Assembly: GCA_964605205.1 (NCBI GenBank) | Contig: CAZSBL010000004.1 | Location: 1 to 55,500 of the forward strand | DNA length: 55,500 nt | Reading direction: 5' to 3' | Source: an uncultured Gemmatimonadaceae bacterium | Lineage (GTDB): Bacteria; Gemmatimonadota; Gemmatimonadetes; Longimicrobiales; RSA9 | In this document: positions 1-55,500 of the stretch, piece by piece | Layout: every line of letters starts with the position of its first letter | Position numbering within the stretch: the stretch's first letter is position 1 | Made by a program: the position numbers and the translations under genes | The notes under the pieces: model-generated | Databases searched by the model: none | What the model saw: the letters and a program-made list of their open reading frames with translations, nothing else | Told to the model about the DNA's origin: nothing

Positions 1-1
1 C

Positions 2-694
2 CAGCTGGTCTTCCTGACCCGGGGCGGGATCGTGAAGCGCACGGAGCTCTCCGAGTTCCAGAACATCCGGGCCGGCGGGATCAATGCCGTGAACCTGAAG
101 GACGGCGACGAGCTGCTGGACGTCCGCATCAGCGACGGCATCAACGACATCGTCCTGGCCACCGCCGGCGGCCGGGCCATCCGCTTCCCCGAAACCGACG
201 TCCCCGAGGTGGGCCGCAACGCCCAGGGCGTCATCGGCGTCCGGATGAAGAAGGGCGACAGCGTGGTGGGCATGGTGGTCGTCCGCCGCGAAGCGACGCT
301 GGCCGTGGTCACCGCCAACGGCTACGCCAAGCGCACCGGGATCGGCGAGTTCCGCGTCCAGGGCCGGGGCGGCCAGGGGACGGCGGCACTGTCGGTCTCC
401 GACAAGACCGGCCCGCTGGTGGGCGCCAAGGAGATGCTCGAAGGCGACGAGCTCATGGTCATAACCGCCGGTGGCAAGGCCGGCCGCCTGCAGGCCGCCG
501 AGATCCCCGTCCAGGGCCGCACCACCCAGGGCAAGCAGCTGGTGAAGGTCGAGACCGGCGACCGCGTGGTGGAGGTCAGCCGCGTCGCCTCGGAGCGGGA
601 CACCCGCAGGAAGGCTGACGCCGCCGATGCCGCCGACCGGGAGATGGGCGACCAGCTGGAGCTCGTGGCGGCGGCGGAGCCGGACGAGGAGTAA
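2..694 (+). CDS. gyrA: DNA gyrase subunit A, C-terminal beta-pinwheel repeats (5' partial)
   Basis: Frame is open from the window edge (QLVFLTRGGIVKRTEL). Pinwheel blades include RAGGINAVNL, GRNAQGVIGV, QGRGGQG and GRTTQG, followed by an acidic tail. ParC cannot be fully excluded because the GyrA-box lies outside the window. Confidence 0.85.
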   Translation, partial: QLVFLTRGGIVKRTELSEFQNIRAGGINAVNLKDGDELLDVRISDGINDIVLATAGGRAIRFPETDVPEVGRNAQGVIGVRMKKGDSVVGMVVVRREATLAVVTANGYAKRTGIGEFRVQGRGGQGTAALSVSDKTGPLVGAKEMLEGDELMVITAGGKAGRLQAAEIPVQGRTTQGKQLVKVETGDRVVEVSRVASERDTRRKADAADAADREMGDQLELVAAAEPDEE

Positions 695-720
695 CGGCGG
701 GCGGGCGCGCCGCCACTCGC

Positions 721-1048
721 GGGTAGGTCGGCCCTGCGGGCCTCCCGGGTAGCTCGGCCTTCGGCCTCGCGTGTAGCTCGCTGCGCTCGCGTGTAGCTCG
801 GCGCTGTGCGCCTCGCGGATAGGGCTCGCCTTCGGCTCGCCCGGATCGCGACCTGCGGCCGCGGAGGGCTCGGTCGCTGCGCGACCTCGCAGCAGGGTCG
901 GACTGCACCGCTCCTTGTCCCAACCGGCGGTTCCACCGCGAGCGAAGCGAGCCAAACGGGAGGGGCCGAAGGCCCCGACCTGCACGCGCGAGCCGCAGGC
1001 GAGCGCTAAACGCGGCCGCAGGCCGCTACCCGCGCCGAGCGCAGCGAG
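721..1048. repeat. REP/BIME-like cluster of about 12 short hairpin units
   Basis: Seven units (GTAG)CTCG-stem-TTC/TGC/TGT-stem'-CTCGC at 721-890, then five inverted units GCGAG-stem-GAA/GCA-stem'-CGAG at 938-1048, between convergent gyrA and dps. Confidence 0.8.
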
Positions 1049-1051
1049 GCG

Positions 1052-1504
1052 CTAATTTCCGGTCTGCTTCTTCCAGGCCTTCAGCATCCAGATGTCCATC
1101 TCGATGCCGTCGTTGACCTCGTCCAGCAGGTTGGCCGTGCCACGGTCATCGGCGGCCTCGGCGGCGTCGATGACCTTCATGGCCGAGACGTGCAGTGCCT
1201 CCAGGTCCGCCATGATGGCGTCCACCATCGCCGGCGCCGCCGGGATGCTCTCGTCCTCCTTCAGGCTCGCCTTGCCCAGCATCCCCTTCAGCGTGTGCAG
1301 CGGCGTGGCATCCACCGTCAGGATCCGCTCGGCGATCTCGTCGATGGTGTCCGCCCACTTCGTGTACAGCTCCTCGAACTTCGCGTGCAGCTCGAAGAAG
1401 TGTCGGCCCTCCACGTTCCAGTGGTAGTGGCGCAGCTTCTGGTAGAAAACCGTCGAGTCCGCCAGCAGCCCGTTCAGCCCGTCGATCACCTTCTGATCCG
1501 CCAT
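1052..1504 (-). CDS. dps: Dps family DNA-protecting mini-ferritin
   Basis: KLRHYHWNVEG..FFELHAKFEELY and DEIAERI ferroxidase-centre motifs; 150 aa. Confidence 0.95.
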   Translation of the reverse strand: MADQKVIDGLNGLLADSTVFYQKLRHYHWNVEGRHFFELHAKFEELYTKWADTIDEIAERILTVDATPLHTLKGMLGKASLKEDESIPAAPAMVDAIMADLEALHVSAMKVIDAAEAADDRGTANLLDEVNDGIEMDIWMLKAWKKQTGN

Positions 1505-1695
1505 GGATATCCCTCCTGAGTCGGTTAACGTGCTCCGTTTCCGGACTGACTACGCTAGAACCGGGCCGGCCCGGATGCAGTAGGGAAACACCGGCGATCC
1601 CCCGGTGAAAGCCGTGTGGTGGGACTCCCTACACCAGAATCCGGGTTTCCCCGGATTGTCCGGGCCCGGCCGGGGTGGCATCATGAGGGCGTGGT

Positions 1696-1715
1696 TGAGA
1701 ATGAGTCTCATCATC
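1696..1715. promoter_or_regulatory. Fur-box-like operator
   Basis: TGAGAAT-G-AGTCTCA is a 7-1-7 inverted repeat with 1 mismatch. The 19-mer GAGAATGAGTCTCATCATC matches the E. coli Fur consensus GATAATGATAATCATTATC at 14/19. It lies about 15-35 bp upstream of the porin-feoAB start. Confidence 0.7.
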
Positions 1716-1730
1716 ATAAAGGAAGGGGCC

Positions 1731-2747
1731 ATGGGACCGATACTCCTTTCGCTCTGCCTCGCGGCGGCGCCCCCGCAGGGTGCGCACGACGCGGCACCGG
1801 AGCGGCTGCAGAATAGGGAAAGGCCGGTAACGGCGGACACGCTGCCGGCGGAGTCGACGCCGATGCCGTTGTCGGCGTCGTGGATCGTGGAGGGTGCCAC
1901 GACGGGGGCGGAGCACGGCGCGCTGCAGCTGCTTTCGGCGGCGCTGGAGCCAGACCTCGGGATGGGGTTCACCGCGCGTGTGGAGTTCCTGGGGAAGTGG
2001 GGGCACGATGAGGCGGTCCCGTTCCCATCGTCGCAGGGGCTGTCCTCCCTCGATGCTTACGACTTCCGCGGCCTGGGCGAGGCCTGGCTCGAGTGGTCGG
2101 GCATGCCCGGGGCGCGGCTGAAGGCGGGGTGGGTGGACGCCAACTCGGAGTTCGCGGCTTCGGAAGTCGCCGCGGTGTTCGCCAATCCTTCGTTCGGGCT
2201 CACACCCACCCTGGCGTTCATGCCGAGCTACCCGGCGCCGCGGCCGTCGGTGAATGCGTTCGTGTCTCTCTTCGGCGGGCCGGAGCTCGGAGTGGGTACG
2301 TACCGGGCTGCCGACGGGGACTGGTCGGCGGTGGTCCAGGCGACGGGCGCGGTACCGAACGCGCCGTCGCTCCGCTGGCAGGCGGGCGTGGCCACGTGCG
2401 GGCACATCGTCGAGGGTCACGAGGGCCACAGCGAGCCGTCCACGTACCTGATCGTGGACTGGGCGCCCACGACGGCGGCGGCCGGGTTCGTGAAGGTGGC
2501 CCGGGCGGGCTCGATGCGGCACGTGGCGGCGGGACTGACGTCGAGGCTTCCGGTGCCGATGGAGCTGAACACGGGGCTCGCGGCCTCGATGGTCTCCGAG
2601 CCCTACGGGGAGGAGATGGTGGCGGAGCTGTTCCTGGCGGCCCGGGTCACGGAGTGGCTCGTGGTGCAGCCGGACGTGCAGGTGAGGCTGGCGCCGGGTG
2701 ACGCCCCGGCGGCGGCGGGGCTGCTCCGGCTGGTGGTGGAGCGATGA
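1731..2747 (+). CDS. OprB-family (carbohydrate-selective-like) outer membrane porin
   Basis: Signal peptide MGPILLSLCLAAA; LKAGWVDANSEF..FANPSFG and C-terminal VVQPDVQV resemble OprB. Start chosen after GGAAGGGG; ATGA overlap with feoA. Confidence 0.7.
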   Translation: MGPILLSLCLAAAPPQGAHDAAPERLQNRERPVTADTLPAESTPMPLSASWIVEGATTGAEHGALQLLSAALEPDLGMGFTARVEFLGKWGHDEAVPFPSSQGLSSLDAYDFRGLGEAWLEWSGMPGARLKAGWVDANSEFAASEVAAVFANPSFGLTPTLAFMPSYPAPRPSVNAFVSLFGGPELGVGTYRAADGDWSAVVQATGAVPNAPSLRWQAGVATCGHIVEGHEGHSEPSTYLIVDWAPTTAAAGFVKVARAGSMRHVAAGLTSRLPVPMELNTGLAASMVSEPYGEEMVAELFLAARVTEWLVVQPDVQVRLAPGDAPAAAGLLRLVVER

Positions 2748-3028
2748 GCGGCCGGGGTGGGGGCCGGGGCCGAGGCCGCGGGCTGCGACTATCCGAGGTG
2801 CCGTTGGACGAAGTAGTGGAGCTGGAGTCCTTCGACCTGCCGGGCGGGGAGCTGGAGCCGCTGCTGGAACGCGGCGTGCTCCCGGGGTGCCGGATCCGCA
2901 TGGTGCGCCGGAGCCCGTTCGGGGACCCGGTGGTGGACGTGGAGGGGACGATGCTGGCGTTGCGCCGGGAGACGGCGCACTGCCTCTGTGTGCGCCGGAC
3001 CGGCGCGACGGGAGGAGACCTGTGGTGA
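2744..3028 (+). CDS. feoA: Ferrous iron transport protein A
   Basis: [40 protein letters not shown] FeoA signature; directly upstream of feoB. Confidence 0.92.
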   Translation: [94 protein letters not shown]

Positions 3029-3030
3029 GA

Positions 3031-4980
3031 ATGGCGAAGGTGGGTTCGCGTCCGGGCCCGAGCTGTCACGAAGCCCCCGCGTTGGCGGCGTCCGGGCACG
3101 CGCTGATCGCGCTGGTCGGTCCACCCAACGCGGGTAAGACTACCGTGTTCAATCAGCTGACGGGGCTGCGCCAGAAGGTGGCGAACTACCCGGGCGTGAC
3201 CGTGGAGAAGCACGTGGGCCGGGCCCGGGTCTCGGACACGGTGGTGGTGGACGTGGTGGATCTACCGGGGGTCAACGGGTTCTCGGCCCGGACACTGGAC
3301 GAGCGGGTGACTCGGGACGTGCTGGAGGGGAAGGTGCCGGACCTGCGGGCGCCGGACGCCATCGTGGCGGTGGTGGATTCCACCCGCCTGGAGAGCCAGC
3401 TCATGCTGGTAGAGCCAATCCTGAACCTGGGGCGGCCCACCCTGCTGGTCCTGAACATGGTCGACGAGCTGGAGAGCCGGGGCGGCTCCATCGATGACGA
3501 GGCGCTGGCCCAGCGGTTCGGGATCGATGTGGTCCGGACCAACGCCCGGAAGGGCGTAGGGCTCGGTCGGGTCAGAGCGTTCATGGCCGGCGTGGAGGCG
3601 GCCCGGCAGCCCGAGTCGGACCCCGAGGCGGAGGTGGTGGAGCGGCTGGAGGAGTCCCTGTGCGATCGTGCAGGGGAGGTCCAGCTGCCCGTGGTGGACA
3701 TCTTCCGGGAGCGGCGGGCCCGGATCCGAGACGCCGTGGAGGCGGCGGACCATCGCCCCCCGGCGCCGTCGGAGCTGACGCGGCGTCTCGACTCGATCTT
3801 CCTCCACAGGGTGGCCGGCCCGCTCACCTTCCTGGCCGTGGTGGTCCTGGTCTTCCAGGCCATCTTCGCCTGGGCCGCGCCGTTCATAGACGCCGTGGAG
3901 TGGGCCCTGGCGGGCTCGGGCGAGTGGCTGGCGCCCCGGCTGCCGGAAGGGTGGGTACAGTCGCTGGTGATCGACGGCGTCTGGGCCGGCGTTGGGTCGG
4001 TGGTCATTTTCCTACCGCAGATCCTGATTCTCTTTCTCTTCATCGGGATCCTGGAAGATTCCGGGTACATGGCCCGGGCCGCCGTGATCGCAGATCGGCT
4101 CATGGTGAAGATCGGGCTCCAGGGGCGGTCGTTCCTCCCGCTGCTGAGCGGCTATGCCTGCTCGATCCCGGCCATCCTGGCCGCCCGGACGGTGGAGGAT
4201 GAGCGTGACCGGCTGGCCACGATCTTCGTCACCCCGTTCATGACCTGTTCCGCCCGGCTCCCGGTCTACGCGGTACTGATCGCCGCGTTCGTCCCGGCCG
4301 CGCCGCTCCTCGGTCCGTTCCTGGGCATGCAGGCGGCTGCGCTCCTCGGGGTCTACGCCATCGCCGTGGTGGCCGCCATCGGGACCGCGTTCCTGTTGAA
4401 GCGGACGCTGCTCCGAGGCAAGTCGTCCGGCTTCATGATGGAATTGCCGCCGTACCGCATCCCGTCGCCGAAGACGGTGGCCATCCGCTTATGGGACCGG
4501 AGCCTGATCTTCCTGAAGCGGGCGGGGAAGATCATCTTCGCCGTCACGGTGGTGCTGTGGGCACTCGCCCAGTTCCCCCAGGTCGATGGCGGCCCGCCGC
4601 CCATCGAGGACAGCGCCCTGGGCACCATCGGCCAGGTCATCGAGCCGGTCATCGAGCCCCTGGGCTACGACTGGCGCGTCGGGATCGGCCTGGTCTCCTC
4701 GCTGGCCGCCCGGGAGGTGATCATCGGCACGTTGGGCACGATCTACGGCGTGGAGAACGCCGACGAGACGTCGCTCACGCTGATGGAGAACCTCCGGCAG
4801 CACCTCGACCTGGGCGCGGCCTTGGGCCTCCTGGTGTTCTTCGCCTTCGCCCTCCAGTGCACCTCCACCGTCGCGGTGATGCGGAGGGAGACCGGAGGGT
4901 GGAAGTGGCCGGCGCTCCAGTTCGGCTACATGCTGGCGCTGGCCTTCGGCGGAGCCTGGCTCGTGAACTGGCTGGTGTAG
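3031..4980 (+). CDS. feoB: Ferrous iron transport protein B
   Basis: G1 GPPNAGKT, G2 VANYPGVTV, G3 DLPG, G4 NMVD; membrane domain with LEDSGYMARAA, PFMTCSARLPVY and FMMELPPY. The start may instead be GTG 3025. Confidence 0.95.
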   Translation: MAKVGSRPGPSCHEAPALAASGHALIALVGPPNAGKTTVFNQLTGLRQKVANYPGVTVEKHVGRARVSDTVVVDVVDLPGVNGFSARTLDERVTRDVLEGKVPDLRAPDAIVAVVDSTRLESQLMLVEPILNLGRPTLLVLNMVDELESRGGSIDDEALAQRFGIDVVRTNARKGVGLGRVRAFMAGVEAARQPESDPEAEVVERLEESLCDRAGEVQLPVVDIFRERRARIRDAVEAADHRPPAPSELTRRLDSIFLHRVAGPLTFLAVVVLVFQAIFAWAAPFIDAVEWALAGSGEWLAPRLPEGWVQSLVIDGVWAGVGSVVIFLPQILILFLFIGILEDSGYMARAAVIADRLMVKIGLQGRSFLPLLSGYACSIPAILAARTVEDERDRLATIFVTPFMTCSARLPVYAVLIAAFVPAAPLLGPFLGMQAAALLGVYAIAVVAAIGTAFLLKRTLLRGKSSGFMMELPPYRIPSPKTVAIRLWDRSLIFLKRAGKIIFAVTVVLWALAQFPQVDGGPPPIEDSALGTIGQVIEPVIEPLGYDWRVGIGLVSSLAAREVIIGTLGTIYGVENADETSLTLMENLRQHLDLGAALGLLVFFAFALQCTSTVAVMRRETGGWKWPALQFGYMLALAFGGAWLVNWLV

Positions 4981-5020
4981 TGCCGGCGTTGTTGGCGGTG
5001 GCGCTGACGGGTCCTGGCAT

Positions 5021-5200
5021 CGGGATAAGTCCCCAGACAACGCCTCCCGCCGCCGCGGGTTGGGGACTTTCATACACATATCGTATAGAAGTCCCCTGAC
5101 AATGACTGGCACCCGGCGATGTTTGGGAAGTTCTATACACATATCGTAGGAAACTCCCCACACTGCGACCCGCCGACCCGTTCTTTGGGGGATTGTCCCG
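5021..5200. repeat. Array with 62-63-bp period: symmetric AT-rich 27-bp cores separated by variable GC-rich spacers
   Basis: ATACACATATCGTA at 5072 and 5135; AA(G/C)TCCCC at 5027, 5089 and 5152; TTGGG at 5060, 5123 and 5185. Confidence 0.85.
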
Positions 5201-5322
5201 GGGCTCCGAAGCGGAATCCCTGCGCTCCCCGGAAACGAACGGTCCGGCCGAAGCCCTCAGCGCCTCCACGGCATGTTGGCTCGTCCGCCGACCGTCCTCG
5301 CCGACGAGACGGCGCCTCCGCG

Positions 5323-6306
5323 TCAGCCCGTCGCGTCCAGGAGCACCCCCAGCGCCTCGTTGAACGCCGCCGGGTTCTCCATCCCGGAGAGGTGTCCGGC
5401 CCGGGGCACCACCACCAGCTTCGCGCCGGGGATGGCATCGGCCATGGTCCGGGCGCCCTCGGGCGGGGTGATGGCGTCGTGCTCACCGACGATCACGAGG
5501 GTGGGCGTCTCGATCCCGGCCAGGTCTCCGGTGGAGTCGTGGCGGCAGGCCATCCCGCCCAGGGCGGCGATGACGGTCTCGGGCCGGGTACCGAGGATCA
5601 TCTCCCGGACCGTCTCCTCCACCTCGGGTCGCTGTTCCCGGGTCTGGTCGGCCAGGAGGTCGGGGATCATGGCCCGGGCGACGGGCTCGGTGCCGTTCCG
5701 TCGCACGGCCTGGGCCACGCGCATCCGGTTCTCCCGGCCTTCGTCGGTGTCGGCTTCGGCCCGGGTATCGGCCAGGATCAGCCCCCGGACCAGCTCGGGC
5801 CGGCGGCGCACGAGCTCGAGGGCCACATAGCCACCCATGGAGAGGCCGCAGACCACGGCGGGCCCGTCGACCTGGTCTTCGATGAGGCGGGCGATGTCAT
5901 CGGCCAGGCACGCCATGGAGAGGACCGGGTCTTCGGGGAGCGCGATCCCGGCGCCCATCCGCTTGCCGGTGGGCGCGCACCCATCGCCGTCGATGGGGGA
6001 CCGGCCGAAGCCCCGCAGGTCGGGGGCGATGCCCCGCCAGCCGCGGAGCGCGTCGGCGCCGCCCGGATCGGGGCTGGAGCCGGCGTTGGCGTCGAGGTCG
6101 CGCCAGCCGGCGGCCCCGGGGTCGCGGCCGGAGCTGCTGCCATCGGCGTCGTCCTGATCGCCGGACGGATCGGTCTCGCCGTCGCCCTCCAGGGCCTCGA
6201 GCTGGGGCGCCCACATCCCGCCGTGAAAAGGGAACCCGTGGATGAAAACGATAGTGCCCCGGGCGTGGTGCTCCCGGGGCCCCGCGGTGCGCAGGTGAAG
6301 CTGCAT
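5323..6306 (-). CDS. Alpha/beta hydrolase (PcaD/enol-lactonase-like)
   Basis: IHGFP oxyanion loop, DLRGFG, nucleophile GLSMGG, acid in GEHDAI, His in AGHLS. Confidence 0.9.
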   Translation of the reverse strand: MQLHLRTAGPREHHARGTIVFIHGFPFHGGMWAPQLEALEGDGETDPSGDQDDADGSSSGRDPGAAGWRDLDANAGSSPDPGGADALRGWRGIAPDLRGFGRSPIDGDGCAPTGKRMGAGIALPEDPVLSMACLADDIARLIEDQVDGPAVVCGLSMGGYVALELVRRRPELVRGLILADTRAEADTDEGRENRMRVAQAVRRNGTEPVARAMIPDLLADQTREQRPEVEETVREMILGTRPETVIAALGGMACRHDSTGDLAGIETPTLVIVGEHDAITPPEGARTMADAIPGAKLVVVPRAGHLSGMENPAAFNEALGVLLDATG

Positions 6307-6322
6307 ACGCTCTGCGTGTGGT

Positions 6323-6625
6323 TCAGAGTCCGAGGGACGAGCGGATGAGCGGGTCCATCTTCTCGGGCGTCCAGGGCGGGTCGAAAGTGAGCTCGATGTC
6401 TGCGTGGTCCACGCCCTCGATCCCCTCGACCTCCCGCTTGGCGTCGGCCAGGATCTGGTCCACGGCCGGGCACATGGGGGTGGTCAGCGACATCGTGACG
6501 TGCACGTGGTCACCGTTCACATCCACGTCGTAGATGAGCCCCAGGACCACCAGGTCCAGATTCAGCTCCGGGTCCTTCACGTTGCGGAGCGCCTGCTTCA
6601 CCACTGCTTCATCGACCATGCTCAT
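6323..6625 (-). CDS. Metal-sulfur cluster assembly factor (DUF59/MIP18/SufT-like)
   Basis: VKDPELNLDLVVLGLIY, MSLTTPMCP, LTFDPPW. The true start is probably ATG 6619 given RBS spacing. Confidence 0.92.
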   Translation of the reverse strand: MSMVDEAVVKQALRNVKDPELNLDLVVLGLIYDVDVNGDHVHVTMSLTTPMCPAVDQILADAKREVEGIEGVDHADIELTFDPPWTPEKMDPLIRSSLGL

Positions 6626-6717
6626 CTCCTGCCTCGCGGCCCGTCGGACCGCGCTGAAGTCCTCGATTCACGCCATGGGTACACCGAACGCCGCGCACCG
6701 TTTCGTCCGCCGCGGTT

Positions 6718-7869
6718 TCACTCCGCCCGGGCCACCACCACGAAGGAGACGTCTGTCTCCGCGCCCTGGCTCTGCACCTTCTGGAGCGCCGTCTGGAGGA
6801 GGTCGGCCAGCTCGGTGGGCTCGGCCTCCGCGCGTCCCTTCACCAGCTCCACGGCGCCCTTGACCAGACCGGCCGGGGCCTCGGAGAAGGCCAGGAGCCG
6901 GTCACCGGGCCCGAGGTCGAGGGCGGTGGCGTCGTAGTCGAAGTGGGGCAGGATCCCCAGCGGCGGCCCGTGGGTCGGCGCGTCTTCGACGGTGCCGTCG
7001 GCCCGGAGGATGACCGCGGGCTGGTCGCCGGCGCAACTCCAGTGCAGCGTGCCGTTCCGGATATAGATGAGGGCGGCCTCCACGCACTCGTCGAGCCCCT
7101 CGAACAGGTTCTCGAAGGTGGCCGAGTTCAGGCGACGCAGGAGCGCGTCGGGCTCCTCTTCGGGCCCCACCTCGCGGAGCAGCGCCCGGGTGATGGCGAT
7201 GAGGTACGCCGGCGGCAGCCCGGTTCCCTTCACGTCCATGAGGCTCAGGATGGTGCGGCCGTCCTCGGTGGTGAAGCCGTCCCAGAGCGATCCGCCGCCC
7301 ACCGACTCGTCCCGGGCGGTGGCGCCGGCGATGTGGAACCCTTCGGCCTGGGGCGCGCTGCGGGGCTCGAGCCCCTGGAGCACCAGGCGGCCGAACTCCT
7401 TGAACGCGTCGCCGCCGCCGGACTCCCGGGCGGCGAACCGCACGTCCAGGGCCCGGAGCGCCTTGGCCAGGCCCCGCATGAGCCGAACCGAGATGGACTC
7501 GCCGCCCAGCAGCTCGTCGAACTCGAGCTTCGAGACGCTCAGCAGCTGCGTGGGCTCCACGGCCCGGACAGAGGCGGAGCGGGGCGCGTCATTCAGCAGA
7601 GACATCTCGCCGAACGCCTCGCCGCTGCGCTTCACGGCCAGCCGCTCGTGGTCGCCCAGGGGACGCTCCTTCAGGATCTCGACGGCGCCGTCGTAGACGA
7701 TGTAGAACTTGTCGCCGGCGTCGCCCTCGCGGAACAGGAACTCCTCGGCGTTGATCTCCCGCGGGCTCACGAGCTCAGCGATCCGCTCCAGGTCGGCGCG
7801 CGGCAGCCCCTGGAAGAGGGGGACGCGCCCCAGGACCTCGATGACGTGCTCGGCCGTCTCTGCGCTCAT
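6718..7869 (-). CDS. Cyclic-nucleotide-binding domain fused to SpoIIE/PP2C-like domain
   Basis: LFREGDAGDKFYIV..G..FGEMSLLNDAPRSASVRA cNMP cassette; C-terminal MDVKGTG / AGDQP / HGPPLG / PGDRLLAF SpoIIE-like fold. Start placed after GGAGG. Confidence 0.85.
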   Translation of the reverse strand: MSAETAEHVIEVLGRVPLFQGLPRADLERIAELVSPREINAEEFLFREGDAGDKFYIVYDGAVEILKERPLGDHERLAVKRSGEAFGEMSLLNDAPRSASVRAVEPTQLLSVSKLEFDELLGGESISVRLMRGLAKALRALDVRFAARESGGGDAFKEFGRLVLQGLEPRSAPQAEGFHIAGATARDESVGGGSLWDGFTTEDGRTILSLMDVKGTGLPPAYLIAITRALLREVGPEEEPDALLRRLNSATFENLFEGLDECVEAALIYIRNGTLHWSCAGDQPAVILRADGTVEDAPTHGPPLGILPHFDYDATALDLGPGDRLLAFSEAPAGLVKGAVELVKGRAEAEPTELADLLQTALQKVQSQGAETDVSFVVVARAE

Positions 7870-8066
7870 GCGGGTGCCTCCACCGGCGAGGGCTGACAAG
7901 GGATCGGTAGAATCTAGGGTGACGACGCCCGGTTGGAAAAGGGAAAGAGAGACTTGCAGGGGGTCCGGGCGCGGGCCATCTTGGAGGCTCGACCTGTGGG
8001 CACCGATTACCCGAGTCCCCGCACCTCTCCCTGATCCCCGCGGTTGCTGACACCCTTACGACGATT

Positions 8067-9002
8067 ATGCACGATGAGGTGAGACCAGAGACGGCCGGCG
8101 TCCCCGGCGGGCGCGAGCCCGCGCCGGGCCCCACGCTGAGTGCCACGTGCTGGGGCACGCGGGGCTCGATCCCGAGCCCGGGCCCGGCCACGGCCCGCTT
8201 CGGCGGCAACACCTCGTGCCTCGAGATCCGGACCGATGACGACCGGTGCCACATCTTCGACGCGGGCACCGGGATCCGGGTGCTGGGCAACCGCCTGTCG
8301 CAGGAGGATGGTCCGACCAACGTGAACCTGTTCGTGACCCACTTCCACTGGGACCACATCCAGGGGATCCCGTTCTTCGGCCCCCTCCACGCGCCGGGCA
8401 GCTTCATCCGGATCCACGCCGCCCGGCAGGGCGAGCTGGACATCGAGACGCTGCTCAGGGGGCAGATGGGGCCCGTGTACTTTCCGGTGCCGTACGAGGC
8501 GCTGGCGGCGGACCTCTCGTTCGAGCACCTGTCGGGCAAGCCGTGGCACGACAACGGGACCGAGGTGGCGGCGTACCGACTCCGGCACGCGGCCCACACG
8601 TACGGCTACCGGATCACGGCGGGTGACGCGAGGGTGGCGTACATCCCCGACAACGAGCTGCTGGGATCGAGCTACCCGGTGGACGGGCCCGATTGGTACG
8701 ACGGGCTGCTCGGGTTCCTCGATGGCGTGGACGTCCTTTTCCACGACGCCATGTTCACCGAGGACGAGTACCCCGCTGTGGAAGGCTGGGGGCACAGCAC
8801 GTTCAAGCAGTCGGTCAAGCTCGCCGAAGACGCGGGCGTGAGACGGCTGTACTTCTTTCACCACGCACCCGAGCGCACCGACGCCGAGCTGCTGGGCATC
8901 CTCGACCGGATGCGCGAGGACGTGGAACGGCGCGGGTCCGGCCTCGAGCTGGGCGTCGCGGCGGAGGGCGAAGAACTCCTGGTTCAGGGAGGCGAATCGT
9001 GA
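8067..9002 (+). CDS. Metallo-beta-lactamase-fold hydrolase, putative cyclic-nucleotide phosphodiesterase
   Basis: WGTRGSIP..FGGNTSC, DAGTG, THFHWDHIQG, HDAMF, WGHS and FHHAP. The PDE role is inferred from the neighbouring genes. Confidence 0.85.
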   Translation: MHDEVRPETAGVPGGREPAPGPTLSATCWGTRGSIPSPGPATARFGGNTSCLEIRTDDDRCHIFDAGTGIRVLGNRLSQEDGPTNVNLFVTHFHWDHIQGIPFFGPLHAPGSFIRIHAARQGELDIETLLRGQMGPVYFPVPYEALAADLSFEHLSGKPWHDNGTEVAAYRLRHAAHTYGYRITAGDARVAYIPDNELLGSSYPVDGPDWYDGLLGFLDGVDVLFHDAMFTEDEYPAVEGWGHSTFKQSVKLAEDAGVRRLYFFHHAPERTDAELLGILDRMREDVERRGSGLELGVAAEGEELLVQGGES

Positions 9003-10930
9003 GAATCCGACATTTCCTGGTCCTGGCGGCCGTCACCCTGTTCGTGGCGTTCGGTCCGCCGGAGCGGACCTCGCCGGCGAAGTGGGCGCTGGTTATCGGG
9101 ATCAGCGACTACACCCACTTCGGCGACGAGATCGGCGGCGACCTGCCGGGCGCCGCCAACGACGCCCGGGCCATCGCCGACGTCCTGGTCAACAAGTATG
9201 ACTTCGCGCCGGGCAACGTGAAGCTGGTCCTCGACGGTGCCGCCACCCGGGCCCGGCTCGAGACGGAGATGACCGAATGGCTGCCGTCCATGGCCCGGCC
9301 CGGTGACCTGATCTGGTTCTACTTCGCCGGTCACGGCTCACAGGCGTGGGACCTCGATGGCGACGAGGAGGACGGCCTGGACGAGACCGTATGCCCCGCC
9401 GACGTGACCCGGGGCAACACCGAGATGGACATCCTGGATGACGAGATCGGCCAGTGGCTCGGCCAGCTGCCCACCGACAACGTGGTGGTGGTCTGGGACA
9501 AGTGCCACGCCAAGAGCAGCACCCGGGCGGTGACGCCGTTCGCCCGGCCCCGATCCCTCGACCGGAACGTGAAGGAGGACGTGGCCAAGCCCGAGGGCGC
9601 CACCGAGGGCCAGGTGGTCCAGGCCACCGAGGATGCCGGCGGCACCGGCACCGGCGTGCTCGAGATCGCGTCCGCCCAGGCCGACGAGGTGGCCATGGAC
9701 GTGGCGTTCCAGAAGCAGCCCGGGCAGGCCACCTTCGGCGGCGCGTTCACCACGCCGTTCGTGGAGAACATGTGGAACGCCCGGGACGGCGCCACCTACG
9801 ACGAGGTCTTCAACCAGACCAAGAGCGCCATGCGGCGGGATCGGCGGCAGCAGCAGCCGGCCATCGATGACAAGTCGCTGAAGGACCGGCCGCTGTTCTG
9901 GGTCGAGACGGCGCAGCCCACGGAGGCGCCGCCGGAGGCGGAGGCCTCGCCGGTGGAGCGCGTGTACGGGATGGCCCGGATCCTCGAGCTGCCGTCGGAG
10001 ACGCGGGCGATCCTGGCCGGCGGGTTCAACGCCGACATGACCGTACGGTCGCTCTACCGCGCCGGTGATGACTTCCTCGAGATCACCGATGTGGACCCGG
10101 ACCGGGCCGAGGCCCGGGTCGCCACGCGGGAGACCCGGGGGATCGGCGTGAGCCGCGTGGGCGCGCTGGCCGAGGGTGGCCTCGCCCGGCTGGTGGCGTA
10201 CCGCTACCCGGACGCCATGCTCCGGGTCATGGTCGGCGACCTGCCGGATCAGGTCCAAGCGCGGCTGCGCAGTGAGCTGGTCAGCGTGCCGGCGCTGGTG
10301 CTGATCTCTGATGCCATCGACTTCTCACACCTCCTGGTCCGCCCCCGGAACAACCACTTCGTGGTCCTCAATCTCGACGGCTTCCCCCGGGACTCGGTCC
10401 CGGCCACCGATGGCGCCGCGGGGCTCGCTGAGCTGCTGAAGCGGGAGTTCGGCCAGTACCAACTCACGGAGCTGGAGAACCCGGGCCAGCCGTTCGAGGT
10501 GGAGTTCGCGTTCGGCAACGGTCGCACCGACTTCCAGCTCGGCGAGACCGTCTCGTTCCAGGTCACCTCGGAGCGGGAGGGCTACCTGACCATCGTGGAC
10601 CTGGCGCCGGACGGGACCGTCAGCGTCATCTTCCCGAACGAGTACGTGGCCGAGAACAAGGTCTACGCGGGCCGGATGATGGAGTTCCCGGCGCCGGAGA
10701 TGGACCTCCAGTTCACCGCCATCGAGCCCGCGGGCCGGGGCGTGGTCCGGGCCTTCGTGACCGAGCGGCCGCTGGTCATGCCGTTCGCTCAGGGCGCCGA
10801 CGCCACGGAGGCCAGCCGGATCTGGACGGCGCTGCGCAACGCGGCCGGCCGGGCGCCGATCCAGGGCAGCGACGCCATCCCGGTCCACAACTGGGCCACG
10901 GCGGCCATCGTGTACGAGATCCGGCGCTAA
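8999..10930 (+). CDS. Exported peptidase C14 (metacaspase-like) with C-terminal DUF4384-like domain
   Basis: GTGA overlap with the MBL stop; hydrophobic leader VRIRHFLVLAAVTLFVAFG; KWALVIG, FAGHG (His), DEEDGLDET, WDKCH (Cys); C-terminus LGETVSF..EGYLTIVD..DGTVSVIFPN. Confidence 0.88.
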   Translation: MRIRHFLVLAAVTLFVAFGPPERTSPAKWALVIGISDYTHFGDEIGGDLPGAANDARAIADVLVNKYDFAPGNVKLVLDGAATRARLETEMTEWLPSMARPGDLIWFYFAGHGSQAWDLDGDEEDGLDETVCPADVTRGNTEMDILDDEIGQWLGQLPTDNVVVVWDKCHAKSSTRAVTPFARPRSLDRNVKEDVAKPEGATEGQVVQATEDAGGTGTGVLEIASAQADEVAMDVAFQKQPGQATFGGAFTTPFVENMWNARDGATYDEVFNQTKSAMRRDRRQQQPAIDDKSLKDRPLFWVETAQPTEAPPEAEASPVERVYGMARILELPSETRAILAGGFNADMTVRSLYRAGDDFLEITDVDPDRAEARVATRETRGIGVSRVGALAEGGLARLVAYRYPDAMLRVMVGDLPDQVQARLRSELVSVPALVLISDAIDFSHLLVRPRNNHFVVLNLDGFPRDSVPATDGAAGLAELLKREFGQYQLTELENPGQPFEVEFAFGNGRTDFQLGETVSFQVTSEREGYLTIVDLAPDGTVSVIFPNEYVAENKVYAGRMMEFPAPEMDLQFTAIEPAGRGVVRAFVTERPLVMPFAQGADATEASRIWTALRNAAGRAPIQGSDAIPVHNWATAAIVYEIRR

Positions 10931-10942
10931 GGCGGTAGCGGA

Positions 10943-13129
10943 ATGGAGCGGAAGCGGGCGGTCATCGCCGGCGTCATCGCGCTGCTGTCGGCCGTGGTGG
11001 CGTACGGGTTCACGCACATGCAGTTCTTCCAGCCGATCTTCGGGACCGCGGAGCAGACCACCCTCGACTGGCGGCAGCGGTTCTCCGCCACCGAGATGCC
11101 CCGCGACACCTCGGAGATCCGGCTGATCCTCTTCGATGAGGAGAGCGTGGCGGAGTGGCCGTACATGAGCCCCTTCCCCCGCAACGTCCTGGCCGACCTG
11201 ATCCGTGTGTCGTCGGCGTTCGCCGCCGCCGCCATCGGGCTGGACGTCTACCTCGAGCGCCGTTACCCCGAGCTGAACCCCGTGGGCGGCGGCGACGAGG
11301 CGCTCCGGGCGGCCATCGAGCAGGCCGGCAACGTTATCCTGGCCGCGCCCCTCGACCGGACCGAGGCGGGGGGGTGGGTGGCTCACCCGCCCGACCCGTA
11401 CTTCGCGGAGGTGGCGGCGGGCGTCGGCTACGCGGAGATCCCCACCGCCTTCGACGTGGTCTCCGAGGCCACCCTCTTCACCCGCACGGAGAACCGGGGC
11501 TTCGTCCCCGGCTTCGCCCTGGCCGTATACGCCCGGACCCGGGGGCTCGACCTCGACTCGCTCATGACCAGCATCGAGGAGAAGGGGTACCTCGACCTGC
11601 CGGGCCTGCCGGAGGAGTACGCCCGGGTGAAGCCCGATGAGGCGGTCCACAACATGAAGATCGTGTTCGCCGGCCCGCCCTCACGGCCGCACCTCGAGAC
11701 GGTGGACGCCAGCGGCGCCACCGCGAGCGAGGGCGAGTCCCCCGGCGCGTTCCGGGCGTTCTCGTCGCAGTCCATCTCCGCGTTGAGCGACCTGGTGGCC
11801 ATGGGCGTGGACCTGGGCGAGGCCTTCGACCTGCGGGGCCGGGCGGTCATGATGGGGAGCGGCTTCCACGCCGAGGAGAAGTTCAAGACCCCGTTCTACT
11901 TCGAGCCCGACGAGACGGGCGCCATCAAGGGGTGGATGTTCGGGACCGAGGTCCACGCCAACGCGCTCCACGACCTGCTGACGGCCACCTACCTTGAGCC
12001 GCTGAGCACCGCCCGGACCTTCTTCCTGCTCCTGATCCTGGCCGCCATCACCGCGGCGGTGGCGTTCACCGGTGGCGTGACGTGGGGCGCGGTGACGGCC
12101 GTGGCCCTCTTCCTGGCCGATGGCGTCACCGCCGTGGTGGCTTTCGACACCATGCACCAGCACATCCCCGTGGTGGGCCCGGCGCTGGCCGCCGGCTTCG
12201 CCTTCCTCGGCGCCACCTCCTACATCAGCATCATCGAGGGGAAGGAGAAGCGGGTCATCCGGAGCGCGTTCGGGAAGTACCTCTCCCCGGTGGTGGTGGA
12301 CGAGCTGGTGGCCGACCCGTCGCGCCTCAAGCTGGGCGGTGAGAAGCGGGAGCTCAGCATCCTGTTCAGCGACGTGGCGGGCTTCACCTCCCTCTCCGAG
12401 TCCATGGAGCCCGACGCGCTGGTGGCGCTGCTGAACGAGTACCTCGATGATATGGCGGACATCGTCATGAGCGAGGGCGGCACGCTGGACAAGTACATCG
12501 GTGACGCCATCATGGCGCTCTACGGGGCGCCCGCGCCGCTCCCGGACCACGCCGTCCGCGTCTGCCGCACGGCGCTCCGGATGCAGCGGCGGCTCGACCA
12601 GATGAACCAGCGTTGGGCCGAGCAGGACCGGCCCCAGCTCGGGATGCGGATCGGCGTCAACACCGGGCACCCCGTGGTCGGCAACATCGGCGGCGAGAAG
12701 CGGTTCGACTACACCGCCCTCGGTGACGCCGTGAACCTGGCCGCGCGGCTGGAGCCGGCGTGCAAGACGTACCGGATCCAGACCATGATCGCCCACGGCA
12801 CGAAGGAGGCCGCCGGCGACGCCATCCAGACCCGGGAGCTGGACCTGCTGGCCGTGTACGGCAAGGAGGAGCCGATCCCGGTCTACGAGCTGGTGGCGCT
12901 GGCCGGTGAGGAGCTGGGCGAGATGGGCGAGCTGATCGAGCAGTTCGAGAAGGGGATCGGCGCGTACCGGAACCGGGACTTCGAGATGGCCCGGCAGTAC
13001 TTCCAGGCCGCCCTCGAGATCGACCCGGACGACGGACCGGCCGAGCTGTACGTGCAACGATGCGACGAATACATGATCAACCCGCCGCCGGCCGAATGGG
13101 ACGGTGTGGAGCGGCGGCAGGTGAAATGA
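10943..13129 (+). CDS. CHASE2-domain class III adenylate cyclase with C-terminal TPR
   Basis: N-terminal TM, CHASE2-like region (IGLDV, GNVIL, GTEVHANAL), 3 TM helices, FSDVAGF, DKYIGDAIMA (Lys for ATP selectivity), YTALGDAVNLAARLE, TPR-like tail. Confidence 0.93.
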   Translation: MERKRAVIAGVIALLSAVVAYGFTHMQFFQPIFGTAEQTTLDWRQRFSATEMPRDTSEIRLILFDEESVAEWPYMSPFPRNVLADLIRVSSAFAAAAIGLDVYLERRYPELNPVGGGDEALRAAIEQAGNVILAAPLDRTEAGGWVAHPPDPYFAEVAAGVGYAEIPTAFDVVSEATLFTRTENRGFVPGFALAVYARTRGLDLDSLMTSIEEKGYLDLPGLPEEYARVKPDEAVHNMKIVFAGPPSRPHLETVDASGATASEGESPGAFRAFSSQSISALSDLVAMGVDLGEAFDLRGRAVMMGSGFHAEEKFKTPFYFEPDETGAIKGWMFGTEVHANALHDLLTATYLEPLSTARTFFLLLILAAITAAVAFTGGVTWGAVTAVALFLADGVTAVVAFDTMHQHIPVVGPALAAGFAFLGATSYISIIEGKEKRVIRSAFGKYLSPVVVDELVADPSRLKLGGEKRELSILFSDVAGFTSLSESMEPDALVALLNEYLDDMADIVMSEGGTLDKYIGDAIMALYGAPAPLPDHAVRVCRTALRMQRRLDQMNQRWAEQDRPQLGMRIGVNTGHPVVGNIGGEKRFDYTALGDAVNLAARLEPACKTYRIQTMIAHGTKEAAGDAIQTRELDLLAVYGKEEPIPVYELVALAGEELGEMGELIEQFEKGIGAYRNRDFEMARQYFQAALEIDPDDGPAELYVQRCDEYMINPPPAEWDGVERRQVK

Positions 13130-13146
13130 GAAAGGGGAGGGTCGCA

Positions 13147-14085
13147 ATGCGGTCCATTACACGAGCGGGATTCATGGTCCTGGCGCTCAGCGTGACAGCG
13201 GCGGCGTTGGCGGCCTCGCCGCCGGACCCGGTGGCGCTGTTGGTGAAGTTCAGCGGCGATGTATCCGTCCAGCTGGCGGAGACCGAGGAGAGCGTGGCCG
13301 GCGCCATCGGACTGGCCCTGGCGCCCGGTGACCAGGTGGTGATCGGCGAGGGGGCGGAGGCCATGGTCCTCTACAAGACCGGCCGGATGGTGAAGGCGGC
13401 GTCTACGGTCACCATCGAGGCGGTGGAGGCCGCGGAGGCCAGCAGCCTGTTCACCAACACCATGCGAACCCTCGGCCAGGTGGCCACCACCGACGCCCGG
13501 ACCCAGCCGAACCGCCAGGGGATGATCCGGCCCATCGCCGGCGCGCCCGTGCCCATAGCGCCCCGGAACGCCATCAAGGTCCTCGATGTCAGGCCCACCT
13601 TCACCTGGTTCAGCGTGGAGGGCACCGAGGAGTACATGATCCAGCTCCAGCGCCAGGGCGCAGACTCCCCCGCCCCCGTCCGCTGGCGCGCGGGCAGCGA
13701 CACCACCTGGACGCTCCCCAGCACCGAGCCTCCCCTCGTCCCCGGCGCCACCTACGTCTGGACCGTGGGCAGCCCCGTCGGCCGGGTGGCGGAGCCGAAG
13801 CACTTCACCGTGGCCTCCGCCGAAGACGTGGCTGCCGTGCAGGAGGCCATGCAGGGGCTCATCGGGGCCGGGATCGACCCGTCCACCGACGGACTCTTCC
13901 TCACCGCCCTGGCCTACCGCGATGCTGGCCTCCACTACGAGGCCTACGGCGCCATCCGGGCCATCGAGGAGGCCGGCAACGGCAGCGGACACGCCTTCTT
14001 CATGCTGAAGGGCGAGGTGCTCGACGCCCTCGGCATGGTCGACGACGCCGCCGAGGCCTTCGCCAGGGCCGAGGACGCCGGCTGA
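13147..14085 (+). CDS. Exported protein, FecR-like N-terminus plus DUF928-like C-terminus
   Basis: Signal peptide; GDVSV..LAPGDQVVIGEGAEA (FecR-like); RPTFTW, LVPGATYVWTV and ALAYRDAGLHYEA recall DUF928. Confidence 0.6.
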   Translation: MRSITRAGFMVLALSVTAAALAASPPDPVALLVKFSGDVSVQLAETEESVAGAIGLALAPGDQVVIGEGAEAMVLYKTGRMVKAASTVTIEAVEAAEASSLFTNTMRTLGQVATTDARTQPNRQGMIRPIAGAPVPIAPRNAIKVLDVRPTFTWFSVEGTEEYMIQLQRQGADSPAPVRWRAGSDTTWTLPSTEPPLVPGATYVWTVGSPVGRVAEPKHFTVASAEDVAAVQEAMQGLIGAGIDPSTDGLFLTALAYRDAGLHYEAYGAIRAIEEAGNGSGHAFFMLKGEVLDALGMVDDAAEAFARAEDAG

Positions 14086-14093
14086 CCGGACGC

Positions 14094-16061
14094 ATGCACA
14101 CCGCCGCGGCGGAGCGCGCGGTCCTGCTGCACGGGGCCGCCTTCGACACCACCGGGATCGCCGACGCCCTCGAGGCCGAGGGCGTCGGTGTCCGCACCGC
14201 CGTGGACCTCACCGCCATCGAGTCCGACCTGCCCGCCGTGCTGCTCATCGACCGGCGGCACGTCGAGCAGGCCCAGGACCTCACCGCCACGCTGGACCCC
14301 CTCCCTGCCGGCGTGGCGGTGATGGCCTGGGGCGAGGCCGCCGAGCGGGCCGTGGGTGGCCATGACCGCTTCTTCATGGCCCTCCCGGAGACCGCCGATG
14401 ACCGCACGGTCCTGAAGGCGCTCCAGGCTGCCCTCCGCCACGCCACCGCGGAGCGGGGCCGCGCCCGCATGGAGACCGAACTCGAGAAGAGTCGGGGCGA
14501 GCTCCAGGAGCTGAGCCAGATCGGGATGGCGCTCATGACCGAGCGAGACCCCGACCGGCTCCTGGAGAAGATCCTGGACCGGGCCATGGCCATGACCGGC
14601 TCCGATGGCGGCAGCCTCTACCTGGTGGAAGACGAGCCCGAGGGCGACAACCAGCGGCTCCGGTTCAAGCTCTCGGAGACCCGGTCGCTCCCCGACCTTC
14701 CGGCCATCGAGTTCACGCTGCCCATGGACCAGACCTCCATCGCCGGCTACGTGGCGGTGAACAACCAGGCGCTGGTCATCGAAGACGCGTACAGCATCCC
14801 CGAGTCCGCCCCGTACTCCTTCAACCGCGGCTTCGACCGGGAGTACGGCTATCGGGCCAAGTCCATGCTCGTGGTCCCCATGGCCGACCACAAGGACGAG
14901 GTGGTGGGCGTCCTCCAGCTCATCAACCGGAAGCGCGACCCCGAAGCTCTGATCCGCGACGAGGCGTCGGCGGCCGAGCACGTCCTCTCCTACGGCCGCC
15001 GCGAGCTCGACCTGGTCCGCGGCCTGGCCGGACAGGCCGCCGTCTCCATCGAGAACGCGCGCCTCTACGAGCAGATCGAGGACATCTTCGAGTCCTTCGT
15101 CCGCGCCGCCGTGGCCGCCATCGACCAGCGGGACCCCACCACCGCCGGTCACTCCGTCCGCGTGGCCGCCCTCACCACCCGCATCGCGGAGGTCCTGCCA
15201 CGCCTCTCCACCGGCCGCTGGGCCGGGACCCGCATGAGCCGGGAGCAGATGAAGGAGCTCCGCTACGCCGCTCTCCTCCACGACTTCGGCAAGGTCGGCG
15301 TCCGCGAGGAAGTCCTGGTCAAGGCCCGGAAGCTCCCGCCCTACCTCTGGGAGCGCGTGGACGCCCGCTTCGACATCATCCACCGGACCATCGAGCGCGA
15401 CTACCTGCGCAGGAAGCTCCGGGCGCTGGACCAGGGTGAGCTCGACGGGCTCGAGGCCGACCCCGAGTCCTACGACCGGGAGATGCGCGAGAGGCTCGAG
15501 CGGCTCGACGAGTGGCGCGAGACCGTCCACCGGGCCAACGAGCCCTCCATCCTCCCCGAAGAGGGCGAGGCCCTCCTCAATCTCATCGCTGGCGAGACCT
15601 TCGAGAACGTTGACGGAGAGGAGGAGCCCTACCTCCACGACCAGGAATACAGCTACCTCTCCATCCCCAAGGGCAGTCTGAACGAGCGGGAGCGGAAGGA
15701 GATCGAGAGCCACGTCACCCAGACCTACAACTTCCTGACCCAGATCCCGTGGACCGAGGAGCTGGGCGACGTGGCCTTCATCGCCTGGGGGCACCACGAG
15801 AAGCTCAGTGGCAAGGGCTACCCCCGGGGCGTGACCGGCGACGAGATCCCCGTCCAGACCCGGATGATGACCATCGCCGACATCTTCGACGCCCTCACCG
15901 CCGCCGACCGGCCCTACAAGAAGGCCCTCGGCGCCGACCGCGCCCTCGAGATCCTCCAGATGGAGGCCGCCGACGGCGACCTCGACACCGACCTCGTCAC
16001 CCTCTTCATCGAGTCCGGGGTCTACCGGGAGGTCCTGGAGACCGACTGGCGAGAGCTGTAG
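14094..16061 (+). CDS. GAF and HD-GYP domain phosphodiesterase with degenerate receiver-like N-terminus
   Basis: GAF (SIAGYVA, KSMLVVPM, VVGVLQLIN, LAGQAAVSIEN); GHSVRVA, LLHDFGK, HHEKLSGKGYP, IADIFDAL. Confidence 0.92.
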   Translation: MHTAAAERAVLLHGAAFDTTGIADALEAEGVGVRTAVDLTAIESDLPAVLLIDRRHVEQAQDLTATLDPLPAGVAVMAWGEAAERAVGGHDRFFMALPETADDRTVLKALQAALRHATAERGRARMETELEKSRGELQELSQIGMALMTERDPDRLLEKILDRAMAMTGSDGGSLYLVEDEPEGDNQRLRFKLSETRSLPDLPAIEFTLPMDQTSIAGYVAVNNQALVIEDAYSIPESAPYSFNRGFDREYGYRAKSMLVVPMADHKDEVVGVLQLINRKRDPEALIRDEASAAEHVLSYGRRELDLVRGLAGQAAVSIENARLYEQIEDIFESFVRAAVAAIDQRDPTTAGHSVRVAALTTRIAEVLPRLSTGRWAGTRMSREQMKELRYAALLHDFGKVGVREEVLVKARKLPPYLWERVDARFDIIHRTIERDYLRRKLRALDQGELDGLEADPESYDREMRERLERLDEWRETVHRANEPSILPEEGEALLNLIAGETFENVDGEEEPYLHDQEYSYLSIPKGSLNERERKEIESHVTQTYNFLTQIPWTEELGDVAFIAWGHHEKLSGKGYPRGVTGDEIPVQTRMMTIADIFDALTAADRPYKKALGADRALEILQMEAADGDLDTDLVTLFIESGVYREVLETDWREL

Positions 16062-16140
16062 ACTGGCGGGGCCGCGTTCGCGTGGGGCGGCCCGGATCCC
16101 TCGGGGATCCCCGATGAGGAGATCGCGGGCTGACCGCCGG

Positions 16141-16545
16141 CTACGGCTCCACCACCACGCCCAGCTCCCGGCCGGTGCCGTCCCGCCCCCGGACCCGGAT
16201 CGTGGCGGCGCCCGGCGCGTCGAACCGCAGCTCCGCCGTGTGCTCCGGGTACACCACCGCCTGGTGGCACGCGGTGTTCGGGTCCTCGTCCCGCCGATCG
16301 AAGTCGTACGGGGAGATCACGGCCACCAGGCCGTCCCCCGAGACCTCCGTGTGGTCCTTCCGCCAGCACCCGTTCGGGCCGGTGGTGGTGACCGTGACGG
16401 TGAACGACTGGCCCACCGCCACCGTGTCCGGTGCCGCCACCTCCACCACGTAGCCCAGCACCGGGTCCGGCTCCGTGGATGCAACGTACGGGACGGGGCG
16501 GTTCTGTCGAGAGCGAGGCCGGCGAGCTCGCCGGCCTCGCCTCAT
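16141..16545 (-). CDS. Hypothetical Ig-like secreted/lipoprotein-type protein, apparently lacking its signal peptide (possible 5'-truncated pseudogene)
   Basis: The body (APDTVAVGQSFTVTVTT.GPNGC..TAC) has normal codon usage and a Cys pair. The N-terminus MRRGRRARRPRSRQ runs through a perfect palindrome and is not hydrophobic. Confidence 0.5.
   Translation of the reverse strand: MRRGRRARRPRSRQNRPVPYVASTEPDPVLGYVVEVAAPDTVAVGQSFTVTVTTTGPNGCWRKDHTEVSGDGLVAVISPYDFDRRDEDPNTACHQAVVYPEHTAELRFDAPGAATIRVRGRDGTGRELGVVVEP
16513..16540. repeat. Perfect 28-bp palindrome
   Basis: GCGAGGCCGGCGAG followed directly by CTCGCCGGCCTCGC. Confidence 0.9.
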
Positions 16546-16584
16546 GCGCCTACCCCACCGCGCCAGCATCCAGCCAGGCGGCTG

Positions 16585-16977
16585 TTACTCCGGGTGCCGG
16601 GACCGGACGAGCCATGCTGTCGCCAGGAACAGGCCCAACCACACCGCGGTCCGAAAGGTCATCGCCCAAAGACTGTCTACGGCGACGCCCCCGCCACTCC
16701 GGTAGACGGCGAGGGTGGCTACGAGTACGAGGAGGTTGAGCAGGAAGACGGCTGTTGCCGCGTACCGGCCCGCATGGACGCTGTGCCAGACCGTGACGCC
16801 CGCCGCAACATACGCCCCGCCCATGACGGTGTTGTAGATCAGGAGAGGTCGAAACACCGGGTACCCCGGGTCGGCACCCATGAACACGCGGCTACCGGCG
16901 AAAAGCGTGGCGATACCGAACAGAACCGCAACGGCGGCCGCGAGCACCTGAACGTTCCGGACCGAACGGGCCGCCAT
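16585..16977 (-). CDS. Hypothetical integral membrane protein
   Basis: About four hydrophobic segments; TGATG overlap with the upstream gene. Confidence 0.75.
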   Translation of the reverse strand: MAARSVRNVQVLAAAVAVLFGIATLFAGSRVFMGADPGYPVFRPLLIYNTVMGGAYVAAGVTVWHSVHAGRYAATAVFLLNLLVLVATLAVYRSGGGVAVDSLWAMTFRTAVWLGLFLATAWLVRSRHPE

Positions 16978-17510
16978 CAGGCCCGTACCTTCCGCCATAG
17001 CGAGGCGAGGGCGGGTCGGACCGCAAAATGGGCGGCAGCGGATAGGGCGGCGGCGACGGACGCGGCGATCGACGGCAGCACCGAGCCGAAGACGAATGTC
17101 ATGCCCAGTACGAACCCGAAAACGTACTCCGCCCGGTAGACCGGAAGAACGACGCCGGAGGCCAGTGCCCCGAAGAAGATACCCGAGGAGACCGACTCGT
17201 ACCCCGCTGCGAATGACGCGGAGAGCGCGATTCCGACCAGCACCGCACCTGCAAACCCCGCCATGGCCCTGGCTGCAGCGCCTTCGTTGGCTCGGGCACG
17301 CCTGGCGACCACGCGGGACGCCAGCCAGCCCAGCGCGGGAAGGATCAGCAGACCCCACCAGTTGGAAATCGCCGGCAGGTCATCACGTGCAAGCAGGTGG
17401 TGGCTCCCGACGCCCCCGTGCGCGATTTCCCACCCGAGATGGAGTGCGGCTGCCAGGAAGGCGAGGCCCAGCCCATAGGGCAGAAGGCCGTGGGTCTTTC
17501 GGTTTGCCAT
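16977..17510 (-). CDS. Hypothetical integral membrane protein
   Basis: AGGAG RBS; multiple TM segments; HHLLARDDLPAISNWWG and LPVYRAEY motifs. Confidence 0.8.
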   Translation of the reverse strand: MANRKTHGLLPYGLGLAFLAAALHLGWEIAHGGVGSHHLLARDDLPAISNWWGLLILPALGWLASRVVARRARANEGAAARAMAGFAGAVLVGIALSASFAAGYESVSSGIFFGALASGVVLPVYRAEYVFGFVLGMTFVFGSVLPSIAASVAAALSAAAHFAVRPALASLWRKVRA

Positions 17511-17719
17511 GATCACTCCTCGGACCGGAGCGAGAGGTCGCCCCTTGCGCTCGACCTTCGCTGGTGACGATACGCCCCCCGGGCTGATCAGCCAAGCGGT
17601 TCAACCCCCTGGCGCTGCCATTTGCGCGGCGCTGTGGCGGGGCGTTAGCGTGGGCTCGTACTCCCGATGGGACCCCACTCCAGCCGCCGGCCGGATCGAG
17701 GCCGAGGGAGGAAGCCGTC

Positions 17720-18949
17720 ATGAGTCGAGACCGTTGCGTTGGACCCGGCCGCCTGCACGCCGTCTTTCTCCTTACCGTCCTGGGGCTGGCCGCGTGCGGT
17801 GGGGATGCCGCCGACATGGCGCCCCGGGTCCTGGACGCGGCCGACGTCCGGGTGCTTGGCGGCTCGGACTCGGTGGCGGTGGTCCGTGACCTGGCGGTGC
17901 TGCCCGACGGCCGGGTGTGGGTCCAGAACTCCGTGGAGCCCCTCTTCGTCGGGTTCGACGCCGCGGGGCGGGTGACGGCGACGCGGGGGCGCCGGGGAGG
18001 CGGCCCGGAGGAGTTTCGGCTGCCGTCGGGGTTCGTGGTGGGCGGCGAGACGGCGTGGACATTCGACTCTCCGCGGCACGCGCTGATCCGGGTCGACGCC
18101 GACAGCCTGGTGGTGGTGCCGCTCCCCCGCGATGCGATCCCCCGGGGCAGCGTCACGCCCGGCGACGTCCTGTCGTTCGGGGCGCTGCGGACGGCGTGGC
18201 TTGGCGACGAGGTGGTCCTGCCCCGTCGTCGCACCCGGGACGATCTCCCGGCCACGCGCTACTGGACCACGATCTGGGACGCGGAGCTGGTGGCGCTGGA
18301 TCCGGCCACGGCGGCGGTCCGGACGCTCGTCTCACTGCCCGACGCCCTGGGCGACCTCGACGCCCACTTCGACGCGCTGAGCCCCGGTTTCCCGCCGTTC
18401 CCCCTCTGGGTCCGGCTCTGGACCGTATGCGGCGACGAGGTCCGGCTCCACGACTTCCGGCGGAACCGGGTGCGCGTCTTCTCCGCCGACGGCACGGAGC
18501 GCGACCCGATCCCCCTCCCGCCGCCGCCTCTCGGCGAGGTGACGCCTCGCCAGTTCGTGCGGGTGGCGTTCGACCTCATCGCCGCCGAGCAGGCCGGCGC
18601 GGTGCGGGAAGGGATGGGTGCCATGTCACCGGCGGACAGCGCCCGGCTCATCGAGGCCGCCGCGTCGCGGATCGACGCCGGCCCCGACCGCCTCGGCGGG
18701 GTCCTGCCCGGCTACGTGGACCTCCGCTGCGACGACGCCGGGGCCGTCTGGCTCCGGCCCCTGGACGTGGAGCGGGGTGGGCTCCACGGCGGCCCCATGT
18801 GGATCCGCGTGACCGCCGACGGTCGGGCCCGCACCGTCCGGTTCCCGGACCGCTTCGACCCCTACCGATTCACCGGCGACCGCGCCTGGGGCGTCCTGCG
18901 GAACGAGCTCGACGTGGCCGCCATCGCCTGGATCTCCCTGGACGGGTAG
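17720..18949 (+). CDS. Lipoprotein, probable beta-propeller (NHL/6-bladed-like)
   Basis: GGGAGG RBS; lipobox LAAC-GG; GRRGGGPEEF motif and C-terminal WGVLRNELDV typical of such propellers. Confidence 0.75.
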   Translation: MSRDRCVGPGRLHAVFLLTVLGLAACGGDAADMAPRVLDAADVRVLGGSDSVAVVRDLAVLPDGRVWVQNSVEPLFVGFDAAGRVTATRGRRGGGPEEFRLPSGFVVGGETAWTFDSPRHALIRVDADSLVVVPLPRDAIPRGSVTPGDVLSFGALRTAWLGDEVVLPRRRTRDDLPATRYWTTIWDAELVALDPATAAVRTLVSLPDALGDLDAHFDALSPGFPPFPLWVRLWTVCGDEVRLHDFRRNRVRVFSADGTERDPIPLPPPPLGEVTPRQFVRVAFDLIAAEQAGAVREGMGAMSPADSARLIEAAASRIDAGPDRLGGVLPGYVDLRCDDAGAVWLRPLDVERGGLHGGPMWIRVTADGRARTVRFPDRFDPYRFTGDRAWGVLRNELDVAAIAWISLDG

Positions 18950-19148
18950 CCCCCGGACCCCGAACTCGCCAGAAAAGGAAGGGGCCAGGCACCGGCAAGC
19001 CCGCCCCGCCGCAACCACCCCTCATCCCCTCATCGGGGTGCGAAGCGAAGGGGGCCACCCGCCGGCGAGTCTGCCCCGCCCGGATCGCCCCCCATCGCCG
19101 TCCACCGGCGACTCCGCCGGCTCTGCCGGCTGGCCCCTCTGCCGCCGA

Positions 19149-20906
19149 CTACCGGTCCGTATCAGCCCCCGCGCCCGCCACGGCCAGGGGGATATCCCCG
19201 AGCCCGGAGAACTGCGGGTTCTGGCGCCCGTCGGTGGCATCGCGGACGCCGCCCTTCACGTAGGTGGCGACCTCGACGAAGGTGACGATCCCGTTGCCGT
19301 CGGCGTCGGCGTCGCCGTTGAGTCCCTGGAGGATGTGGTGGGTGAAGACGCCGTGGCCGCCGGCCCAGCGAGCGTCCTCGAAGCTGAGCTCGTTGACGTC
19401 TGCGGCGGTGAGGGTGAGCCGGCGGGACGGGGTGAACAGGTCATTGAAGGAGCCACCGATGGGGTTGCCATCGATGGGGATGTCGGACTCGCCGGTGCCG
19501 GCGGAGTGGCAGGCGTCGGCGATGACCACCACGCGCTCGGCGGAGATCTGCCGCCGGAGCGCGGTCTTCACGTCCCACATGGGGAACCCGGTGGCCGCCA
19601 GCGCGTCGACGTCGGTGTCCACGGGGAAGAGGTAGAGGTTGTCGGGGCGGTCCGGGTCGGGGGCGCCGTGGCCGGCGAAGTATATGACCACGAGATCGTC
19701 CCAGTCGGCCTGCTGGAGGAAGACGAACATGGCCTCGCGCATGGCGGCGCCGGTGGCCTGCTCGTCGGTGAGCAGGAGGATGTGGTCCTCCTCGAACGGG
19801 CCGGCGGCGTCGGAGCGGAGGAAGTCGTGGATGGCGCGGGCGTCGTCATCGGCGTACTCGAGGTCGGGGATGAGCCCGTCGTCGTACTCGCCGATCCCGA
19901 TGACCACGGCCCAGCGCTCGTCGATCCGGGGCGACGCGAATGCGGTGCGGGTGTTCCCCTGGCCGTCGCGGGCGACGATCCGGACGGAGTCACGGTCCAG
20001 CGCCAGCGGCGTCCGGGCGACGAACCGCGAGGCCGGGCCCCGGGTGATCCCCAGCCGCTGGGCGTCGGCGGCGCTCAGCCGCTCGAGGGAGACGGGCTCG
20101 CCCTCCACCTCCACGGCCACATCGCTGCCGATGACCACGCCCTCGATCTCCACCAGGTTCGTGGCGTTCTGCCGGGCCTCGTGCTCGGTGCGGGAGATGA
20201 CGCCGATCCCCCGGGTGGCCATCTCGCTGTCTTCCATCGGCTCGACCCGGGTGCCGAGGATGGCGAGCCCGGGACCGCCGGTGCCGGCCTGGCCCACGGA
20301 CTCCTCCACGGAGCCGGGGTCGGGCTCGAAGTAGCCGCGGCCGGTCCAGCCGTTGGCCTCCCAGTCATTGACGATGCCGCCGAGGAAGCCGGTCTCGTTG
20401 ATGACCTCCTCGGTGGCGGCCCGGAGCGCGCCGTTCCGGGCGGCCTGGTCCGTGGCCTCGAGCTCGCGGCCGGCGCCGGTCGCGGTGGCCACCACGTTGC
20501 CCTGGTCGAGCCGGAGCGCCCGGAGCCGGACCTCGCCGGTGCCGGTCACCAGCGTACCCGAGATGGGGTCGGGGCTCGTGCCCCAGTCGGCCTGGCCCAG
20601 GATCAGGACCTGGGCGCCGAAATCGCGCCCGAGGCGGACGGCCGCGCCCTCGTCGCCGGCGAGCGCCGCCTGGACCAGCTCCCGCTGCGCGGCCGTGTGG
20701 GCCAGCGCCGGGTCCACCAGCGGGAACCCGGCCTCTACCAGGAAGGAGGTGAGCTCGCCCACGGTCACGCCCGCGCTCCCGTCCTCGGGCACGAACACCA
20801 GCGTGCGAGGCAGCTCGCTCTCGAATCGGATCTCCTGGGCGGCCACCGGCGTCGCGATGGTGCAGACGACGGCGATCAGCAGCCCCAGCGTTGCCATGCG
20901 GTTCAT
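19149..20906 (-). CDS. Exported protein, FlgT/CsgG-like N-terminus plus C-terminal peptidase C14 (metacaspase-like)
   Basis: Signal peptide; AVRLGRDFGAQVLILG; RWAVVIGIGEY, FAGHG, ADACHSAG, GHGVFT, DADGNGIVT. Confidence 0.88.
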   Translation of the reverse strand: MNRMATLGLLIAVVCTIATPVAAQEIRFESELPRTLVFVPEDGSAGVTVGELTSFLVEAGFPLVDPALAHTAAQRELVQAALAGDEGAAVRLGRDFGAQVLILGQADWGTSPDPISGTLVTGTGEVRLRALRLDQGNVVATATGAGRELEATDQAARNGALRAATEEVINETGFLGGIVNDWEANGWTGRGYFEPDPGSVEESVGQAGTGGPGLAILGTRVEPMEDSEMATRGIGVISRTEHEARQNATNLVEIEGVVIGSDVAVEVEGEPVSLERLSAADAQRLGITRGPASRFVARTPLALDRDSVRIVARDGQGNTRTAFASPRIDERWAVVIGIGEYDDGLIPDLEYADDDARAIHDFLRSDAAGPFEEDHILLLTDEQATGAAMREAMFVFLQQADWDDLVVIYFAGHGAPDPDRPDNLYLFPVDTDVDALAATGFPMWDVKTALRRQISAERVVVIADACHSAGTGESDIPIDGNPIGGSFNDLFTPSRRLTLTAADVNELSFEDARWAGGHGVFTHHILQGLNGDADADGNGIVTFVEVATYVKGGVRDATDGRQNPQFSGLGDIPLAVAGAGADTDR

Positions 20907-21574
20907 CGGCTTCCTCCTTCCACTCGCTCGAGAGCCGCGGCCGCGGCCTCGTGCCGTGGGAACAGCTCCAGTGCTCTGCGATACATCTCCGCGGCCCGGC
21001 CCTCGAGCCCCTGCTCCTCGTAGGCCAGACCCCGGGAATAGGCCAGGATCGCCTCGACGGGCGGCTCCGCGACGTGGCCGGCCACCCGGGCGGGCAGCTC
21101 GATCCCGTCGAGGAAGTCGTCGGTCAGCGCGGTGACCAGGTCGAGCATGGCGTCGCGCCGGCCCTGCTGCCGGCTCGCCTTCTCCACCGTGCCGCTGGCG
21201 GCGTCGAGCAGGCGCAGGTCGATCCGGACCCGCTCCGGCTCCAGCGCCACCGTCCCGATCACCAGGTAATCCGCGCCCAGCACCCGGGCCAGCTCCACCG
21301 CCCGGCTCTCGTCCATCCGGCCCGAGAGCGCCAGCTGCCGCGTCTGGATCAGCTGCTCGATCTGCTGCCGGTCCACCACCTTCACCACCGGCCGATCCGC
21401 CAGCTCTGTGGTGATCATCGACGCCAGACCACGCCCCACCGCGTCCGCGTCCTCACCCGTCAGACTGAAAACGTTGAAGTCGAACACGGCGATAGTCGGC
21501 ACCCGGGCGTCCTGCGCCGCCGCCGCCACTGGCAGCAGCGCCATGACCAGAGCCAGCACAAAACGTCGAACCAC
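20903..21574 (-). CDS. Exported CsgG/FlgO-like domain plus TPR protein
   Basis: GGAGG then GTG; signal peptide ending AAAQ; IAVFDF, VVDRQQI, ARVLGADYLVIG, C-terminal YRRALELFP TPR; ATGA overlap with the caspase gene. Confidence 0.8.
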   Translation of the reverse strand: MVRRFVLALVMALLPVAAAAQDARVPTIAVFDFNVFSLTGEDADAVGRGLASMITTELADRPVVKVVDRQQIEQLIQTRQLALSGRMDESRAVELARVLGADYLVIGTVALEPERVRIDLRLLDAASGTVEKASRQQGRRDAMLDLVTALTDDFLDGIELPARVAGHVAEPPVEAILAYSRGLAYEEQGLEGRAAEMYRRALELFPRHEAAAAALERVEGGSR

Positions 21575-21714
21575 GGGAACCTCCGCGCGAATCGCGTACC
21601 AGGGAGAGGGGAAAGCGCCCAAACAGGCAGAGCCTAAGTTAAGGTGCCGACGCGGATGGGAAAAGAAGATCGGCTCTTCGACACCTCGAGTGGGTCGTGG
21701 GCTCCGGAGGCACC

Positions 21715-21987
21715 GTCAACCGCGGAGCCGCGGAGGCGCGGAGCCCACGCGGAGAACTTCTTTTGAGTTTGATCCGGGCACGGCAGGTTGGGCGGCGGAA
21801 GACGCAAGCTCCGTGTGGCATCACGGAGGCCGGGTTCGGGTTCGCCCACACCAGCTGTCGCGGACGTTCTCCACCCGGAAAGGCAGCCTTGCCGGCCTCC
21901 CGCTGCTCCGCCGGCCGCGCTGCCTCACCGGAAAAGACAGAAAAAAACTCCGCGTATACTCCGCGTCTTTGCGCCTCCGCGGTTGAC
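21715..21987. repeat. MITE-like element bounded by 13-bp perfect inverted repeats with subterminal xxGCGGAG octamers
   Basis: GTCAACCGCGGAG at 21715-21727 and CTCCGCGGTTGAC at 21975-21987, with four octamer copies at each end. No target-site duplication seen. Confidence 0.65.
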
Positions 21988-22150
21988 CAGGCGCCCGCCC
22001 CGCCGCACACTCGGCAACCGCCCCGGCCCGTTTCACCCACACCAGCTGTCGAAGACCCAGAAGATCTGAGAACTCAGAATTGAACGGTTCTTGCCCTATG
22101 ACATTCCCGTGGCCAAGCTACGGGCGAACCGATGACGGGGAGGAGCCAGC

Positions 22151-22372
22151 ATGAAGGTGACGATCGAATATTGCGGGATGTGAAACTACCTGCCGCGAGC
22201 CTCCAGGATGGAGGCACGGATCAAGGAAGCGTTCCCGGGTGCCGACGTTGAGCTGATAGAGGCGGGGGGTGGCGTTTTCGAGGTGGAGAAGGACGGAGAG
22301 CTGATCTACTCGAAGAAGCGGACCGGCCGCCACGCCGAGTGGGAGGATGTCCGGGACAGGCTGGCCGAGTGA
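22151..22372 (+). CDS. SelT/SelW/SelH (Rdx) family selenoprotein, CxxU motif
   Basis: AGGAG RBS; MKVTIEYCGM-UGA-NYLPRA..GGGVFEV..DGELIYSKKRTGRH. In-frame TGA at 22181-22183; absent from the ORF track. Confidence 0.92.
22193..22219 (+). promoter_or_regulatory. Bacterial SECIS hairpin
   Basis: GCCTCCA-GGA-TGGAGGC stem-loop (22199-22215) with a CCG/CGG lower stem; the G-initial loop begins 23 nt after the UGA. Confidence 0.75.
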
Positions 22373-22385
22373 GGAGAACGCAGTC

Positions 22386-23471
22386 ATGAGCAAGCGCATC
22401 GCCATAAGCACCGGCGGCGGAGACGCCCCGGGGTTGAACGCCGTAATCCGGGCCGTGGTGCTGTCCGCGGTGAACCGGGGTTGGGAGGTCTACGGGATCC
22501 GGAAGGGCTACGGCGGGCTGCTGGGCGAGGACGAGATCGTGCGGCTCGACTCCCAGTCGGTCCGGGGGATCACGCACGTGGGTGGCACGATCCTGGGCAC
22601 CACGAACCGGGGCAACCCCTTCGAGTGGCCGGTGGAGGACGAGGGCGGGGTGGTCAAGGTCATCGACCGGAGCGACGAGGTCATCGAAGCGTTCCGGCAG
22701 CACGAGTTCGACGCCATGGTGGCCATCGGCGGCGACGGCTCGCTCCATATCGCCAATGAGCTGTGGAAGAAGGGGCTCCCGGTGGTGGGCGTTCCGAAGA
22801 CCATCGACAACGACCTGGCGGCCACCCAGGTCACCTTCGGGTTCCATACCGCGGTGCAGACGGCTTCCGAGGCCCTCGACAAGCTGCACTCCACGGCCGA
22901 GAGCCACGAGCGGGTCATGGTGGTGGAGCTCATGGGCCGCCACACCGGCTGGATCGCCCTGTTCGCCGGCGTCAGCGCCACGGCCGACGTGATCCTGATC
23001 CCGGAACTGCCGTACGACATCGAGAAGGTCTGCGACAAGATCCACGATCGGGACGCCAGCGGCCGCCTCTTCTCCATCGTGGTGGCGGCCGAGGGCGCGA
23101 AGCCGAAGGAGGGCTCGGCGTCGTTCGCGGAAGAGGCGAAGCCCGGGGCCGAGGCCCGCTACGGCGGGATCGCCGAGCGGGTCGCCCGGGAGATCTCGGA
23201 GCGGACGGGCAAGGAGACGCGGTCGCTGGTGCTGGGCCACCTCCAGCGGGGCGGCTCGCCCATCGCCTACGACCGGCTCGTCGCCCTCCGCTTCGGCGCC
23301 GCCGCCGCCCGCTACGTGGCCGATGGCGCCTACGGCACCATGGTGGCGCTGGACCCGCCCGGGGTCCGGGCCGTGCCGCTGGTCGAGGCCACCCGCCGGA
23401 CCAAGTCCGTGCCGCTCGACTCGGACGTCGTCACGACGGCCCGGGACCTGGGCATCTCGTTCGGGGACTGA
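22386..23471 (+). CDS. pfkA: 6-phosphofructokinase (mixed-substrate group III type)
   Basis: TGGGDAPG, GGTILGT, GGDGS (Gly, ATP type) with PKTIDND (Lys), MGRHTGW, LGHLQRGG. Confidence 0.95.
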   Translation: MSKRIAISTGGGDAPGLNAVIRAVVLSAVNRGWEVYGIRKGYGGLLGEDEIVRLDSQSVRGITHVGGTILGTTNRGNPFEWPVEDEGGVVKVIDRSDEVIEAFRQHEFDAMVAIGGDGSLHIANELWKKGLPVVGVPKTIDNDLAATQVTFGFHTAVQTASEALDKLHSTAESHERVMVVELMGRHTGWIALFAGVSATADVILIPELPYDIEKVCDKIHDRDASGRLFSIVVAAEGAKPKEGSASFAEEAKPGAEARYGGIAERVAREISERTGKETRSLVLGHLQRGGSPIAYDRLVALRFGAAAARYVADGAYGTMVALDPPGVRAVPLVEATRRTKSVPLDSDVVTTARDLGISFGD

Positions 23472-23502
23472 GCCGGCGGCGGCCGTGCCGCTCCCGGCGC
23501 CG

Positions 23503-23847
23503 CTAGTTGAGTCGGACCTCCACGCTCGAGCCCTGCTCCAGCACCACGGTCCGGCGGACCGTGCGGGTGTCCTCTTCGTCGGTGGCGACGATGGTGACGG
23601 TGGTGCCCATGCCACCGTCGAAGACGAAGCGTGACTCGGACTCGGCGGCCACGGTGCCCAGGAGGCGGGTGGCGGCGCCATCATCGTAGGAGACGATCAT
23701 GGGGTGCGGCATCTCGTTGATCACGGTCACGGCGTAGCGGGCGCCGAGGTCGCTGTCCATGGACATGCCGGCGCAGGCGGCGGTGAGGGTGAGGATCGCC
23801 GCGAGGGCCGGGAGTCGGAGTCGTCGCATAAGGGCCTGCTCGATCAT
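23503..23847 (-). CDS. Hypothetical lipoprotein
   Basis: Lipobox TAAC-AG after a hydrophobic stretch; ATGA overlap with the SDR stop. Confidence 0.75.
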   Translation of the reverse strand: MIEQALMRRLRLPALAAILTLTAACAGMSMDSDLGARYAVTVINEMPHPMIVSYDDGAATRLLGTVAAESESRFVFDGGMGTTVTIVATDEEDTRTVRRTVVLEQGSSVEVRLN

Positions 23848-24554
23848 GGGGTCCATTCCAGGGCGCGGAACCGCTCGCCGGTCACGCCGGATTCGTCGCT
23901 GGCCAGCCAGAGGAACACGCCGGTGGCGTCCTCGGGCGGCGCGGGCTTCATCGGGTCCTCGTCGGGGTACGCCTCGCGGCGCATCTCGGTCCGCAGCCGG
24001 CCCGGGTCCACGATATTGACGCGGATCCCGGCGTCTTCTTCTTCCAGCGCCAGGTTCTTCGACAGCGCCTCCACGCCCCACTTGCTGATGGCGTAGGCGC
24101 CCCAGCGGGCCCGGGCGATGTTCCCGACGCCGCTGGACACGTTGATAATGGAGCCCCGGCCGGCCTCGCGCATCCCCGGCAGCACGGCCAGCGTGGGGAT
24201 CAGAGTGCCGGTGAGGTTCACCTCGAGGACCTGGCGCCAGTCTTCGACGAGGTGCTCGCGGAGCGGGACCCGGGGGCCGAGGACCGATGCGTTGTTGATC
24301 AGCGTGCTCACCGGGCCGAACCGCTCGGCGGCCCGGGCCACCAGCGCCGCCACGTCACCCTCATGGGAGACGTCCACGGCGCCCCACTCGACCTCGGTGG
24401 TGTCCCGGAGCTTCCCGGCCACTTCGGCCATGGCCTCTTCGCCCCGGGCGCAGAGGACCAGGCGCGCGCCGGCGCCGGCGAACGCTTCGGCCAGCGCCCG
24501 GCCGAGCCCCCGGGACGCGCCGGTGATGAAGACCGTCTGGGCGGAGAGCATCAT
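23844..24554 (-). CDS. Short-chain dehydrogenase/reductase
   Basis: TGASRGLG, NNAS, NVSSG, YAISK, RVNIVDPG. Confidence 0.93.
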   Translation of the reverse strand: MMLSAQTVFITGASRGLGRALAEAFAGAGARLVLCARGEEAMAEVAGKLRDTTEVEWGAVDVSHEGDVAALVARAAERFGPVSTLINNASVLGPRVPLREHLVEDWRQVLEVNLTGTLIPTLAVLPGMREAGRGSIINVSSGVGNIARARWGAYAISKWGVEALSKNLALEEEDAGIRVNIVDPGRLRTEMRREAYPDEDPMKPAPPEDATGVFLWLASDESGVTGERFRALEWTP

Positions 24555-24925
24555 TCCGAGCCGTCCTCGATGACCCGGTCGACGGCCCGCATCCGGACGC
24601 CGATCTGGTGGAGCCGGTGGCGGGTGGTGAGGACGTTGGCGTAGTCGAAGTAGGCGTTGACGGGGTCATCGGCGCCCACGTACTGCTCGAGGATCAGCGC
24701 GTCCATCCGCTCCTTGAGGTGGCCGAGGACGGCGTCGAGGGCGGCCAGGAGCCGGGCCTGCTCCGCCGGTCCATCCACGGAGATATCGCCCCGGAGCGGC
24801 AGCCGCTCGTCGAGGGCGGCCATGGCCTCCGGGGGCGCGGCCACGCCGCCGCCGACCTCGCCGCGGATCCGTTCGGCGGCGGAGTTCAGCGCGGTGACCT
24901 CTTCGTATGAGAGCTCCAGGATCAT
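24551..24925 (-). CDS. Hypothetical protein
   Basis: Normal codon usage; ATGA overlap with the SDR gene. Confidence 0.75.
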   Translation of the reverse strand: MILELSYEEVTALNSAAERIRGEVGGGVAAPPEAMAALDERLPLRGDISVDGPAEQARLLAALDAVLGHLKERMDALILEQYVGADDPVNAYFDYANVLTTRHRLHQIGVRMRAVDRVIEDGSE

Positions 24926-25003
24926 CCTTCTCGCGCGTCTCGGGTTCGGGTCCCTGCGCCCATTCCTGCGTTCACGATACGTGCCAGCCGCGCGGGGGTT
25001 CCG

Positions 25004-25762
25004 TCAATCACCGTCGCCGCCACCGGGGCCGGCGCCGAGCCAGTCCGCCAGCACCAGCCCGGCCAGGAGGTCGAGGATGGTGTGGGCGATCATGGACGGG
25101 TACACGCTGCCGGTGAGCAGGAACGGCGCGGTGAGGAGGAGCCCGAGGAGCACCACCCGGACCACCCCGACCATGCCCTGGTAGGCGTGGGTCACCGCGA
25201 ACGCGGCCACGCTGACCGTCACGGCTACCGCCATGCTGCCGGAGGCCTGGTGGAGCACGCCGATCAGGAAGCTGCGGAAGATCAGCTCCTCGGCGATCCC
25301 GGCGGAGACGGAGAGCCCGGCGAAGGCGATCTTCTCCGACGTGCTCCGGGGGATCAGGTAGTCGACCAGCTCGCTCTCGGAGATCCGGAGCGCCCGGCCC
25401 AGCGCCATGATCCCGAGTCCGCCGAGCACGGTGAGGGCGGCGGCGCCCAGCAGCACGGCCGGAGACATCATCTCGATCCGGAGGTCGGCGCGGGTCAGGT
25501 CGCCGTGGCGGGCCGCCAGCATGGCCAGGGCGGCCAGGACCCAGACGGAGAGGGCGGAGGAGAAGTAGACGCTCTCGCGCTCCGCGTCGTCCGGGAGCCG
25601 GATCAGGAGCCGGGCCTGGAGGATCATGAGCGCGGGGAGCGGGCCCAGCAGGAATGTGGTCAGCGTACGGGCGGGCCAGGCGATCCCGGCCAGGCTCCAC
25701 CAGATGACGAGGGTGGCCAGGAGCGTCAGGAGCCCGAGGACGTGGCCCAGCCGCCGGTTCAC
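25004..25762 (-). CDS. CPBP family intramembrane metalloprotease (Abi/CAAX protease-like)
   Basis: AGIAEELIFRS, FAVTH, AHTILD; multiple TM helices. Confidence 0.9.
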   Translation of the reverse strand: MNRRLGHVLGLLTLLATLVIWWSLAGIAWPARTLTTFLLGPLPALMILQARLLIRLPDDAERESVYFSSALSVWVLAALAMLAARHGDLTRADLRIEMMSPAVLLGAAALTVLGGLGIMALGRALRISESELVDYLIPRSTSEKIAFAGLSVSAGIAEELIFRSFLIGVLHQASGSMAVAVTVSVAAFAVTHAYQGMVGVVRVVLLGLLLTAPFLLTGSVYPSMIAHTILDLLAGLVLADWLGAGPGGGDGD

Positions 25763-25769
25763 GCCGCGC

Positions 25770-26672
25770 TCACTTCAGCCACCGCCGCGCCACGGGGACC
25801 AGGAGCCCGATCAGGAGCCCGGTCCCGAGCCCGACCGTGGTGTCGATGGCGTAATGGATCCCGGAATAGACCGCGCCGAAGGCGATCCCCAGGGTGCCGA
25901 GGGCCAGGATCGGCGCGGCCGCCGGGAGGTGCCGGACCGCGTTCGTCACCTGGACCGCCGCCAGCGCCGTGTGCGACGACGGGAACGCGGTCCCCGAGCT
26001 GGCGCCGCTGCCGAGGATGAACTGCACCGTGCGGTACATCGGCCCCGCCGACTGGGGCTCGCCCGGTGGCGGGAAGAGGAAGTAGGGCCCCTTCACCGGG
26101 AAGGTGATGAAGACGGTGTAGTGGACGGCGAAGCCGAGCATCATCCCGAACAGCGTGTCCACGAGCGCGTCCCGGCCCCGGCGGGCGTAGACCACCACGG
26201 GATAGACGTACAGGATCAGATAGTACGAGAGGTACGCGAAGTGGAGCGGCTCGGAGAGGAGCAGGGAGGTGAAGCGCCGGGGGAAGGTGACCGCCACCTG
26301 CGTCCCGAAGACCGCCGCCTCCCACTGCTGCACCAGCGCGTCGAAGTAATGGCCGCCCCAGATGGACTGGTTCAGCAGCGGCAGCTCCCAGTACAGGAAG
26401 GGCAGCAGGAGCAGCGGGTACCCGTCGGCGACGATGGCCGCCGTCCGGCGGAGCGGGTCCGGCCACCGCCGGTCTGGCTCGCCACGGGCCCACCGCCGGA
26501 GCCGCTCCCACCCTCCCGTGAGGAGCGCGCCGCCGAGGGCCAGGTGCGCGGCCACCAGGAGCGGCCAGAGCGCCGGCCGGTGGGGGAACGCGTAGGCCAG
26601 GGCGGCCAGGACGAGGTACCCGCCGACCACGCGGTCGAGGGGCCGGGCGGGTCTAGGCGAGCTCCCGTCCAT
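25770..26672 (-). CDS. PAP2/AUR1-like membrane phosphoesterase or phosphotransferase
   Basis: FPVKGP, AFPSSH, GIHYAID and FAYLSYY, an AUR1/PAP2_3-type layout. Confidence 0.85.
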   Translation of the reverse strand: MDGSSPRPARPLDRVVGGYLVLAALAYAFPHRPALWPLLVAAHLALGGALLTGGWERLRRWARGEPDRRWPDPLRRTAAIVADGYPLLLLPFLYWELPLLNQSIWGGHYFDALVQQWEAAVFGTQVAVTFPRRFTSLLLSEPLHFAYLSYYLILYVYPVVVYARRGRDALVDTLFGMMLGFAVHYTVFITFPVKGPYFLFPPPGEPQSAGPMYRTVQFILGSGASSGTAFPSSHTALAAVQVTNAVRHLPAAAPILALGTLGIAFGAVYSGIHYAIDTTVGLGTGLLIGLLVPVARRWLK

Positions 26673-27777
26673 ACACGCGATACGTCTTGAACACGTATGC
26701 CCCCATCCGCTCCATCCCCCGGCGCATCCCCCAGTTGTCCTCGAGGATCCAGCCGGCCTCGGCCCGGTGGATCCCGGCGCCGGTGCCCTGCTCGAACATG
26801 TGCAGGTAGAAGAGGGCGTCGATCCCCTTGCGGCGGTACGCCGGCTTGAGCCCCAGCGTGAAGACGCGGAGCTGGTCGATCTTCCGCCGGTGCCAGAGCA
26901 GCTTGAGCCAGCCGAAGGGGAAGAGCCGGCCGTTCAGGTGCTTCAGCACCCGGTTGTAGTCCGGGAGCGCCAGCGCGAAGCCCACGGGCTCGCTGCCGAC
27001 CTCCGCGATGACGGCGTACCGCTCGTCGATGATCGGCTTCAGCTCCTGGCCCAGGTGCTCGATCTCCGCGTCGGTCAGCGGCGCGAAGCCCCAGTTCTTC
27101 TCCCACGCGGCGTTGTAGATCTCCTTCACCAGCCGGATCTCCCGGTCGAGACGCTTCAGCTCGATCTGACGGAGCCGCAGCCCGTCGATCTTGCTGGTCA
27201 TCCGCTTCACCCCCCGCACCAGCCGCTCCGGCGGCGCATCGGCCTCGAGGCGGTACGAGAGGAGGTCCTTCGCCTTGTCCCACCCCGCCGCCTCGAAGAG
27301 CGTCGGGTAGTACGGCGGGTTGTGCCCCATGAGCAGGACGGGCGGCGTGCCGTAGTTGTCGAGGAGGACGCCGGGGCCGTACAGCTCGTCGTTGGTGGAG
27401 AGGTTAAACGGGCCGATGGCCTCGGCCTGCCCGCGCTCCCGCAGCCAGTCGGCGGCGGTCTCGAGCAGGAGCCCGGCCACCGCCGGGTCATCGACGCACT
27501 CGAACAGCCCGATGAAGCCGGTGCGGGTGTCGTGGAACGCGTTGTAGCGGTGGTTCACGGCCGCGGCGATCCGGCCGACCACCTCGTCATGGCGGAGGGC
27601 CAGGAAGAACTCGGTGTCGGCGTGCTCGTGGAACGGGTGCTCGCGGCGCACGAGGGTCCGGACATCGGCTTTCAGCGGCGGGACCCACGCGGGGTCGTCG
27701 GCGTAGATCCGCCAGGGCAGCTCGATGAACCGCTTCTCGCTCGCCGGGTCCCGGACCGGCACCACCAGGGTGCCCAT
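26653..27777 (-). CDS. GNAT-like N-acyltransferase, bacterial ceramide synthase (bCerS)-like
   Basis: FIELPWRIY.DDPAWVPPL, VVGRIAA, GFIGLFE, HNPPYY, AWEKNWGF, WILEDN; adjacent to spt. Confidence 0.75.
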   Translation of the reverse strand: MGTLVVPVRDPASEKRFIELPWRIYADDPAWVPPLKADVRTLVRREHPFHEHADTEFFLALRHDEVVGRIAAAVNHRYNAFHDTRTGFIGLFECVDDPAVAGLLLETAADWLRERGQAEAIGPFNLSTNDELYGPGVLLDNYGTPPVLLMGHNPPYYPTLFEAAGWDKAKDLLSYRLEADAPPERLVRGVKRMTSKIDGLRLRQIELKRLDREIRLVKEIYNAAWEKNWGFAPLTDAEIEHLGQELKPIIDERYAVIAEVGSEPVGFALALPDYNRVLKHLNGRLFPFGWLKLLWHRRKIDQLRVFTLGLKPAYRRKGIDALFYLHMFEQGTGAGIHRAEAGWILEDNWGMRRGMERMGAYVFKTYRVYGRELA

Positions 27778-27796
27778 GCCTACAGGGTGCCCATGC

Positions 27797-28981
27797 CTAC
27801 AGGACGGCCATGGCCTTCCCGACCTTCGCGAAGGCGTCCAGCACCTGGTCGATGTGCTCGTCCTCGTGGGTGGCCATGAGGGAGATCCGGAGCCGGCACG
27901 AGTCCTCCGGCACCGCCGGCGGCGTCACCGGGTTCGTGAATACGCCGGCGTCGAACAACTCCTTCCAGAAGACCAGCATCCGGTCCAGCTCACCGATCAC
28001 CACCGGCACCACCGGCGTCTCGCTTTCGCCGATGTCGTAGCCGAGGCCCTTGAGCCCTTCCTGCATCCGGCGGGTGTTCCGCCAGAGCCGCTGGATCCGC
28101 TCCGGCTCTTCCTTCAGTACGTCCAGGGCGGCCTGCACCGTGGCCACCGCGGACGGCGGCATGCTGGCACTGAAGATCAGCGGCCGGGCGTGGTGCTTCA
28201 GGTAGTGGATCACCACTTCCGGGCCCGCCACCACGCCGCCGATGGAGGCCAGCGACTTCGAGAAGGTGGTGATGATCAGCCCCACCTCGTCGGTCAACCC
28301 GAAGTGTTCTGCGGTCCCGGCGCCCGTCTCGCCCAGCACGCCGAAGGCGTGGGCGTCGTCCACCACCACCCTGGCGTGGTACCGCTGGCCGAGCTCCACC
28401 AGCCCCGGCAGGTCCACGATGTCGCCCTCCATGGAGAAGATACCGTCGGCGATGATCATCTTTCCCGCCTCCGCCGGCACCTTCCGGAGCCGTCGCTCCA
28501 GGTCCTCCATGTCATTGTGGTTGTACTTGTGGGTCTCCCCGTGAGAGAGACGGCAGCCGTCCACGATGCTCGCGTGGTTGAGGCGGTCGCTGAAGATGTG
28601 CTCGTTGCGCCCCACCAGGCCGGCGATGACGCCCAGATTGGTCTGGAACCCGGTGCTGAAGATCAGCGCCTCTTCCTTGCCCAGGAACTCGGCCAGATCG
28701 CGCTCCAGCTTCTGGTGCAGGTCCAGGGTGCCGTTCAGGAAGCGGCTGCCCGTGCACCCGCTGCCATACCGACGCAGCGCCTCGTCGGCCGCCGCCAGCA
28801 CCTTCGGATGATGTGTGAGGCCCAGGTAGTTGTTGGACCCCACCATGATCTTCCGGCGTCCCTCGACCACCACCACGGTATCGTGGGAGTCCTCGATGGC
28901 GCGGAAGTACGGGTAGAACCCTGCGGCCTGGACCTCCCGCGCCTGCGTGTAGTTACGGCATTTGTCGAACAGACTCATCAA
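27797..28981 (-). CDS. spt: Serine palmitoyltransferase (alpha-oxoamine synthase family)
   Basis: FYPYF, GSNNYLGL, SRFLNGT, NHASIVDG, DDAHAFG, TFSKS (PLP Lys) and IFSASMPP favour SPT over BioF/Kbl. Confidence 0.85.
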   Translation of the reverse strand: MMSLFDKCRNYTQAREVQAAGFYPYFRAIEDSHDTVVVVEGRRKIMVGSNNYLGLTHHPKVLAAADEALRRYGSGCTGSRFLNGTLDLHQKLERDLAEFLGKEEALIFSTGFQTNLGVIAGLVGRNEHIFSDRLNHASIVDGCRLSHGETHKYNHNDMEDLERRLRKVPAEAGKMIIADGIFSMEGDIVDLPGLVELGQRYHARVVVDDAHAFGVLGETGAGTAEHFGLTDEVGLIITTFSKSLASIGGVVAGPEVVIHYLKHHARPLIFSASMPPSAVATVQAALDVLKEEPERIQRLWRNTRRMQEGLKGLGYDIGESETPVVPVVIGELDRMLVFWKELFDAGVFTNPVTPPAVPEDSCRLRISLMATHEDEHIDQVLDAFAKVGKAMAVL

Positions 28982-29008
28982 ACCCCCGATCTCATATGCT
29001 TCAGCGAC

Positions 29009-29971
29009 TCACAGCCAGCCGTACGCCCGGTACCACGCGGCGGTTTCCCGGAGGCCGTCCGCCAGCGGGATCCGGGCCTCGAAGCCCAGCTCCCGACGGG
29101 CCGTCGCCGTCTCGCACAGCCACTCCGCCAACAGCTCCTTCGCTTTGTCCCGGTCGAAGATGACCGGGCGGCGCGTCCGGCGGGCGATGGCTTCCGACAC
29201 CGCCGCCGCCCCCTTCACCGCCGCCGCGGGCACCCGGATCCGGACCCCTGTCCGGTCCATCACCCGCGCCATCATGTCCAACAGCTCGCTCCAGCGGTAG
29301 GCCCGGGGCTCGGCCACGTGGTAGACGCCCGTGGCGTCCGCCGCCGCCGCCGCCATCATCGCCTCCGCCAGGTCCCGGGCGTGCACCAGCTGCAGCCGCC
29401 GGTCCGGCGGCCCCACCACCGGCAGCACCCCGAACCGCGCCAGCCGGAAGAACGTCAGCAGGTCCCGGTCCCCGGGGCCGTACACCGCCGGAGCCCGGAT
29501 CACCGCCGCGTCTGGCCACCCCTCCACCACGGCCTCGCCGGCCAGCTTGCTCCGGCCGTAGGCCGTGAGCGGCCGCGGCTCGTCGCCGGGTTCCACCGGC
29601 GTCCCATCCCGCGACGGCCCTACGGCCGCCATCGAGCTCAGGTACACGAGTCGGGCACCGCTGGTCTCCGCCTCCATGGCGGTGACCAGCCGCTCCGTGC
29701 CCTCCGCGTTGATCCTGTGAAACGTCTCGGCGTCCAGGGCGCGCGTCGCGGCGGCCATGTGGACCACCACGTCGGCGCCCGCCACCGCCCGACGCAGCGA
29801 GGCCCCGTCGCTCAGGCTCCCGACCACCGTCTCGAAGCCGTACCGTTCGAGGAGGGAGGTGTCGCTCGACTCCCGTACGAGAGCCCGCGCTCGGCCGACC
29901 CGCCGCGCCAGCACGTCCACGAGGTGCGACCCGACGAAGCCGGTCGCGCCGGTAATCAGGATATCCGTCAC
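29009..29971 (-). CDS. NAD-dependent epimerase/dehydratase (extended SDR), putative ceramide reductase CerR-like
   Basis: TGATGFVG, YGRSK, IRAPAVYGPGD; directly upstream of spt. Confidence 0.8.
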   Translation of the reverse strand: MTDILITGATGFVGSHLVDVLARRVGRARALVRESSDTSLLERYGFETVVGSLSDGASLRRAVAGADVVVHMAAATRALDAETFHRINAEGTERLVTAMEAETSGARLVYLSSMAAVGPSRDGTPVEPGDEPRPLTAYGRSKLAGEAVVEGWPDAAVIRAPAVYGPGDRDLLTFFRLARFGVLPVVGPPDRRLQLVHARDLAEAMMAAAAADATGVYHVAEPRAYRWSELLDMMARVMDRTGVRIRVPAAAVKGAAAVSEAIARRTRRPVIFDRDKAKELLAEWLCETATARRELGFEARIPLADGLRETAAWYRAYGWL

Positions 29972-30102
29972 AACGTGCCGTTGAAGGTGGGCGCCCCGTA
30001 ACGAAAAGGCAATGAACCGCCGGGGGCGGTGGGACGGGACTTGCACACTGAGACGGTGCCGAGCAGCTTCTTCGACCCCGAACTCGCGCACAGGAGGATT
30101 CC

Positions 30103-30381
30103 GTGGCGCTTCTCGACGAGCAGGAGATCCGCAGCCATCTCGACCGGCTGCACGGCTGGACCCGTGATGGAGACATGATCCGGAAGACGTTCACCCTGGA
30201 CTCGTTCCAGGAAGCCATCGACTTCGTGAACCGGATCGCCGAGCGGGCGGAGGCGGCCGGCCATCACCCGGACATCGACATCCGGTACGACCGCGTGGCG
30301 TGCGCCCTCTCGACGCACAGCGAGGGCGGCCTCACGAACAAGGACTTCGACATGGCCGCCCGGATCGAAGAGGTCCGTTAG
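30103..30381 (+). CDS. phhB: Pterin-4-alpha-carbinolamine dehydratase
   Basis: AGHHPDI, LSTHSEGGLT.KDFDMA. Confidence 0.95.
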   Translation: MALLDEQEIRSHLDRLHGWTRDGDMIRKTFTLDSFQEAIDFVNRIAERAEAAGHHPDIDIRYDRVACALSTHSEGGLTNKDFDMAARIEEVR

Positions 30382-30429
30382 CGGCCCGCGGTCGGCGGCC
30401 GGTGGCCGCCCCCCGGCGGTCACCGGGCC

Positions 30430-31749
30430 TCACCGCCCGTTCCCGGCCACGAGGGCGCCGACCACGTCCACGGCGTGATCCAGCTGCGCTTCCGTGATGG
30501 TCAGCGGGGGTGTAAACGCCAGCGCGGCCCCCTCCGGGAGGAGGATCACGCCCTCCCGCAGCGCGGCGGCCGCCAGCGCGGCGGCCGTCTTCTCGTCCGC
30601 GACCTCCAGCGCCCGCATGAGCCCCAGCCCCCGGGTGGACCGTGCGCCGGCGTGGGTCTGGACCAGCGCCCGGAGTCGCTCGTCGAGCCGGTCTCCGAGC
30701 TTGGCGGCCCGGGCCACCAGCCCCCGGCCCTCGATCTCGTCGAGCTGCGCCAGCGCGGCGGCGCACGTCACCGGGTTGCCCAGGAAGGTGCTGGTGTGGA
30801 TCGCCTCCCCGTCGGACGGCGGCCACGCCTCCATGACGGCGGGGTTGCCGATCACCGCGCTCAGCGGGAGCCCGCCGGCCAGCGACTTGCCCACCGTCAC
30901 GAGGTCCGGCACCACGCCCGTGTGCTGGCACGCGAACCACCGGCCGGTGCGGCCCAGCCCGGTGTAGATCTCGTCGGCGATGAGGAGCACGCCCTCCTCG
31001 TCGCAGAGCGTCCGCAGCCGGGTCAGGAAGTCCGGCGGTGGGACCACGATCCCGCCCCGCCCCTGCACCGGCTCGACGATCACCGCGCCCACCGGCGGGT
31101 CGCCCCGGATCGCGGTCCGCACCGCCTCCAGCGCCGCGTCGGTGGTCACGTCGCGCCGGCCGACCGGTGCCGCGCCATCGGCCGGGTAGGGGGCGAAGCG
31201 GACGCCGTCGAAGAGCTGGGCCTGGAACGGCGCCCGGAACCGGTGCCCGGCGGTGACGGCGAGGGCGCCGTACCCGAGGCCGTGGTAGCCGCCCTCGAAC
31301 GCCACGATCCCGGGCCGACCGGTGGCCAGTACGGCGGTCTTGAGCGCCGACTCCACCGCGTCGCTCCCGTTGGCCGAGAGGATGGAGACCGAGAGGTCGC
31401 CGGGGGCCAGCGCGGCCAGCCGCTCCAGCAGCTCGACCTTGATCTCCGCGGGGTGGACATCACCCATGGCGTGAGCCAGGCGCCGGAGCTGGGCCCCGGC
31501 GGCATCGGCCACCGCCGGGTTCCCGTGGCCCGCGGCACTCACGCCGAAGCCGGCGGTCAGGTCGATGTAGACATTGCCGTCGGCGTCCCGGACGTTGGCG
31601 CCGGCGGCCTCCGTCCAGAAGATCGGGCCCAGCTCGCCCACCGCGGTGATGTTGCGGGACTCGACGGCCGCCAGCCGCTCGGCCAGCGCCCGGGACTTCG
31701 GGCCGGGCACCGGTGTACGGAGGTCGGGGAGCGCTCCGCCCGGCGGCAT
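30430..31749 (-). CDS. Class III PLP aminotransferase (4-aminobutyrate aminotransferase-like)
   Basis: DADGNVYIDL, GSDAVESALK, YHG, EPVQGRGG, ADEIYTGLGRTG, GKSLAGG, HTSTFLGNP. Confidence 0.92.
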   Translation of the reverse strand: MPPGGALPDLRTPVPGPKSRALAERLAAVESRNITAVGELGPIFWTEAAGANVRDADGNVYIDLTAGFGVSAAGHGNPAVADAAGAQLRRLAHAMGDVHPAEIKVELLERLAALAPGDLSVSILSANGSDAVESALKTAVLATGRPGIVAFEGGYHGLGYGALAVTAGHRFRAPFQAQLFDGVRFAPYPADGAAPVGRRDVTTDAALEAVRTAIRGDPPVGAVIVEPVQGRGGIVVPPPDFLTRLRTLCDEEGVLLIADEIYTGLGRTGRWFACQHTGVVPDLVTVGKSLAGGLPLSAVIGNPAVMEAWPPSDGEAIHTSTFLGNPVTCAAALAQLDEIEGRGLVARAAKLGDRLDERLRALVQTHAGARSTRGLGLMRALEVADEKTAAALAAAALREGVILLPEGAALAFTPPLTITEAQLDHAVDVVGALVAGNGR

Positions 31750-31753
31750 CCGG

Positions 31754-32167
31754 TCAGTGCCGCTCGATGAGCCAGGTGACCAGGGCGCCGGCCAGGAGCC
31801 CGGCCACGAACGCCGTCCCCAGCGCCGGCCCGCTCCCGGCGGGCGGCAGTGCCCGGGGCCGGGTCTTCGGCTGCGTCGGGCCCCCGGCGGTGGTCTGCCC
31901 CTGGGCGGCGGCCTCAGTGGCCGCGGCGTCGAGCTCGGTCTCGTAGTCGCACGCGGGGCACTCCGCCTCCCCGTTCTCCAGCGCCGTCCTGTTGCGGTAC
32001 CCCAGCGGAGCCCCACATTCCGGGCAGTGGCGGCCCGCGGGGCGGGGGTCGATCCCCTCGTAGAGCGTGCGGCGCGAGAGGTCGAACTGGTCGGCGATCT
32101 CGGAGACCGATGCGTCGGTCTCCCAGTACAGCCGGTTCAGCTCCGTCTCGGTGCTTGGGTCCACCAT
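31754..32167 (-). CDS. Hypothetical protein: HTH-like N-terminus, CxxC-CxxC zinc ribbon, C-terminal TM anchor
   Basis: SVSEIADQFDLSRRTLY; CPECG..CPACD; C-terminal FVAGLLAGALVTWLI. Confidence 0.8.
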   Translation of the reverse strand: MVDPSTETELNRLYWETDASVSEIADQFDLSRRTLYEGIDPRPAGRHCPECGAPLGYRNRTALENGEAECPACDYETELDAAATEAAAQGQTTAGGPTQPKTRPRALPPAGSGPALGTAFVAGLLAGALVTWLIERH

Positions 32168-32381
32168 GGCGGCTCCCGTGGTTGGAGGCAGCGCTCAAGA
32201 TAGAAACGGTGCAAGCCGTGGACCAGACCGGGGCTCACCCGGCGGGCCGGTGGGCCGGCGGCCGGCGCCGGCCCGACTTCACGGAAACTCCGGTACGTAC
32301 ACGCGCGTACGGCCCCACACGGCCACACGGAATCACGGACACACGGAACGGAACTCCCGACGGAGCCAGACGAGGTCCAGC

Positions 32382-34565
32382 GTGATCGCTCTACTCCTCA
32401 TCGCCGCGCTACAGGGCGTGCAGGTCGACGTCGGCGTCGACCGCGAGCCCCGGACCGGGACCGGGGCCCCGCAGGACACCCTCCGGCCCGTGCCCACCCC
32501 GGAGGACTACGCCACCGCGTACGCCAACGAGGAGACCCGCACGCTGGTGGAGCGGGCCCGGGGCCACCGTGACGTCATCGACGCGTCGGTCTTCCACTAC
32601 ACCGCCACGTCGCACCAGCGGATCTCCGTTGGGATCCGGGCGCTGCGCCGGGAGCGGCTCCTCTTCCGGCGGGAGACGGCGGCCCGGATCGAGTGGCACC
32701 GCGACCGGCCGAGCCGGGTGAAGGTCGAGGGCGCCCGGCAGGCGGTGCCGGTGGCCATGCCCGGTATCCATATCCCCGAAGACCTGGAGGATTGGGCCCG
32801 GGAGTTCATGCCGGAGCCCGGCGATGACCGGCTCTTCGCGGCCGAGAGCAACGGCCCGTTCGCGTGGCACCCGCTCATGGACGGCGGCGAGGCGCTCTAC
32901 CGGTACGAGATCGGAGACAGCACCGTGATCCGGCTCCCGGACGGCGACCCGATCCGGCTGGTGGAGCTGCGGGCGATCCCCCGGGAGCGGGATATCCGCG
33001 TGGTCACGGGCTCGTTCTGGATCGAGCTCGACGACTACGCCATCGTCCAGGCCCTCTTCCGGCCCGCCGACTCCTTCGACCTCGAGCGAGATCTGGCGCG
33101 CCTCGACCCGGAGGAGGCGGCCGAAGAGGCCGATGACATGGACGAGATCCCGGCGATGCTCAAGCCCATCGTCTTCGAGATCGACTACGTGACCGTGGAC
33201 TACGGGCTCTGGGAAATGCGCTGGTGGATGCCCCGTCACATGGGGTTCCACGGGTCGCTCAGCATGGGCGCCATCACGGTCCCCGTCTCCCTTGAGATCC
33301 GCTACTCCGACTACACCGTGCGGGCCGATCCGTGGGGGTGGGACGAGTTGCCGCCGGCGATCCGCGACCTGGCCGGCGACACCACCGACACGCCCCGCCC
33401 GTTTGCGTTCCGCACCATCGTGGAGGTGGCCGACTCGGCCGCGCTGCTGAGCAGCCCGCTCCTGGTGGAATCGTTCTACGCCCATGGAGAGGGGCTGATC
33501 AGCGAGGCCGAGCTCCGGGACCTGACCGACCGGCTCGGGGCGCTCCCGCCGTCGCCGTGGGTGGCGAGACGGCCCCGGATCACGCCGCCCTGGGTGCCCG
33601 GGAAGGGGCTCCTCCGCTACAACCGGGTCGAGGCGCTCTCCGCCGGGGTGCGGGCCGACCTCGACCTGGGCCGTCTCCGCCTCGATGCCACCGCACGCCT
33701 CGGCGTGGCCGACCTCGCGCCCAACGCCGAGCTCGGCGTCACCATCCCGTCGCTCCGGCGCGACTGGCGGGTGGCGGCGTACCGGCGGCTGGCCGTGGCC
33801 GACCCGTCGCTCCGACCGCTGGGGCTCGGCAACTCCATCAGCGCGCTCCTCCTGGGGCGCGATAATGGGACCTACTTCCGGGCGCTGGGCGCCGAGGTGC
33901 GGGTGGCGCCGAAGGGCGAGTCGTGGTACCGGGCGCGGCTCTACGTCGAGCACCAGTCGGCGGCCGCCACGAACACCGATTTCAGCATCCCGCACCTCAT
34001 CGACCCGGCCCGCGGCTTCCGACCGACCATCGACGCGGCCACCGCCCACCAGGTGGGGCTGGCCATCACGCTGGGCGGCGAGCGCGGGCTGAACCCCACC
34101 GGCTTCCGCTGGGGCGGCTGGCTCGACCTGACCGCCCAGGCCGGGCGCTACACCTTCCTCCGGCCCGGGCTCACGCTCCGGGGCTCGGGCCCCGTGCTCG
34201 GGCTCCTGTTCGGCCTCGAGGTAGCTGGCGGGACCACCTTCGCCGACGGCGCGGCGCCGATCCAGGGCGCGTGGTTCCTGGGCGGGCCGGCCACCCTCCG
34301 GGGCTTCCGCGGCGGTGCCCTGACCGGCCCCGACTACGGCCGCGCACGGGCCGAGCTGGCCAACGCCTTCCCCGCCGCCCGGCTGTCCATCTTCGCCGAC
34401 GCCGGCTGGGCCGGGACCTTCGACGCGTTCGCCGAGGATGACGTGGCCCTCTCCGCCGGGATCGGTGCCAGCCTCTTCGACGGTCTCCTCCGCATTGACC
34501 TGGCCCGGCGGATCGAGCCGGAGCCCGGCACCCACCTCGAGCTCTATTTCGACGCGCTCTTCTGA
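32382..34565 (+). CDS. Outer membrane beta-barrel protein, Omp85/DUF5686-like
   Basis: Hydrophobic leader; RYNRVEAL; FLGGPATLRGF (Omp85 loop-6-like); terminal Phe. Confidence 0.7.
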   Translation: MIALLLIAALQGVQVDVGVDREPRTGTGAPQDTLRPVPTPEDYATAYANEETRTLVERARGHRDVIDASVFHYTATSHQRISVGIRALRRERLLFRRETAARIEWHRDRPSRVKVEGARQAVPVAMPGIHIPEDLEDWAREFMPEPGDDRLFAAESNGPFAWHPLMDGGEALYRYEIGDSTVIRLPDGDPIRLVELRAIPRERDIRVVTGSFWIELDDYAIVQALFRPADSFDLERDLARLDPEEAAEEADDMDEIPAMLKPIVFEIDYVTVDYGLWEMRWWMPRHMGFHGSLSMGAITVPVSLEIRYSDYTVRADPWGWDELPPAIRDLAGDTTDTPRPFAFRTIVEVADSAALLSSPLLVESFYAHGEGLISEAELRDLTDRLGALPPSPWVARRPRITPPWVPGKGLLRYNRVEALSAGVRADLDLGRLRLDATARLGVADLAPNAELGVTIPSLRRDWRVAAYRRLAVADPSLRPLGLGNSISALLLGRDNGTYFRALGAEVRVAPKGESWYRARLYVEHQSAAATNTDFSIPHLIDPARGFRPTIDAATAHQVGLAITLGGERGLNPTGFRWGGWLDLTAQAGRYTFLRPGLTLRGSGPVLGLLFGLEVAGGTTFADGAAPIQGAWFLGGPATLRGFRGGALTGPDYGRARAELANAFPAARLSIFADAGWAGTFDAFAEDDVALSAGIGASLFDGLLRIDLARRIEPEPGTHLELYFDALF

Positions 34566-34631
34566 CGCCCGGCCGAGCGCGGCCTCGCCAAGGGGCTGGC
34601 GCCGGAACGCTGCCGGGGCCACCTTCGCGGT

Positions 34632-35603
34632 GTGATCTATCCACCCGTACTGCGTCCCGGCGACTCGGTGGCGCTGGTCGCGCCCGCCGGCCCCGTGGAC
34701 GAGGCCACCATCGAGCGGGCCACCCGCCGCTGCCGGCAGCTGGGCCTCGAGCCCGTCCCCGGCCAGTCGATCCGCGCCCGGAAGGGCTACCTGGCCGGTA
34801 CCGACGCGGAGCGCGCGGCGGACCTCGGCCGGGCGCTCACCGGCCCGGCGGCCGCCGTCTGGGCGCTCCGGGGCGGGTACGGCAACCTGCGCACCCTCGA
34901 CCGGGTCGACCTCTCGCCGCTCCGGGAGCGGCCGAAGCCGTTCATCGGGTTCAGCGACAACACCGTGGTCCACCTGGCGCTCTACCGCGAAGGGGTCGTC
35001 TCCTTCCACGGGCCCCACGCCGGCCACTCCTACTTCCCGCCCACTACCGAGGCGGTCTTCAGGGCCGTGGTGATGGGCACAGAGCCCGCCGGCGTCCTCG
35101 AGCTCCCACCCGGCGAGGAGCCGGTCCCGGTGGTCGGCGGCGCAGCGGAGGGCCCGCTGGTGGGCGGCAACCTGTCGCTCCTGGCCGCCACCTGCGGCAC
35201 CCGCTACCAGCCCGACACCCGGGGCGCCATCCTCTTCATCGAGGATGTGGCCGAGCCTCTCTACCGGATCGACCGGATGCTCAGCCAGCTCCGCCTGGCC
35301 GGCCTCTTCGACGACGTGGCGGGCGTGGCGTTCGGTGCGTTCAGCCACCTGTCCGGGTTGGAGCGGGACGCGGTCGAGCCGGTCCAGCCCGAGCCCGCCG
35401 ACGGCGCGGGCGAGCGGGCCGCCGCCACGGCGTCGCTGTCCAATCTCTTCGGCGAGCTCCTCGAGCCCCTGGGCGTGCCCGTGGCACTCGGCTTGCCCTT
35501 CGGTCACGGACGGGAGAACTGGACGCTGCCGCTCGGCGTCCCGGCCCGCCTCGACGCGGACGCCGGCACGCTCGAGCTGCTGGAAGCGGCCACCGACGGT
35601 TGA
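34632..35603 (+). CDS. ldcA: LD-carboxypeptidase (peptidase S66)
   Basis: RGGYG, FIGFSDNT, GGNLS, LFIEDV, FGHG. Confidence 0.93.
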   Translation: MIYPPVLRPGDSVALVAPAGPVDEATIERATRRCRQLGLEPVPGQSIRARKGYLAGTDAERAADLGRALTGPAAAVWALRGGYGNLRTLDRVDLSPLRERPKPFIGFSDNTVVHLALYREGVVSFHGPHAGHSYFPPTTEAVFRAVVMGTEPAGVLELPPGEEPVPVVGGAAEGPLVGGNLSLLAATCGTRYQPDTRGAILFIEDVAEPLYRIDRMLSQLRLAGLFDDVAGVAFGAFSHLSGLERDAVEPVQPEPADGAGERAAATASLSNLFGELLEPLGVPVALGLPFGHGRENWTLPLGVPARLDADAGTLELLEAATDG

Positions 35604-35629
35604 GACCGGGATCGAGGACGGGATACGGG

Positions 35630-36169
35630 ATGAAGATCTACACGCGCACCGGGGACGAGGGCGAGACGGGGCTGTTCGGCGGCGGGCGGGTGCCGAAGGA
35701 CCACCCGCGGGTGGCCGCCTATGGCACCCTCGACGAGCTGAACGCGCTGATCGGCTGGGTGCTGACCCGCCTGGAAGACGCCGAGGTGGCCGACCGGCTG
35801 ACCAGCATCCAGCGTGACCTGTTCGCCATTGGCTCCCACCTGGCCACGCCCGCCGACGCCCGGTCCCGCAAGCACCTGCCGCCGCTGCCCGGGGAGCGGG
35901 TGGCCGAGTTCGAGGGCTGGATCGACGACGCCGACCAGGAGCTCGAGCCCCTCGAGGCGTTCATCCTCCCCGGCGGCGGCGAGGCCGGCGCGGCGCTGCA
36001 CCTGGCCCGCACCGTCTGCCGCCGGACCGAGCGGGCCGTGGTGGCCCTCGGCGACGACGTCGAGCCCGGGATCACCGTCTACCTCAACCGCCTCTCCGAC
36101 CTCCTCTTCGTCTGGGCCCGGCTCGTGAACCACCGGGCCGGCGAGACCGAGACGCCCTGGCAGAAGTGA
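35630..36169 (+). CDS. pduO: Cob(I)alamin adenosyltransferase, PduO type
   Basis: MKIYTRTGD.G.T, YGTLDELNA, FILPGG, RTVCRRTER, YLNRLSD. Confidence 0.95.
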   Translation: MKIYTRTGDEGETGLFGGGRVPKDHPRVAAYGTLDELNALIGWVLTRLEDAEVADRLTSIQRDLFAIGSHLATPADARSRKHLPPLPGERVAEFEGWIDDADQELEPLEAFILPGGGEAGAALHLARTVCRRTERAVVALGDDVEPGITVYLNRLSDLLFVWARLVNHRAGETETPWQK

Positions 36170-36843
36170 CGGACCCGGACCCGCCGGACGGGCCGGCGGG
36201 CGAGCGGCCCGATGCGCCCGAGGCACCGGTCTCAGACCCGGGCGCCGGCGAGGTCCGCTGGGGCCGGGAGGAGGCGCACCGGGCCGAGGCCATGAGCCGT
36301 CGCCTGGCCCGCACCGCCCATCGCCTCGGGATCGACACCCGGGGTCGGGCGCTCATCCTCGACGCCTTCCGGCTGGCCATGGGCCCCCGGCTCCACCGGA
36401 TCGAGGAAGACCACCTCCCGGACTACCTGCACCCGGCCCGCACGGCCCTCATCCTCATGGACGACACCCGGGAGGCCGATCCCGTCACCCTGGCCGCCGC
36501 CCTCTTCGTGGAGACCCGGGACCCCACGCTCCTGCCTCCGCCTGACGCCATGCGACGGGTCAGCCCCGACGCCGCCGAGCTGGCCGCCCTCGTCCCCGTC
36601 CCCGCCCGCACCGAGCGGCTGCTGGAGACGCTGCTGGCGCTCCCCGCCGCGGCGATGCGGATCGCCGCGGCCGAGCGCCTCGATCAGGCCCGACACCTCC
36701 ACCTGCGCCCCGAGAACGAGTGGGCCGGGACCCACGCGTCCACCCGCGATGCCTACGTCGCCGTCACCCGCCGCGTCGACACCACCCTGGCCGCCCGCCT
36801 CGACTGGTGGTGCGACATGTTCGCCCGCCGGTTCCTGGAATAG
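36166..36843 (+). CDS. HD-domain-like protein (RelA/SpoT hydrolase-like fold, degenerate)
   Basis: DYLHPARTALIL, DPVTLAAALFVET and AERLDQARH follow the HD_4 layout but lack the HD dyad. Confidence 0.6.
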   Translation: MTDPDPPDGPAGERPDAPEAPVSDPGAGEVRWGREEAHRAEAMSRRLARTAHRLGIDTRGRALILDAFRLAMGPRLHRIEEDHLPDYLHPARTALILMDDTREADPVTLAAALFVETRDPTLLPPPDAMRRVSPDAAELAALVPVPARTERLLETLLALPAAAMRIAAAERLDQARHLHLRPENEWAGTHASTRDAYVAVTRRVDTTLAARLDWWCDMFARRFLE

Positions 36844-36922
36844 CGACCTCGGGGGCTTGCACTGGCCCGCCGCCTCTTACACTATTCGGCGCCCGTAACG
36901 GACGAAGCTCGGAGGAAGCCGA

Positions 36923-37159
36923 ATGCCATACATCATCACGGAACCGTGCATCGGGACCAAGGACGCCAGCTGCGTCGAAGTCTGCCCCGTGGACTGCATC
37001 TACGAGGGCGAGGATCAGTTCTATATCCATCCGGACGAGTGCATCGACTGCGGCGCGTGTGAGCCCGAGTGCCCGGTGACGGCCATCTTCCCCGATACGG
37101 ACGTCCCCCCGGAGTGGACCGATTACATTGAGAAGAACGCGAACTACGACTACCCGTAG
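36923..37159 (+). CDS. fdxA: Dicluster (7Fe-type) ferredoxin
   Basis: [17 protein letters not shown] and [12 protein letters not shown]. Confidence 0.95.
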
Positions 37160-37613
37160 TCGACGACGGGCTCTCCCCCTCTTCCTCGTGCTGGCCGCCG
37201 CCTGCGGCCCGCGGCCCGGCCTCCCGCCCGACCCCAGCGCCGTCGAACAGGAGATTACCGCCATGCTCGCTGCCTCGGCCGAGGCGTGGACCCGCGGTGA
37301 TCTCGACGGCTTCCTCGTGGACTACGCGCCCGACGCAACCTTCGTCGGCTCCTCGGGGCTGATCCGGGGGCTCGACACCATCCGCCAGGCGTACATCGAC
37401 GGGTACTGGAGCACCGGGATGCCCGAGAACGGGCTCCGCTACGAGATGATGGAGGTCCGACCGGAAGGGGCCACCACGGCGCTGGCCGTGGGCCGGTTCA
37501 TCCTCTACCACCGGGAGACCGGGGAGACCGCCGCTACCGGCGTCTTCTCCCTCACGCTCCGGATGACCGACGACGGGTGGAAGATCGTCCACGACCACTC
37601 TTCGGCCGGGTAG
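37128..37613 (+). CDS. NTF2/SnoaL-like (DUF4440) lipoprotein
   Basis: Lipobox LAAAC-G; [18 protein letters not shown]. The TTG start overlaps fdxA and is uncertain. Confidence 0.8.
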
Positions 37614-37714
37614 ATTCCACGGCGGCAGAAGCCGGTGGACGGACGGATGACACGCTGAACCCGCGGACCGCGCGCCGGGTAGGCTGCCCACGGCGCGGCG
37701 CCGTCAGCGGTCGG

Positions 37715-37867
37715 TCAGATGCCGGCCTGGCGCAGCGCTTCCAGCTGCACGGCGTCCTCGACGCCGGTGTCGGTGTCGAGGTCTGGTGTGGCCGGCGCCG
37801 TCTGACGGCTCCGGTTGAATAGCACACCGGCCACCACGGCGGCCACGGCCAGCAGACTGACGCTCAA
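37715..37867 (-). CDS. Small single-TM protein (about 50 aa), missed by the ORF track
   Basis: LSVSLLAVAAVVAGVLF-NRSRQ..VQLEALRQAGI*; GGAGG upstream; start TTG 37867 or ATT 37876. Confidence 0.6.
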   Translation of the reverse strand: MSVSLLAVAAVVAGVLFNRSRQTAPATPDLDTDTGVEDAVQLEALRQAGI

Positions 37868-37948
37868 CGTGCGAATCGTGCCTCCCGGGAAGAGAGCAAC
37901 TCCGTAACGGGGTCAACCAAACCATAAGAAGACCGGTGGGGTTACGCC

Positions 37949-39169
37949 ATGGGGGACAGTGTAAAGAACGGGCAAAAAGCCATCGAATCCGGCGATGCAC
38001 TGGCGCTGGCCCGGGCGCTGGTGGCCACGCCATCGGTGAATCCGGCCCTCGACCCCGATGGCGCCGGTGAGGCGGCCATCGCCGAGCTCACCGCCGGCTG
38101 GCTCCGGGCCTGGGGCTTCGAGGTGGAGCTCGCGGATGCGGCGCCGGGGCGGCCGAACGTGCTGGCGCGGCTGGAGCGCGGGCCGGGAAGGTCGCTGATC
38201 CTGAACGGCCACCTCGACACCGTGGGGGTGGAGGGGATGGTCGACCCCTTCGACCCGGCGGTCCGCGACGGCCGGCTGCACGGCCGCGGCTCGGCGGACA
38301 TGAAGGGTGGGGTGGCGGCGCTGCTGGCCGCCGCCCGGGACGCCGCCCGGGGCGCCCGGGACGCCGCCCGGGGCGCCCGGGACGCCGCCGGGGACCCCGA
38401 AGCCCTGGCGGGTACGCTGATCGTGGCCCTGACCGCGGATGAGGAGGAGGCCGGTCGCGGCGCCCGTGCGCTGGTGGAGCGCGGCCTCACGGCTGACGGC
38501 GCCGTGGTCTGCGAGCCCACGTCGCTGGACATCATGCCGGCCCACAAGGGCTTCACCTGGATCGAGCTGGTGTTCCGGGGCCGGGCCGCCCACGGATCCC
38601 GGCCCGACCGGGGCGTGGACGCTATCCGCCACGCCGGTCTCTTCCTGGCCCGGCTCGGCGAGTTCGAGGCGAGGCTGGTGGAGCGGGAGCCCCACCCGCT
38701 CCTGGGCGCCGGCTCCGTCCACGCCGGCACCATCCGGGGCGGGACCGCCCCGTCGGTCTACCCCGACGCGTGCACGCTCACGCTGGAGCGGCGGACGCTC
38801 CCGGGTGAGGGGCCCGACGCGTTCCGCACGGAGGTGGAGTTCGTCCTCGGTCAGCTCCGGTCCGAGGTGCCGGCGCTGGATGTCTCCCTCGAGGTCACGC
38901 TGCACCGGAACGGCGCCGGGATCCCCGGTGACCACGCCCTGGTCGATGCCGTAGCCGACGCCGCCCGCGCCGCCGGGCTCGACCCGGCGGTGCGCGGGAT
39001 GACCGCGTGGGTGGAGGCCGCCACCTTCGTGGAGGCCGGGGTCCCGGCCCTCTGCTTCGGGCCCGGCAGCATCGAGGCCGCCCACGCCGTCGACGAGTCG
39101 GCGCCGGTATCCGAGATCGACGCGGCCCACCGCACGCTCACCACGCTGGTGCGGAGCTTCCTGTCATGA
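37949..39169 (+). CDS. ArgE/DapE family M20 deacylase
   Basis: LNGHLDTV, GRGSADMKGG, ADEEE, CEPT, GPG..AH..DE. Confidence 0.92.
   Translation: MGDSVKNGQKAIESGDALALARALVATPSVNPALDPDGAGEAAIAELTAGWLRAWGFEVELADAAPGRPNVLARLERGPGRSLILNGHLDTVGVEGMVDPFDPAVRDGRLHGRGSADMKGGVAALLAAARDAARGARDAARGARDAAGDPEALAGTLIVALTADEEEAGRGARALVERGLTADGAVVCEPTSLDIMPAHKGFTWIELVFRGRAAHGSRPDRGVDAIRHAGLFLARLGEFEARLVEREPHPLLGAGSVHAGTIRGGTAPSVYPDACTLTLERRTLPGEGPDAFRTEVEFVLGQLRSEVPALDVSLEVTLHRNGAGIPGDHALVDAVADAARAAGLDPAVRGMTAWVEAATFVEAGVPALCFGPGSIEAAHAVDESAPVSEIDAAHRTLTTLVRSFLS
38333..38389 (+). repeat. In-frame 21-bp tandem repeat, about 2.7 copies
   Basis: GCCCGGGACGCCGCCCGGGGC units encode ARDAARG repeats. Confidence 0.9.
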
Positions 39170-39230
39170 ACGGTGCGGCGGTCTCCTGCCCGTTCGCGGC
39201 GTCCGCGCCCGGCGCTGGCCGGAGGGCACG

Positions 39231-40217
39231 GTGACCGGGCTCGGCGGTACCGACCGCGCCATCGAGGCGGCGCTGGCGTGGCTGAAGAGCCGGGAGGCGC
39301 CGGAGTCGGCCATCGCCGCCCACGAGCATGGCCGGGCGGAGGACCCGGAGGCCGCCCGCCGCTGGGTCCGCTGGATCGTGGACCGGGAGCGGAACGGGAG
39401 CTGGGACGACGACGTGGCGGCCACGGTCCGGTCGCTCTTCGTGCTCCGGGAGCTGCGGCAGGCGGCGTCGCTCCGGGAGCTCGATCCGGCCGTGGGCCGC
39501 GCTCTGGACTGGCTCCGCCACCGACGGGGCGCCCCCGGGGCATGGACCGACGGCTGCGCGCCGGCCCGCCACGCCCGGGGGCTCTGCCACCACTTCGCCG
39601 GCGGGTTCTACAGCGCGGCGCCGCCCGACGCGATCCTGAAGGACGTGGACCTCCCGGACGGCGCTCGCACGGCCGGGGAGGCGGAGGCCCGGTTCGGTCT
39701 CTCGGCCGAGGCGCTCCGGTGCACGCTCCTCTGGCGCGATGGCGGCACCGACGCGCGGCTCCACCTCGAGGCGCTCCGCCGGGCGGCGGCGATGTGGACC
39801 GGCGAGTCCGGAACGCCGTCCGACGGTCGCAGGGGACGGGCCGGAGGGGCCGGGCCCGTCGGCCCGCCGGCGGGGCTTACCACCACAGCGCTCCTGGCGG
39901 CCACCCACGCGCTCCTGGCGTCGAGGGAGGCGGCGGACCGGGAGGCGGCGGAGCGGGCGCTCGCCTGGGTCGCGGGGCGGCAGCGGGGCGACGGCAGCTG
40001 GCTCGACGCCGACCCGTTCCACGCGCTGGCGGTGTTCGACGCGGCCCGGGCGGTGGGGGTGGGCGGGGAGCGGGTGGCCACCGCGCTGGGCCACGGGGCC
40101 CGGCTCCTGGTGGCCACCCAGTGGGACGACGGCTCTTGGGGCCCGGAGCACGGGCCCCGACGCGCCCTTATCGCCCTGAGAACGCTGCGAGCGGGTCCGC
40201 CGAGCTCGGCGGGATAG
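39231..40217 (+). CDS. Hypothetical alpha/alpha-barrel protein with prenyltransferase/terpene-cyclase QW-like repeats
   Basis: RERNGSW, RQRGDGSW, TQWDDGSW. Confidence 0.65.
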   Translation: MTGLGGTDRAIEAALAWLKSREAPESAIAAHEHGRAEDPEAARRWVRWIVDRERNGSWDDDVAATVRSLFVLRELRQAASLRELDPAVGRALDWLRHRRGAPGAWTDGCAPARHARGLCHHFAGGFYSAAPPDAILKDVDLPDGARTAGEAEARFGLSAEALRCTLLWRDGGTDARLHLEALRRAAAMWTGESGTPSDGRRGRAGGAGPVGPPAGLTTTALLAATHALLASREAADREAAERALAWVAGRQRGDGSWLDADPFHALAVFDAARAVGVGGERVATALGHGARLLVATQWDDGSWGPEHGPRRALIALRTLRAGPPSSAG

Positions 40218-42585
40218 CCAGCTGGTTCCGGCCCAGGTACTCCGGGTCGATCCCGCCCCAGCACGCCAGCGCGCTGCCGTCGGTGGCGCACGTCTCGCTC
40301 CCGCCGCCGGCCAGCGCGTCGGGCGTGAAGCCCAGCGCCGGGACCGCGATCGGGGTCCGGGTCACCCGGGGCAGCGCCTGCCCGAGCTGGAGCTGGTCGT
40401 TGCCGCCCCAGCAGAAGACCTCGCCCGTATCGGCCAGGGCGCAGCCGTGGACCCAGCCGAGGGCCACGTCGGTCACGGTGACCGATGTCGGGAACGGCAC
40501 CGTGGCGGGCGTTGTCACTTCGAAGCCCGGGTCGCCGGTGCCCACCTGCCCGGCGGAGTTGTACCCCCAGCACTCGATCCCACCGGCGCCGGTGATCCCG
40601 CAGCTGTGGGCCGCGCCCACGGCGAGCCCGGTGTACGTCTGGCCGCCGGAAACCTGGACCGGCGAGCGGGCCTCGGCCAGCGCGCCGTCGCCGATCTGGC
40701 CCTCCTCGCCCCGGCCCCAGCACCAGATGGTGCCATCGGTGGCCAGGCCGCAGGTATGGATCCAGCCGGCGGCGAGCTCGGTGAAGGTGTGCCCGCCGGC
40801 CACGGCCACCGGCGAGGCCGACGCCGTGGCGGCGCTCCCGCTCCCCAGCTGGCCGAAGAAGTTCGAGCCCCAGCAGTAGGCGGCGCCGGTGTCATCGAGG
40901 GCGCAGCTGTGCCCGCCGCCGGCCGCCACCGACGTGAGGGTGCCGGCCACGGCCCCATCGCTCACGGGCGTCGGCTGGAGGCGGTCGGTGGCGGTGCCGT
41001 CGCCGAGCTGGCCGAAGCGGTTGTCGCCCCAGCAGAAGGCTCGGGCGCCGCCCACCGTGTCCATCAGCGCACAGCTGTGCAGCCCCCCGGCGCTGACCTG
41101 CGTGTGGGTGTCGCCGGTGGTCTGGAACGGGTTGAACGCCAGCGCCGTGGTGTCACGGTCGATCCGGGTCCCGTCGCCGAGCTGGCCGAGCTGCCCCACG
41201 CCCCGGCAGTAGACCCGGCTCTGGTTCCCGTCGATCCAGCAGGTGTGGCCGTCGCCCACGGTCACGCTCCCGGGCCCACCGACGTCGGTGCCGTTGCGGA
41301 CCTCGACCGTGGCGGCGAACGTCTCGCCCTCCACCTCGCCGGTGACCCGGGCCGCCGCGAGTGCGCTCGCCGCGCCCTGGCCCGTGGCCAGCCCGGTGGC
41401 GTCCACGCTCGCGATCCCGTCATCCGACGACGTCCAGAGCGGCGCCGGCGCGTTCTCCACCGGGTAGCCGTTGGCGTCGAGGGGCACGATGGCCAGCTGC
41501 ACGCTCCCGCCCACGCCCACCACCGCGTGGGCCGGGCTCGGCGCCGCGGCGGTGGTGACCTGGTCGACCACCACGAGCACGCTGTCGCTGAACGGACCCA
41601 GCTCGGCCACCACCCAGCTCTCGCCGTTGGCCCGGGAGATCATGCTCCCCTGGATCCCGACGTCCCGGGTGGGCGTGTGCTCGAGCACCACGCCGTTCCG
41701 GACCGTCCAGTCCAGCTCCACGTTCCGGACCGTGTCACCCGTAGCGCCCAGCGGCACGCCCCGGATGAGGTACTGCCACCCGAACGCCGGGATGGTGTCC
41801 GGCGACCGGGCGAAGGTCATGGTGTCTGGCACCACCGGCAGCGCCACCGTGTCGGCCAGCGTGCGGAACGCCACGCGCCCCACGATCCGGACCGTCCGGG
41901 AGCCATCGTGCTTGACCCGGACCAGCCCGGTCGAGTCGACGGTGGCGGCCAGGGTGTCGACGGAGCTCCAGACCATGAGCGGGTCCGGCACATCGGATCC
42001 GTCGTCGGCGAGGCCGACCGCCGTGAGCTGGAGCTGTGCACCGGCGGTGAACGATCCTGACGCGCCCTCGATCTCGACGCTCTCCAGCGTCGCCTCGGGC
42101 CCGGTGTACTCGAGCACCGGCTGCGATGGCGCGGGGTTCGTCTCGTTGGAGGACAGCGCCAGCTGCTGCCGGGCCTGGAAAAGGACGGTGTTCCCCTCCC
42201 GCCCCTGGAGATCGAAGTCGAACGACTCCTCGCCCGTGACCTCGAGGGCCACCTCCACCCGCAGCGTGTCCTGGTCCAGCGGCCACTCCACCACCTGGTC
42301 CACCACCGTGTCGCCGGCCTCGTCCACGATCACGACCCGGATGTTGTCCACCCGCAGCGCCGGATCGTCGCCGTCCAGCGCCGTCTCGTCGTGCTGCGCG
42401 AACCGGGGCTGCATCACGAGGTGGACGGTGCCCCGGTCGGGGCCGAACGCGTCGTCGCACGCGGCGGCCAGTACGAATACGGCCAGGAGGCCCAGCAGTG
42501 CGGGAAGGAAGCCCCGTCGCGTTCCGCGCCCGGATCGCTCGCGCCCGGATTCGTCGGGTCGCATGGATCGATTCAGTTCAGCCAC
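40168..42585 (-). CDS. Lipoprotein with Ig-like (Big_2) domains and RCC1/BLIP-II repeat propeller
   Basis: Lipobox LAAAC-DD; WSSVDTLAATVDSTGLV and WTSSDDGIASVDATGL; repeated xGxxHxC..CWG.N..GQLG. Confidence 0.88.
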   Translation of the reverse strand: MAELNRSMRPDESGRERSGRGTRRGFLPALLGLLAVFVLAAACDDAFGPDRGTVHLVMQPRFAQHDETALDGDDPALRVDNIRVVIVDEAGDTVVDQVVEWPLDQDTLRVEVALEVTGEESFDFDLQGREGNTVLFQARQQLALSSNETNPAPSQPVLEYTGPEATLESVEIEGASGSFTAGAQLQLTAVGLADDGSDVPDPLMVWSSVDTLAATVDSTGLVRVKHDGSRTVRIVGRVAFRTLADTVALPVVPDTMTFARSPDTIPAFGWQYLIRGVPLGATGDTVRNVELDWTVRNGVVLEHTPTRDVGIQGSMISRANGESWVVAELGPFSDSVLVVVDQVTTAAAPSPAHAVVGVGGSVQLAIVPLDANGYPVENAPAPLWTSSDDGIASVDATGLATGQGAASALAAARVTGEVEGETFAATVEVRNGTDVGGPGSVTVGDGHTCWIDGNQSRVYCRGVGQLGQLGDGTRIDRDTTALAFNPFQTTGDTHTQVSAGGLHSCALMDTVGGARAFCWGDNRFGQLGDGTATDRLQPTPVSDGAVAGTLTSVAAGGGHSCALDDTGAAYCWGSNFFGQLGSGSAATASASPVAVAGGHTFTELAAGWIHTCGLATDGTIWCWGRGEEGQIGDGALAEARSPVQVSGGQTYTGLAVGAAHSCGITGAGGIECWGYNSAGQVGTGDPGFEVTTPATVPFPTSVTVTDVALGWVHGCALADTGEVFCWGGNDQLQLGQALPRVTRTPIAVPALGFTPDALAGGGSETCATDGSALACWGGIDPEYLGRNQLAIPPSSADPLAAFSGR

Positions 42586-43742
42586 AGCACACCTCCACGC
42601 AGCACGAGTCCGAACACGCTCTCGCCCTCCAGGTCACCGATCTGGACCAGCGCCGCCGGCTCGAGGCGGAGCGGGCCGAACCGCCAGGTGACGGCGGAGC
42701 CCAGCCGGGTGATCCAGCCGCTGCCGGCGCCGAAGCCCGGCTCACCACTCTGCACCATCACTTCCGCCCGGGGGCGGAGCGTGAGCGCCGGTGAGAGCGG
42801 GTACGCCACCGACGCGCCGGCGCCCAGCAGGTTGCTGGCCGGCGTGGCCTGGGGCGCCGTGCCGATCAGCAGCTCGCTCTCCGTTCGGTAGAGGTTCCAC
42901 GCATACACGCTGGCCGCGCCCGTCAGGAACGGGAACTCGGCCACCGCCTCGCCCATGAGCCGGTCGCCCCGGGCGAAGACCGCGTCATCGTCCGTCTCGT
43001 CCTCGCCGAACCGGCTCCAGGAGCCCGCCAGCCGGACCGTCACGCCCGACGTGCTCGGCCGCTCGAGCCCGACCCGGAGCCGGAGCTCGGAGCCCGGCCG
43101 GAACTCAGACGCCTCCGTACCCGCGCTGGCGATGACCGGCTCGTACGCCGAGCCGACCCGGTAGACCGCGATCCCGCCGACCACCCAGTCACCCATGGGC
43201 TGGGCGATGGCCAGTCCCGTGGTCACGCCGGCACCGCTGCCGAAGCTGCGGACGGGGAGCGTGAGCAGATCCGTGGTGATGACGCCGGCCACCGGGATCT
43301 CGTCGGTGCCCAGCGCCGACGTGCCCGTGGGCACGTTCCCCGCCACGATGATCCGGCCCCGACCCTCCATCATGGGGATCATGGCCCGGAGCGTGATGTC
43401 GGTGAGCCCCGACAGCTCGCTGGTCACGCCGCCCGCCTCGTACCTCGCGCTGGCGTACGCCGCGTTGGCATCCAGCTGCATGCCGGCGAGCCGGAAGCTG
43501 AGCCCGAACGGGACCACCAGCTCCGTCAGCGACGCGTCACCGATGGACAGCGAGTACACCCCCGTCTCGGCCACCGCCGCCTGGGCCCGGGCACCGTCCG
43601 GCGCACCGAAGAAGACCAGCACGGCGAGGGCCGCGGCGAGTCCGCGCGCCGCCGCGCGCTCGAAGGCCGACCGAGGTCCGGAAGCTGCTCCGAGCCCGGG
43701 GGCCGCCGCGACGGCCGGAGCCGCCCGTCGTCGCCGGCTCAC
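42573..43742 (-). CDS. Outer membrane beta-barrel-like hypothetical protein
   Basis: Long leader ending ARAQ; alternating amphipathic strands; aromatic C-terminus. Confidence 0.65.
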   Translation of the reverse strand: MSRRRRAAPAVAAAPGLGAASGPRSAFERAAARGLAAALAVLVFFGAPDGARAQAAVAETGVYSLSIGDASLTELVVPFGLSFRLAGMQLDANAAYASARYEAGGVTSELSGLTDITLRAMIPMMEGRGRIIVAGNVPTGTSALGTDEIPVAGVITTDLLTLPVRSFGSGAGVTTGLAIAQPMGDWVVGGIAVYRVGSAYEPVIASAGTEASEFRPGSELRLRVGLERPSTSGVTVRLAGSWSRFGEDETDDDAVFARGDRLMGEAVAEFPFLTGAASVYAWNLYRTESELLIGTAPQATPASNLLGAGASVAYPLSPALTLRPRAEVMVQSGEPGFGAGSGWITRLGSAVTWRFGPLRLEPAALVQIGDLEGESVFGLVLRGGVLWLN

Positions 43743-45112
43743 GGGATCCTCCAGAACAGGATGAGCGGGCGAGGTCGGGTGAGGACGATGGGGATCCGGA
43801 CCACCTGGCCCACCCCCGTCCCCGCCGTGGTCTCCGTGGTCTCCACCGTGGAGGTCTGGGTGGAGGTGTTGCTGGTGCCCGTGGCGCTGGCGCCCGTCTC
43901 CGTGGCGGCCGCCCCGGCCGGGACCGTGGCGTTCACCAGCTGGTCGATGGGTGATGCGGCCGCCGTCGGCGGTGGCGCGGGGTCCCCGCCCCCGGGGCCG
44001 ACCTCCGCCGCCAGCTCGGAGGTTGCCTGCTGCGTGACCTGCGACATCCTGGTAGTGCCCGCTCGCCGCGACTGTGTCGCCGCCTGCCTCGCCGCGTTGA
44101 ACCCCGGGTCCAGCTGGACGGCGTTGTCGAACCGGGCCGCCGCGGCGTCGTAGCGGCCGGCGTCGAGGAGCTGGAGCCCCTCGCTGTAGGCCAGGAACGC
44201 CTGCAGGTTCCGTGTGGGCTTGTCCTCGAGCCGGGCGATCTCAGTGGACGTCAGCTCGATCCCCAGCTGCCGGTAGATCTGGAGCGCCAGCTGCACCTCC
44301 ATCTCCATCAAACGCTCCAGCACGCCCGACTCCGTGGCCTCGCCCGTGGGCTCCGCCGCCTCGGCGTTCAGAACCAGCGTCGTGACCCGGGTGTCCTCCC
44401 CGGACTCGTCGATGGCGATCTGACCCTGCACCAGCCGGCCCGCCTGCAGCAGGCGACCCACCCGGGCCGCCGACGCGGCGTCGGTGTAGCCGCCCAGCGC
44501 CAGCTTGGCCTCTTCCATCAGCGCCGACAGCTGCGCCCGCTCCAGCACCGTGAGCCGGTCCGTAAGGCTCAGGTCCGTGGTCAGCAGCTCCGCCAGCCCC
44601 ACGCCCAGCGGCCGGTACCGCTCGGGGCCGTCGACGATGAGCGGGATCACGCCCACCGTGGCCGGGTCCAGCTCGCCCACCAGCGCCTGCTCCCGGGCCA
44701 GCGCGTCCCGGGCCCGCCGCTCCAGCAGCTCCTGGCTCACCACTGTGAGCCGCGCCTCCACCGACCCGGCCGCGTCCTCACCGCCCTCGTCCAGGTAGGT
44801 CCGGTACGCTTCGGCGGCGCCCTCGATGTCGCCCGTCTCCTCCCGCCATGTGCCCAGGTGCGCCCACGCGGCCACCGGCGTGCCTGGCAGCTCCGCCGAC
44901 CGCTCCAGCGCCTCCCGGGCCTCGTTCGGCCGGTCCGCGGCGCCGTACGCCACCCCCAGCCGTGCCCACGCCCGGGCGTCGTTCGGGTCCTCCGACGTCA
45001 CCCGCTCCAGCTCCGGGATCTCGTCGGGGGAGACCGTGCCCATGCCCATCCCGGCCCCACAGCCGGCCAGGAACAGGGATACGCCAACAAGGAGAATCGC
45101 TCGGCTCGACAT
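43739..45112 (-). CDS. TPR plus CsgG/FlgO-like lipoprotein
   Basis: Lipobox LAGC; N-terminal TPRs; TVLERAQL, VGRLLQAGRLVQG; C-terminal TPR and Thr/Ala-rich tail. Confidence 0.82.
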   Translation of the reverse strand: MSSRAILLVGVSLFLAGCGAGMGMGTVSPDEIPELERVTSEDPNDARAWARLGVAYGAADRPNEAREALERSAELPGTPVAAWAHLGTWREETGDIEGAAEAYRTYLDEGGEDAAGSVEARLTVVSQELLERRARDALAREQALVGELDPATVGVIPLIVDGPERYRPLGVGLAELLTTDLSLTDRLTVLERAQLSALMEEAKLALGGYTDAASAARVGRLLQAGRLVQGQIAIDESGEDTRVTTLVLNAEAAEPTGEATESGVLERLMEMEVQLALQIYRQLGIELTSTEIARLEDKPTRNLQAFLAYSEGLQLLDAGRYDAAAARFDNAVQLDPGFNAARQAATQSRRAGTTRMSQVTQQATSELAAEVGPGGGDPAPPPTAAASPIDQLVNATVPAGAAATETGASATGTSNTSTQTSTVETTETTAGTGVGQVVRIPIVLTRPRPLILFWRIP

Positions 45113-45251
45113 CGCTGCCTCACGTGGTGCGCAGGGAAGTACGGGGAGAGCCGGAAAGATACGGACAAGCCGTTGCGGCCGTCAACGAACCCGTCGTGCC
45201 GGCGCCACTGCCCCGGGACGAGTTCGACGTTCGACCGCGGCGCCTGCGGCG

Positions 45252-46619
45252 CTACTCCCGCTCGACCACCATGGCGAAGCCCAGCGCACCGGCGGCGCAC
45301 ACGCTGATCAGACCGAACTGCGCGTCCCGGCGCTTCATCTCGTTCAGGAGCGTGGTGGTGACGCGCCCGCCGGTGGCGCCGAAGGGGTGGCCGAGGGCGA
45401 TGGAGCCGCCCATGACGTTGATCCGCTCCTCCGGCAGGATGCCGACCTTGGTCGACCGCCCGAGCCGCTCCCGGGCGAACTCGTCGCTGTCGAGCCACTT
45501 GAGGTTGCTCAGCACCTGGGCGCTGAACGCCTCGTGCATCTCCCAGAGGTCGATGTCGTCCATGGTGAGCCCGGCCCGGTCCAGCGCCTGCGGCACCGCG
45601 AACGCCGGGCCCTGGAGGAGCTGCTCGGCGGGATCCAGCGCGGCGTACGCCCAGCTCCGGATGTACCCCAGCGGCTCCCGGCCCTCGGCCCTCGCCCGCT
45701 CCTCGCTCATGAGCAGCACGGCCGAGCCGCCGTCGGTGAGCCCCGACGAGTTCCCGGCCGTCACGCTCCCGTACTTCCGGTCGAACACCGGCTTCAACGA
45801 GGCCAGCTTCTCCAGCGACGTGTCGGTCCGGATGGTGTTGTCCCGCTCGATCACCTCGTCGTAGTCCGGGCCCAGGTAGACGGGGGTGATCTCGGCGGTC
45901 AGGCGACCGTCCTCCACGCCCTTCGCGGCCAGGTCGTGGCTCCGGAACGCCCACCGGTCCTGCTCCTCCCGGCTGATGTCGTTCAGCTTCGCCATTTTCT
46001 CCGCGCCCTCGCCCATGGTCTCGCCGGTGCTGTACTCGGCGATGGCCGGCGTCTGCGGCGCCAGCTCCCTCGGCCGGAACCCCTTGAACGCCTTCAGCAT
46101 CTGCCCCGCCGACCTGGCGCTGTTCGCCTCCACCAGCCGGTCCCGGAGCTTGTCCGTGACCGTAATGGGGATGTTCGTAAGCGACTCGGCGCCGCCGGCC
46201 ACCACCACGTCGCCCTGCCCCAGCGCGATCTTCCCGGCCCCCGACGTGATGGCCTGGTTCGCGCTGGCGCACGCACGGCTCACCGAGAACGCCGGCACCT
46301 TCGCCGGGATCCCCGCCTGGAGCGCCACCTCCCGGCCGATGTTCGGCGCCTTCACCGAGTGGACCACCGTGCCGTAGATCACCTCGTCCACCTCCGCGCC
46401 TTTCAGCTCGCCGCGGTTGAGCAGCTCCCGCACGGCGACGGCCCCCAGGTCGATGGCCGTCAGGTCCTTGAAGACGGTGCTGGAGCGCACGAACGGCGTC
46501 CGCACCCCCTCCATGATGGCCACCCGCCGACCGACCCGCCCGGCGGAGACCTTCTCCCCACCGCCCTCGGCCCGCTCGTCCTCGCCCGCCGGCCTCGCGT
46601 CCGTATGGTGCTCCGCCAT
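45252..46619 (-). CDS. fadI: Acetyl-CoA C-acyltransferase (FadI/TFE-beta-type thiolase)
   Basis: GVRTPF, RACASAN, MHEAFS, GHPFGATG, CAAG. Confidence 0.88.
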   Translation of the reverse strand: MAEHHTDARPAGEDERAEGGGEKVSAGRVGRRVAIMEGVRTPFVRSSTVFKDLTAIDLGAVAVRELLNRGELKGAEVDEVIYGTVVHSVKAPNIGREVALQAGIPAKVPAFSVSRACASANQAITSGAGKIALGQGDVVVAGGAESLTNIPITVTDKLRDRLVEANSARSAGQMLKAFKGFRPRELAPQTPAIAEYSTGETMGEGAEKMAKLNDISREEQDRWAFRSHDLAAKGVEDGRLTAEITPVYLGPDYDEVIERDNTIRTDTSLEKLASLKPVFDRKYGSVTAGNSSGLTDGGSAVLLMSEERARAEGREPLGYIRSWAYAALDPAEQLLQGPAFAVPQALDRAGLTMDDIDLWEMHEAFSAQVLSNLKWLDSDEFARERLGRSTKVGILPEERINVMGGSIALGHPFGATGGRVTTTLLNEMKRRDAQFGLISVCAAGALGFAMVVERE

Positions 46620-46871
46620 CCGCTGCCTCCCGTTCTGCGCGCGTGTGCCCTCCACTCCTGGCAATCCCCACGCCAGGGCTGAAGCTGGGAGTGCCCCTCG
46701 CCGACGGCAAGGAAGACGGCAACAGCTCAACGCGGAAACGCGGCCTCGCCCCGCATCCGGCCATTCGCCGGGAACGTGGCCCCGCCCGTCGTCGCCGTTG
46801 ACCCCCATCCCGCGGATGCGTAACGTGCCGGTCACGAGCCCACGGCACCCCAGCCCTGTCGAGGATACCCC

Positions 46872-48185
46872 GTGAACGCCACGCCGACGCTCCAGCTCCG
46901 GCCGGCCGAGCCCGAAGACATCCGTCCGCTGGCCCACCTCTGGCACGACGCCTTCCCCGGCAAACGCACCGTCGGGGAGCGGATCCGCATGCTGGAGACG
47001 GGCGGCCGCTACGGCGGTCTCGAGACCGTGATGGTGGCCGAGGAGCCGGACCAGGGGATCTCCGGCGCGGCCAAGATCTACCGGATGACCGAGTACGTCG
47101 CCGGCGCGCCCATGCCGATGATGGGGCTCGCCGCGGTGGCCGTGGCGCCGCCCCGTCGCCGGCGCGGGATCGGCGCCCGGCTCTGCGCCGAGGCCATCGA
47201 CGCCGCCGTGGCTCGGGGCGACGTGGTCAGCGTCCTCTACCCATTCCGCCCCGACTACTACGACCGCCTGGGGTGGGGGCTGGTGGGCGAGCTCCACGAG
47301 TACCGGTTCCACACGGAGGCGCTGGCCGCCGAGAACGGCGACCGGGTCCGCACCGCGGACCTCGAGCACGACGCCCGCGCCATCGCCTCCTGCTACGCCC
47401 GGGTGGCCGAGGGCTCGAACGGCCCCATCGAGCGCGACCGCCAGGTGTGGGCCTACCGGCTCACCGGCGAGGACCTGGGCGTGGTGCCCGTGGACGCCGA
47501 GGCCATCTGGACCGCCCGCACGGAGCCCGAGATCCGCCCCGTGGTCTACGACGACGACGGCACCATCACCGGCTACGCGCTCCTGCGCTACGTGCAGAAC
47601 GAGACCCCCGAGGAGCACACCCTCCAGGTCCGCGAGCTCATCGCCGAGGACGAGGCCGCCTATCGCGGGCTCCTGGCCCATATCGGCGGCCAGTCCGACC
47701 AGTGGCCCCGGTGCACCCACTACGCCCGCCCCGACGAGCGCTTCGGCGACTTCCTCACCGATCCTCGCCCGCCACGCTACCAGGGCGCCCGGTCGCTCTA
47801 CTTCCCGACCGCCCGCATCGTCCGCGGCCCCATGCTCCGGGTCCTCGATGTCCCCGGCGCCCTCCGCGCCCGCCGCTTCTTCGCCAACGGCGGCGACGAG
47901 CCCGCCACCCTGGAGCTCACCGTACAGGACCCCCAGCGACCCGCCAACGCCGGCCCCTGGACCGTGCGCCTGGAGGGTGGGGCCGCCGATGTGGAGGCGG
48001 GCGAGCCGTCGTCGCCCGACGCCGTCCTCGAGACCGACGCCGCCACCTTCGCCCGCATCTTCACCGGCGAGATCCCGCCTACCACCGCCGCCGCCCAGCG
48101 CCGCGCCCGCGTCCACGGCCGGACCGGGGTCCTCAACCGGGCGTTCGCCACCCGCCAGAGGTTCTGGCTCCTCGACGAGTTCTGA
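46872..48185 (+). CDS. Eis-family GNAT acetyltransferase with C-terminal SCP2 domain
   Basis: VAVAPPRRRRGIG, VLYPF...YDRLGW, RVLDVPGAL, terminal DEF. Confidence 0.9.
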   Translation: MNATPTLQLRPAEPEDIRPLAHLWHDAFPGKRTVGERIRMLETGGRYGGLETVMVAEEPDQGISGAAKIYRMTEYVAGAPMPMMGLAAVAVAPPRRRRGIGARLCAEAIDAAVARGDVVSVLYPFRPDYYDRLGWGLVGELHEYRFHTEALAAENGDRVRTADLEHDARAIASCYARVAEGSNGPIERDRQVWAYRLTGEDLGVVPVDAEAIWTARTEPEIRPVVYDDDGTITGYALLRYVQNETPEEHTLQVRELIAEDEAAYRGLLAHIGGQSDQWPRCTHYARPDERFGDFLTDPRPPRYQGARSLYFPTARIVRGPMLRVLDVPGALRARRFFANGGDEPATLELTVQDPQRPANAGPWTVRLEGGAADVEAGEPSSPDAVLETDAATFARIFTGEIPPTTAAAQRRARVHGRTGVLNRAFATRQRFWLLDEF

Positions 48186-48186
48186 A

Positions 48187-48223
48187 ACGCGGAGGCGCGG
48201 AGGGCGCGAAGGGCGCGAAGGGC
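48187..48223 (+). repeat. Short tandem GCGCG(G/A)AG repeats
   Basis: ACGCGGAG GCGCGGAG G GCGCGAAG G GCGCGAAG; same core as the 21715 element. Confidence 0.7.
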
Positions 48224-48286
48224 CGCCGAGGGTGGCGGGCGGCTCGAGGGTGCCGGGTTTGGGCAGAGGGCCGGCGCGAGGGGGGA

Positions 48287-48333
48287 ACGGTAGAGTAGGG
48301 GCCAGGGACAACCCCTGGCCCCTACTCTACCGT
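48287..48333. repeat. Perfect 21-bp inverted repeat (GTAG-type REP-like hairpin, possible bidirectional terminator)
   Basis: ACGGTAGAGTAGGGGCCAGGG-ACAAC-CCCTGGCCCCTACTCTACCGT between convergent genes. Confidence 0.85.
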
Positions 48334-48397
48334 CTTCCGGTGTGAAGCGGTTCCAAACGTAGCTTCAGCCGGCGAGCCTGGGGCCCCGCCGCGAACG

Positions 48398-48868
48398 TCA
48401 GCCGTCCGTCGTGGCCAGCTCCGAGGTGCAGTGCGGGCACCGGGTCGCCGCCATGGGCACCAGCATCAGGCAGTACGGGCACTTCTCGTTGGTGGGTGGG
48501 GGCGGCGGGCCTTCCTCCTTCCGGCGCACGGAGTTGATGGCCCGGACCAGCATGAAGACCGCCGCCGCGATGATCAGGAAGGTGACGATGGAGTTCAGGA
48601 AGAGCCCGTAGTTCAGCGTCACCGCGCCCGCCTCCTGCGCCGCCTGGAGCGTCAGGTACGGCGGCGGCGAGGTCCCTTCCCGGAGCACCACGAACAGGTT
48701 GGCGAAGTCCGCCTGGTTCAGGACCAGCCCCGCCACCGGCATGATGACGTCGTTGACCAGCGACCGGGCGATGGCGCCGAACGCCGCGCCCACGGCGATC
48801 CCCACGGCCATGTCCACCACGCTGCCCCGCGCGATGAACTCCCGGAACTCCTCGACGATCGATTTCAT
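48398..48868 (-). CDS. mscL: Large-conductance mechanosensitive channel with C-terminal zinc ribbon
   Basis: EFREFIARGSVVDMAVG, NYGLFLNSIVTF; tail CPYC..CPHC. Confidence 0.95.
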   Translation of the reverse strand: MKSIVEEFREFIARGSVVDMAVGIAVGAAFGAIARSLVNDVIMPVAGLVLNQADFANLFVVLREGTSPPPYLTLQAAQEAGAVTLNYGLFLNSIVTFLIIAAAVFMLVRAINSVRRKEEGPPPPPTNEKCPYCLMLVPMAATRCPHCTSELATTDG

Positions 48869-49170
48869 GGGCTGCGGCTGCTCAGGTCGGACGAGGCGAC
48901 GATGCTGCCGTCGCGATTCATCGCGCAGGGAGCGTGCCGGGCGGGGCAGCGCTCACGGGCGATGTTCTCACACCGGAACGCGCGGAATTCGCGGGAGGTT
49001 CGCGGAAAGGCTCCCGGGCGCTCCGCCGCCATTCCGGTGTGGAGCTGTTCCGAGTGCCGCCTTGCCAAGAAGCCGGAGGCCCTGCCGGCAACCCGGCCTC
49101 CACCGGTCCCCACTCAAATCTTAGTTCTTAGATCTCAGATCTAAGATCCCGCTGACAAGGGCAAAGACGC

Positions 49171-49659
49171 TCAGCCCTCCTGGTCCTTTACCGCCTCCTC
49201 GAACGCGTTCCACCCGAGCAGCGCGCACTTCACCCGCGTCGGGAACTGGCTCACGCCCTGGAGCGCACGGGCGTCCTTCAGCTCCTTGCTCTTCGCCGCG
49301 TCGCCGTCGCCGTGCATCATCTGCTTGAAGATCTCGCCGATCCTGCGGCCCTCCTCCACCGGCTGACCTTTCAGGATCTGGGTCATCATGGAGATCGACG
49401 ACTGGCTGATCGAGCACCCCTCACCCTCGAACGCCACGTCCTCTACCACCCCGCCCGCCACATTCAGGTACAGGTGGACCGCGTCGCCGCACGTGGGGTT
49501 GTTCATGGTCACGTCCACGGTGAAGTCATCCAGCGACCCCTTGTTCCGCGGCCGCTTGTAGTGCTCCAGGATGATGTCCTGGAACAGGTCACCGAGGTCC
49601 GGTGTGGATCGATCGATGGGCTCGTTCACGTCGTTCCGTCCTTCTCCGTCTGCCTTCAT
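49171..49659 (-). CDS. sufU: SUF system NifU-family Fe-S assembly protein
   Basis: ILEHYKRPRN, NPTCGD, GCSISQSS, RVKCALL. The start may be GTG 49629. Confidence 0.93.
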   Translation of the reverse strand: MKADGEGRNDVNEPIDRSTPDLGDLFQDIILEHYKRPRNKGSLDDFTVDVTMNNPTCGDAVHLYLNVAGGVVEDVAFEGEGCSISQSSISMMTQILKGQPVEEGRRIGEIFKQMMHGDGDAAKSKELKDARALQGVSQFPTRVKCALLGWNAFEEAVKDQEG

Positions 49660-49903
49660 GATCAGGCGACGACGATGCCGCCGGACTCCGAGGATGACGC
49701 ACGCTCGTCCCGCTACGCAATCCGCCGGTGGAGTGAAACCCCGATGGCCGGGATGTGGTCCAAGCCCGGATCCTGGCCATGGCGTTGCCCGGGTCCCGGG
49801 CCCCTCTTGTACTTGTAGTTGTAATCGTAGCTTGTAATGAAGGCCGGAGGCTTGCCGGCAGGGCCGAGGGTCACGGCTCGCGGGCGCGCCTCCGCGCCTG
49901 CTC

Positions 49904-51193
49904 CTACCCGAAAATCGCCGACGCCTTGCCGAGCCCCGCCGCCAGCCGGTCGATGTCCTCTGTGGTGTTGTAGACCCAGCAGCTCGCCCGCGTGGTGGCC
50001 GGCACGCCCAGCCGGCGCATCAGCGGCTGCGTGCAGTGGTGGCCCGCCCGGACTGCCACGTGCTCGGAGTCCAGGATCGTGGCCACGTCGTGGGGGTGCA
50101 CGCCCTCGAGCTTGAAGCTGAACACGGCGATCCGGTCGGTAGCGTCGGGCGGGCCGAAGACGGTGAGGCCGGGGACGGCGTTGAGCTTCTCCAGCCCGTA
50201 CTCCACCAGCGAGGTCTCGTGGGCCTCCACGGCCTCGGCGCCCAGCTCGTTCAGGAAGTCCACCGCGGCGGCCATGCCCACGGCGCCGGCCACGTTGGGG
50301 GTGCCGGCCTCGAACTTGTGGGGCACCTCGGCCCAGGTGCTGTGGTCGTCCTCCACCAGGTCGATCATCTCGCCGCCGCCCTGGTACGGCGGCATGGCCT
50401 CCAGCAGCTCCTTGCGGGCCCAGAGCGCGCCGATCCCCATGGGGCCGCCCATCTTGTGGCCGCTGAGGGCGTAGAAGTCGGCGCCCAGACTCTGGACGTC
50501 CACTGGCAGGTGCGGCGCACCCTGGGCGCCGTCCACCAGCACCAGCGCGCCCACGGCGTGGGCCCGCTCGGCGACCTCGGCCACCGGGTTGATGGTGCCC
50601 AGCGCGTTGGACGCGTGGTTGAGGGCCACGAGCTTCGTGCGGCTGCCGAGCATCTCATCGAGTTGGTCGAGGCGGAGGCGGCCGTCGTCGTCTACATCGA
50701 CGTACCTGATCGTGGCACCGACGCGGCCGGCCAGGAGCTGCCAGGGGACGATGTTGGAGTGGTGGTCGAGGCGGGTCAGGACGATCTCGTCGCCCTCGCC
50801 GATGTGCTCGCTGCCCCACGTGCCCGCCACCAGGTTGATGGACTCGGTGGTGCCCCGGGTCCAGACCACTTCGCTGGCGTCGGGCGCGTTCAGGAAATCG
50901 GCCACGGTCACGCGGGCGGCCTCGAACCGGTCGGTGGCCCGCCGGGAGAGGTCGTAGATCCCCCGGTGCACGTTGGCGTTTTCCGACCGGTAGAAGGTGC
51001 TGATCGCCTCGACCACGCGTTCGGGCCGCTGGGCGGTGGCGGCGCTGTCGAGGTAGACCAGCCGCTGGTCCTCGTAGCTGTCGAGGATCGGGAACCGGGC
51101 CCGGACGATCTCGGGGTCGAACGAAGAAGGGCCGCGGTCGATGGCTTCCGCCGCGACGGTGGCCCCGTCAGCATGCTGCTGTGTGTCAGTCAT
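49904..51193 (-). CDS. sufS: Cysteine desulfurase, group II
   Basis: YLDSAAT, NVHRG, SGHKM, FEAGTP, VRAGHHC. Confidence 0.96.
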   Translation of the reverse strand: MTDTQQHADGATVAAEAIDRGPSSFDPEIVRARFPILDSYEDQRLVYLDSAATAQRPERVVEAISTFYRSENANVHRGIYDLSRRATDRFEAARVTVADFLNAPDASEVVWTRGTTESINLVAGTWGSEHIGEGDEIVLTRLDHHSNIVPWQLLAGRVGATIRYVDVDDDGRLRLDQLDEMLGSRTKLVALNHASNALGTINPVAEVAERAHAVGALVLVDGAQGAPHLPVDVQSLGADFYALSGHKMGGPMGIGALWARKELLEAMPPYQGGGEMIDLVEDDHSTWAEVPHKFEAGTPNVAGAVGMAAAVDFLNELGAEAVEAHETSLVEYGLEKLNAVPGLTVFGPPDATDRIAVFSFKLEGVHPHDVATILDSEHVAVRAGHHCTQPLMRRLGVPATTRASCWVYNTTEDIDRLAAGLGKASAIFG

Positions 51194-51194
51194 C

Positions 51195-51512
51195 TCATCC
51201 CAGGTCTACGAGGATGTCGCCGTCCTCCACCTTCACCTCGTACGACGGTACCGGCTTGATGGCGGGCAGCGCCACCGCCTTCCCCGTCTTCACGTTGAAC
51301 TTGGCGCCGTGGTAGATGCACTCGACGCGCTCGTGGTCGTCCAAGAGCTCGCCATCGCTCAGAGGATAATCCTCGTGGGAGCACTGGTCCTTCAGCGCGT
51401 AGTAAGCACCATCGCCGGTGGCGACCAGGACGATCTTCTGGCCGTCGATCTCCAGGTCGAGGAGCCCTCGCTTCGGGACCTCGTCCACGGCGGCCGCTTT
51501 GACGAACGCCAT
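51195..51512 (-). CDS. Rieske-type [2Fe-2S] ferredoxin
   Basis: CSHE..CIYHG motif; TGATG overlap with sufD. Confidence 0.92.
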   Translation of the reverse strand: MAFVKAAAVDEVPKRGLLDLEIDGQKIVLVATGDGAYYALKDQCSHEDYPLSDGELLDDHERVECIYHGAKFNVKTGKAVALPAIKPVPSYEVKVEDGDILVDLG

Positions 51513-52834
51513 CAGCGGATCTTCGCCTCGATGGCGCCCTTCAGCTCCTCCACCACGCCGGGCAGCGGGAGCCGGTCCAGGACCTCGCCGAAGAAGCCGA
51601 AGATCACCAGACGCTCCGCCGATTCCCGGTCCAGCCCGCGGCTCATGAGGTAGAAGAGCTCCTCGTCGTCGAGCTGGCCCACGGTGGCGCCGTGGGAGCA
51701 CTTCACGTCGTCGGCCTCGATCTCCAGGTTCGGCAGGCTGACGGCCTCGGCATCCTCGCTCAACAGGATGTTCCGGTTGGTCTGGTACGCGTCGGTCCGC
51801 TGCGCGCCCTCGTGGACGCGGATGATGCCCCGGAAGATGGCCTTGGAGGTGTCGTAGAGTGCGCCCTTGTAAAGCAGGTCGCTCTGCGCCTGCTCGCTGA
51901 CGTGGTCCTGCCGGGTGTTGTGGTCGAAGTGCTGATGGCCGCGGGCGAAGTAGAGCCCGAGCATGTCGCTCCGGGCGCCGGGGCCCTCGAGCCGGGCGTT
52001 CAGGTCCACCCGGGCCACGGTGGCGCCGAGGTTGACCACCAGTGTGTCGAGGTTCGCGTCGCGCTGGGCCAGCGTCCGCTGCATCGACAGGTGCCTCACG
52101 CCGTCGCCCCACTGCTGCATGGCCACATACTGGACGTCGGCCGCCCGGTCGGCGATGACCTCCACGGCGCCCAGCGAGAGCGTCGGCGCCTCGAAGTCCG
52201 GGCTGCCGAACTCGTCGACGTACGCCACGTGGCTGTTGGCGCCGGCCACGATCAGCGTGCGGGGGAAGTGGGCCTGGCCCTCGCCGCTCTCCGGGATCCA
52301 CCGGGCCACCCGGATCGGCTTCTCCACCACCACGCCATCGGGCACGTGGACGAAGATCCCGCCCGTCCAGAGCGCACCGTTCAGCGCCGCCAGCCTGTCC
52401 TGGTCCATGGCCACGGCGCTGCCGAGCTGGGCCCGGACCAGCTCCGGGTGCTCCACGGCGGCACGGTCCAGCTCCATGACGAGGACGCCCTGGTCGGCCA
52501 CGGCGGGGTCGACGTCGATGTCCACGACAGACGACCCGATCACCAGCACCTTCGCGGCGGCCTCCCGGCCCTCCAGCAGCGCCCGGGCCTCCGCCGGGGC
52601 CTCGCCCTCGAACGGGCCGGCCCGGGCGACGCCGTCGAGCTTCAGCTGCGCCACATCGGTATAGCGCCATTCCTCCAGCTTTCGGGTGGGCATGGGGAGC
52701 GATTCCCATGCCTCCCACGCCGCTTCCCGCAGCCCGGCCAGCCAGTCGGGCTGGGTCTCCAGCCCCGACTGTGCCTCGCTTCTTTCGATATTCATCAGGC
52801 CCTCAATCTGTGGGGCCACGGCGACATCAGCCAA
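51512..52834 (-). CDS. sufD: Fe-S cluster assembly protein SufD
   Basis: [23 protein letters not shown]. Confidence 0.93.
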
Positions 52835-54242
52835 CGGAGCCCTCCATCTCCAGATCGATGAGTCGGTTCAGCTCCACCGCGTACTCCAGTGGGAGCTCCT
52901 TGCTGATCGGCTCGATGAAGCCGCGCACGATCAGCGCCGCCGCCTCTTCCTCGGCCAGCCCCCGGCTCATGAGATAGAAGAGCTGCTCCTCGCCGATCTT
53001 CGAGACGCTGGCCTCGTGGCCGATGCTCGCCGAGTTCTCCTCGATCTCGATGTACGGGAACGTGTCGGTCCGGCTCGTCTCGTTCAGCAGCAGGGCGTCA
53101 CACTCCACGTTGCTCTTGGCGTTCTTTGCGCCGTCGTAGACCTTGGCCAGCCCCCGGTACGTGCTCCGGCCGGTCCCCACGCTGATGCTCTTGCTGATGA
53201 TCTGCGAGCTCGTGTTCGGCGCGCCGTGGACCACCTTCCCGCCGGTGTCCTGGTGCTGCCCGTCGCCGGCGTAGGCGATGCTCAGGATCGAGCCGTGCGC
53301 GCCCTCGTCCATCAGGTAGCAGCTCGGGTACTTCATGGTGGCCTTCGAGCCCAGGTTGCCGTCGATCCACTCCATGTGGCCGTTGCGGCCCACCATGGCC
53401 CGCTGCGTGACCAGGTTGTACATGTTGTTCGACCAGTTCTGGATGGTCACGTACCGGAACCGGGCGTTGTCCTTCACGATGATCTCGATCACGCCGCTGT
53501 GGAAGCTCTCGGTGCTGTAGACCGGCGCCGTGCACCCCTCGATGTACTGGGCGTCGGCGCCCTCTTCCACGATGATCAGCGTGCGCTCGAACTGGCCCAT
53601 CCGCTCCTGGTTCACCCGGAAGTAGGCCTGCAGCGGCGTCTCCACCTTCACGCCCTTCGGGATGTAGACGAACGAGCCACCCGACCACACCGCCGAGTTC
53701 AGCGCGGCGAACTTGTTGTCCGCCGTGGGGACCACCGTGCCGAAGTGCTCCCGGAAGATTTCCGGGTACTTCCGCAACCCGTCCTCGATGGACTCGAAGA
53801 TGATCCCCTTGTCCTCCCACTCCTTCTTCAGCGAGTGGTAGACCATCTCCGACTCGTACTGGGCGCCCACGCCCGCCAGCACCTTCTGCTCCGCCTCCGG
53901 GATGCCCAGCCGCTCGAACGTTGTCTTGATGTTCTCCGGCACGTCGTCCCACGACCGCTCCATCTTCTCCTGCGGCCGGACGTAGTAGTAGATGCTGTCC
54001 AGCGTCTCATCGAGCGTCGACAGATCCGCGCCCCATGTGGGCATCGGCTTCTTCCGGTAGACCTCGAGCGCCTTCAGCCGGAACTCCAGCATCCACTCCG
54101 GCTCCTCCTTGTTCTTCGAGATCTGACGGACCACGTCCTCGCTCAGACCCGGCTCCGCACGGAAGACCGGCCGGTCCTCCGTCTTGAAGTCGTACTTGTA
54201 CTCCTCGAGTCCGAGGTTCGCTACGGTTTCGTCGTGCGGCAT
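52827..54242 (-). CDS. sufB: Fe-S cluster assembly protein SufB
   Basis: [30 protein letters not shown]. Confidence 0.97.
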
Positions 54243-54365
54243 CTAAAGCCCTCCACCTTCGTAGGCAAAGCCTGCTTCGTCTTTTCGATCGTGCTTCTTC
54301 GCGTCTTCCTGCTTCTCGAGTTCGATCCCTTCGGCCTCCGGCCTCGGGACCTCGCGCCATCAGGC

Positions 54366-54425
54366 GCGGCCGGTCGAAAGCGAGGCGAAGCCGAGCGGTC
54401 GAACCTCGCAGCCGAGCGGTCGAAC
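54366..54425. repeat. REP-like unit plus 15-bp direct repeat in the sufC-sufB spacer
   Basis: GCGAG-GC-GAA-GC-CGAG at 54380-54395; GCCGAGCGGTCGAAC at 54390 and 54411. Confidence 0.75.
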
Positions 54426-54430
54426 GTCGT

Positions 54431-55210
54431 TCAGACCGCGCCCGCCGTGGTCTCCTCCTCCTGCCACTCGGCGTAGCCCTCGGCCTCCAGCTGCTCCGCC
54501 AGCTCCGGCCCGCCGGACTTGACGAGCCGACCATCGATCATGACGTGCACGAAGTCGGGCTCGATGTAGTTCAGAAGACGCTGGTAGTGAGTGATCAACA
54601 GGACCCCCATCTCGTCCTCATGCTCCGCGTGGAGCTTGTTCACGCCCGCCGCAACCACCTGCAGCGCGTCGATGTCCAGCCCCGAGTCCGTCTCATCCAT
54701 CACCGCCAGCGTGGGCTCCAGCATCGCCAGCTGAAGGATCTCGTTGCGCTTCTTCTCACCACCGCTGAACCCCTGGTTCACGCTCCGCTGCGCGAACGAC
54801 GTGTCCATCTCCAGCAGCGCCATACGGTCCATCAGCTTCTGCTGGAACTCGAAGAGGTCCACTTCCTCGTCGCCGGCCTTCGCCTGCACCGCCGTACGCA
54901 GGAAGTTCGCGATGGAGACGCCGGGGATCTCCACCGGGTACTGGAACGCCAGGAATACGCCCGCCTGGGCACGCTCGTCCGCCTCCAGCTCCAGCAGGTC
55001 CTCCCCCTGGAACTCCACGCTGCCCTGCGTCACCTCGTACGCAGGGTGGCCCGCCAGCACCTTCGCCAGCGTGCTCTTCCCCGAGCCGTTCGGACCCATG
55101 ATCGCGTGGATCTTCCCCGCCTCGATCTCCAGGTCCACCCCTCGCAGGATCTTCGTCCCGTCGCCCTCGGCAACGCTCGCGTGCAGATCTTCGATCTTCA
55201 GGATCGCCAT
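54431..55210 (-). CDS. sufC: Fe-S cluster assembly ATPase SufC
   Basis: GPNGSGKS, FQYPVEIPG, FSGGEKKR, DETDSGLD. Confidence 0.97.
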   Translation of the reverse strand: MAILKIEDLHASVAEGDGTKILRGVDLEIEAGKIHAIMGPNGSGKSTLAKVLAGHPAYEVTQGSVEFQGEDLLELEADERAQAGVFLAFQYPVEIPGVSIANFLRTAVQAKAGDEEVDLFEFQQKLMDRMALLEMDTSFAQRSVNQGFSGGEKKRNEILQLAMLEPTLAVMDETDSGLDIDALQVVAAGVNKLHAEHEDEMGVLLITHYQRLLNYIEPDFVHVMIDGRLVKSGGPELAEQLEAEGYAEWQEEETTAGAV

Positions 55211-55366
55211 ATGTCCACTGTCCGTGTTCGTCTATCCCGGGGCCGGCCGTCCCGACCCCTCGGGGGCCCGCGCCCCGATTCCCGTTGTCAAGTTCCGTGC
55301 CCGTGCACCGCGCCTCGGTCCCGCGTCCCCAGACAAAAGGGCCCGTCGCATCGGGCGGCGGACAAT

Positions 55367-55381
55367 CAAGAATGATTCTCG
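55367..55381. promoter_or_regulatory. Fur-box-like operator upstream of the suf operon
   Basis: CAAGAAT-G-ATTCTCG with a perfect AGAAT-G-ATTCT core, similar to the site at 1696. Confidence 0.55.
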
Positions 55382-55500
55382 ATCTCAACAATACCCGCGC
55401 CACACCATCGATGCAAGGGGCCGTGTTCTGAGGCCTGCCATCATCGGCCATCTTAGCTTAACGGCAGGTAGACATTTAGGCGATGGGGCAGGGGGCGGGC

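Follow-up and report, generated by a model that had tools for sequence, protein, structure and literature searches.

The stretch of DNA considered here, which we call the window, is 55,500 nt long and begins within gyrA. At positions 5021 to 5200, in the gap between the stop codon of feoB (4980) and that of a convergent gene for an alpha/beta-hydrolase (5323), it contains an array of palindromic sites whose start-to-start period is 63 bp according to a repeat finder. No ORF of 60 aa or more lies wholly within these 180 bp, and the listed ORFs that cross them all run past their bounds. That the window stems from Longimicrobiales is confirmed by homologues of FeoB, GyrA and the hydrolase. The order of the parts is half-module, spacer, core A, spacer, core B, spacer, half-module. 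In its layout, coordinates, period and position between convergent genes the array is as the initial annotation described it, and the claim made there that these are symmetric sites which chance does not produce and no gene explains has also held.

The left terminal half-module, CGGGATAAGTCCCC, occupies 5021 to 5034 and is the reverse complement of the motif type found at the right end. It is followed by spacer 1 (5035 to 5061, 27 nt), whose 5' end is conserved (AGACAAC, against a consensus of AAACAAC) and whose middle and 3' end are variable. Core A (GGGGACTTTCATACACATATCGTATAGAAGTCCCC, 5062 to 5096, plus strand) is a 35-bp imperfect palindrome that can be written as GGGGACTTTCATAC-ACATATC-GTATAGAAGTCCCC, its polarity being given by the asymmetric 7-nt centre; an nhmmer profile scores it at 46 bits on the plus strand and 28 bits on the minus strand. 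Spacer 2 (5097 to 5124, 28 nt) has ends of the conserved type on both sides (TGACAAT...GATGTTT) and holds in its middle the dyad centre of the whole element. Core B (GGGAAGTTCTATACACATATCGTAGGAAACTCCCC, 5125 to 5159, plus strand), or GGGAAGTTCTATAC-ACATATC-GTAGGAAACTCCCC, is a direct repeat of core A and agrees with it at 27 of 35 positions (about 77%). Spacer 3 (5160 to 5186, 27 nt) varies at its 5' end and is conserved at its 3' end (GTTCTTT); a different contig of the source metagenome carries, behind a core, a copy of this spacer that is about 80% identical. The right terminal half-module, GGGGGATTGTCCCG, closes the element at 5187 to 5200. The geometry of the cores is 14-7-14; of the 14 positions in an arm 10-12 are paired, which makes the cores imperfect palindromes in the 20-60 bp range.

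The repeat finder reports a direct repeat of 47 nt with 74% identity at the 63-bp spacing, as well as inverted repeats within core A and others that join its right arm to the left arm of core B. The central 14-mer that the two cores share, ATACACATATCGTA, occurs exactly twice in the 55.5 kb, even when up to two mismatches are allowed (0.01 occurrences expected). Two statements about the spacers needed correction. They had been given as roughly 22 nt long, whereas they measure 27-28 nt between 35-bp cores clamped by GGGG..CCCC. They had also been called unrelated, whereas they share their ends, which are close to AAACAAC at the 5' side and to GTTGTTT or GATCTTT at the 3' side, the repeat finder giving 84% identity over 19 nt.

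The array is not alone. We compared the region with Logan contigs from four microbial-mat metagenomes that contain this sequence. Other contigs carry the same cores with different flanks, at a depth equal to that of the window's contig in all four samples; in the source metagenome there are four core-bearing contigs in all, the window's and three more. One observation concerns the window copy directly. In sample X4, positions 5022-5051 recur on a 1973-nt contig of about twofold depth with a different left flank (...CTCGTCATGAATAGCCGAGG), which joins the left half-module and spacer 1 directly. We found no place for this flank in the window or at any other locus, and the contig comes either from a variant strain or from a paralogue of very recent origin.

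A degenerate core pattern was also scanned against one genome per species (GTDB). It matches seven contigs of a single MAG, Longimicrobiales bacterium BLK5-2.bin.65 (BLK5 below), and two contigs of the Gemmatimonadota MAG LejiaA_69_34; elsewhere it matches only scattered singles and an unrelated 45-bp tandem repeat on several Prevotella MAG contigs. Hence the motif is neither unique nor unconserved, and its reading as a decayed local duplication is refuted. The pattern fixes 18 core positions, so that conservation at these positions is partly circular; the unfixed core positions, the linker lengths and the end motifs are not imposed by it. Six of the BLK5 loci have the layout of the window (half, core, core, half) with linkers of 26-28 nt, and the seventh, L033, has a single core. 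An eighth BLK5 copy, L082, is decayed and falls outside the strict pattern, but it keeps the architecture. The two LejiaA_69_34 loci represent a sister version with the same outline and a GC-rich centre, GTACCGCAGCGGTAC. One mat-metagenome contig, from a second population, has spacers about 89% identical to those of the BLK5 element L001; judging by the matching spacers alone, we read this contig as carrying the orthologue of L001. By the tests used there are about 4-10 copies per genome, a number which, like the count for BLK5, is a lower bound. No further copies were found in the approximately 250 kb of Gemmatimonadota sequence that was searched.

A scan of a metagenome collection returned mostly unrelated palindromes. 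Among its hits are 70%-GC soil contigs (L040, L046, L048 and L053) that carry a single, near-perfect 35-bp palindrome, GGGGAGTTTTGTACCTGTGGGGTACCAAACTCCCC, recurring in different contexts, whose relation to the Longimicrobiales family is uncertain. The 45-bp tandem repeat of the rumen Prevotella MAG is a separate repeat family that matches the pattern by chance. Its unit, GGGGAATTGAATACAAAGAGTGTAACTAATCCCCC followed by tcctacagga, is present in the MAG and in many rumen metagenome contigs (L020, L025, L056, L057, L065 and others), and this tandem repeat is bordered by the inverted repeats cctcccctaacccc and ggggttaggggagg.

Alignment of the copies reveals how the element is built. The family layout is CGGGAnAAnTCCCC, linker, core, linker, core, linker, GGGGAnTTCTCCCG, and the core consensus is GGGGAnTTCCaTAC-rmATATC-GTAGgGAAnTCCCC. 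The building block is a half-module of about 22 bp, CG-W-T-S-TTT-GGGGA-N-TTCC-a-TAC. Six such half-modules in alternating orientation make up the element: an outer inverted pair, CGGGAnAAnTCCCC ... GGGGAnTTCTCCCG, and two head-to-head pairs that form the 35-bp cores around the asymmetric 7-nt centre (rmATATC). The left end consensus is present at every two-core copy and the right end consensus at every copy. The two are reverse complements of each other, that is, terminal inverted repeats, and in the approximately 250 kb of Gemmatimonadota sequence they are confined to the elements, barring a few chance matches. Of the two strands of a canonical core, one scores 41-54 bits against the profile and the other 16-33 bits, and the two cores of an element share one polarity. 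The central 7-mers differ between copies and, in some elements, between the two cores. The right arm starts with GTAG in 11 of 15 cores and with GTAT or GTAC in the rest, the GTA being fixed by the search pattern; this tag lies inside the 35-bp core and is terminal only if the unit is taken to be arm-linker-arm.

The linkers, 26-28 nt long, are free to vary in the middle 12 nt or so. Their ends are conserved in a manner that is mirror-symmetric across the element. Scored against the end consensus (AAACAAC at the 5' side), spacer 1 matches at 6.4 of 7 positions at its 5' end and 3.1 at its 3' end, spacer 2 at 5.4 and 5.1, and spacer 3 at 3.4 and 5.9. It follows that the element is a dyad about the middle of spacer 2, and for this reason its plus strand folds as one long hairpin. 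The modules resemble one another at about 80-90%, with identities of 65-91% among paralogous copies, while their linker middles align at chance level (mean score -0.9, sd 3.1), with the exception of spacer 3 of L006 and L010, where 13 of 15 positions match. Between orthologues, in contrast to most paralogues, the spacer middles are conserved. No direct repeat that could be a target-site duplication was found in the bases flanking seven copies.

Is it the pairing or the sequence that has been kept? The plus strand of the window element folds at -84.1 kcal/mol, far better than shuffled sequences (z = -5.0), and the minus strand gives z = -2.6. Yet when two arms belong to one core or face each other from the two sides of a linker, they are complementary at 10.7 and 10.6 of 14 positions, respectively, which is not above the value for arms taken from different loci (11.1). 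In an alignment of seven copies, paired cells amount to 78.6% for the core hairpins (79.6% in shuffles) and 68.4% for the linker-spanning hairpins (68.8% in shuffles). Neither set of hairpins covaries, the covariation scores of both being below the shuffle means. The linker ends do not covary either (p = 0.19), and spacer 1 is not complementary to spacer 3. The initial annotation drew attention to core ends that differ but stay self-complementary (ACTT/AAGT versus AGTT/AACT). This is indeed seen in the window, but it is no rule of the family: the free position N (GGGGA-N-TT / AA-N-TCCCC) is unpaired in five of seven copies and, given the lack of covariation across the family, the compensatory look is an accident of the window copy. 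What is conserved is the sequence and not the pairing, which favours recognition of the half-sites by a protein over selection on an RNA or DNA stem. The absence of covariation, together with conserved half-sites of about 22 bp that have a free internal position, is what leads us to predict such recognition. Hence the earlier suggestion of dimeric-protein or recombinase sites survives in part: binding of a dimeric protein is still the best reading of the half-sites, and the dif/Xer version is rejected for reasons given below.

All copies examined lie between predicted genes. The neighbouring genes are unrelated to one another and encode FeoB, a hydrolase, GH47, a solute symporter, an AbiEi/DUF559 protein, GyrA, MnmG, a histidine kinase, a WYL protein, a thiolase, an amino-acid permease and others. 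The gaps that hold copies are convergent, tandem and divergent, and two copies lie in divergent promoter gaps. The copies in the window and at L010, L033 and L008 start 2-40 nt past a stop codon. No transposase, RAYT or recombinase gene adjoins any copy, the immediate neighbours being ordinary genes. Iron genes near three copies suggested a regulon; we rejected this idea, as the conservation spans 51 bp and copies are also present in convergent gaps beside unrelated genes.

The 3' flank of the hydrolase gene can be compared among relatives. In these, gyrA and the alpha/beta-hydrolase gene are convergent neighbours, separated by only 44 nt in L081. The gap between them is a hot spot of insertion whose cargo varies: the window has ferritin, a porin and feoAB, BLK5 a TonB-dependent receptor and a redoxin, the MAG M2_2A_002 Ada, and other genomes a protein kinase or FGE-sulfatase block (L078-L083 were compared). 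The state of the element at this flank differs as well. There are two canonical cores in the window; two cores in BLK5 that have decayed strongly, the end motifs and the linker lengths being intact (L082, 10942-11119); about 1.5 cores with the variant arms GGGGGATCGT and ACGATCCCCC in M2_2A_002 (L078); and in L083 only two terminal half-modules, which abut, CGGGGAATCCCC|GGGGTTTCCCG. In L074, the closest relative (its FeoB is 92% identical), the gap measures 72 nt and lacks a core, and in L079-L081 the element is absent from this flank. Where the architecture is kept, it is kept across lineages whose hydrolases are only 62% identical. Since the one-core copy L033 directly follows gyrA in BLK5, the receptor and redoxin cargo of that genome lies between two elements. 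An IS21-type gene near gyrA in BLK5 was considered and rejected, the DNA adjacent to it having no resemblance to the modules.

Several other features of the window and the loci may be recorded here. Just past the gyrA stop, at 716-822, there is a GC-rich tandem array of 4.5 copies of a unit of about 26 bp, CTCGCGGGTAGCTCGGCCTGCGGC, each with GTAG, and inverted copies of the unit lie at 990-1050; it is the sole such cluster in the window and the loci and looks like a second, REP-like repeat of small hairpins. In M2_2A_002, 13 heptamer repeats (11 GATCCAC and 2 AATCCAC; L078, 13826-13915) lie about 10 nt upstream of the variant element. AT-rich palindromes that resemble Fur boxes are present at 1695-1725 and 55360-55394 of the window and at 7350-7370 of L033; TTGAGAATGAGTCTCA lies upstream of the porin-feoAB genes in the window and also of the BLK5 TonB-dependent receptor gene, and GAATGATTCTC precedes the suf operon at the window's end. 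The gap from mscL to the gene for a cysteine desulfurase (sufS-like) holds AT-rich tandem repeats, ATCTTAG x4.4 (49110-49148) and a CTTGTA type x5 (49804-49842), which are unusual for a genome of 70% GC. Two caspase-domain (Peptidase_C14) proteins, one with a DUF4384 domain, are encoded at 8627-13129 and 19149-21452 beside a CHASE2-adenylate/guanylate cyclase, and the relatives L081, L082 and L083 have kept the cyclase paired with the caspase protein that carries DUF4384. For the 100-aa protein encoded at 6323-6625, a look-up found no record in public assemblies. The window contains no DnaA-box cluster.

With moderate confidence, we regard the array as one copy of a lineage-specific, non-coding family of composite palindromic intergenic repeats, about 180 bp long and similar to REP dimers, BIMEs and MITEs, whose modules are predicted to be recognized by a protein acting in trans. 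Dispersal, confinement to intergenic gaps, terminal inverted repeats, the lack of coding capacity and a sporadic, size-variable presence in relatives are what place it in the class of non-autonomous palindromic repeats. How the copies are recognized, how they move and what they do to the host would, we infer, be as follows. A protein with sequence specificity may recognize the half-modules. Probably it is a transposase or recombinase, analogy pointing to a RAYT-type HUH enzyme or to the transposase of an insertion sequence. The action of this protein, together with the instability of palindromes and of 63-bp repeats, would spread the element to new intergenic sites. The same action would add or remove 63-bp units and so leave 0, 1 or 2 cores at one site; such steps might come from the protein, from unstable repeats and palindromes, or from the two together. 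Where it sits between convergent genes, the element may in addition place a hairpin at the 3' ends of transcripts.

Several observations speak against this reading. The copy number is low, about 4-10 per genome against the hundreds of classical REPs. No copy has a target-site duplication, and no transposase or RAYT gene is among the immediate neighbours. Bar a few partial matches, such as those of spacer 3 noted above, the spacer middles of paralogues are unrelated, although recent copy-and-paste would yield similar spacers; this pattern fits old copies kept by selection on their modules, and it fits a host function too. Likewise, the persistence of the architecture at the hydrolase flank, at 62% hydrolase identity, could reflect selection at the site rather than repeated insertion.

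These points lead to the main rival of the dispersed repeat family. The element may be a cis-acting scaffold of the host, in which sites phased at 63 bp, or about six helical turns, bind a dimeric or oligomeric host protein. The protein might be nucleoid-associated, insulator-like or related to DNA topology, and the defined complex that it builds, some 180 bp in length, would sit at a few places on the chromosome. The modules are clearly constrained, being far more conserved than the linkers, and at one site the architecture has persisted over long divergence. Half-sites that are conserved in sequence, unconstrained at one internal position and free of covariation speak for such a protein, and so do the fixed architecture and linker lengths at all loci and the low copy number. 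Nevertheless, the element is absent at the same site in the closest relative and in L079-L081, the number of cores varies (0, 1 or 2), and there is no pattern in the neighbouring genes or gap types. In BLK5 the copy at the orthologous site has decayed while other copies in that genome are canonical, which looks like turnover and not like site-specific selection. The scaffold also comes without a candidate protein. On balance we consider it possible but unlikely.

A bolder form of this idea, which we consider distinctly unlikely, would make the elements functional landmarks of the chromosome and not selfish DNA at all. The six phased half-sites of a closed, mirror-symmetric array would be bound by a protein specific to Gemmatimonadota in a complex of about 180 bp, and the array would change in 63-bp steps at fixed palindromic sites. 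Such a complex might mark the borders of insertion hot spots, for example of the gyrA-hydrolase gap. If correct, this would imply a site-bound process of unit addition that has no known counterpart.

Could the array act as RNA instead? Once transcribed, it might be a small RNA or the 3' UTR of feoB, folded as three hairpins or a single long one, and serve as a terminator, a stabiliser of mRNA or a processed repeat RNA. The strong fold of the plus strand and the start of several copies shortly (2-40 nt) after a stop codon would suit such a role, and roles of this kind have been ascribed to REP-type repeats (PMC3733652). However, neither set of helices covaries, conservation is symmetric on both strands, the minus strand folds only modestly better than shuffles, and two copies lie in divergent promoter gaps. 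Scans for promoter and terminator consensus sequences, including a U-tract terminator, found none, and an Rfam scan of 4500-5800 with E up to 10 returned no family match, only chance-level hits of the microRNA type (E of at least 1). A structured RNA is therefore quite improbable.

Core-type sites of a tyrosine recombinase, whether dif sites of the Xer system or the att-like border of an inserted gene block, are highly unlikely. Like dif/XerCD sites, FRT and loxP, the cores have inverted arms of about 14 bp around a short asymmetric centre of 7 bp, and both are directly oriented; their ends (ACTT...AAGT) resemble the Bacillus dif sequence quoted in the initial annotation. That the gyrA-hydrolase gap is a hot spot, and that the BLK5 cargo lies between two elements, would also be in keeping with borders of this kind. 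But dif is a single 28-bp site per replicon, at the replication terminus, with an 11-6-11 geometry, whereas these cores are 14-7-14, lack a conserved XerD arm and are dispersed over at least eight loci per genome beside unrelated genes. The centre of 7 nt is not constant from copy to copy or, in some elements, from core to core, and no recombinase gene is present in the window or beside any copy. A link to the terminus, which was to be sought in the GC skew, did not appear either: within the window the skew goes with the strand of the genes, and at 5 kb it does not switch.

The notion of a degenerate orphan CRISPR, with palindromic direct repeats of about 35 bp alternating with variable spacers of 27-28 nt, is effectively refuted: repeat length, spacer length and the regular 63-bp period are within the CRISPR range, spacer middles differ between loci and assemblies break at the repeats, but each locus is a fixed, mirror-symmetric unit closed at both ends by mirror-image half-modules, with at most two full repeats that differ by about 20% (about 77% identity in the window), with conserved, dyad-symmetric spacer ends and without a leader, and no cas gene is present in the 55.5-kb window. 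A CRISPR array, by contrast, is open-ended and has three or more near-identical direct repeats, unique spacers, a leader and cas genes. Nor do the spacers behave as acquired sequences. Those of L001 recur at about 89% in a second population, in what we read as its orthologue, which suggests inheritance without turnover; and in the search for foreign sources that had been proposed, the three spacers and the repeat had no exact match in viral contigs and the element had no blastn match in phage or plasmid records.

As one copy of a dispersed repeat family, the array matters in several ways. Known intergenic palindromic repeats come mainly from Proteobacteria and a few other phyla, and this family adds one from the little-studied, largely uncultured Longimicrobiales. 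Its design is unusual: low copy number, a fixed mirror-symmetric layout, no base-pair covariation, and strongly conserved half-sites of 22 bp beside freely varying linkers of 12 nt. It offers a concrete target for finding a new DNA-recognizing protein, be it a transposase or a host factor. The presence of 0, 1.5 and 2 cores at one site in related genomes constitutes a natural series for the gain and loss of repeats. Finally, units of this kind break metagenome assemblies and may be mistaken for CRISPR arrays or recombination sites.

Among known systems, MITEs are similar in size (about 180 bp), in being non-coding, and in having terminal inverted repeats, here CGGGAnAAnTCCCC and GGGGAnTTCTCCCG, which close every two-core copy. 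As at transposon ends with subterminal repeats bound by the transposase, the extended sites point inward, with two copies per side, and the copies are dispersed among unrelated intergenic sites and sporadic in relatives. The Longimicrobiales element differs in having no target-site duplication and in linkers that are unrelated between copies, whereas a MITE normally stays similar from end to end. The loci and the viral, plasmid and phage collections yielded no insertion sequence with matching ends that could be its parent.

The other relatives to consider are REPs, BIMEs and REPINs. Published REP families form inverted dimers and ordered clusters and carry a GTAG tag (PMC3733652; PMC3116915). 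The families with this tag have been listed for Proteobacteria, Cyanobacteria, Chloroflexi and the PVC group, Gemmatimonadota not being among them (PMC3733652). Membership in REPs proper is not established, given the low copy number (about 4-10 per genome as a lower bound, not the tens to hundreds of REPs) and a half-module that is not itself a stable stem-loop. In addition, a REP has its GTAG (or CGTC) at one end of the palindrome, capping a small hairpin, whereas here GTAG lies within the 35-bp core. The layout of the element is fixed and closed, and no RAYT gene, which in REP systems is flanked by the repeats, lies beside the copies. In published REP dimers the sequence of the spacer, about 20-100 bp long, can vary at constant length, and some dimers are embedded in a longer outer palindrome (PMC3733652; PMC3116915). 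The present family shares these features. Like REP sequences, it consists of short imperfect palindromes that are strictly intergenic and alternate in orientation as dimers or clusters, it leaves no target-site duplication, and it is present in some relatives and absent from others.

Follow-up and report, generated by a model that had tools for sequence, protein, structure and literature searches.

Most discussion of bacterial caspase homologues treats them as effectors of cell death or immunity in the cytoplasm. What, then, is an exported caspase homologue doing beside a small exported protein to which its gene is translationally coupled? The question is raised by two minus-strand genes in the window, the whole 55,500-nucleotide stretch of DNA from an uncultured Gemmatimonadaceae bacterium that was analysed here. 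In the ORF list, the upstream gene (hereafter the partner, 223 aa, 20903-21574) overlaps the caspase gene (casp2, 585 aa, 19149-20906) by ATGA.

20903..21574, minus strand: partner gene, exported; signal peptide, TolB_N/LpoB/FlgO/CsgG-superfamily alpha/beta domain and one TPR unit with capping helix (ORF, Pfam, AlphaFold, Foldseek)
21515..21574, minus strand: partner signal peptide, residues 1-20, predicted cleavage after AAA, no lipobox Cys (read from sequence; homologues alike)
20903..20906, minus strand: ATGA stop/start overlap of casp2 ATG and partner TGA, predicted translational coupling (sequence)
20913-20917, minus strand: GGAGG Shine-Dalgarno sequence for casp2, within the 3' end of the partner gene (sequence)
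19149..20906, minus strand: casp2 gene, exported C14 caspase homologue; signal peptide, FlgT_M/TolB_N-like N1 domain, beta-sandwich N2 domain and caspase domain (ORF, Pfam, model, Foldseek)
20838..20906, minus strand: casp2 signal peptide, residues 1-23, predicted cleavage after VAA (read from sequence)

The coordinates and the overlap agree with an earlier note on this DNA, which had described an ATGA-coupled pair with a signal peptide on each protein. The partner starts with the GTG at 21574, preceded by GGAGG about 6 nt upstream, and this start matches those of its homologues in the alignment. Read directly from the sequence, both N-termini are predicted Sec-type signal peptides, MVRRFVLALVMALLPVAAAA before QD in the partner and MNRMATLGLLIAVVCTIATPVAA before QE in casp2, and a conserved lipobox is absent from both. 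Indirect support comes from the AlphaFold models, in which the N-termini are low-confidence or isolated helices (pLDDT < 50 for partner residues 1-22), and from natural fusion proteins in which the internal signal peptide is gone. A Tat signal in the partner (RR at positions 3-4) was rejected because RR varies among the homologues. Between 18.8 and 22.4 kb, promoter and terminator predictions did not exceed chance, and a search for sequencing runs returned microbial-mat DNA metagenomes only, with zero RNA runs.

The partner lies directly upstream of casp2 in all 77 of the 77 related Gemmatimonadota loci. The overlap is 4 nt in 46 of them and 1 nt in 10 more, which makes 56 loci with overlapping stop and start codons. 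In two organisms (L074/P0155 and P0157, 61% identical to each other), the two genes are fused in frame, and a non-hydrophobic linker replaces the internal signal peptide of casp2. Since adjacency is found in 77/77 loci and both fusions, which are independent of each other, lack the internal signal peptide, a physical partnership is strongly argued for, and physical cooperation of the two proteins is very probable, which backs the interaction assumed in the earlier note. In a mirror-tree comparison, taken descriptively, the distance correlations between the partner and the caspase protein controlling for phosphofructokinase (PFK) are 0.45-0.60, equal to the values between the domains of casp2 itself. 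The family is inherited vertically across the phylum at a fixed syntenic position, and 386 or more species genomes contain relatives.

These data also bear on the possibility that the two are independent envelope proteins, whose alpha/beta domains bind other machinery and which share regulation and location but form no complex. The locus does lie in a conserved syntenic block beside PFK, and the proteins that the partner resembles most in structure, LpoB and the TolB N-domain (below), are monomeric adaptors, the former for PBP1B and the latter for TolA and Pal. However, adjacency in 77/77 loci with overlapping codons, the existence of two independent gene fusions and co-evolution at the level of domains within one protein all speak against this explanation, which we regard as very unlikely.

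Behind its signal peptide, the partner consists of two predicted parts, a soluble alpha/beta domain and a TPR unit.

21110..21502, minus strand: partner alpha/beta domain, about residues 25-155, FlgO/LpoB/TolB_N-like (Pfam FlgO and CsgG; fold matches)
20915..21058, minus strand: partner C-terminal TPR unit and capping helix, about residues 173-220 (Pfam TPR_1 and TPR_2; PDB consensus TPR matches; model)

The best Pfam E-value belongs to CsgG (PF03783; 2.8e-13), covering only profile positions 3-98 of 210. FlgO scores 26.2 bits (GA 22.6) over residues 29-151 and so passes its threshold across almost the full profile (positions 7-122 of 130), LpoB is above its gathering threshold as well (24.6 bits, GA 22.3), and Pfam also gives TolB_N and one TPR. 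In the AlphaFold model (pLDDT 82.7), the alpha/beta domain extends to residue 155 or so, and the TPR helices (173-187, 191-204 and 209-220) come next, without barrel hairpins; the TPR has profile matches to consensus TPR proteins in the PDB. Foldseek matches the model to LpoB (4e-7), the TolB N-domain (5e-7) and the PelC dodecamer (4e-6), and also to FlgT, GNA1162 and CsgG, with a probability of 1.00 for LpoB, TolB, FlgT, PelC and CsgG. Family profiles and structure place the partner in the TolB_N/LpoB/FlgO/CsgG-N superfamily at fold level, and structure prediction, which the earlier note had proposed as a check, recovers for the modelled partner the expected CsgG/FlgT/FlgO-type alpha/beta fold.

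The partner is nevertheless nearer to FlgO, LpoB and TolB_N than to CsgG, and the earlier description of it as CsgG-like stands at superfamily level only. What the partner shares with CsgG is the periplasmic alpha/beta fold and a sequence motif at helix 3 and strand 3, and CsgG pre-pore chains are among the Foldseek matches of both the partner and casp2. On the other hand, the partner has neither a lipid anchor nor transmembrane hairpins and lies outside any curli context: the partner signal peptide ends in AAAA before QD without Cys, a lipobox occurs in 0 of 25 homologues, and curli genes (csgE/F, csgA/B) are missing from the neighbourhood, which consists of PFK, caspase, lipoprotein, beta-barrel and cyclase genes. 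Neither the partner nor casp2 is a CsgG channel. The public annotation of the partner, 'CsgG/HfaB family protein', overstates the relationship and is hereby corrected. Structurally, the partner is matched best by LpoB, the TolB N-domain, PelC and GNA1162, all of them protein-binding modules of the periplasm or associated with the outer membrane, and GNA1162 and PelC also match the N1 domain of casp2. None of them is fused or coupled to a protease, and LpoB, PelC and GNA1162 are lipoproteins, unlike the partner.

A domain of the same kind precedes the caspase domain of casp2.

20337..20819, minus strand: casp2 N1 domain, about residues 30-190, partner-type alpha/beta fold, closest to the FlgT middle domain (hhalign, model, Foldseek, remote homologues)
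19923..20321, minus strand: casp2 N2 domain, about residues 196-328, all-beta, sandwich-like (model secondary structure; no Pfam match)

The motif that the earlier note had seen in both proteins is real. AVELARVLGADYLVIG of the partner aligns with AVRLGRDFGAQVLILG of casp2 at 14/28 identities (BLASTP, E = 0.003); hhalign aligns the partner family with the N1 family over 84 columns at E = 3e-5, where two control domains score 0.19 and 0.78; and an HMM of the casp2 N-domain picks out the partner among the 479 ORFs of the window (E = 8e-4). The AlphaFold model of N1 (pLDDT ~85-95) has the beta-alpha-alpha-alpha-beta3-alpha order of the partner, and Foldseek matches it to GNA1162 (2.4e-5) and FlgT (4.4e-5; structures 3w1e and 8z5n) as well as to CsgG and PelC. 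The alignment of casp2 with FlgT covers both N1 and N2 (327 columns). Searching 1.84 billion proteins with the N1 profile yielded 118 remote hits, among which FlgT_N occurs in 42, CsgG in 12 and Peptidase_C14 in 11; FlgT_N lies directly upstream of the N1-matching domain in 42/118, and carriers of LpoB, FlgT_M and TolB_N are also included. Pfam and NCBIfam found nothing above threshold in the casp2 N-terminus, a Pfam scan of 15 N1 sequences gave only sub-threshold matches (DUF3280, GNA1162-like, CsgG and LpoB), and the N1 profile found nothing significant among PDB sequences. The fold assignment therefore rests on hhalign, on AlphaFold with Foldseek and on the large profile search, which concur in confirming that casp2 has a CsgG/FlgT-like domain of its own, as first noted from the sequence. 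N1 carries the fold of the partner and belongs to the TolB_N/FlgT_M superfamily at fold level, though without a Pfam match above threshold, and its nearest sequence relatives are the middle domains of FlgT-like proteins. A fold is thereby assigned to a previously unannotated N-terminal region of ~300 residues in hundreds of proteins.

The C-terminal part of casp2 is a caspase domain.

19206..19916, minus strand: caspase (p20-type) domain, residues 331-567 (Pfam; MALT1 caspase domain by Foldseek; dyad)
19668-19670, minus strand: codon of catalytic His413 (FAGHG motif)
19509-19511, minus strand: codon of catalytic Cys466 (DACH motif)

Pfam assigns Peptidase_C14 with E = 1.2e-16 and 61.5 bits (GA 21.4), and casp2 is a member of this family by its p20-type fold and His-Cys dyad. 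The dyad of FAGHG (His413) and DACH (Cys466), earlier reported as intact, is invariant in 70/70 family members; the PSRR at residues 493-496, a candidate site of autoprocessing, is invariant as well. The model has two low-confidence loops in this domain (414-445 and 465-516); when it was inspected for a p10 region and a calcium-binding 280-loop, the Pfam domain proved unbroken to residue 567, and region 465-516 was of low confidence. An Asp two residues before the Cys (DxCH) is typical of metacaspases and orthocaspases and points to a basic P1 residue. Since casp2 has this motif as DACH, its sequence suggests basic P1 specificity, with cleavage predicted after basic residues, as found for non-metazoan C14 proteases (PMC5756287). 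More than 800 homologues match casp2 over the full length at ~60% identity, and among the 70 family members the rate of evolution of the caspase domain is below that of PFK. Judged by the invariant dyad and this slow evolution, casp2 is under strong selection.

Could this protease be the executioner of abortive infection or programmed death, triggered by the nucleotide cyclase encoded nearby? PADLOC matches its caspase model and Pycsar-type cyclase models, and NCBIfam detects similarity to the EACC1-associated caspases (NF047832). However, the NCBIfam score of 105 bits is under the family cut-off of 140, so that casp2 is not a member, and we rejected the defence-system reading because PADLOC gave only generic matches to caspase and cyclase domains. 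casp2 is moreover exported, and gasdermin, an NTPase sensor and other conflict-system partners were not found in the window with Pfam and PADLOC. Vertical, phylum-wide inheritance, fixed synteny and a protease more conserved than PFK are the opposite of patchy defence islands. A death or anti-phage role is extremely unlikely.

Since the two proteins are conserved together across the phylum and sometimes fused, a complex of both is probable, and by the evidence of the sequences the pair probably forms a previously undescribed cell-envelope protease complex. With a confidence slightly better than even, we consider the partner and casp2 to be two subunits of an outer-membrane-associated hetero-oligomer, analogous to FlgO/FlgT in the Vibrio H-ring. 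Both products are co-translated via the stop/start overlap and carry Sec-type signal peptides, and their homologous alpha/beta domains, aided by the TPR, may bind each other to form the hetero-oligomer under the outer membrane. The partner would govern the assembly, positioning or activity of the protease, either by activation or by restraint. The protease, to judge from DxCH, would cut periplasmic or outer-membrane substrates after basic residues.

The analogy has a concrete basis in the polar flagellar H-ring of Vibrio (FlgO/FlgT with FlgP), which FlgT and FlgO jointly form, co-assembling under the outer membrane (bioRxiv 10.1101/358820). The partner passes the FlgO threshold, and casp2 N1 is most similar to the FlgT-like middle domain and matches the FlgT structures. 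The non-caspase locus L086 of an unrelated organism likewise pairs a CsgG/FlgO-like gene with a FlgT-like gene in one cluster. The differences are also clear. casp2 has no FlgT_N by Pfam, flagellar genes are absent nearby, the partner is not a lipoprotein, and the FlgT-like module of casp2 carries a caspase domain, which the flagellar proteins lack. Members of this fold such as LpoB and the TolB N-domain can be monomeric, and the fold therefore does not imply a ring. We infer both ring formation and direct contact between the partner and casp2.

Two other explanations accept a joint function but give the partner a different task. The earlier note had proposed a platform that activates the protease by proximity, analogous to an apoptosome, in which the ring of partner and N1 would serve only to gather the caspase domains. 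Ring formers (the PelC 12-mer, the CsgG 9-mer and FlgT of the LPHT ring) are indeed among the structural matches, and the fusions and strict coupling fit an assembly of fixed stoichiometry. However, Pfam and NCBIfam detect in the pair neither an NTPase nor another module that could be triggered to oligomerise, there is no obvious trigger if both subunits are co-translated constitutively, and dimerisation does not activate those non-metazoan C14 proteases that have been characterised (PMC5756287). The likeness to apoptosomes and initiator-caspase platforms is limited to the idea of a caspase on an oligomerising scaffold: the pair, known from genes and predicted structures, has no NTPase, CARD or death-fold module and would reside in the envelope rather than the cytoplasm. 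Activation of casp2 in this way is speculative, and we find it improbable. Alternatively, the partner may be a stoichiometric periplasmic inhibitor or a folding or stabilising factor, in function a detached prodomain that keeps the caspase inactive or folded on the way to where it acts, without a large scaffold. A small gene coupled just 5' of an exported protease fits this idea, as does the prodomain-like N-terminal position of the partner in the fusions; the partner also evolves faster than the caspase domain (mean distance 0.71 vs 0.32) and yet tracks it. The fold, however, is no known protease-inhibitor fold and has scaffolds and adaptors as relatives, the homology of the partner and N1 points to pairing between these domains and not to blocking of the active site, and co-conserved lipoprotein and beta-barrel genes would be left unexplained. 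An inhibitor or chaperone is therefore an unlikely description of the partner.

Under the preferred reading, a scaffolded envelope protease, these co-conserved genes and a cyclase operon become relevant.

43739..45112, minus strand: lipoprotein, 457 aa, LAGC lipobox; TPR, CsgG/TolB_N-like domain, TPR; paralogue of the partner (partner HMM E = 2e-27; Pfam; sequence)
42573..43742, minus strand: exported protein, 389 aa, probable outer-membrane beta-barrel, 4-nt overlap with the lipoprotein gene (sequence; synteny; OMP_b-brl)
8999..10930, plus strand: first caspase (caspase and DUF4384) with N-terminal hydrophobic signal or anchor; start approximate (Pfam, translation)
10943..13129, plus strand: TM segment, CHASE2, three TM segments, class III nucleotide cyclase, TPR (Pfam, translation)
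13332..16061, plus strand: GAF and HD-GYP (HD_5) protein; coordinates stop-to-stop; converges on casp2 in relatives (Pfam, synteny)

The lipoprotein gene adjoins the partner divergently, or shares its operon, in most related loci, and the beta-barrel gene accompanies it in 55 of them; both lie in the operon of the pair in L066, L068, L073, L074, L082 and L083, and 22 kb from it in this window. Pfam OMP_b-brl is matched by 4/14 homologues of the 389-aa protein (best E = 4e-6), and its profile found nothing among PDB sequences. The lipoprotein and the beta-barrel protein may dock the complex to the outer membrane.

The earlier note had further supposed that the pair and the cyclase operon at 8-16 kb are one system and had proposed their co-occurrence as a check. 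In favour, the operon (CHASE2-cyclase and caspase-DUF4384) lies within 10 kb of the pair in 23/47 related loci and is directly adjacent in 13, and in paralogous operons a caspase-DUF4384 gene comes right after the pair. In this window three unrelated ORFs separate the two. PFK adjoins the locus in 50/53 cases and synteny is conserved across the entire region, so that part of the neighbourhood conservation is plain synteny. By this comparison the linkage is not obligatory, and the one-system claim stands in part. More speculatively, the signalling genes nearby (CHASE2-cyclase, GAF-HD-GYP and cNMP-binding SpoIIE) might be linked to the proteolytic output. The boldest form of this idea, which we consider doubtful, is a housekeeping-grade, ring-shaped, outer-membrane-anchored proteolytic machine of FlgO-/FlgT-like modules (partner, lipoprotein paralogue, beta-barrel and caspase), built from blocks used elsewhere for flagellar H-rings, whose periplasmic caspase activity would generate or gate an extracytoplasmic signal for the adjacent CHASE2 cyclase. 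If true, it would represent the first caspase signalling cascade of a bacterial envelope. Should the complex alone be real, it would provide a defined system of two to four components for probing the caspase fold in the bacterial envelope, and it would show that FlgO/FlgT-type modules are reused outside flagella.

Literature searches (caspase with CHASE2; caspase, metacaspase, orthocaspase or DUF4384 with CsgG; CHAT and FecR; Gemmatimonadota metacaspase) returned no description of this architecture, and the caspase-homologue surveys searched list no CsgG-, FlgT- or TolB_N-type domains. casp2 shares the p20-type domain, the His-Cys dyad, DxCH and a multidomain organisation with orthocaspases and other bacterial metacaspase-like C14 proteins (e.g. 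MaOC1 of Microcystis). Caspase-CHASE2 fusions are known in cyanobacteria (PMC3501461, PMC2853523), and just one orthocaspase had been biochemically characterised at the date of a review that places orthocaspase accessory domains commonly at the C-terminus (PMC5756287). In casp2 the accessory domains are N-terminal, and the protein is exported with an obligate coupled partner. The casp2 family stands apart in being exported, phylum-wide and fixed in chromosomal position, with a caspase domain slower than PFK, and in joining it to scaffold modules whose other known uses are in flagellar rings, the export of polysaccharide and curli, and the activation of peptidoglycan synthases. The gene upstream of the Desulfofervidus N1-caspase encodes an unrelated 120-aa lipoprotein, so that outside Gemmatimonadota not every N1-caspase comes with a CsgG-like partner. 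Related caspases of other phyla carry FlgT_N (P0186).

The earlier note had described two reading frames joined by an ATGA overlap, and both are present on the minus strand of this DNA of 70% G+C:

20903-21574, minus strand: partner gene (223-residue protein); start GTG at 21574, stop TGA at 20903-20905
19149-20906, minus strand: gene of the caspase protein casp2 (585 residues); start ATG at 20904-20906, end at 19149

The GTG at 21574 is most plausibly the partner start, since GGAGG lies ~6 nt upstream and the start codons of 24 homologues align with it; GGAGG at 20913-20917 also precedes the casp2 start. On inspection, both N-termini open with a positively charged n-region, followed by a hydrophobic core and then an Ala-x-Ala-type site (between AAA and QD in the partner and between VAA and QE in casp2), and a conserved lipobox cysteine is absent from both. 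Both proteins are predicted to be exported, as had been claimed, and this reading is indirectly supported since the AlphaFold models set the signal-peptide N-termini apart as detached, low-confidence segments and since natural fusions of the two proteins have lost exactly the internal signal segment of casp2.

When one genome per GTDB species was searched, 386 genomes held a relative, and the best 80 loci were all from Gemmatimonadota. The proteins of the window were mapped onto these loci with phmmer, and the partner gene was directly upstream of casp2 on the same strand in 77 of the 77 loci retaining upstream DNA. The overlap is a 4-nt [A/G]TGA in 46 loci and 1 nt in 10, and in most of the other 21 the nearest in-frame start is at most ~36 nt from the partner's stop. 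In L074 (1451-3874), partner and caspase form one 808-codon reading frame for a 795-residue protein, in which a Pro/Ser/Thr/Ala-rich linker replaces the caspase signal peptide. This fusion, P0155, was met independently in the representative-protein search, as was a second, P0157, which is 61% identical to it and truncated by a contig end. Since two diverged fusions exist, an assembly artefact was ruled out. The fusions contradict the idea that the two proteins are independent adaptors, which we consider very unlikely, and a physical partnership is well supported at the sequence level. Once the neighbouring phosphofructokinase (PFK) gene is controlled for, pairwise distances of the partner correlate with those of the three casp2 domains at 0.45-0.60 (no significance test). 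This is the same range as among casp2's own domains (0.47-0.61) and is weak evidence for the partnership.

The partner matches several Pfam families:

CsgG: E = 2.8e-13, profile positions 3-98 of 210 only
FlgO: 26.2 bits (threshold 22.6), positions 7-122 of 130
LpoB: 24.6 bits (threshold 22.3), profile positions 49-138 of 147
TolB_N: weak, profile positions 27-104 of 106
TPR: one unit near the C-terminus

The partner-family profile confirmed the TPR and weakly matched LpoB among PDB sequences. In the AlphaFold model (mean pLDDT 82.7), a beta-alpha-alpha-alpha-beta3-alpha domain precedes three helices. A Foldseek search of this model against the PDB ranked the LpoB C-domain first (3.9e-7), followed by the TolB N-domain (5e-7), FlgT (1.9e-6), GNA1162, the PelC dodecamer, FlgT in the LPHT ring and the CsgG pre-pore (1.5e-5), all at probability 1.00. 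From sequence and model, the partner thus belongs to the TolB_N/LpoB/FlgO/CsgG-N superfamily, as a soluble protein that ends in a TPR. A CsgG channel was ruled out: CsgG has a lipid anchor, transmembrane hairpins and a curli gene context, whereas the partner lacks all three. The label "CsgG-like-TPR" therefore holds for the superfamily fold and the TPR but not for CsgG proper, and is better read as FlgO/FlgT/TolB_N superfamily. Residues 79-227 of the partner also weakly match positions 278-434 of TIGR04510 ("putative peptide modification system cyclase") at 18.7 bits, far under the cut-off of 400; taken at face value, a TolB_N-like domain with TPR would also be fused to nucleotide cyclases elsewhere. 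A TPR also terminates the cyclase encoded in the window.

The second CsgG/FlgT-like domain proposed for the casp2 N-terminus was borne out by five approaches. The motif common to both proteins was recovered by BLASTP between the partner and casp2 (14/28 identities, E = 0.003). In hhalign, the family of the N-terminal domain, N1 (residues 25-195), aligned with the partner family in the correct topological register (84 columns, E = 3e-5), and the controls gave 0.19 (N2) and 0.78 (caspase domain). The N1 HMM recovered the partner among 479 window ORFs (8e-4), as well as a genuine CsgG-family lipoprotein of another organism (1.8e-6). In the AlphaFold model, N1 (pLDDT ~85-95) has the secondary-structure order of the partner, and Foldseek with whole casp2 found GNA1162 (2.4e-5), FlgT (4.4e-5 over 327 columns, N1 plus N2), FlgT in the LPHT ring, CsgG, PelC, HpaA, LptE and the MALT1 caspase domain. 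A search of 1.84 billion representative proteins with an N1+N2 profile gave 558 matches at E of 1e-3 or better. Pfam placed FlgT_N directly upstream of the matching domain in 42 of 118 remote matches; other families among the 118 were CsgG (12), Peptidase_C14 (11), LpoB (6), FecR (5), and FlgT_M, FlgO and TolB_N (2 each). N1 is best labelled "FlgT middle-domain-like, TolB_N superfamily". The all-beta domain N2 (residues 196-328) has no family assignment. The homology between partner and N1, as well as the partner's fold, is at odds with a partner that serves as inhibitor or chaperone of casp2; although translational coupling and the partner's N-terminal place in the fusions agree with such a role, we regard it as unlikely.

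Peptidase_C14 is the only Pfam family seen in casp2 (residues 331-567, E = 1.2e-16), and the NCBIfam EACC1-type caspase model scored 105 bits, under its cut-off of 140. The casp2 family has >800 matches; those listed are ~60% identical across 95-100% of the query, and the listed homologues with a named source are from Gemmatimonadota or Longimicrobiales. The caspase dyad noted earlier as intact, His413 (FAGHG) and Cys466 (DACH), is invariant in 32 aligned proteins and in 70/70 sequences from related loci. The Asp of DACH lies two residues ahead of the catalytic Cys, which is a metacaspase feature. According to a review (PMC5756287), cleavage after Arg or Lys is common to all non-metazoan C14 enzymes that have been characterised. 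Together, these two points suggest, by analogy, a basic P1 specificity of casp2. The sequence F-x-P-S-R-R at residues 491-496, with F491, P493, S494, R495 and R496 invariant, sits in a low-confidence loop ~29 residues past the catalytic Cys (19416-19436, minus strand, residues 491-497); speculatively, it could serve for autoprocessing or as a pseudosubstrate if the enzyme cuts after Arg. Across 48 genomes, the caspase domain (19206-19916, minus strand) evolves more slowly than the adjacent PFK gene (22347-23471, plus strand), with mean corrected distances of 0.32 and 0.41, and the partner and N2 (0.71-0.73) evolve at about twice the rate of the caspase domain. This strong purifying selection, the export of casp2, its vertical phylum-wide inheritance at a fixed position and the failure to find a conflict-system partner make a role in defence or cell death extremely improbable.

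In the Vibrio H-ring, FlgT (proximal) and FlgO (distal) assemble jointly with FlgP beneath the outer membrane (bioRxiv 10.1101/358820). With an FlgO-like partner and a protease carrying an FlgT-like module, the pair has its closest functional analogue in this ring. A cluster in an unrelated organism (L086, 4742-7155) echoes the FlgO/FlgT pairing: it encodes a CsgG-family lipoprotein (6.6e-16 against the partner HMM) and an FlgT-like 384-residue protein (4e-21 against the N1 HMM), with no caspase. Caspases fused to an FlgT_M/N1-like module recur in other phyla with other domain orders:

P0186: FlgT_N, N1-like, caspase, PEGA
P0200 and Desulfofervidus protein P0302: N1-like then caspase
P0191: caspase then N1-like

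In Candidatus Desulfofervidus (L085), two N1-type caspase genes (7001-8431 and 9282-10565) lie either side of a PhdYeFM-type antitoxin gene, and one N1-caspase gene is preceded by an unrelated 120-residue lipoprotein gene. In surveys of caspase homologues from prokaryotes, the partner domains named include WD40, TPR, Sel1, FGE-sulfatase and CHASE2 but no CsgG-, FlgT- or TolB_N-type module (PMC3501461, PMC2853523, PMC5756287), and accessory domains are described as usually C-terminal (PMC5756287). Public records use the names "caspase family protein" and "CsgG/HfaB family protein" or "TolB-like protein", and full-text literature searches turned up neither this architecture nor the operon. Since none of these sources gives such a module or operon, casp2 would be an orthocaspase-type envelope protease whose N-terminal scaffold module is new and whose homologous partner is obligate.

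PFK is adjacent upstream in 50/53 loci, so part of the locus conservation is plain synteny. The association with a second gene pair is more telling:

42573-45112, minus strand: 457-residue lipoprotein and 389-residue exported protein genes, 4-nt overlap
40168-42585, minus strand: 805-residue Big_2 and RCC1-repeat protein, next after the 389-residue protein gene with overlapping ends

The lipoprotein (LAGC lipobox) consists of TPR, a CsgG/TolB_N-like domain, TPR and a Thr/Ala-rich tail, and matches the partner HMM at 2e-27. The 389-residue protein is a probable outer-membrane beta-barrel; 4/14 homologues match Pfam OMP_b-brl, up to 4e-6. This lipoprotein/beta-barrel pair divergently adjoins the partner in most loci, shares its operon in L068, L073 and L074, and lies 22 kb away in the window. 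Paralogous operons (L066, L082 and L083; ~48% identity, all genes on one strand) run partner, casp2', caspase-DUF4384', lipoprotein, beta-barrel, and the genomes DATIKQ and JBDHIJ hold both a paralogous and the main operon. A homologue of the Big_2/RCC1 protein (E = 4.7e-14) follows the pair in L066 (6638-9018), and this protein may belong to the module.

The evidence supports an envelope protease complex of partner and casp2, which we consider somewhat better than an even proposition. Exported and co-translated, with homologous protein-binding domains, the two are often encoded alongside the lipoprotein paralogue and the probable barrel. Direct binding, ring formation, activation or restraint of the enzyme by the partner, the substrates of casp2 and a link to cyclic-nucleotide signalling are inferred. 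The apoptosome-like activation by proximity put forward in the earlier note is distinctly improbable, since a trigger module is absent and no requirement for dimerisation is known among non-metazoan C14 enzymes. Overall, the original observation is confirmed and its interpretation is supported in part, with the domain call and the partnership upheld.

In relatives, the pair converges on a downstream operon for an MBL-fold protein, a caspase-DUF4384 protein, a CHASE2 class III cyclase with TPR, an uncharacterised protein and a GAF-HD-GYP protein, beyond which lies a divergent gene for a cNMP-binding SpoIIE phosphatase. Downstream DNA of at least 9 kb is available in 47 loci, of which 23 have the GAF-HD-GYP gene within 10 kb of the pair and 13 have it directly adjacent. 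The proposed link of the pair to the cyclase operon as a single system is plausible, though facultative. The window contains:

6718-16061: conserved signalling block of cNMP-binding SpoIIE phosphatase, MBL-fold protein, N-terminally anchored caspase-DUF4384, TPR-bearing CHASE2 cyclase and GAF-HD-GYP protein; at ~8999-9002 the caspase-DUF4384 start apparently overlaps the MBL stop
16141-18949: three ORFs without informative Pfam matches, separating the GAF-HD-GYP gene from casp2
17720-18949: one of these ORFs, for a 409-residue protein with LAAC lipobox

Since the GAF-HD-GYP and casp2 genes are directly convergent in many relatives, 16141-18949 looks like an insertion. The first caspase (caspase-DUF4384) has a hydrophobic N-terminal segment, and the cyclase is laid out as expected, with one transmembrane segment ahead of CHASE2 and three between CHASE2 and the cyclase domain; the operon's sensory parts therefore face the compartment of the pair. 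The source is an uncultured Longimicrobiales member from microbial mats. A sequencing-run search found no RNA runs holding DNA of the window, and near-identical DNA occurs only in microbial-mat metagenomes of one study.

Follow-up and report, generated by a model that had tools for sequence, protein, structure and literature searches.

Directly upstream of a phosphofructokinase (PFK) gene in this DNA lies a short reading frame whose codon 11 is TGA. We asked whether this frame is a functional gene in which the TGA specifies selenocysteine (Sec), a recently silenced relic of such a gene, a gene in which another residue is inserted, a leader placed before a shorter open reading frame (ORF), or an error in the sequence. 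The stretch analysed, which we call the window, is a whole contig of 55.5 kb with 71% GC that is present in microbial-mat metagenomes. The closest matches to its SelW-like protein (up to 89%) and to its PFK (91–92%) come from MAGs labelled Longimicrobiales, Gemmatimonadales or Gemmatimonadota, and the DNA belongs to an uncultured bacterium of a microbial mat, Longimicrobiales-like and within the Gemmatimonadota.

A SelW-like reading frame with an internal TGA

A preliminary description had proposed a hidden CxxU selenoprotein gene of the Rdx family at this site, pointing to a ribosome-binding site, a C-G-M-TGA motif, Rdx-like sequence beyond the TGA, a hairpin and a 13-nt gap before pfkA, and we found every one of these elements in place. 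The features on which the argument rests are as follows.

22139–22143, plus strand: GGAGG Shine-Dalgarno sequence of the SelW-like gene, read directly; the ATG at 22151 lies 7 nt further on
22151–22372, plus strand: probable SelW-like (Rdx / SelT-SelW-SelH family) selenoprotein gene, 73 codons plus stop, predicted product MKVTIEYCGMUNYLPRAS...RDRLAE
22172–22174, plus strand: Cys8 codon TGC, first residue of the CxxU redox motif, which aligns with the CxxC of solved Rdx proteins
22181–22183, plus strand: in-frame TGA, codon 11, the predicted Sec codon, identical in contigs of three independent runs
22193–22219, plus strand: bacterial SECIS-type stem-loop inside the ORF (core plus outer stem), assigned from fold energy and covariation
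22208–22372, plus strand: 54-aa stub ORF from Met20, taken from the ORF list, which is what ordinary gene callers report
22371–22376, plus strand: GAGGAG ribosome-binding site of PFK, read directly, which overlaps the SelW-like stop TGA at 22370–22372
22386–23471, plus strand: 6-phosphofructokinase of 361 aa, PfkA family, "mixed" group (PF00365, TIGR02483), with GGDGS and PKTIDND motifs

Translation of 22151–22372 on the plus strand gives MKVTIEYCGM, then the internal stop at codon 11, then NYLPRASRMEARIKEAFPGADVELIEAGGGVFEVEKDGELIYSKKRTGRHAEWEDVRDRLAE and the terminal stop. The motif runs in the order Cys8, Gly, Met, TGA (22181–22183), and after the internal TGA the frame stays open for 62 further codons, up to the terminal TGA at 22370–22372. 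Exactly 13 nt (22373–22385) separate this stop from the PFK ATG at 22386.

Profile searches were made with the internal stop replaced by Cys. The Pfam Rdx model PF10262 matches residues 2–71, across the TGA, with E = 1.1e-19 and 70.8 bits (cut-off 22.6), and TIGR02174 (CXXU_selWTH) gives 58.7 bits (cut-off 34.2). A score of 93.5 bits (cut-off 88) is reached with the NCBIfam equivalog NF041051, which is covered over positions 1–69 of its 70. Similarity to Rdx structures extends over the full length (Atu0228, 2FA8, 4e-9; MIEN1, 2LJK, 9e-9; mouse SelW, 2NPB, 2.6e-5), with C8 to U11 aligned to CTQC of 2FA8 and CEPC of 2LJK. C8-G-M-U11 comes right after "VTIEY", the N-terminal first strand, as the Rdx family leads one to expect, and homology to eight solved Rdx structures suggests a thioredoxin-like fold for the product. 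At the level of sequence, the gene has every feature of the SelW-like family and of bacterial Sec recoding.

Conservation of the TGA codon

A difference of one base would suffice to turn a TGC or TGT (Cys) codon into TGA by sequencing or assembly error. Between 21975 and 22700, however, there are zero differences among the corresponding contigs (X1–X3) of three independent microbial-mat metagenome runs, so the TGA is no assembly artefact, and the same TGA stands in 51 homologous loci from unrelated assemblies; we regard an error as already effectively refuted. A genetic code in which TGA is reassigned was also considered and is ruled out, since other genes of the window, and the SelW-like gene itself, end in TGA as a normal stop.

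The wider comparison comprised 53 related loci, found by scanning one genome per species with search patterns that did not require a stop codon. The codon at the Sec site is TGA in 51 of these and Cys in two (TGT in L039, TGC in L053), and Cys8 is invariant (53 of 53). The 51 loci have a common architecture, IEYCxx-stop-NY.PRA, in which both flanks of the TGA are conserved. The alignment with Cys-containing homologues that had been proposed as a check of the preliminary description places Cys at the Sec site in 2 of 53 loci, and the CxxC of the solved structures falls upon the CxxU of this gene. The loci span Gemmatimonadota, Marinimicrobia, Desulfuromonadales (Desulfuromonadota), Bacillota (Tumebacillus, Halalkalibacter and Desulforamulus), Chloroflexota, Actinomycetota, Acidobacteriota, Verrucomicrobiota and others; within Gemmatimonadota the same TGA is kept in 18 other species.

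One Gemmatimonadota copy departs from this pattern. At L056:529–747 (GCA_046128415.1, JBJSWC010040929.1), which corresponds to database protein P0001, the Sec codon is AGA (Arg), with the SECIS hairpin intact and PFK downstream. Either the AGA was introduced by sequencing, or this copy has very recently undergone an inactivating or escaping mutation; in both cases it illustrates that single copies can be mutated or mis-sequenced.

A covarying hairpin after the TGA

The core of the stem-loop is a perfect 7-bp stem (22199–22205 with 22209–22215; GCCUCCA-GGA-UGGAGGC, −10.7 kcal/mol) around a GGA loop at 22206–22208, and it is separated from the UGA by a spacer of 15 nt. An outer stem of 3 bp (22193–22195 with 22217–22219) extends the hairpin to 22193–22219 and brings its energy to −14.1 kcal/mol. 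Taken from a single sequence, such a hairpin is not unusual: the z-score of the 72-nt fold is 0.10, and 8–11% of the TGA triplets in this window of 71% GC have a 7-bp stem from +12 to +24. We therefore set the single-sequence hairpin aside as evidence and used covariation instead.

An ungapped alignment (A1) was made of the 45 nt from each TGA in 52 sequences. The hairpin occurs there at a fixed register with 90.5% of stem cells paired, and this value falls to 26–47% when, as a control, the 3' arm is slid by 1–3 columns. Cells in which both sides have changed in a compensatory manner number 48, as against 16.3 ± 2.6 in shuffled alignments (none of 500 shuffles reached 48) and 4–14 in the slid controls, and the covariation score is 0.442 compared to 0.188 in shuffles. 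The stem variants CCUCC/GGAGG, CCGUC/GACGG, CUGCC/GGCAG and CGGCC/GGCCG are compensatory even though the amino acids that they encode differ. The first base of the loop (column 26 of A1, window position 22206) is an invariant G. Rfam searches of the whole window at the gathering threshold, and of 21600–22420 at E ≤ 5, returned zero families, so that none of the bacterial SECIS families matched.

Selection on the codons before the TGA

The region ahead of the UGA was compared in the window and 18 Gemmatimonadota relatives. In 18 of these 19 copies an ATG precedes the TGA by exactly 10 codons, and a purine-rich ribosome-binding site is found at the matching place in the 18 related loci, while the sequence farther upstream is unrelated. 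Changes within the 10 codons are mostly at third positions (TAT/TAC, GAA/GAG, GGG/GGA/GGC). By the NG86 method, dN/dS of the gene is 0.09–0.30 against 14 relatives and 0.09–0.15 against the closest of them, and when the 10 pre-UGA codons are taken by themselves, each of the 14 comparisons has a dN smaller than dS. These 10 codons are under purifying selection.

This bears directly on the idea that the product is the 54-aa ORF that starts at Met20 (22208–22372), with the upstream ATG...TGA acting as a 10-codon leader peptide or as non-coding DNA. Most pipelines do call that ORF. The codons before the UGA nonetheless evolve as coding sequence, and Met20 is replaced by Leu in many relatives (ASRLEA, ASSLEA, AVSLTD), so that those copies have no start there. 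The stub also omits strand beta-1 and the entire CxxU motif that defines the family. Since Met20 is not conserved and the motif is absent, the stub cannot be the conserved product, and we consider this explanation highly improbable.

Selenocysteine machinery and the nature of the inserted residue

The window was searched for the genes of Sec decoding. ARAGORN found no tRNA, tRNA-Sec included, in its 55.5 kb, and tblastn with E. coli SelA, SelB and SelD gave no match to selA, selB or selD. For a contig of this size such absence is uninformative rather than negative. Nor was a second selenoprotein gene found in the window: a strict scan was empty, and four in-frame ORF junctions and a relaxed scan for TGA with redox motifs gave ordinary gene ends and off-frame noise only. 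Among the relatives, the SelW-like gene of Halalkalibacter lacteus (L040:4896–7671) is flanked by selD, on the opposite strand, and by selA, and in a Verrucomicrobiales MAG (L046:6264–6356) a tRNA-Sec gene follows directly after it. Sec machinery beside the gene in these two loci supports the case for the family and does not speak to the source genome. For the source organism itself we infer Sec decoding from the intact and selected UGA-SECIS arrangement.

Two ways in which the UGA might have another fate were weighed here. The lineage might have lost its Sec machinery so recently that the gene is a young, undecayed pseudogene in which the UGA ends translation after 10 codons. This would fit with a window in which the machinery was not found, with repeated losses of the SelW-like gene among related lineages, one of which (L059, below) may still have a decayed piece of it, and with the AGA at the Sec site of one relative. 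Such a relic is nevertheless unlikely, because the start codon, the ribosome-binding site, the 10 pre-UGA codons, the 7-bp SECIS stem with its loop G and the downstream frame are all intact, dN/dS is as low as 0.09–0.15 against the closest relatives, and the 18 other Gemmatimonadota species keep the TGA. Alternatively, the UGA could be read as a residue other than Sec, either Cys carried by a tRNA(Sec)-like tRNA or Trp by near-cognate decoding, to give a CxxC or CxxW product. Natural tRNA(Sec) variants charged with Cys have been described, and Sec as the residue inserted here is a prediction from sequence. We judge this very improbable, given that a SECIS-type hairpin with an invariant loop G is a SelB-dependent signal, that TGA at 51 of 53 loci against Cys codons at two would be odd if Cys were inserted, and that selA, selD and tRNA-Sec adjoin the gene in two relatives.

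We conclude that 22151–22372 is very probably (roughly 0.85) a functional gene that encodes a genuine bacterial SelW-like selenoprotein of 73 residues. The central proposal of the preliminary description, a CxxU Rdx/SelW-like gene hidden by a TGA, equipped with a bacterial SECIS and lying upstream of PFK, is borne out by the family profiles, the conservation of the TGA, the covariation of the hairpin and the selection on the codons before the TGA. Translation would start at the ATG at 22151, the stem-loop 22199–22215 with its invariant loop G (22206) would recruit SelB-GTP-Sec-tRNA(Sec) to the UGA at 22181, and selenocysteine would be inserted there in place of termination. The protein so made is predicted to be small and thioredoxin-like, with a selenenylsulfide redox centre at C8-G-M-U11, and its presumed role is that of a thiol/selenol oxidoreductase. 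Its gene would come first in a two-gene unit, ahead of the PfkA-family phosphofructokinase.

How the gene appears in databases

The preliminary description had also held that standard pipelines split or miss such a gene, and the databases agree with it. Among 110 database homologues most are 53–58 aa long, cover 71–74% of the query and start at MEARI..., and JGI and NCBI gene tables often give nothing or a stub at such loci. The JGI names for the stubs include "selenoprotein W-related protein" and "selT/selW/selH-like putative selenoprotein". A few "full-length" entries have W at the Sec position, which probably reflects TGA read as Trp in code-4 gene calls; the homologues with Trp at this site that derive from ENA are P0050, P0058, P0068, P0087, P0091, P0094 and P0097. 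If these entries are code-4 calls, selenoproteins are systematically mis-annotated in protein sets from metagenomes. The locus is a clean case of how routine gene calling cuts what is very probably a real gene to a functionless 54-aa stub or places Trp at the Sec position.

The adjacent phosphofructokinase gene

The downstream gene matches PF00365 with E = 7e-105 and TIGR02483 (PFK_mixed) with 436.1 bits, just over the cut-off of 430.55, and it has GGDGS together with PKTIDND, which we take to be the "mixed" PFK signature. PFK lies directly downstream of the SelW-like gene in all 19 Gemmatimonadota loci compared, 18 of them found through the SelW-like protein and the other being L056. The paired PFKs are orthologous (71–91% identity), on the same strand and at a gap of about 8–103 nt; the genes upstream of the pair differ, and the synteny downstream is broken by insertions. 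Outside Gemmatimonadota the pairing is absent among the related loci. In the window the pair has genes of the opposite strand on both sides and so forms a stand-alone two-gene unit, with these neighbours:

19149–20906, opposite to the SelW-like gene: caspase-domain protein, upstream
20903–21622, opposite to the SelW-like gene: CsgG-like lipoprotein, upstream
a hypothetical gene, then 23844–24554 (SDR), opposite to the SelW-like gene: downstream of PFK

Prediction over 21500–24000 gave neither terminator-like nor sigma-70-like sites. The spacer of 13 nt, the absence of a terminator-like site, the conserved adjacency and the overlap of the PFK ribosome-binding site with the SelW-like stop are circumstantial signs of a putative bicistronic transcript, and co-expression is likely where the SelW-like gene is present.

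That the SelW-like gene always accompanies PFK was considered as well and is rejected. Six PFK orthologues (73–80% identity) were picked on long contigs independently of SelW, and all six loci are without a SelW-like gene; in them PFK directly follows a divergent FeS_assembly_P gene. In a neighbour-joining tree of PFK, in which part of the positive labels were assigned by record matching, SelW-positive and SelW-negative lineages are interspersed. The simplest reading of these sequences would be an ancestral selW-pfk pair followed by repeated loss of selW, in agreement with the known "dynamic" loss of selenoproteins (PMC1794560).

One PFK locus without a SelW-like gene (L059:2381–2431, GCA_003242735.2) contains a weak match to the 3' part of the gene. 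It has the correct orientation, extends over 25–49 nt at 75–84% and lies about 70–120 nt before PFK, and it may be the decayed remnant of a lost selenoprotein gene.

An operon need not mean a shared function, as PFK orthologues are frequently without the SelW-like gene and have no invariant Cys. PFK as a redox target of the SelW-like protein is unsupported: the single Cys of the window PFK is conserved in just 12 of 16 orthologues. With PFK evidently working without the SelW-like gene, and with no invariant Cys to act upon, a direct redox partnership finds no support either. It is doubtful that the fixed placement of selW before PFK reflects a real functional coupling in which a Sec redox protein tunes or protects the committed step of glycolysis. 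In mammals SelW is reported to bind pyruvate kinase M2 (PKM2) (PMC10943047), which is a loose parallel and does not count as evidence. Were the coupling true, it would constitute a bacterial parallel to SelW-PKM2 and offer an initial way into what the Rdx family does; a functional selW-pfk pair would provide a testable clue to the role of Rdx/SelW proteins. The literature searched held nothing relevant on a bacterial SelW-PFK link or on Sec use in Gemmatimonadota, and the lineage-wide selW-pfk pairing is the sole element of this locus that we did not find described there.

Other features of the contig

The remaining genes of the window are ordinary chromosomal ones, among them the gyrA 3' end, ferritin, feoB, cyclase and GAF-HD signalling genes, aminotransferases and a suf operon. 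Several further observations were made along the contig.

An intergenic repeat element of roughly 330 nt (21672–22003) lies 150–480 nt upstream of the SelW-like ATG. It has 40-nt terminal inverted repeats (21715–21754 and 21948–21987) that are 83% complementary, its summed assembler depth in microbial-mat runs rises to 2000x compared to 6–10x in the flanks, and it splits assemblies into many short variant contigs. No second copy was found in the window or in the related loci. It looks like a multi-copy repeat of the MITE type.

A block of ~15 kb (6700–21650) separates FeS_assembly_P (6326–6667, minus strand) from selW-PFK, and in seven related contigs (L056–L062) FeS_assembly_P and the genes of the selW-PFK locus are direct neighbours. 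The block contains a SpoIIE/cNMP-binding phosphatase, two caspase-domain (Peptidase_C14) proteins, one of them with DUF4384, a CHASE2 adenylate/guanylate cyclase, a GAF-HD protein, the CsgG-like lipoprotein and several proteins without a family match; its last two genes are common to L003 and L004. Possibly the block is an island, of signalling or caspase type, that was inserted here.

At 5029–5159, within DNA that is otherwise 71% GC, there are palindromic direct repeats rich in AT, in two copies 63 nt apart (GGGGACTT..ATACACATATCGTA..AAGTCCCC), and a related motif, GTCCCCAGACAA, is found at 55325–55368, close to the other end of the window. Such sequences might serve as operator sites or represent hairpin repeats of intergenic DNA. 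A large protein encoded at 40171–42633 (minus strand) has RCC1 repeats, as in an RCC1-like beta-propeller, and a Big_2 domain; its internal DNA repeats of roughly 150 and 300 nt make up repeat families D1 and D9.

Comparison with known systems

In marine metagenomes no prokaryotic selenoprotein family is more abundant than the SelW-like proteins (PMC1088965, PMC2398784). They are a documented Sec family with few Cys forms and a presumed redox role, and members are known from Geobacter, Desulfotalea, Symbiobacterium and others (PMC1088965, PMC2398784, PMC1794560). The bacterial SelW-like proteins of the Sargasso Sea and GOS selenoproteomes belong to the same Pfam/TIGRFAM family as the protein described here and have the same N-terminal IEYCxxU; they too are small (about 70–85 aa among the relatives compared here), their Sec forms far outnumber the Cys forms, and their SECIS lies within the ORF and has a small apical loop with G, as it does in this gene. 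The papers found on them make no mention of a Gemmatimonadota host or of a position next to PFK, and there is no difference in kind. The score against NF041051 (SelTWH_Campy, "SelT/SelW/SelH family (seleno)protein") is barely over the cut-off; that model is named after Campylobacter, and the phylum of the present host is distant from it.

More remote relatives differ in several respects. The Cys-type bacterial Rdx structures (Atu0228, 2FA8; SAV_2001, 3DEX; 2OJL, 2OBK, 2OKA, 2P0G) have the same domain, which corresponds to residues 2–71 here, but are proteins of about 100–108 aa with Cys, whereas the present one has 73 aa with a predicted Sec and is of a different subfamily. Mammalian selenoprotein W (2NPB) and MIEN1/C17orf37 (2LJK) have a homologous thioredoxin-like Rdx domain with CxxU or CxxC at the same position, although their similarity to the protein here is low (E = 1e-5 to 1e-8). 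In eukaryotic SelW the SECIS is of a different type and lies in the 3'-UTR (PMC1088965), unlike the hairpin within the ORF here. Compared with the SECIS of E. coli fdhF, the present hairpin is unrelated in sequence and has no bulged U in its upper stem, and its binding by SelB is putative.

With the annotation corrected, Gemmatimonadota/Longimicrobiales join the lineages in which selenocysteine appears to be used. The biological gain is modest, since the SelW-like family, the CxxU motif and Sec recoding are all textbook; the SelW-like gene is an ordinary member of a well-known family in a little-studied phylum.

Follow-up and report, generated by a model that had tools for sequence, protein, structure and literature searches.

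The first four genes of an eight-gene chain in a Gemmatimonadota (Longimicrobiales-like) chromosome most likely constitute an operon for bacterial sphingolipid synthesis, of the Spt-bCerS-CerR type. The chain was found in a stretch of 55,500 nucleotides, hereafter referred to as the window. The core pathway is supported by family assignments, by conserved catalytic residues and by the clustering of the same genes across phyla. The first-pass annotation had regarded the lineage as not known to produce sphingolipids. This holds insofar as our literature search returned no paper tying Gemmatimonadota to sphingolipid synthesis and no lipid report for any member of the phylum. The surprise is nevertheless reduced by surveys in which Spt-like producers had already been predicted for about 40 phyla (PMC11334938). 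The cluster adds a member to a described and widely predicted pathway and is not a new kind of system.

Organization of the gene chain

Eight minus-strand genes follow one another in an unbroken co-directional chain between positions 23503 and 29971, with a third-position GC of 0.91-0.97. From the extended SDR gene at the upstream end to the gene of a small exported protein at the downstream end, the successive spacings are +30, +19, -20, +7, +78, -4 and -4 nt. Within the chain, the minus strand shows no terminator-like site. Co-transcription of the first four genes is predicted. The first-pass annotation had described eight co-directional genes, closely spaced or overlapping, and this description is borne out. 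The family names that it gave were all recovered with Pfam and NCBIfam, the lipoprotein call resting on the N-terminal sequence only.

The three core enzymes

The second gene of the chain (27797-28978, minus strand) encodes a PLP-dependent alpha-oxoamine synthase (AOS) that resembles serine palmitoyltransferases (SPT). Its best NCBIfam model is NF047600 (SPT, CFB type) with 553 bits; the BioF/Kbl family model reaches 429 bits, the bioF model 418 and the KBL model 401. The equivalog cut-off of NF047600, 640 bits, is not reached, and the protein is best described from these scores as an SPT-like enzyme of a sister lineage, not filed as an NF047600 equivalog. In the PDB, the best match is the SPT of Sphingobacterium multivorum (436 bits, E 1e-129, full length), whereas non-SPT chains score at most 300 bits (KBL 274, cysteate acyltransferase 247, BioF 241). 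A neighbor-joining (NJ) tree groups the AOS with the Sphingomonas paucimobilis Spt and excludes E. coli Kbl and BioF in 97 of 100 bootstrap replicates. The three comparisons place the enzyme nearest to characterised SPTs and not to BioF/Kbl, the grouping on which the first-pass annotation had itself made its proposal depend. In S. paucimobilis numbering, the AOS retains H159, D231, H234, the PLP lysine K265 and R390. Arg378 of the Sphingomonas Spt is not conserved; it is also missing in the enzymes of the E. coli and Streptomyces clusters. Because of the score under the equivalog cut-off and of the non-conserved Arg378, the amino-acid specificity of the AOS is not readable from its sequence.

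The third gene (26653-27777, minus strand) encodes a tandem-GNAT N-acyltransferase of the YghO/bCerS family. Aligned over its full length, the protein shares 36% identity (E 1e-75) with the N-acetyltransferase that Sphingomonas encodes beside lptF/lptG, in the cerS position. Full-length identity reaches 33% with E. coli YghO and 39% with a Streptomyces GNAT, and E-values against the GNATs of these three reference clusters range from 1e-71 to 1e-90. The AF2 model (pLDDT 88) displays a tandem GNAT fold, and a natural AOS-GNAT fusion protein was found (P0124). These data support the protein as a candidate ceramide synthase of the bCerS family. The GNAT family is very large, with 1554 clusters (50% identity) matching at E<=1e-30, and it includes members without a neighbouring SPT gene.

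The first gene (29009-29971, minus strand; GTG start at 29971, N-terminus MTDILITGATGFVG) encodes an extended, epimerase-type SDR that is a candidate CerR-like ceramide/3-keto reductase. It matches Pfam Epimerase (1e-31) and carries the motifs GxxGxxG (GATGFVG) and YxxxK (YGRSK). Its full-length identity with the reductases encoded by the clusters of Sphingomonas, E. coli and Streptomyces is 31-39%. In the PDB it matches NDUFA9, the 39 kDa subunit of complex I (E 5e-14 to 1e-11), a likeness also reported for CerR (PMC11087976). Judged by homology, the counterpart of CerR is this first gene and not the classical SDR gene located downstream. Both the bCerS and the CerR assignments are based on positional orthologues and not on the Caulobacter CCNA_01212 and CCNA_01222 sequences themselves.

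Conservation of the cluster across genomes

Gene neighbourhoods were compared in 80 genomes from many phyla, picked by GNAT homology only. An SPT gene lies within 7 kb of the GNAT gene in 60 of them, mostly at less than 150 nt. A reductase gene adjoins the GNAT gene in 54 genomes, and both partners are present in 51. Neither SPT nor reductase genes were found at 17 of the 80 loci, some of which are on short contigs. The association between GNAT and SPT is far beyond chance. The core triad occurs in both Gemmatimonadota orders, in two different gene orders; at one related locus, L001, the triad is present and the PAP2 gene is missing. The claim of the first-pass annotation that all three core steps are encoded together is upheld. 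Genes for Spt, for a bCerS of GNAT type and for a CerR of SDR type are present in the window, separated by gaps of 30 and 19 nt, and the triad recurs in the sampled genomes.

A candidate head-group transferase

The fourth gene (25770-26672, minus strand) encodes an integral membrane protein whose best Pfam model is PAP2_3 (PF14378); the Pfam PAP2 domain is matched too. Among 45 members of the protein's family, the His-His-Asp triad (H234, H273 and D277) is invariant and the consensus reads FPVAGP ... AFPSSH ... VYxQxHYxVD. Neither the C1 motif of phosphatases (KxxxxxxRP) nor the C3 Arg occurs across the family. The top two Foldseek PDB matches of the AF2 model (pLDDT 94) are yeast Aur1 IPC synthase structures, 9vj4_A and 9ivc_A. 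The likeness is modest (E 3e-5 and TM 0.57/0.61 for 9vj4_A; about 14-15% identity to Aur1). Phosphatase structures rank below Aur1 and align to the core only. The model of the Bacteroides PI-dihydroceramide synthase, NF052609, gives 24 bits in the C2-C3 region only, for a cut-off of 480, which places the two proteins in a common superfamily and, by this score, in separate families. Because the families differ, the head group cannot be inferred from this comparison.

A PAP2_3 gene is found downstream of the ceramide genes at 26 of the 80 loci, in at least five phyla, and the protein is therefore probably a ceramide phospho-head-group transferase. The PAP2/AUR1-like call of the first-pass annotation is in line with the His-His-Asp motif in a family devoid of phosphatase motifs, with the Aur1 fold match and with this linkage; the transferase activity is a prediction. 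A bacterial precedent for an Aur1-like enzyme is the PI-dihydroceramide synthase BT_1522 (PMC9246714). It is possible, although short of probable, that the PAP2_3 proteins encoded downstream of the ceramide genes in MAGs of the Gemmatimonadota, Eisenbacteria, Acidobacteriota, Latescibacterota and Desulfobacterota type form an uncharacterised class of bacterial ceramide phosphotransferases, separate from both the Bacteroides enzyme BT_1522 and the Cpg enzymes of Caulobacter. Gemmatimonadota membranes would then contain an undescribed phosphosphingolipid, and the Longimicrobiales-specific CPBP protein encoded by the next gene might be an accessory.

Predicted pathway and alternative readings

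In the proposed pathway, the PLP enzyme would condense serine with a long-chain acyl-CoA into 3-ketosphinganine. The tandem-GNAT enzyme would add a second acyl chain, yielding N-acylated 3-ketosphinganine, and the NDUFA9-like extended SDR would reduce the 3-keto group to produce dihydroceramide. The Aur1-like PAP2_3 protein would finally transfer a phospho-head group from a glycerophospholipid to the C1 hydroxyl of the ceramide, generating a phosphosphingolipid. The order of the first three steps is taken from the Caulobacter model. Substrates, step order and the use of acyl-CoA are predicted; no gene for a dedicated ACP or acyl-ACP synthetase was found in the window, which fits an acyl-CoA-type pathway.

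Several alternatives concern the identity or the substrate of the AOS. JGI pipelines label its homologues 8-amino-7-oxononanoate synthase, which could suggest an ordinary BioF/Kbl enzyme of biotin or threonine metabolism, an unrelated GNAT and SDR, and no lipid pathway. With SPT models and structures scoring 125-200 bits higher, the NJ tree excluding Kbl/BioF, the triad clustered in 51 genomes and no bio or tdh genes nearby, the likelihood of this reading is negligible. An ordinary BioF/Kbl identity is effectively refuted by scores, tree and synteny. The cysteate-C-fatty acyltransferases of FCB-group bacteria are also AOS enzymes, and their score of 247 bits to the window enzyme could point to capnine-type sulfonolipids made from cysteate instead of sphingolipids. 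The far stronger SPT likeness (436 bits), the lack of a cysteate synthase gene in the window and a three-gene set common to characterised sphingolipid producers make such products very improbable. The enzymes could also be those proposed and the product different, if the AOS accepted alanine, glycine or another amino acid and led to 1-deoxy-ceramide-like or other N-acyl amino-ketone or amino-alcohol lipids. The sub-cut-off score and the non-conserved Arg378 leave room for this, and environmental bacteria with Spt-like genes have been associated with abundant 1-deoxysphingolipids (PMC11334938). However, every one of its closest characterised relatives is a serine palmitoyltransferase, and an Aur1-like transferase, whose candidate gene is linked at 26 loci, needs a C1 hydroxyl that only serine supplies, so that a non-serine substrate appears improbable, with perhaps an outside chance.

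The last alternative bears on the end of the pathway. The PAP2 protein could be a lipid phosphate phosphatase acting on ceramide-1-phosphate, long-chain-base phosphate, undecaprenyl-PP or lipid A, in which case ceramide, or a lipid synthesised by the products of genes at other sites, would be the endpoint of the cluster. Databases name the protein accordingly, the Pfam PAP2 domain is matched, and the family profile matches the LpxE phosphatase (E 2.7e-4) about as well as AUR1 (E 7.4e-4). The absence of KxxxxxxRP and of the C3 Arg next to an invariant His-His-Asp triad argues against it, together with PAP2_3 as the best Pfam model and the restriction of full-length fold matches to the two Aur1 structures, phosphatases aligning over the core. 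A phosphatase is thus unlikely, while keeping a sizeable minority chance, and head-group transfer to ceramide is preferred as the terminal step.

Downstream genes

The fifth gene (25004-25762, minus strand) encodes a co-located CPBP/Rce1-like intramembrane protease (Pfam PF02517, 1e-16, 61.5 bits for a gathering cut-off of 22.4). It is kept downstream of the cluster only at the five closest loci, of Longimicrobiales type (L001, L002, L003, L008 and L010), and may be a lineage-specific accessory. It is followed by a gene for a 124-aa hypothetical protein (24551-24925, minus strand), which has no Pfam or NCBIfam match and a homologue near the cluster in L001 only. The next gene (23844-24554, minus strand) encodes a classical, YciK-like SDR (adh_short 9e-53; 188 bits with the YciK family model, under its cut-off of 269), likewise syntenic in L001 only. 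The last gene (23503-23847, minus strand) encodes a small exported protein or putative lipoprotein. Its hydrophobic N-terminus resembles a signal peptide with a lipobox, ending in the non-canonical LTLTAAC. The protein matches no Pfam or NCBIfam family, and L001, L002, L003 and L008 are the only loci with a homologue close to the cluster.

By their distribution, the last three genes are probably mere neighbours, and the possible trafficking role raised in the first-pass annotation finds no support in them. The eight-gene pathway operon of the first-pass annotation is thus reduced to four comparatively supported genes, or five with the CPBP gene within Longimicrobiales.

Comparison with known systems

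The Caulobacter/Sphingomonas pathway relies on Spt, bCerS (CC_1154/CCNA_01212) and CerR (CC_1164/CCNA_01222). The same three enzyme families, i.e. an AOS-type SPT, a GNAT of about 380 aa and an NDUFA9-like extended SDR, are clustered in the window, and its proteins are 31-38% identical over their full length to those of the Sphingomonas cluster. The layout of the latter, CerR-ACP-Spt ... lptF-lptG-NAT, agrees with Caulobacter CC_1156/1155/1154 (PMC11324152). Contrary to these systems, the window is devoid of a dedicated acyl carrier protein, an acyl-ACP synthetase and LptF2/LptG2 paralogues. Its SPT belongs to the CFB type instead of the alphaproteobacterial type. The genes form one tight operon, which has a PAP2_3 gene instead of the ceramide-phosphoglycerate genes of Caulobacter.

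The closest characterised SPTs are the CFB-type enzymes of Bacteroidota, e.g. that of Sphingobacterium multivorum (PDB 3A2B/8GUH). The lack of an ACP partner, as with CFB-type SPTs, makes the use of acyl-CoA likely. The three genes abut in the window, whereas they are reportedly unclustered in Bacteroidota that make sphingolipids (PMC11334938). The E. coli YghO cluster (FAAL-epimerase-ACP-AOS, lptFG) encodes homologues of all three proteins, with an extra proteobacterial ACP, FAAL and LptFG. The AOS-GNAT-epimerase cluster of Streptomyces also encodes all three, is equally compact and likewise lacks an ACP, but carries a condensation-domain gene. Neither cluster contains the PAP2_3 or the CPBP gene of the window. 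Like the PAP2 protein of the window, Aur1 and BT_1522 have a PAP2_3 fold and a His-His-Asp motif (AFPSxH ... HYxVD) and are devoid of the phosphatase-specific Lys/Arg, and the linkage to ceramide genes parallels the role of Aur1 downstream of ceramide. No inositol-phosphate or PI synthesis genes and no Kei1-like partner were found in the window.

Significance

Gemmatimonadota abound in soils and drylands but have hardly been cultured, and little is known of their membrane lipids. The core pathway and its broad phylogenetic spread are already published. The conserved ceramide operon predicts that Gemmatimonadota synthesize sphingolipids. Few head-group transferases are known from bacteria, and the linked Aur1-like gene provides a compact candidate for one. 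If the prediction is true, a phylum with relevance at the lipid level would be added to a pathway whose spread was mostly deduced from genes, and sphingolipid synthesis by Gemmatimonadota would bear on the reading of environmental sphingolipid and 1-deoxysphingolipid signals.

Gene organization and chromosomal context

Raw ORF lists of the window are noisy because of its G+C content of 70%, and genes were picked out by third-position GC. Eight minus-strand genes form one unbroken chain at 23503-29971. The first-pass annotation had described eight co-directional, tightly packed genes there, which is borne out as written, and each of the gene families it named was confirmed by Pfam and NCBIfam. 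In chain order, the genes encode an extended SDR (29009-29971), an alpha-oxoamine synthase (AOS) of the serine palmitoyltransferase (SPT) type (27797-28978), a GNAT-like protein of 374 aa (26653-27777), a PAP2 protein (25770-26672), a CPBP protease (25004-25762), a hypothetical protein of 124 aa (24551-24925), a classical, YciK-like SDR (23844-24554) and a 114-aa protein whose N-terminal sequence is hydrophobic and lipobox-like (23503-23847). The successive junctions measure +30, +19, -20, +7, +78, -4 and -4 nt, and no terminator-like site was found on the minus strand inside the chain. A sigma-70 promoter scan of the region, which is uninformative for Gemmatimonadota, gave no match.

The closest homologues belong to Longimicrobiales/Gemmatimonadota MAGs (80-82% identity for the GNAT protein, 87-89% for the SPT), and a 1.36-Mb Gemmatimonadota contig (L001) shares synteny with the genes that flank the cluster. 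The remaining window is ordinary chromosome (gyrA end, ferritin, FeoB, SUF system, MscL, thiolase, LD-carboxypeptidase, PFK). A signalling-type neighbourhood occupies 8693-21622 and 43739-45112, with two caspase-like Peptidase_C14 proteins (8693-10930, plus strand; 19149-20906, minus strand), a CHASE2 adenylate cyclase (10943-13129, plus), a GAF-HD protein (14094-16061, plus) and two CsgG-like lipoproteins (20903-21622 and 43739-45112, both minus). An 832-aa ORF (32067-34565, plus) has no family match, and RCC1 repeats plus a Big_2 domain occur in an 805-aa protein (40168-42585, minus), which adjoins an unannotatable ORF (42573-43742, minus). The 1019-aa ORF at 45252-48311 (minus) is over-long: the thiolase is its C-terminal part only (45252-46550), and an Eis-like GNAT with an SCP2 domain lies on the opposite strand (46872-48185, plus).

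The three core enzymes

The best NCBIfam model for the AOS is NF047600 (serine palmitoyltransferase, CFB type), with a score of 553 bits that falls below the curated equivalog cut-off of 640. The competing models score lower (BioF/Kbl family 429, bioF 418 and KBL 401 bits). Among solved structures in the PDB, the SPT of Sphingobacterium multivorum comes first (436 bits, E 1e-129), followed by Sphingomonas SPTs (about 300-320 bits), KBL (274), cysteate-C-fatty acyltransferase (247) and BioF (at most 241). The window AOS retains the PLP lysine as well as the His/Asp/His/Arg390 set. A neighbor-joining tree took in every GNAT-linked AOS gene, with S. paucimobilis Spt and the E. coli enzymes Kbl and BioF added. 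It places the window AOS deep within the GNAT-linked clade, and, with this small outgroup, 97 of 100 bootstraps unite it with S. paucimobilis Spt to the exclusion of Kbl and BioF. The AOS therefore does not cluster with BioF/Kbl, the outcome that the first-pass annotation had named as refuting, and the earlier SPT-like call stands. Judged from its sequence, the protein is an SPT-like enzyme.

The GNAT protein has a weak Pfam GNAT match over its C-terminal half only and no named family in NCBIfam. A sequence search against the PDB returned nothing useful; the fold search was informative, the AF2 model (pLDDT 88) having a tandem-GNAT fold that resembles MshD and other amine N-acyltransferases. 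In tblastn searches of annotated records, full-length homologues were found to sit in textbook sphingolipid clusters. The reference N-acyltransferases (bCerS) and reductases (CerR) used for comparison were positional orthologues from annotated Sphingomonas, E. coli and Streptomyces records, as stand-ins for the Caulobacter proteins. Reference sequences for bCerS and CerR, along with a list of phyla, are reportedly given by Stankeviciute et al. 2022. The GNAT protein shares 36%, 33% and 39% identity with the Sphingomonas, E. coli (YghO) and Streptomyces homologues, respectively (E 1e-71 to 1e-90), and is assigned by homology to the YghO/bCerS family. This family is extensive, with 1554 clusters (50% identity) matched at E<=1e-30. 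Two metagenomic members may be either genuine fusions or products of faulty gene calling: P0124 (780 aa) joins an AOS domain to a bCerS-like GNAT domain and P0121 (784 aa) carries two bCerS-like units in tandem.

The extended SDR matches the complex I 39-kDa/NDUFA9 subunit in the PDB (E 5e-14), and CerR is likewise described as NDUFA9-like (PMC11087976). It carries GxxGxxG and YxxxK motifs and is 31%, 29% and 39% identical to the reductases of the Sphingomonas, E. coli and Streptomyces clusters (E 1e-30 to 1e-52); pairwise identities of the AOS to its counterparts in the same clusters are 38%, 41% and 48%. The extended SDR is accordingly classed, on homology, as CerR-like. Because the Bacteroides KDSR BT_0972 is a classical SDR (PMC9278070), the downstream classical SDR was also weighed as the reductase of the pathway. 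This assignment was rejected as unsupported, the synteny extending only to L001 among the matches listed.

Comparison with known and related clusters

In Sphingomonas parapaucimobilis, the order is NAD(P)H-binding reductase, ACP and Spt, then lptF, lptG, desaturase and N-acetyltransferase. In E. coli, yghO adjoins a fatty acyl-AMP ligase, an epimerase, an ACP, an AOS and lptF/lptG paralogues (L005:3489-9086, PN43 record NZ_MG591698.1); the epimerase is an epimerase-type SDR and the genes make up a full Caulobacter-like sphingolipid set. Both layouts agree with the published Caulobacter map, which assigns aasR, cerR, acpR and spt to CC_1165-1162, LptF2/G2 to CC_1156/1155 and cerS to CC_1154 (PMC11324152). 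The Streptomyces order is AOS-GNAT-epimerase. On a plasmid of Streptomyces sp. NBC_01001, this cluster continues into an overlapping condensation-domain (NRPS C-like) gene (L004:10048-11295), a possible sign of an additional step, either acylation or one involving the head group.

GTDB species genomes were scanned with the GNAT-family alignment, and 80 matches are listed, all in MAGs and at 40-61% identity. They span Gemmatimonadota (both orders), Binatia, Eisenbacteria, Zixibacteria, Ignavibacteria, Calditrichota, Balneolaceae, Cytophagia, Spirochaetes, Acidobacteriota, Anaerolineae, Planctomycetota, Nitrospirota, Thermoleophilia, Latescibacterota and others. Among these matches, the GNAT gene is flanked by an SPT homologue in 60, by a reductase in 54 and by both in 51, with an SPT-GNAT gap mostly below 150 nt. 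The order is reductase-SPT-GNAT in Longimicrobiales-type loci and SPT-GNAT-reductase in Gemmatimonadales-type loci. A cognate ACP, which the first-pass annotation had proposed looking for, was found neither in the window nor beside the Gemmatimonadota clusters among the matches listed, and the same holds for an acyl-AMP ligase gene; this absence fits a CFB-type, acyl-CoA-using SPT. In two Binatia MAGs (L017:3309-4118 and L023:3494-4261), homologues of the Sphingomonas-cluster fatty acid desaturase (40-45% identity) adjoin ceramide clusters, which suggests that this linkage is recurrent.

An Aur1-like PAP2 protein

The PAP2/AUR1-like call is supported: PAP2_3 is the best Pfam model, and among PDB entries the confident AF2 model (pLDDT 94) best matches two structures of the yeast IPC synthase Aur1, 9vj4_A (E 3e-5, TM 0.57/0.61) and 9ivc_A. 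Phosphatases rank below Aur1 in this comparison and align over the core only. His234, His273 and Asp277, within AFPSSH and HYxVD motifs, are invariant in 45 family members, which lack both the KxxxxxxRP motif (C1) of phosphatases and the C3 arginine. The family profile matches AUR1 through the same motifs (E 7e-4) and also LpxE (E 2.7e-4). In 26 of the 80 loci listed, the family HMM finds a PAP2 gene directly after the ceramide genes, including in Eisenbacteria, Acidobacteriota, Latescibacterota and Desulfobacterota-type MAGs. An action on the pathway product is argued chiefly from this linkage, seen independently and in two gene orders. The Bacteroides PI-dihydroceramide synthase BT_1522 is a precedent (PMC9246714), of which the window protein is not an orthologue (24 bits against a cut-off of 480). 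No inositol genes were found near the PAP2 gene, and the protein had no match in plasmid records.

Remaining genes

A class-III aminotransferase gene (30430-31752, minus) sits a short way upstream of the cluster, a position conserved in L001, L002, L008 and L010, four of the close loci. Between the two, a pterin-4a-carbinolamine dehydratase is encoded on the other strand (30103-30381, plus). The Sphingomonas cluster also has a class-III aminotransferase nearby. Among the matches listed, only the five closest loci have the CPBP protease downstream of the cluster; four close loci share the small exported protein, and L001 alone has counterparts of the 124-aa protein and the YciK-like SDR. The CPBP protease and the aminotransferase were both considered as pathway members, but of the loci listed the same four or five of Longimicrobiales type are the only ones in which they accompany the cluster, so that their co-occurrence may be plain lineage synteny. 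The trafficking role suggested earlier for the extra genes found no support. The LptF2/G2 sphingolipid transport genes of Proteobacteria have no counterpart in the window.

Predicted pathway and significance

The pathway, with its step order and substrates, is predicted from the protein families and the Caulobacter model (PMC11087976). SPT would condense serine and acyl-CoA into 3-ketosphinganine, the tandem-GNAT bCerS would attach the N-acyl chain, and the NDUFA9-like reductase would act on the 3-keto group to yield dihydroceramide. The Aur1-like membrane enzyme may then put ceramide in place of diacylglycerol on the head group of a phospholipid.

The three-enzyme ceramide pathway is already established. 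Its predicted spread grew from 9 to about 40 phyla on the basis of Spt-like genes, and bCerS and CerR genes are often co-localised (PMC11334938). Gemmatimonadota do not occur in the main text and text-form supplements of this Black Sea survey, and none of the literature searched connects the phylum to Spt or to the synthesis of sphingolipids. The public annotation of the homologues is generic (aminotransferase, 8-amino-7-oxononanoate synthase, GNAT, PAP2 phosphatase). The present reading of the cluster is a correct and useful annotation of a known pathway. What is most original in it is the Aur1-like PAP2_3 gene, which recurs across loci.

Follow-up and report, generated by a model that had tools for sequence, protein, structure and literature searches.

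A candidate Aur1-type phospho-head-group transferase encoded in a ceramide operon of an uncultured Gemmatimonadaceae bacterium

By both sequence profile and full-length fold, the best match of the protein studied here is Aur1 of Saccharomyces cerevisiae (PDB 9vj3, 9vj4 and 9ivc; PF14378), the catalytic subunit of inositol-phosphorylceramide synthase. H255, H294 and D298 are the proven catalytic triad of this IPC synthase, in which D298 activates H294 for formation of a phospho-enzyme intermediate and the ceramide hydroxyl is activated by H255 (PMC13133130). The eight transmembrane helices of Aur1 leave both ends of the chain in the cytosol, with the active site across the membrane from them. 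The His-His-Asp (H-H-D) triad is carried by the motifs AFPSxH and HYxxD, and the protein has neither the C1 motif nor the C3 arginine.

In bacteria, the only AUR1 homologue with genetic proof of function is BT_1522 of Bacteroides thetaiotaomicron (NF052609), a PI-dihydroceramide synthase that acts on bacterial (dihydro)ceramide (PMC9246714). Its gene belongs to an inositol-lipid cluster, together with genes for inositol-phosphate synthase (MIPS), PIP synthase and a PgpA-like protein. Caulobacter crescentus possesses the three-gene ceramide core Spt, bCerS and CerR, of which CerR completes ceramide on the periplasmic side (PMC11087976). In this organism, CpgABC add phosphoglycerate through a ceramide kinase and transferases rather than through a PAP2 enzyme.

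Two further groups of the PAP2 superfamily are relevant here. SMS1, SMS2 and SMSr (PF14360; PDB 8ijq) carry out the same kind of reaction with an HYxxD-type C3 motif on six transmembrane helices. The canonical PAP2 phosphatases LpxE (6ebu) and PgpB (5jki, 4px7) consist of a six-helix core with the H-H-D triad; they carry KxxxxxxRP (C1) and SRxxxxxHxxxD (C3) and are without the three N-terminal helices that precede this core in Aur1.

A ceramide gene run and its PAP2_3 gene

The window, that is, the whole stretch of 55,500 nucleotides that was analysed, is contig C4 of a 3.6-Mb genome (244 contigs, 94.5% complete, about 70% G+C). Judged by the taxon names of its homologues, the genome belongs to Gemmatimonadota, near Longimicrobiales. 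Codon-position GC and domain scans delineated a co-directional, closely spaced gene run on its minus strand, from 32016 to 23844, which includes the same three-gene ceramide core as Caulobacter. The run opens with a class-III aminotransferase gene (30430-32016; PF00202, 347.5 bits), which lies 338 nt upstream of cerR, occurs in about 28 loci and is a conserved neighbour in this gene arrangement. It is followed by genes for a CerR-like extended SDR or epimerase-family reductase of 360 aa (29009-30091; PF01370, 110 bits), which is kept in the cluster, a serine palmitoyltransferase (Spt) of 394 aa (27797-28981) and a bCerS-like GNAT acyltransferase of 374 aa, P0002 (26653-27777; PF00583, 26.5 bits), whose homologues adjoin spt in most loci. 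Next comes the gene of interest, which encodes P0001, an AUR1-like PAP2_3 membrane protein of 300 aa and a candidate ceramide phospho-head-group transferase (25770-26672).

Three genes complete the run, all on the same strand. A CPBP (Rce1-like) intramembrane protease-family protein (25004-25762; PF02517, 61.5 bits) starts 7 nt past the PAP2_3 stop; its gene comes after the PAP2_3 gene in Longimicrobiales-type loci and is a conserved neighbour. A conserved protein of 124 aa (24551-24925) has no family match and has homologues in about 20 loci. The last gene, which overlaps that of the 124-aa protein by 4 nt, encodes a classical SDR of the YciK/FabG-like type (23844-24554; PF00106, 179 bits; NF006509, 188 bits). 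A promoter and terminator scan of positions 23400-30600 returned no promoter-like site and no useful terminator.

Among its solved relatives, Spt scored best against the bacterial serine palmitoyltransferase structures 8guh and 3a2b (436 bits), followed by KBL (274 bits) and BioF (241 bits), and its score against NF047600 was 553 bits, just below the cutoff of 640. The proven serine palmitoyltransferases are thus nearer to Spt in sequence than KBL and BioF are, which makes the assignment convincing. The bCerS-like and CerR-like labels reflect domain type, size and conserved position only and should be read as putative; for P0002, we found no relative among solved structures and no NCBIfam match.

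The open reading frame at 25770-26672 is a real gene. It comprises 300 codons, no start codon lies further upstream in frame than the ATG at 26672, its codon-position GC (0.70/0.50/0.96) is typical for genes of this genome, and homologues of P0001 match it down to E 3e-150. Since an RPxDRxVGGY block at residues 10-19 is kept in homologues, a later start at V15 is unlikely. The first 20 nt of the gene are also the last 20 nt of the bCerS-like gene (26653-26672, minus strand; ATGGACGGGAGCTCGCCTAG). This overlap, which the initial annotation had reported, is exact according to the coordinates of both reading frames, and it suggests translational coupling. In relatives, the PAP2_3 start repeatedly overlaps the upstream stop by 1-11 nt, the upstream gene being bCerS or CerR.

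Family, fold and active site of P0001

Of the two Pfam models that the initial annotation had set against each other, PF14378 fits P0001 better (47.2 bits, E 2.9e-12; cutoff 27) than PF01569 does (33.3 bits; cutoff 27.2, also passed). A profile built from 21 homologues and compared with all PDB sequences returned yeast Aur1 as its first match (E 3e-5), with AFPSxH and HYxxD aligned to Aur1 H255, H294 and D298. The best NCBIfam match of P0001 was NF052609, the Bacteroides PI-dihydroceramide synthase model, but it scored only 24 bits, where the cutoff is 480, and covered no more than residues 219-287, the region from C2 to C3; P0001 is therefore not an orthologue of BT_1522. In the protein atlas, P0001 falls in generic PAP2 clusters only.

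Structure prediction pointed in the same direction as the profile. The AlphaFold (AF2) model of P0001 has a pLDDT of 90.6 and a pTM of 0.89, and a Foldseek search with it ranked the Aur1 chains 9vj4_A and 9ivc_A first and second (E 9e-5 and 3e-4) over about 306-310 aligned columns. Next came B. subtilis PgpB and LpxE, with partial coverage, and SMSr ranked far lower. By VIA-align, the two Aur1 chains gave Z scores of 15.5 and 15.4 over 253 and 245 residues, spanning model residues 8-296, whereas LpxE (6ebu, Z 14.3) and PgpB (5jki, Z 14.0) covered only model residues 108-300; SMSr reached Z 10.3 over 190 residues. As the Z scores of Aur1 and LpxE/PgpB lie within about 1 unit of each other, it is coverage and architecture that favour Aur1. 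Specifically, three N-terminal helices before the PAP2 core are present in the P0001 model and in Aur1 and are missing from the six-helix phosphatases.

The model predicts eight transmembrane helices with both ends in the cytoplasm, which is the Aur1 topology. Consistent with the positive-inside rule, the predicted cytoplasmic loops of P0001 contain 18 Lys and Arg among 52 residues and the predicted periplasmic loops 5 among 86. Together, the helices and this distribution of Lys and Arg place the C2 and C3 motifs in the periplasm, as a prediction.

The sphingomyelin-synthase side of the superfamily fits P0001 poorly. PF14360 (PAP2_C, sphingomyelin synthase) scored 10.7 bits (E 0.83), under its cutoff of 27, and the sphingomyelin synthases have six helices where P0001 has eight. 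We therefore discarded a sphingomyelin-synthase reading on the basis of the PF14360 score and the rank of the SMSr fold. P0001 had initially been placed in a combined AUR1/sphingomyelin-synthase branch; the AUR1 half of that placement stands, with eight helices and a full-length match, and the other half falls.

The C2 motif FPSSH (residues 230-234; 25971-25985, minus strand) and the C3 motif HYAID (residues 273-277; 25842-25856, minus strand) were both located where the initial annotation had read them, and, as it had also noted, P0001 contains no K-x6-RP. H234 corresponds to Aur1 H255, H273 to H294 and D277 to D298. Like Aur1, P0001 combines AFPSxH and HYxxD with the H-H-D triad, has a Tyr four residues before the C3 His, and is without the C1 motif and the C3 arginine. 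The two proteins are only 13-15% identical and differ in length (401 aa for Aur1). Unlike Aur1, P0001 is bacterial, is encoded in an operon, has an active site predicted to face the periplasm and carries invariant motifs of its own, namely FPVxGP, S140-x3-H144-x2-Y147 and D111. The family-specific FPVxGP motif (26085-26102, minus strand) stands at the start of periplasmic loop 3, approximately where canonical PAP2 enzymes have C1.

To describe the active site across the family, we used an alignment of 81 sequences, comprising P0001 and 80 relatives from genome contigs. All 81 share the triad residues H234, H273 and D277, and likewise D111, S140 and Y147 (window protein numbering) and, within FPVxGP, P192, V193, G195 and P196. 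The position of the C3 arginine, six before H273, is occupied by A, T or V. At the positions equivalent to C1, the residues are C/H/S and F/L/M and never K or R, and KxxxxxxRP occurs in 0 of 81. As a caveat, Arg197, beside FPVxGP, is found in 58 members, although it is absent from P0001. When examined for the canonical phosphatase signature (C1, C2 as PSGH, and C3 with its basic residues), P0001 keeps only His, His and Asp.

The same genome encodes a second PF14378 match on contig C5. We considered it as a paralogue of P0001 and rejected it, because it is a canonical PAP2 phosphatase with FPSGH and SRxxxxxHxxxD (C3 segment SRAYLGVHYPGD). Therefore, the missing basic residues are a trait of the P0001 family and not of the organism. 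The P0001 family retains the nucleophile machinery and lacks the side chains with which phosphatases bind a terminal phosphate, a pattern that Aur1 shares.

Linkage to ceramide genes

The P0001 family is large: at E <= 1e-3 it comprises 1275 representative clusters, and at E <= 1e-10 there are still 553. In the 80 best genome loci with a P0001 homologue, a bCerS, Spt or CerR homologue adjoins it in about 65, and this occurs in four gene orders. The first is that of the window, aminotransferase-CerR-Spt-bCerS-PAP2-CPBP-hyp-SDR; the second is Spt-bCerS-CerR-PAP2; the third is a divergent Spt-bCerS / PAP2 pair; and in the fourth, bCerS / PAP2 are followed by Spt and CerR encoded on the opposite strand. 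At the genome level, bCerS accompanied a strong P0001 homologue in every one of the 18 sampled genomes that have one, and it was present in 10 of the 25 sampled genomes whose match was weak or missing.

On the family tree, the unlinked members fall into few clades: Poribacteria with one other locus, L037/L044/L045, and L041/L072. Two complete Poribacteria chromosomes encode a family member 32% identical to P0001 and gave no bCerS match; in a third Poribacteria genome, Spt-bCerS lies 177 kb away on the same contig as the family member. The ceramide link is therefore strong for the clade of P0001 and does not extend to every distant member.

Clustering of all open reading frames of the 80 loci revealed no linked head-group gene among the conserved neighbours, and neither MIPS nor PIP synthase occurred within 8 kb in any of these loci. 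The neighbours that recur outside the pathway encode a sigma factor, a PDZ protein, an SLT transglycosylase, PFK, a polysaccharide-export protein and an LPG_synthase_TM protein. The genome tallies for bCerS and for MIPS (given below) include the unpublished genome G096, and another tally includes G056, G181 and G156; their removal changes no conclusion.

Proposed reaction, donor lipid and alternative readings

P0001 is probably the Aur1-type phospho-head-group transferase of a ceramide operon, cerR-spt-bCerS-PAP2_3. The acceptor, donor and chemistry that we infer for it build on the observed fold, motifs, predicted topology, linkage and co-occurrence with bCerS. Given its Aur1-like build and its place in a ceramide operon, the cell very probably makes a phosphate-linked sphingolipid. 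A phosphosphingolipid had already been inferred in the initial annotation, and that view gains support from the preference for PF14378 over PF01569, the Aur1 fold, the invariant triad and the linkage to ceramide genes, from which the transfer step is deduced. Against it stand the low NF052609 score, the closeness of the Aur1 and phosphatase Z scores, the independence of MIPS from the PAP2_3 gene, one gene-carrying genome in which MIPS was not found, the lack of a linked head-group gene, the family members unlinked to ceramide genes and the lipids listed for cultured Gemmatimonadota.

By analogy with Aur1, the active site of P0001 would lie on the periplasmic face of the inner membrane. There, D277 would activate H273, which would attack the phosphodiester of a glycerophospholipid donor; diacylglycerol would leave, giving a phospho-head-group-histidine intermediate. 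H234 would then activate the C1 hydroxyl of ceramide, so that the phospho-head group passes to ceramide and a phosphosphingolipid is produced. The last ceramide step of Caulobacter is periplasmic, which fits an outward-facing head-group enzyme.

The genome offers genes for more than one donor. On contig C9, a PIP-synthase-like CDP-alcohol transferase gene (NF045883, 138 bits; NF040950, 152 bits; both slightly below cutoff) directly precedes the gene for MIPS, so that, unlike in Bacteroides, the inositol genes and the AUR1-like gene are on different contigs. The gene pgsA is also present (TIGR00560, 116 bits; cutoff 109). None of the five CDP-alcohol transferases of this genome gave a pssA-type match, and Psd was found neither here nor in the other genome of the genus (g1), both of which are about 95% complete. 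With PIP-synthase-like and MIPS genes present and Psd not found in the genus, PI, and then PG, are favoured over PE.

PI heads our tentative ranking because it is the donor for Aur1 and BT_1522, the characterised proteins closest to P0001, and because PI genes are present; PG would follow, with PE a distant third. The likeliest single product would be inositol-phosphoceramide from PI, a choice we make tentatively, at somewhat less than an even chance. Hence, the head group, which had been left unknown at the outset, is narrowed by gene content toward phosphoinositol or phosphoglycerol and, in this genus, away from phosphoethanolamine. We had also considered the phyletic profile of MIPS as a test of the donor and dropped it, since MIPS does not track the PAP2_3 gene: MIPS turned up in 40 of 41 genomes that have a strong P0001 homologue and in 22 of 25 that do not. 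MIPS is near-universal in the phylum, and its presence is therefore permissive and does not discriminate between donors.

The same chemistry with PG (or cardiolipin) as the donor would yield ceramide-phosphoglycerol, a lipid that occurs in Porphyromonas gingivalis. This second candidate product is rather unlikely. In its favour, pgsA is present in the window's own genome, the one scanned for it. MIPS was not found in genome G027, which carries the PAP2_3 gene, nor Psd in the genus and in family f7, and no such gap is known for PG. P0001 is also far from the PI-specific Bacteroides model. However, no PG-using ceramide transferase was identified as a comparator, and all of the closest characterised relatives use PI. 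Moreover, G027 is 99% complete in 140 contigs, and its lack of MIPS could be an assembly gap.

An improbable alternative is that P0001 hydrolyses a lipid phosphate, with ceramide-1-phosphate, a sphingoid-base-1-phosphate or a substrate of the PgpB, LpxE or C55-PP type. PF01569 does pass its cutoff, LpxE and B. subtilis PgpB align well with the core, and the H-H-D triad is common to the PAP2 enzymes as a whole. In principle, ceramide-1-phosphate could come from three DAGK_cat lipid kinases whose genes lie at other places in the genome, and Arg197 is present in most family members, though not in P0001. Nevertheless, the C1 Lys/Arg and the C3 Arg that hold a phosphomonoester are missing from the whole family alignment, and the three extra N-terminal helices fit Aur1 and not the phosphatases. 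Furthermore, no kinase gene is linked to the operon, and the genome already has a canonical PAP2 phosphatase on contig C5.

Returning to transfer onto ceramide, PE is a very unlikely donor. Ceramide-phosphoethanolamine (CPE) is the commonest bacterial phosphosphingolipid, which speaks in general terms for a CPE synthase working like SMSr, and Psd occurs in 32 of 41 genomes that carry the PAP2_3 gene. PE is moreover a major lipid of cultured Gemmatimonadota, for which TLC-based descriptions list PE, PG, DPG and an aminolipid and list neither PI nor a sphingolipid. On the other hand, Psd was not found in either genome of the genus or in any of seven family-f7 genomes, five of them single-contig, all of which keep the PAP2_3 gene. 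The absence of a pssA-type match, the inferior structural match of SMSr and the subthreshold PF14360 score argue against PE as well.

Finally, it is most improbable that P0001 is a phosphotransferase for another acceptor (a different membrane lipid or a glycan) and that its place in the operon is incidental: the Poribacteria members (about 32-36% identity) and the L037/L044/L045 clade stand apart from ceramide genes, and the two complete Poribacteria chromosomes are without a bCerS match, but in the clade of P0001 the linkage survives four rearrangements, bCerS accompanies every sampled strong homologue, and the 20-nt overlap with the bCerS-like gene argues for co-expression.

A broader version of the preferred reading, in which P0001 is an Aur1-type transferase, is possible but doubtful. 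P0001 might be the founding member of a large bacterial Aur1-type branch (the 553 clusters at E <= 1e-10) that makes the phosphosphingolipids of Gemmatimonadota and neighbouring phyla, acting as a periplasmic IPC synthase or with a head group to which no gene has so far been assigned, such as phosphoglycerol. If so, many bacteria would share the eight-helix architecture of Aur1, a point of relevance to the origin of the eukaryotic enzyme.

With P0001, an already known pathway gains a further member; the system itself is not of a new kind. Few head-group genes for bacterial sphingolipids are known; they include BT_1522, the Caulobacter phosphoglycerate genes and two glycosyltransferases. Our literature search returned no report of a PAP2_3 gene of this type with bCerS, or of sphingolipids, in Gemmatimonadota, and P0001 is a concrete candidate for the head-group step in this phylum. 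If P0001 does act as an Aur1-type transferase, the membranes of Gemmatimonadota would be predicted to contain phosphosphingolipids, the lipid biomarkers of the phylum could be assigned, and a small bacterial model for the Aur1 reaction would be at hand. The P0001 family is widespread in soil and sediment bacteria.

Candidate head-group donors

Putative genes for inositol lipid synthesis are present in the genome from which the window derives: a PIP-synthase-like CDP-alcohol transferase gene is followed directly by one for inositol-phosphate synthase (MIPS; G000:C9:3469-5428, locus L009). MIPS is present in 62 of the 66 sampled Gemmatimonadota genomes, and despite this wide distribution, PI is not among the lipids in TLC descriptions of cultured Gemmatimonadota. 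Two further CDP-alcohol transferases of this genome (G000:C18:4609-5172 and G000:C33:25157-26074) have inositol-phosphate lipid synthases as their top models, with weak scores of 41-50 bits.

Phosphatidylserine decarboxylase was found neither in the two genomes of the window's genus (G000 and G166) nor in any of the seven sampled genomes, five of them single contigs, of family f7, all of which keep the PAP2_3 gene. PE may be absent from the window's genus and from f7.

Variation within the PAP2_3 family

Residue 197 of the PAP2_3 protein P0001 (window 26082-26084) lies directly after the FPVxGP motif. This position is Arg in 58 of the 81 family members and Tyr in P0001 and its closest relatives. 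The Arg carried by most of the family could serve as a substitute phosphate ligand.

Homologues approximately 32-45% identical occur apart from any ceramide gene at five loci (L057, L083, L037, L044 and L045). Two of these, L057 and L083, are complete Poribacteria chromosomes in which no bCerS match was found, and distant family members may therefore use an acceptor other than ceramide.

The only other PF14378 match in the window's genome is a canonical PAP2 phosphatase domain, which carries FPSGH and SRAYLGVHYPGD. This domain lies at the C terminus of an open frame of 697 codons (G000:C5:43234-45327, equivalent to L090:3235-5328); the frame is probably this long because, in DNA of high GC content, its start was called too far upstream.

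Genes surrounding the PAP2_3 gene

On the same minus strand, a CPBP (Rce1-like) membrane protein gene (window 25004-25762) starts 7 nt past the PAP2_3 stop; a CPBP gene occupies this 3' position in most Longimicrobiales-type loci but not in other arrangements. The gene run ends with a 124-aa protein, for which no family match was found, and a YciK/FabG-like SDR (window 23844-24925, minus strand), whose genes overlap by 4 nt and are also carried by related loci.

Upstream of cerR by 338 nt lies the gene for a class-III aminotransferase of 528 aa (window 30430-32016, minus strand) with an N-terminal extension of approximately 100-130 residues. It is kept as a neighbour in approximately 28 loci of the same arrangement, and a part in the sphingolipid pathway is possible.

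Close to sphingolipid genes at L062 (10635-11597) and approximately 10 similar loci is an LPG_synthase_TM (MprF flippase-like) gene, a candidate lipid flippase, which recurs in the arrangement bCerS / PAP2 / Spt ... CerR.
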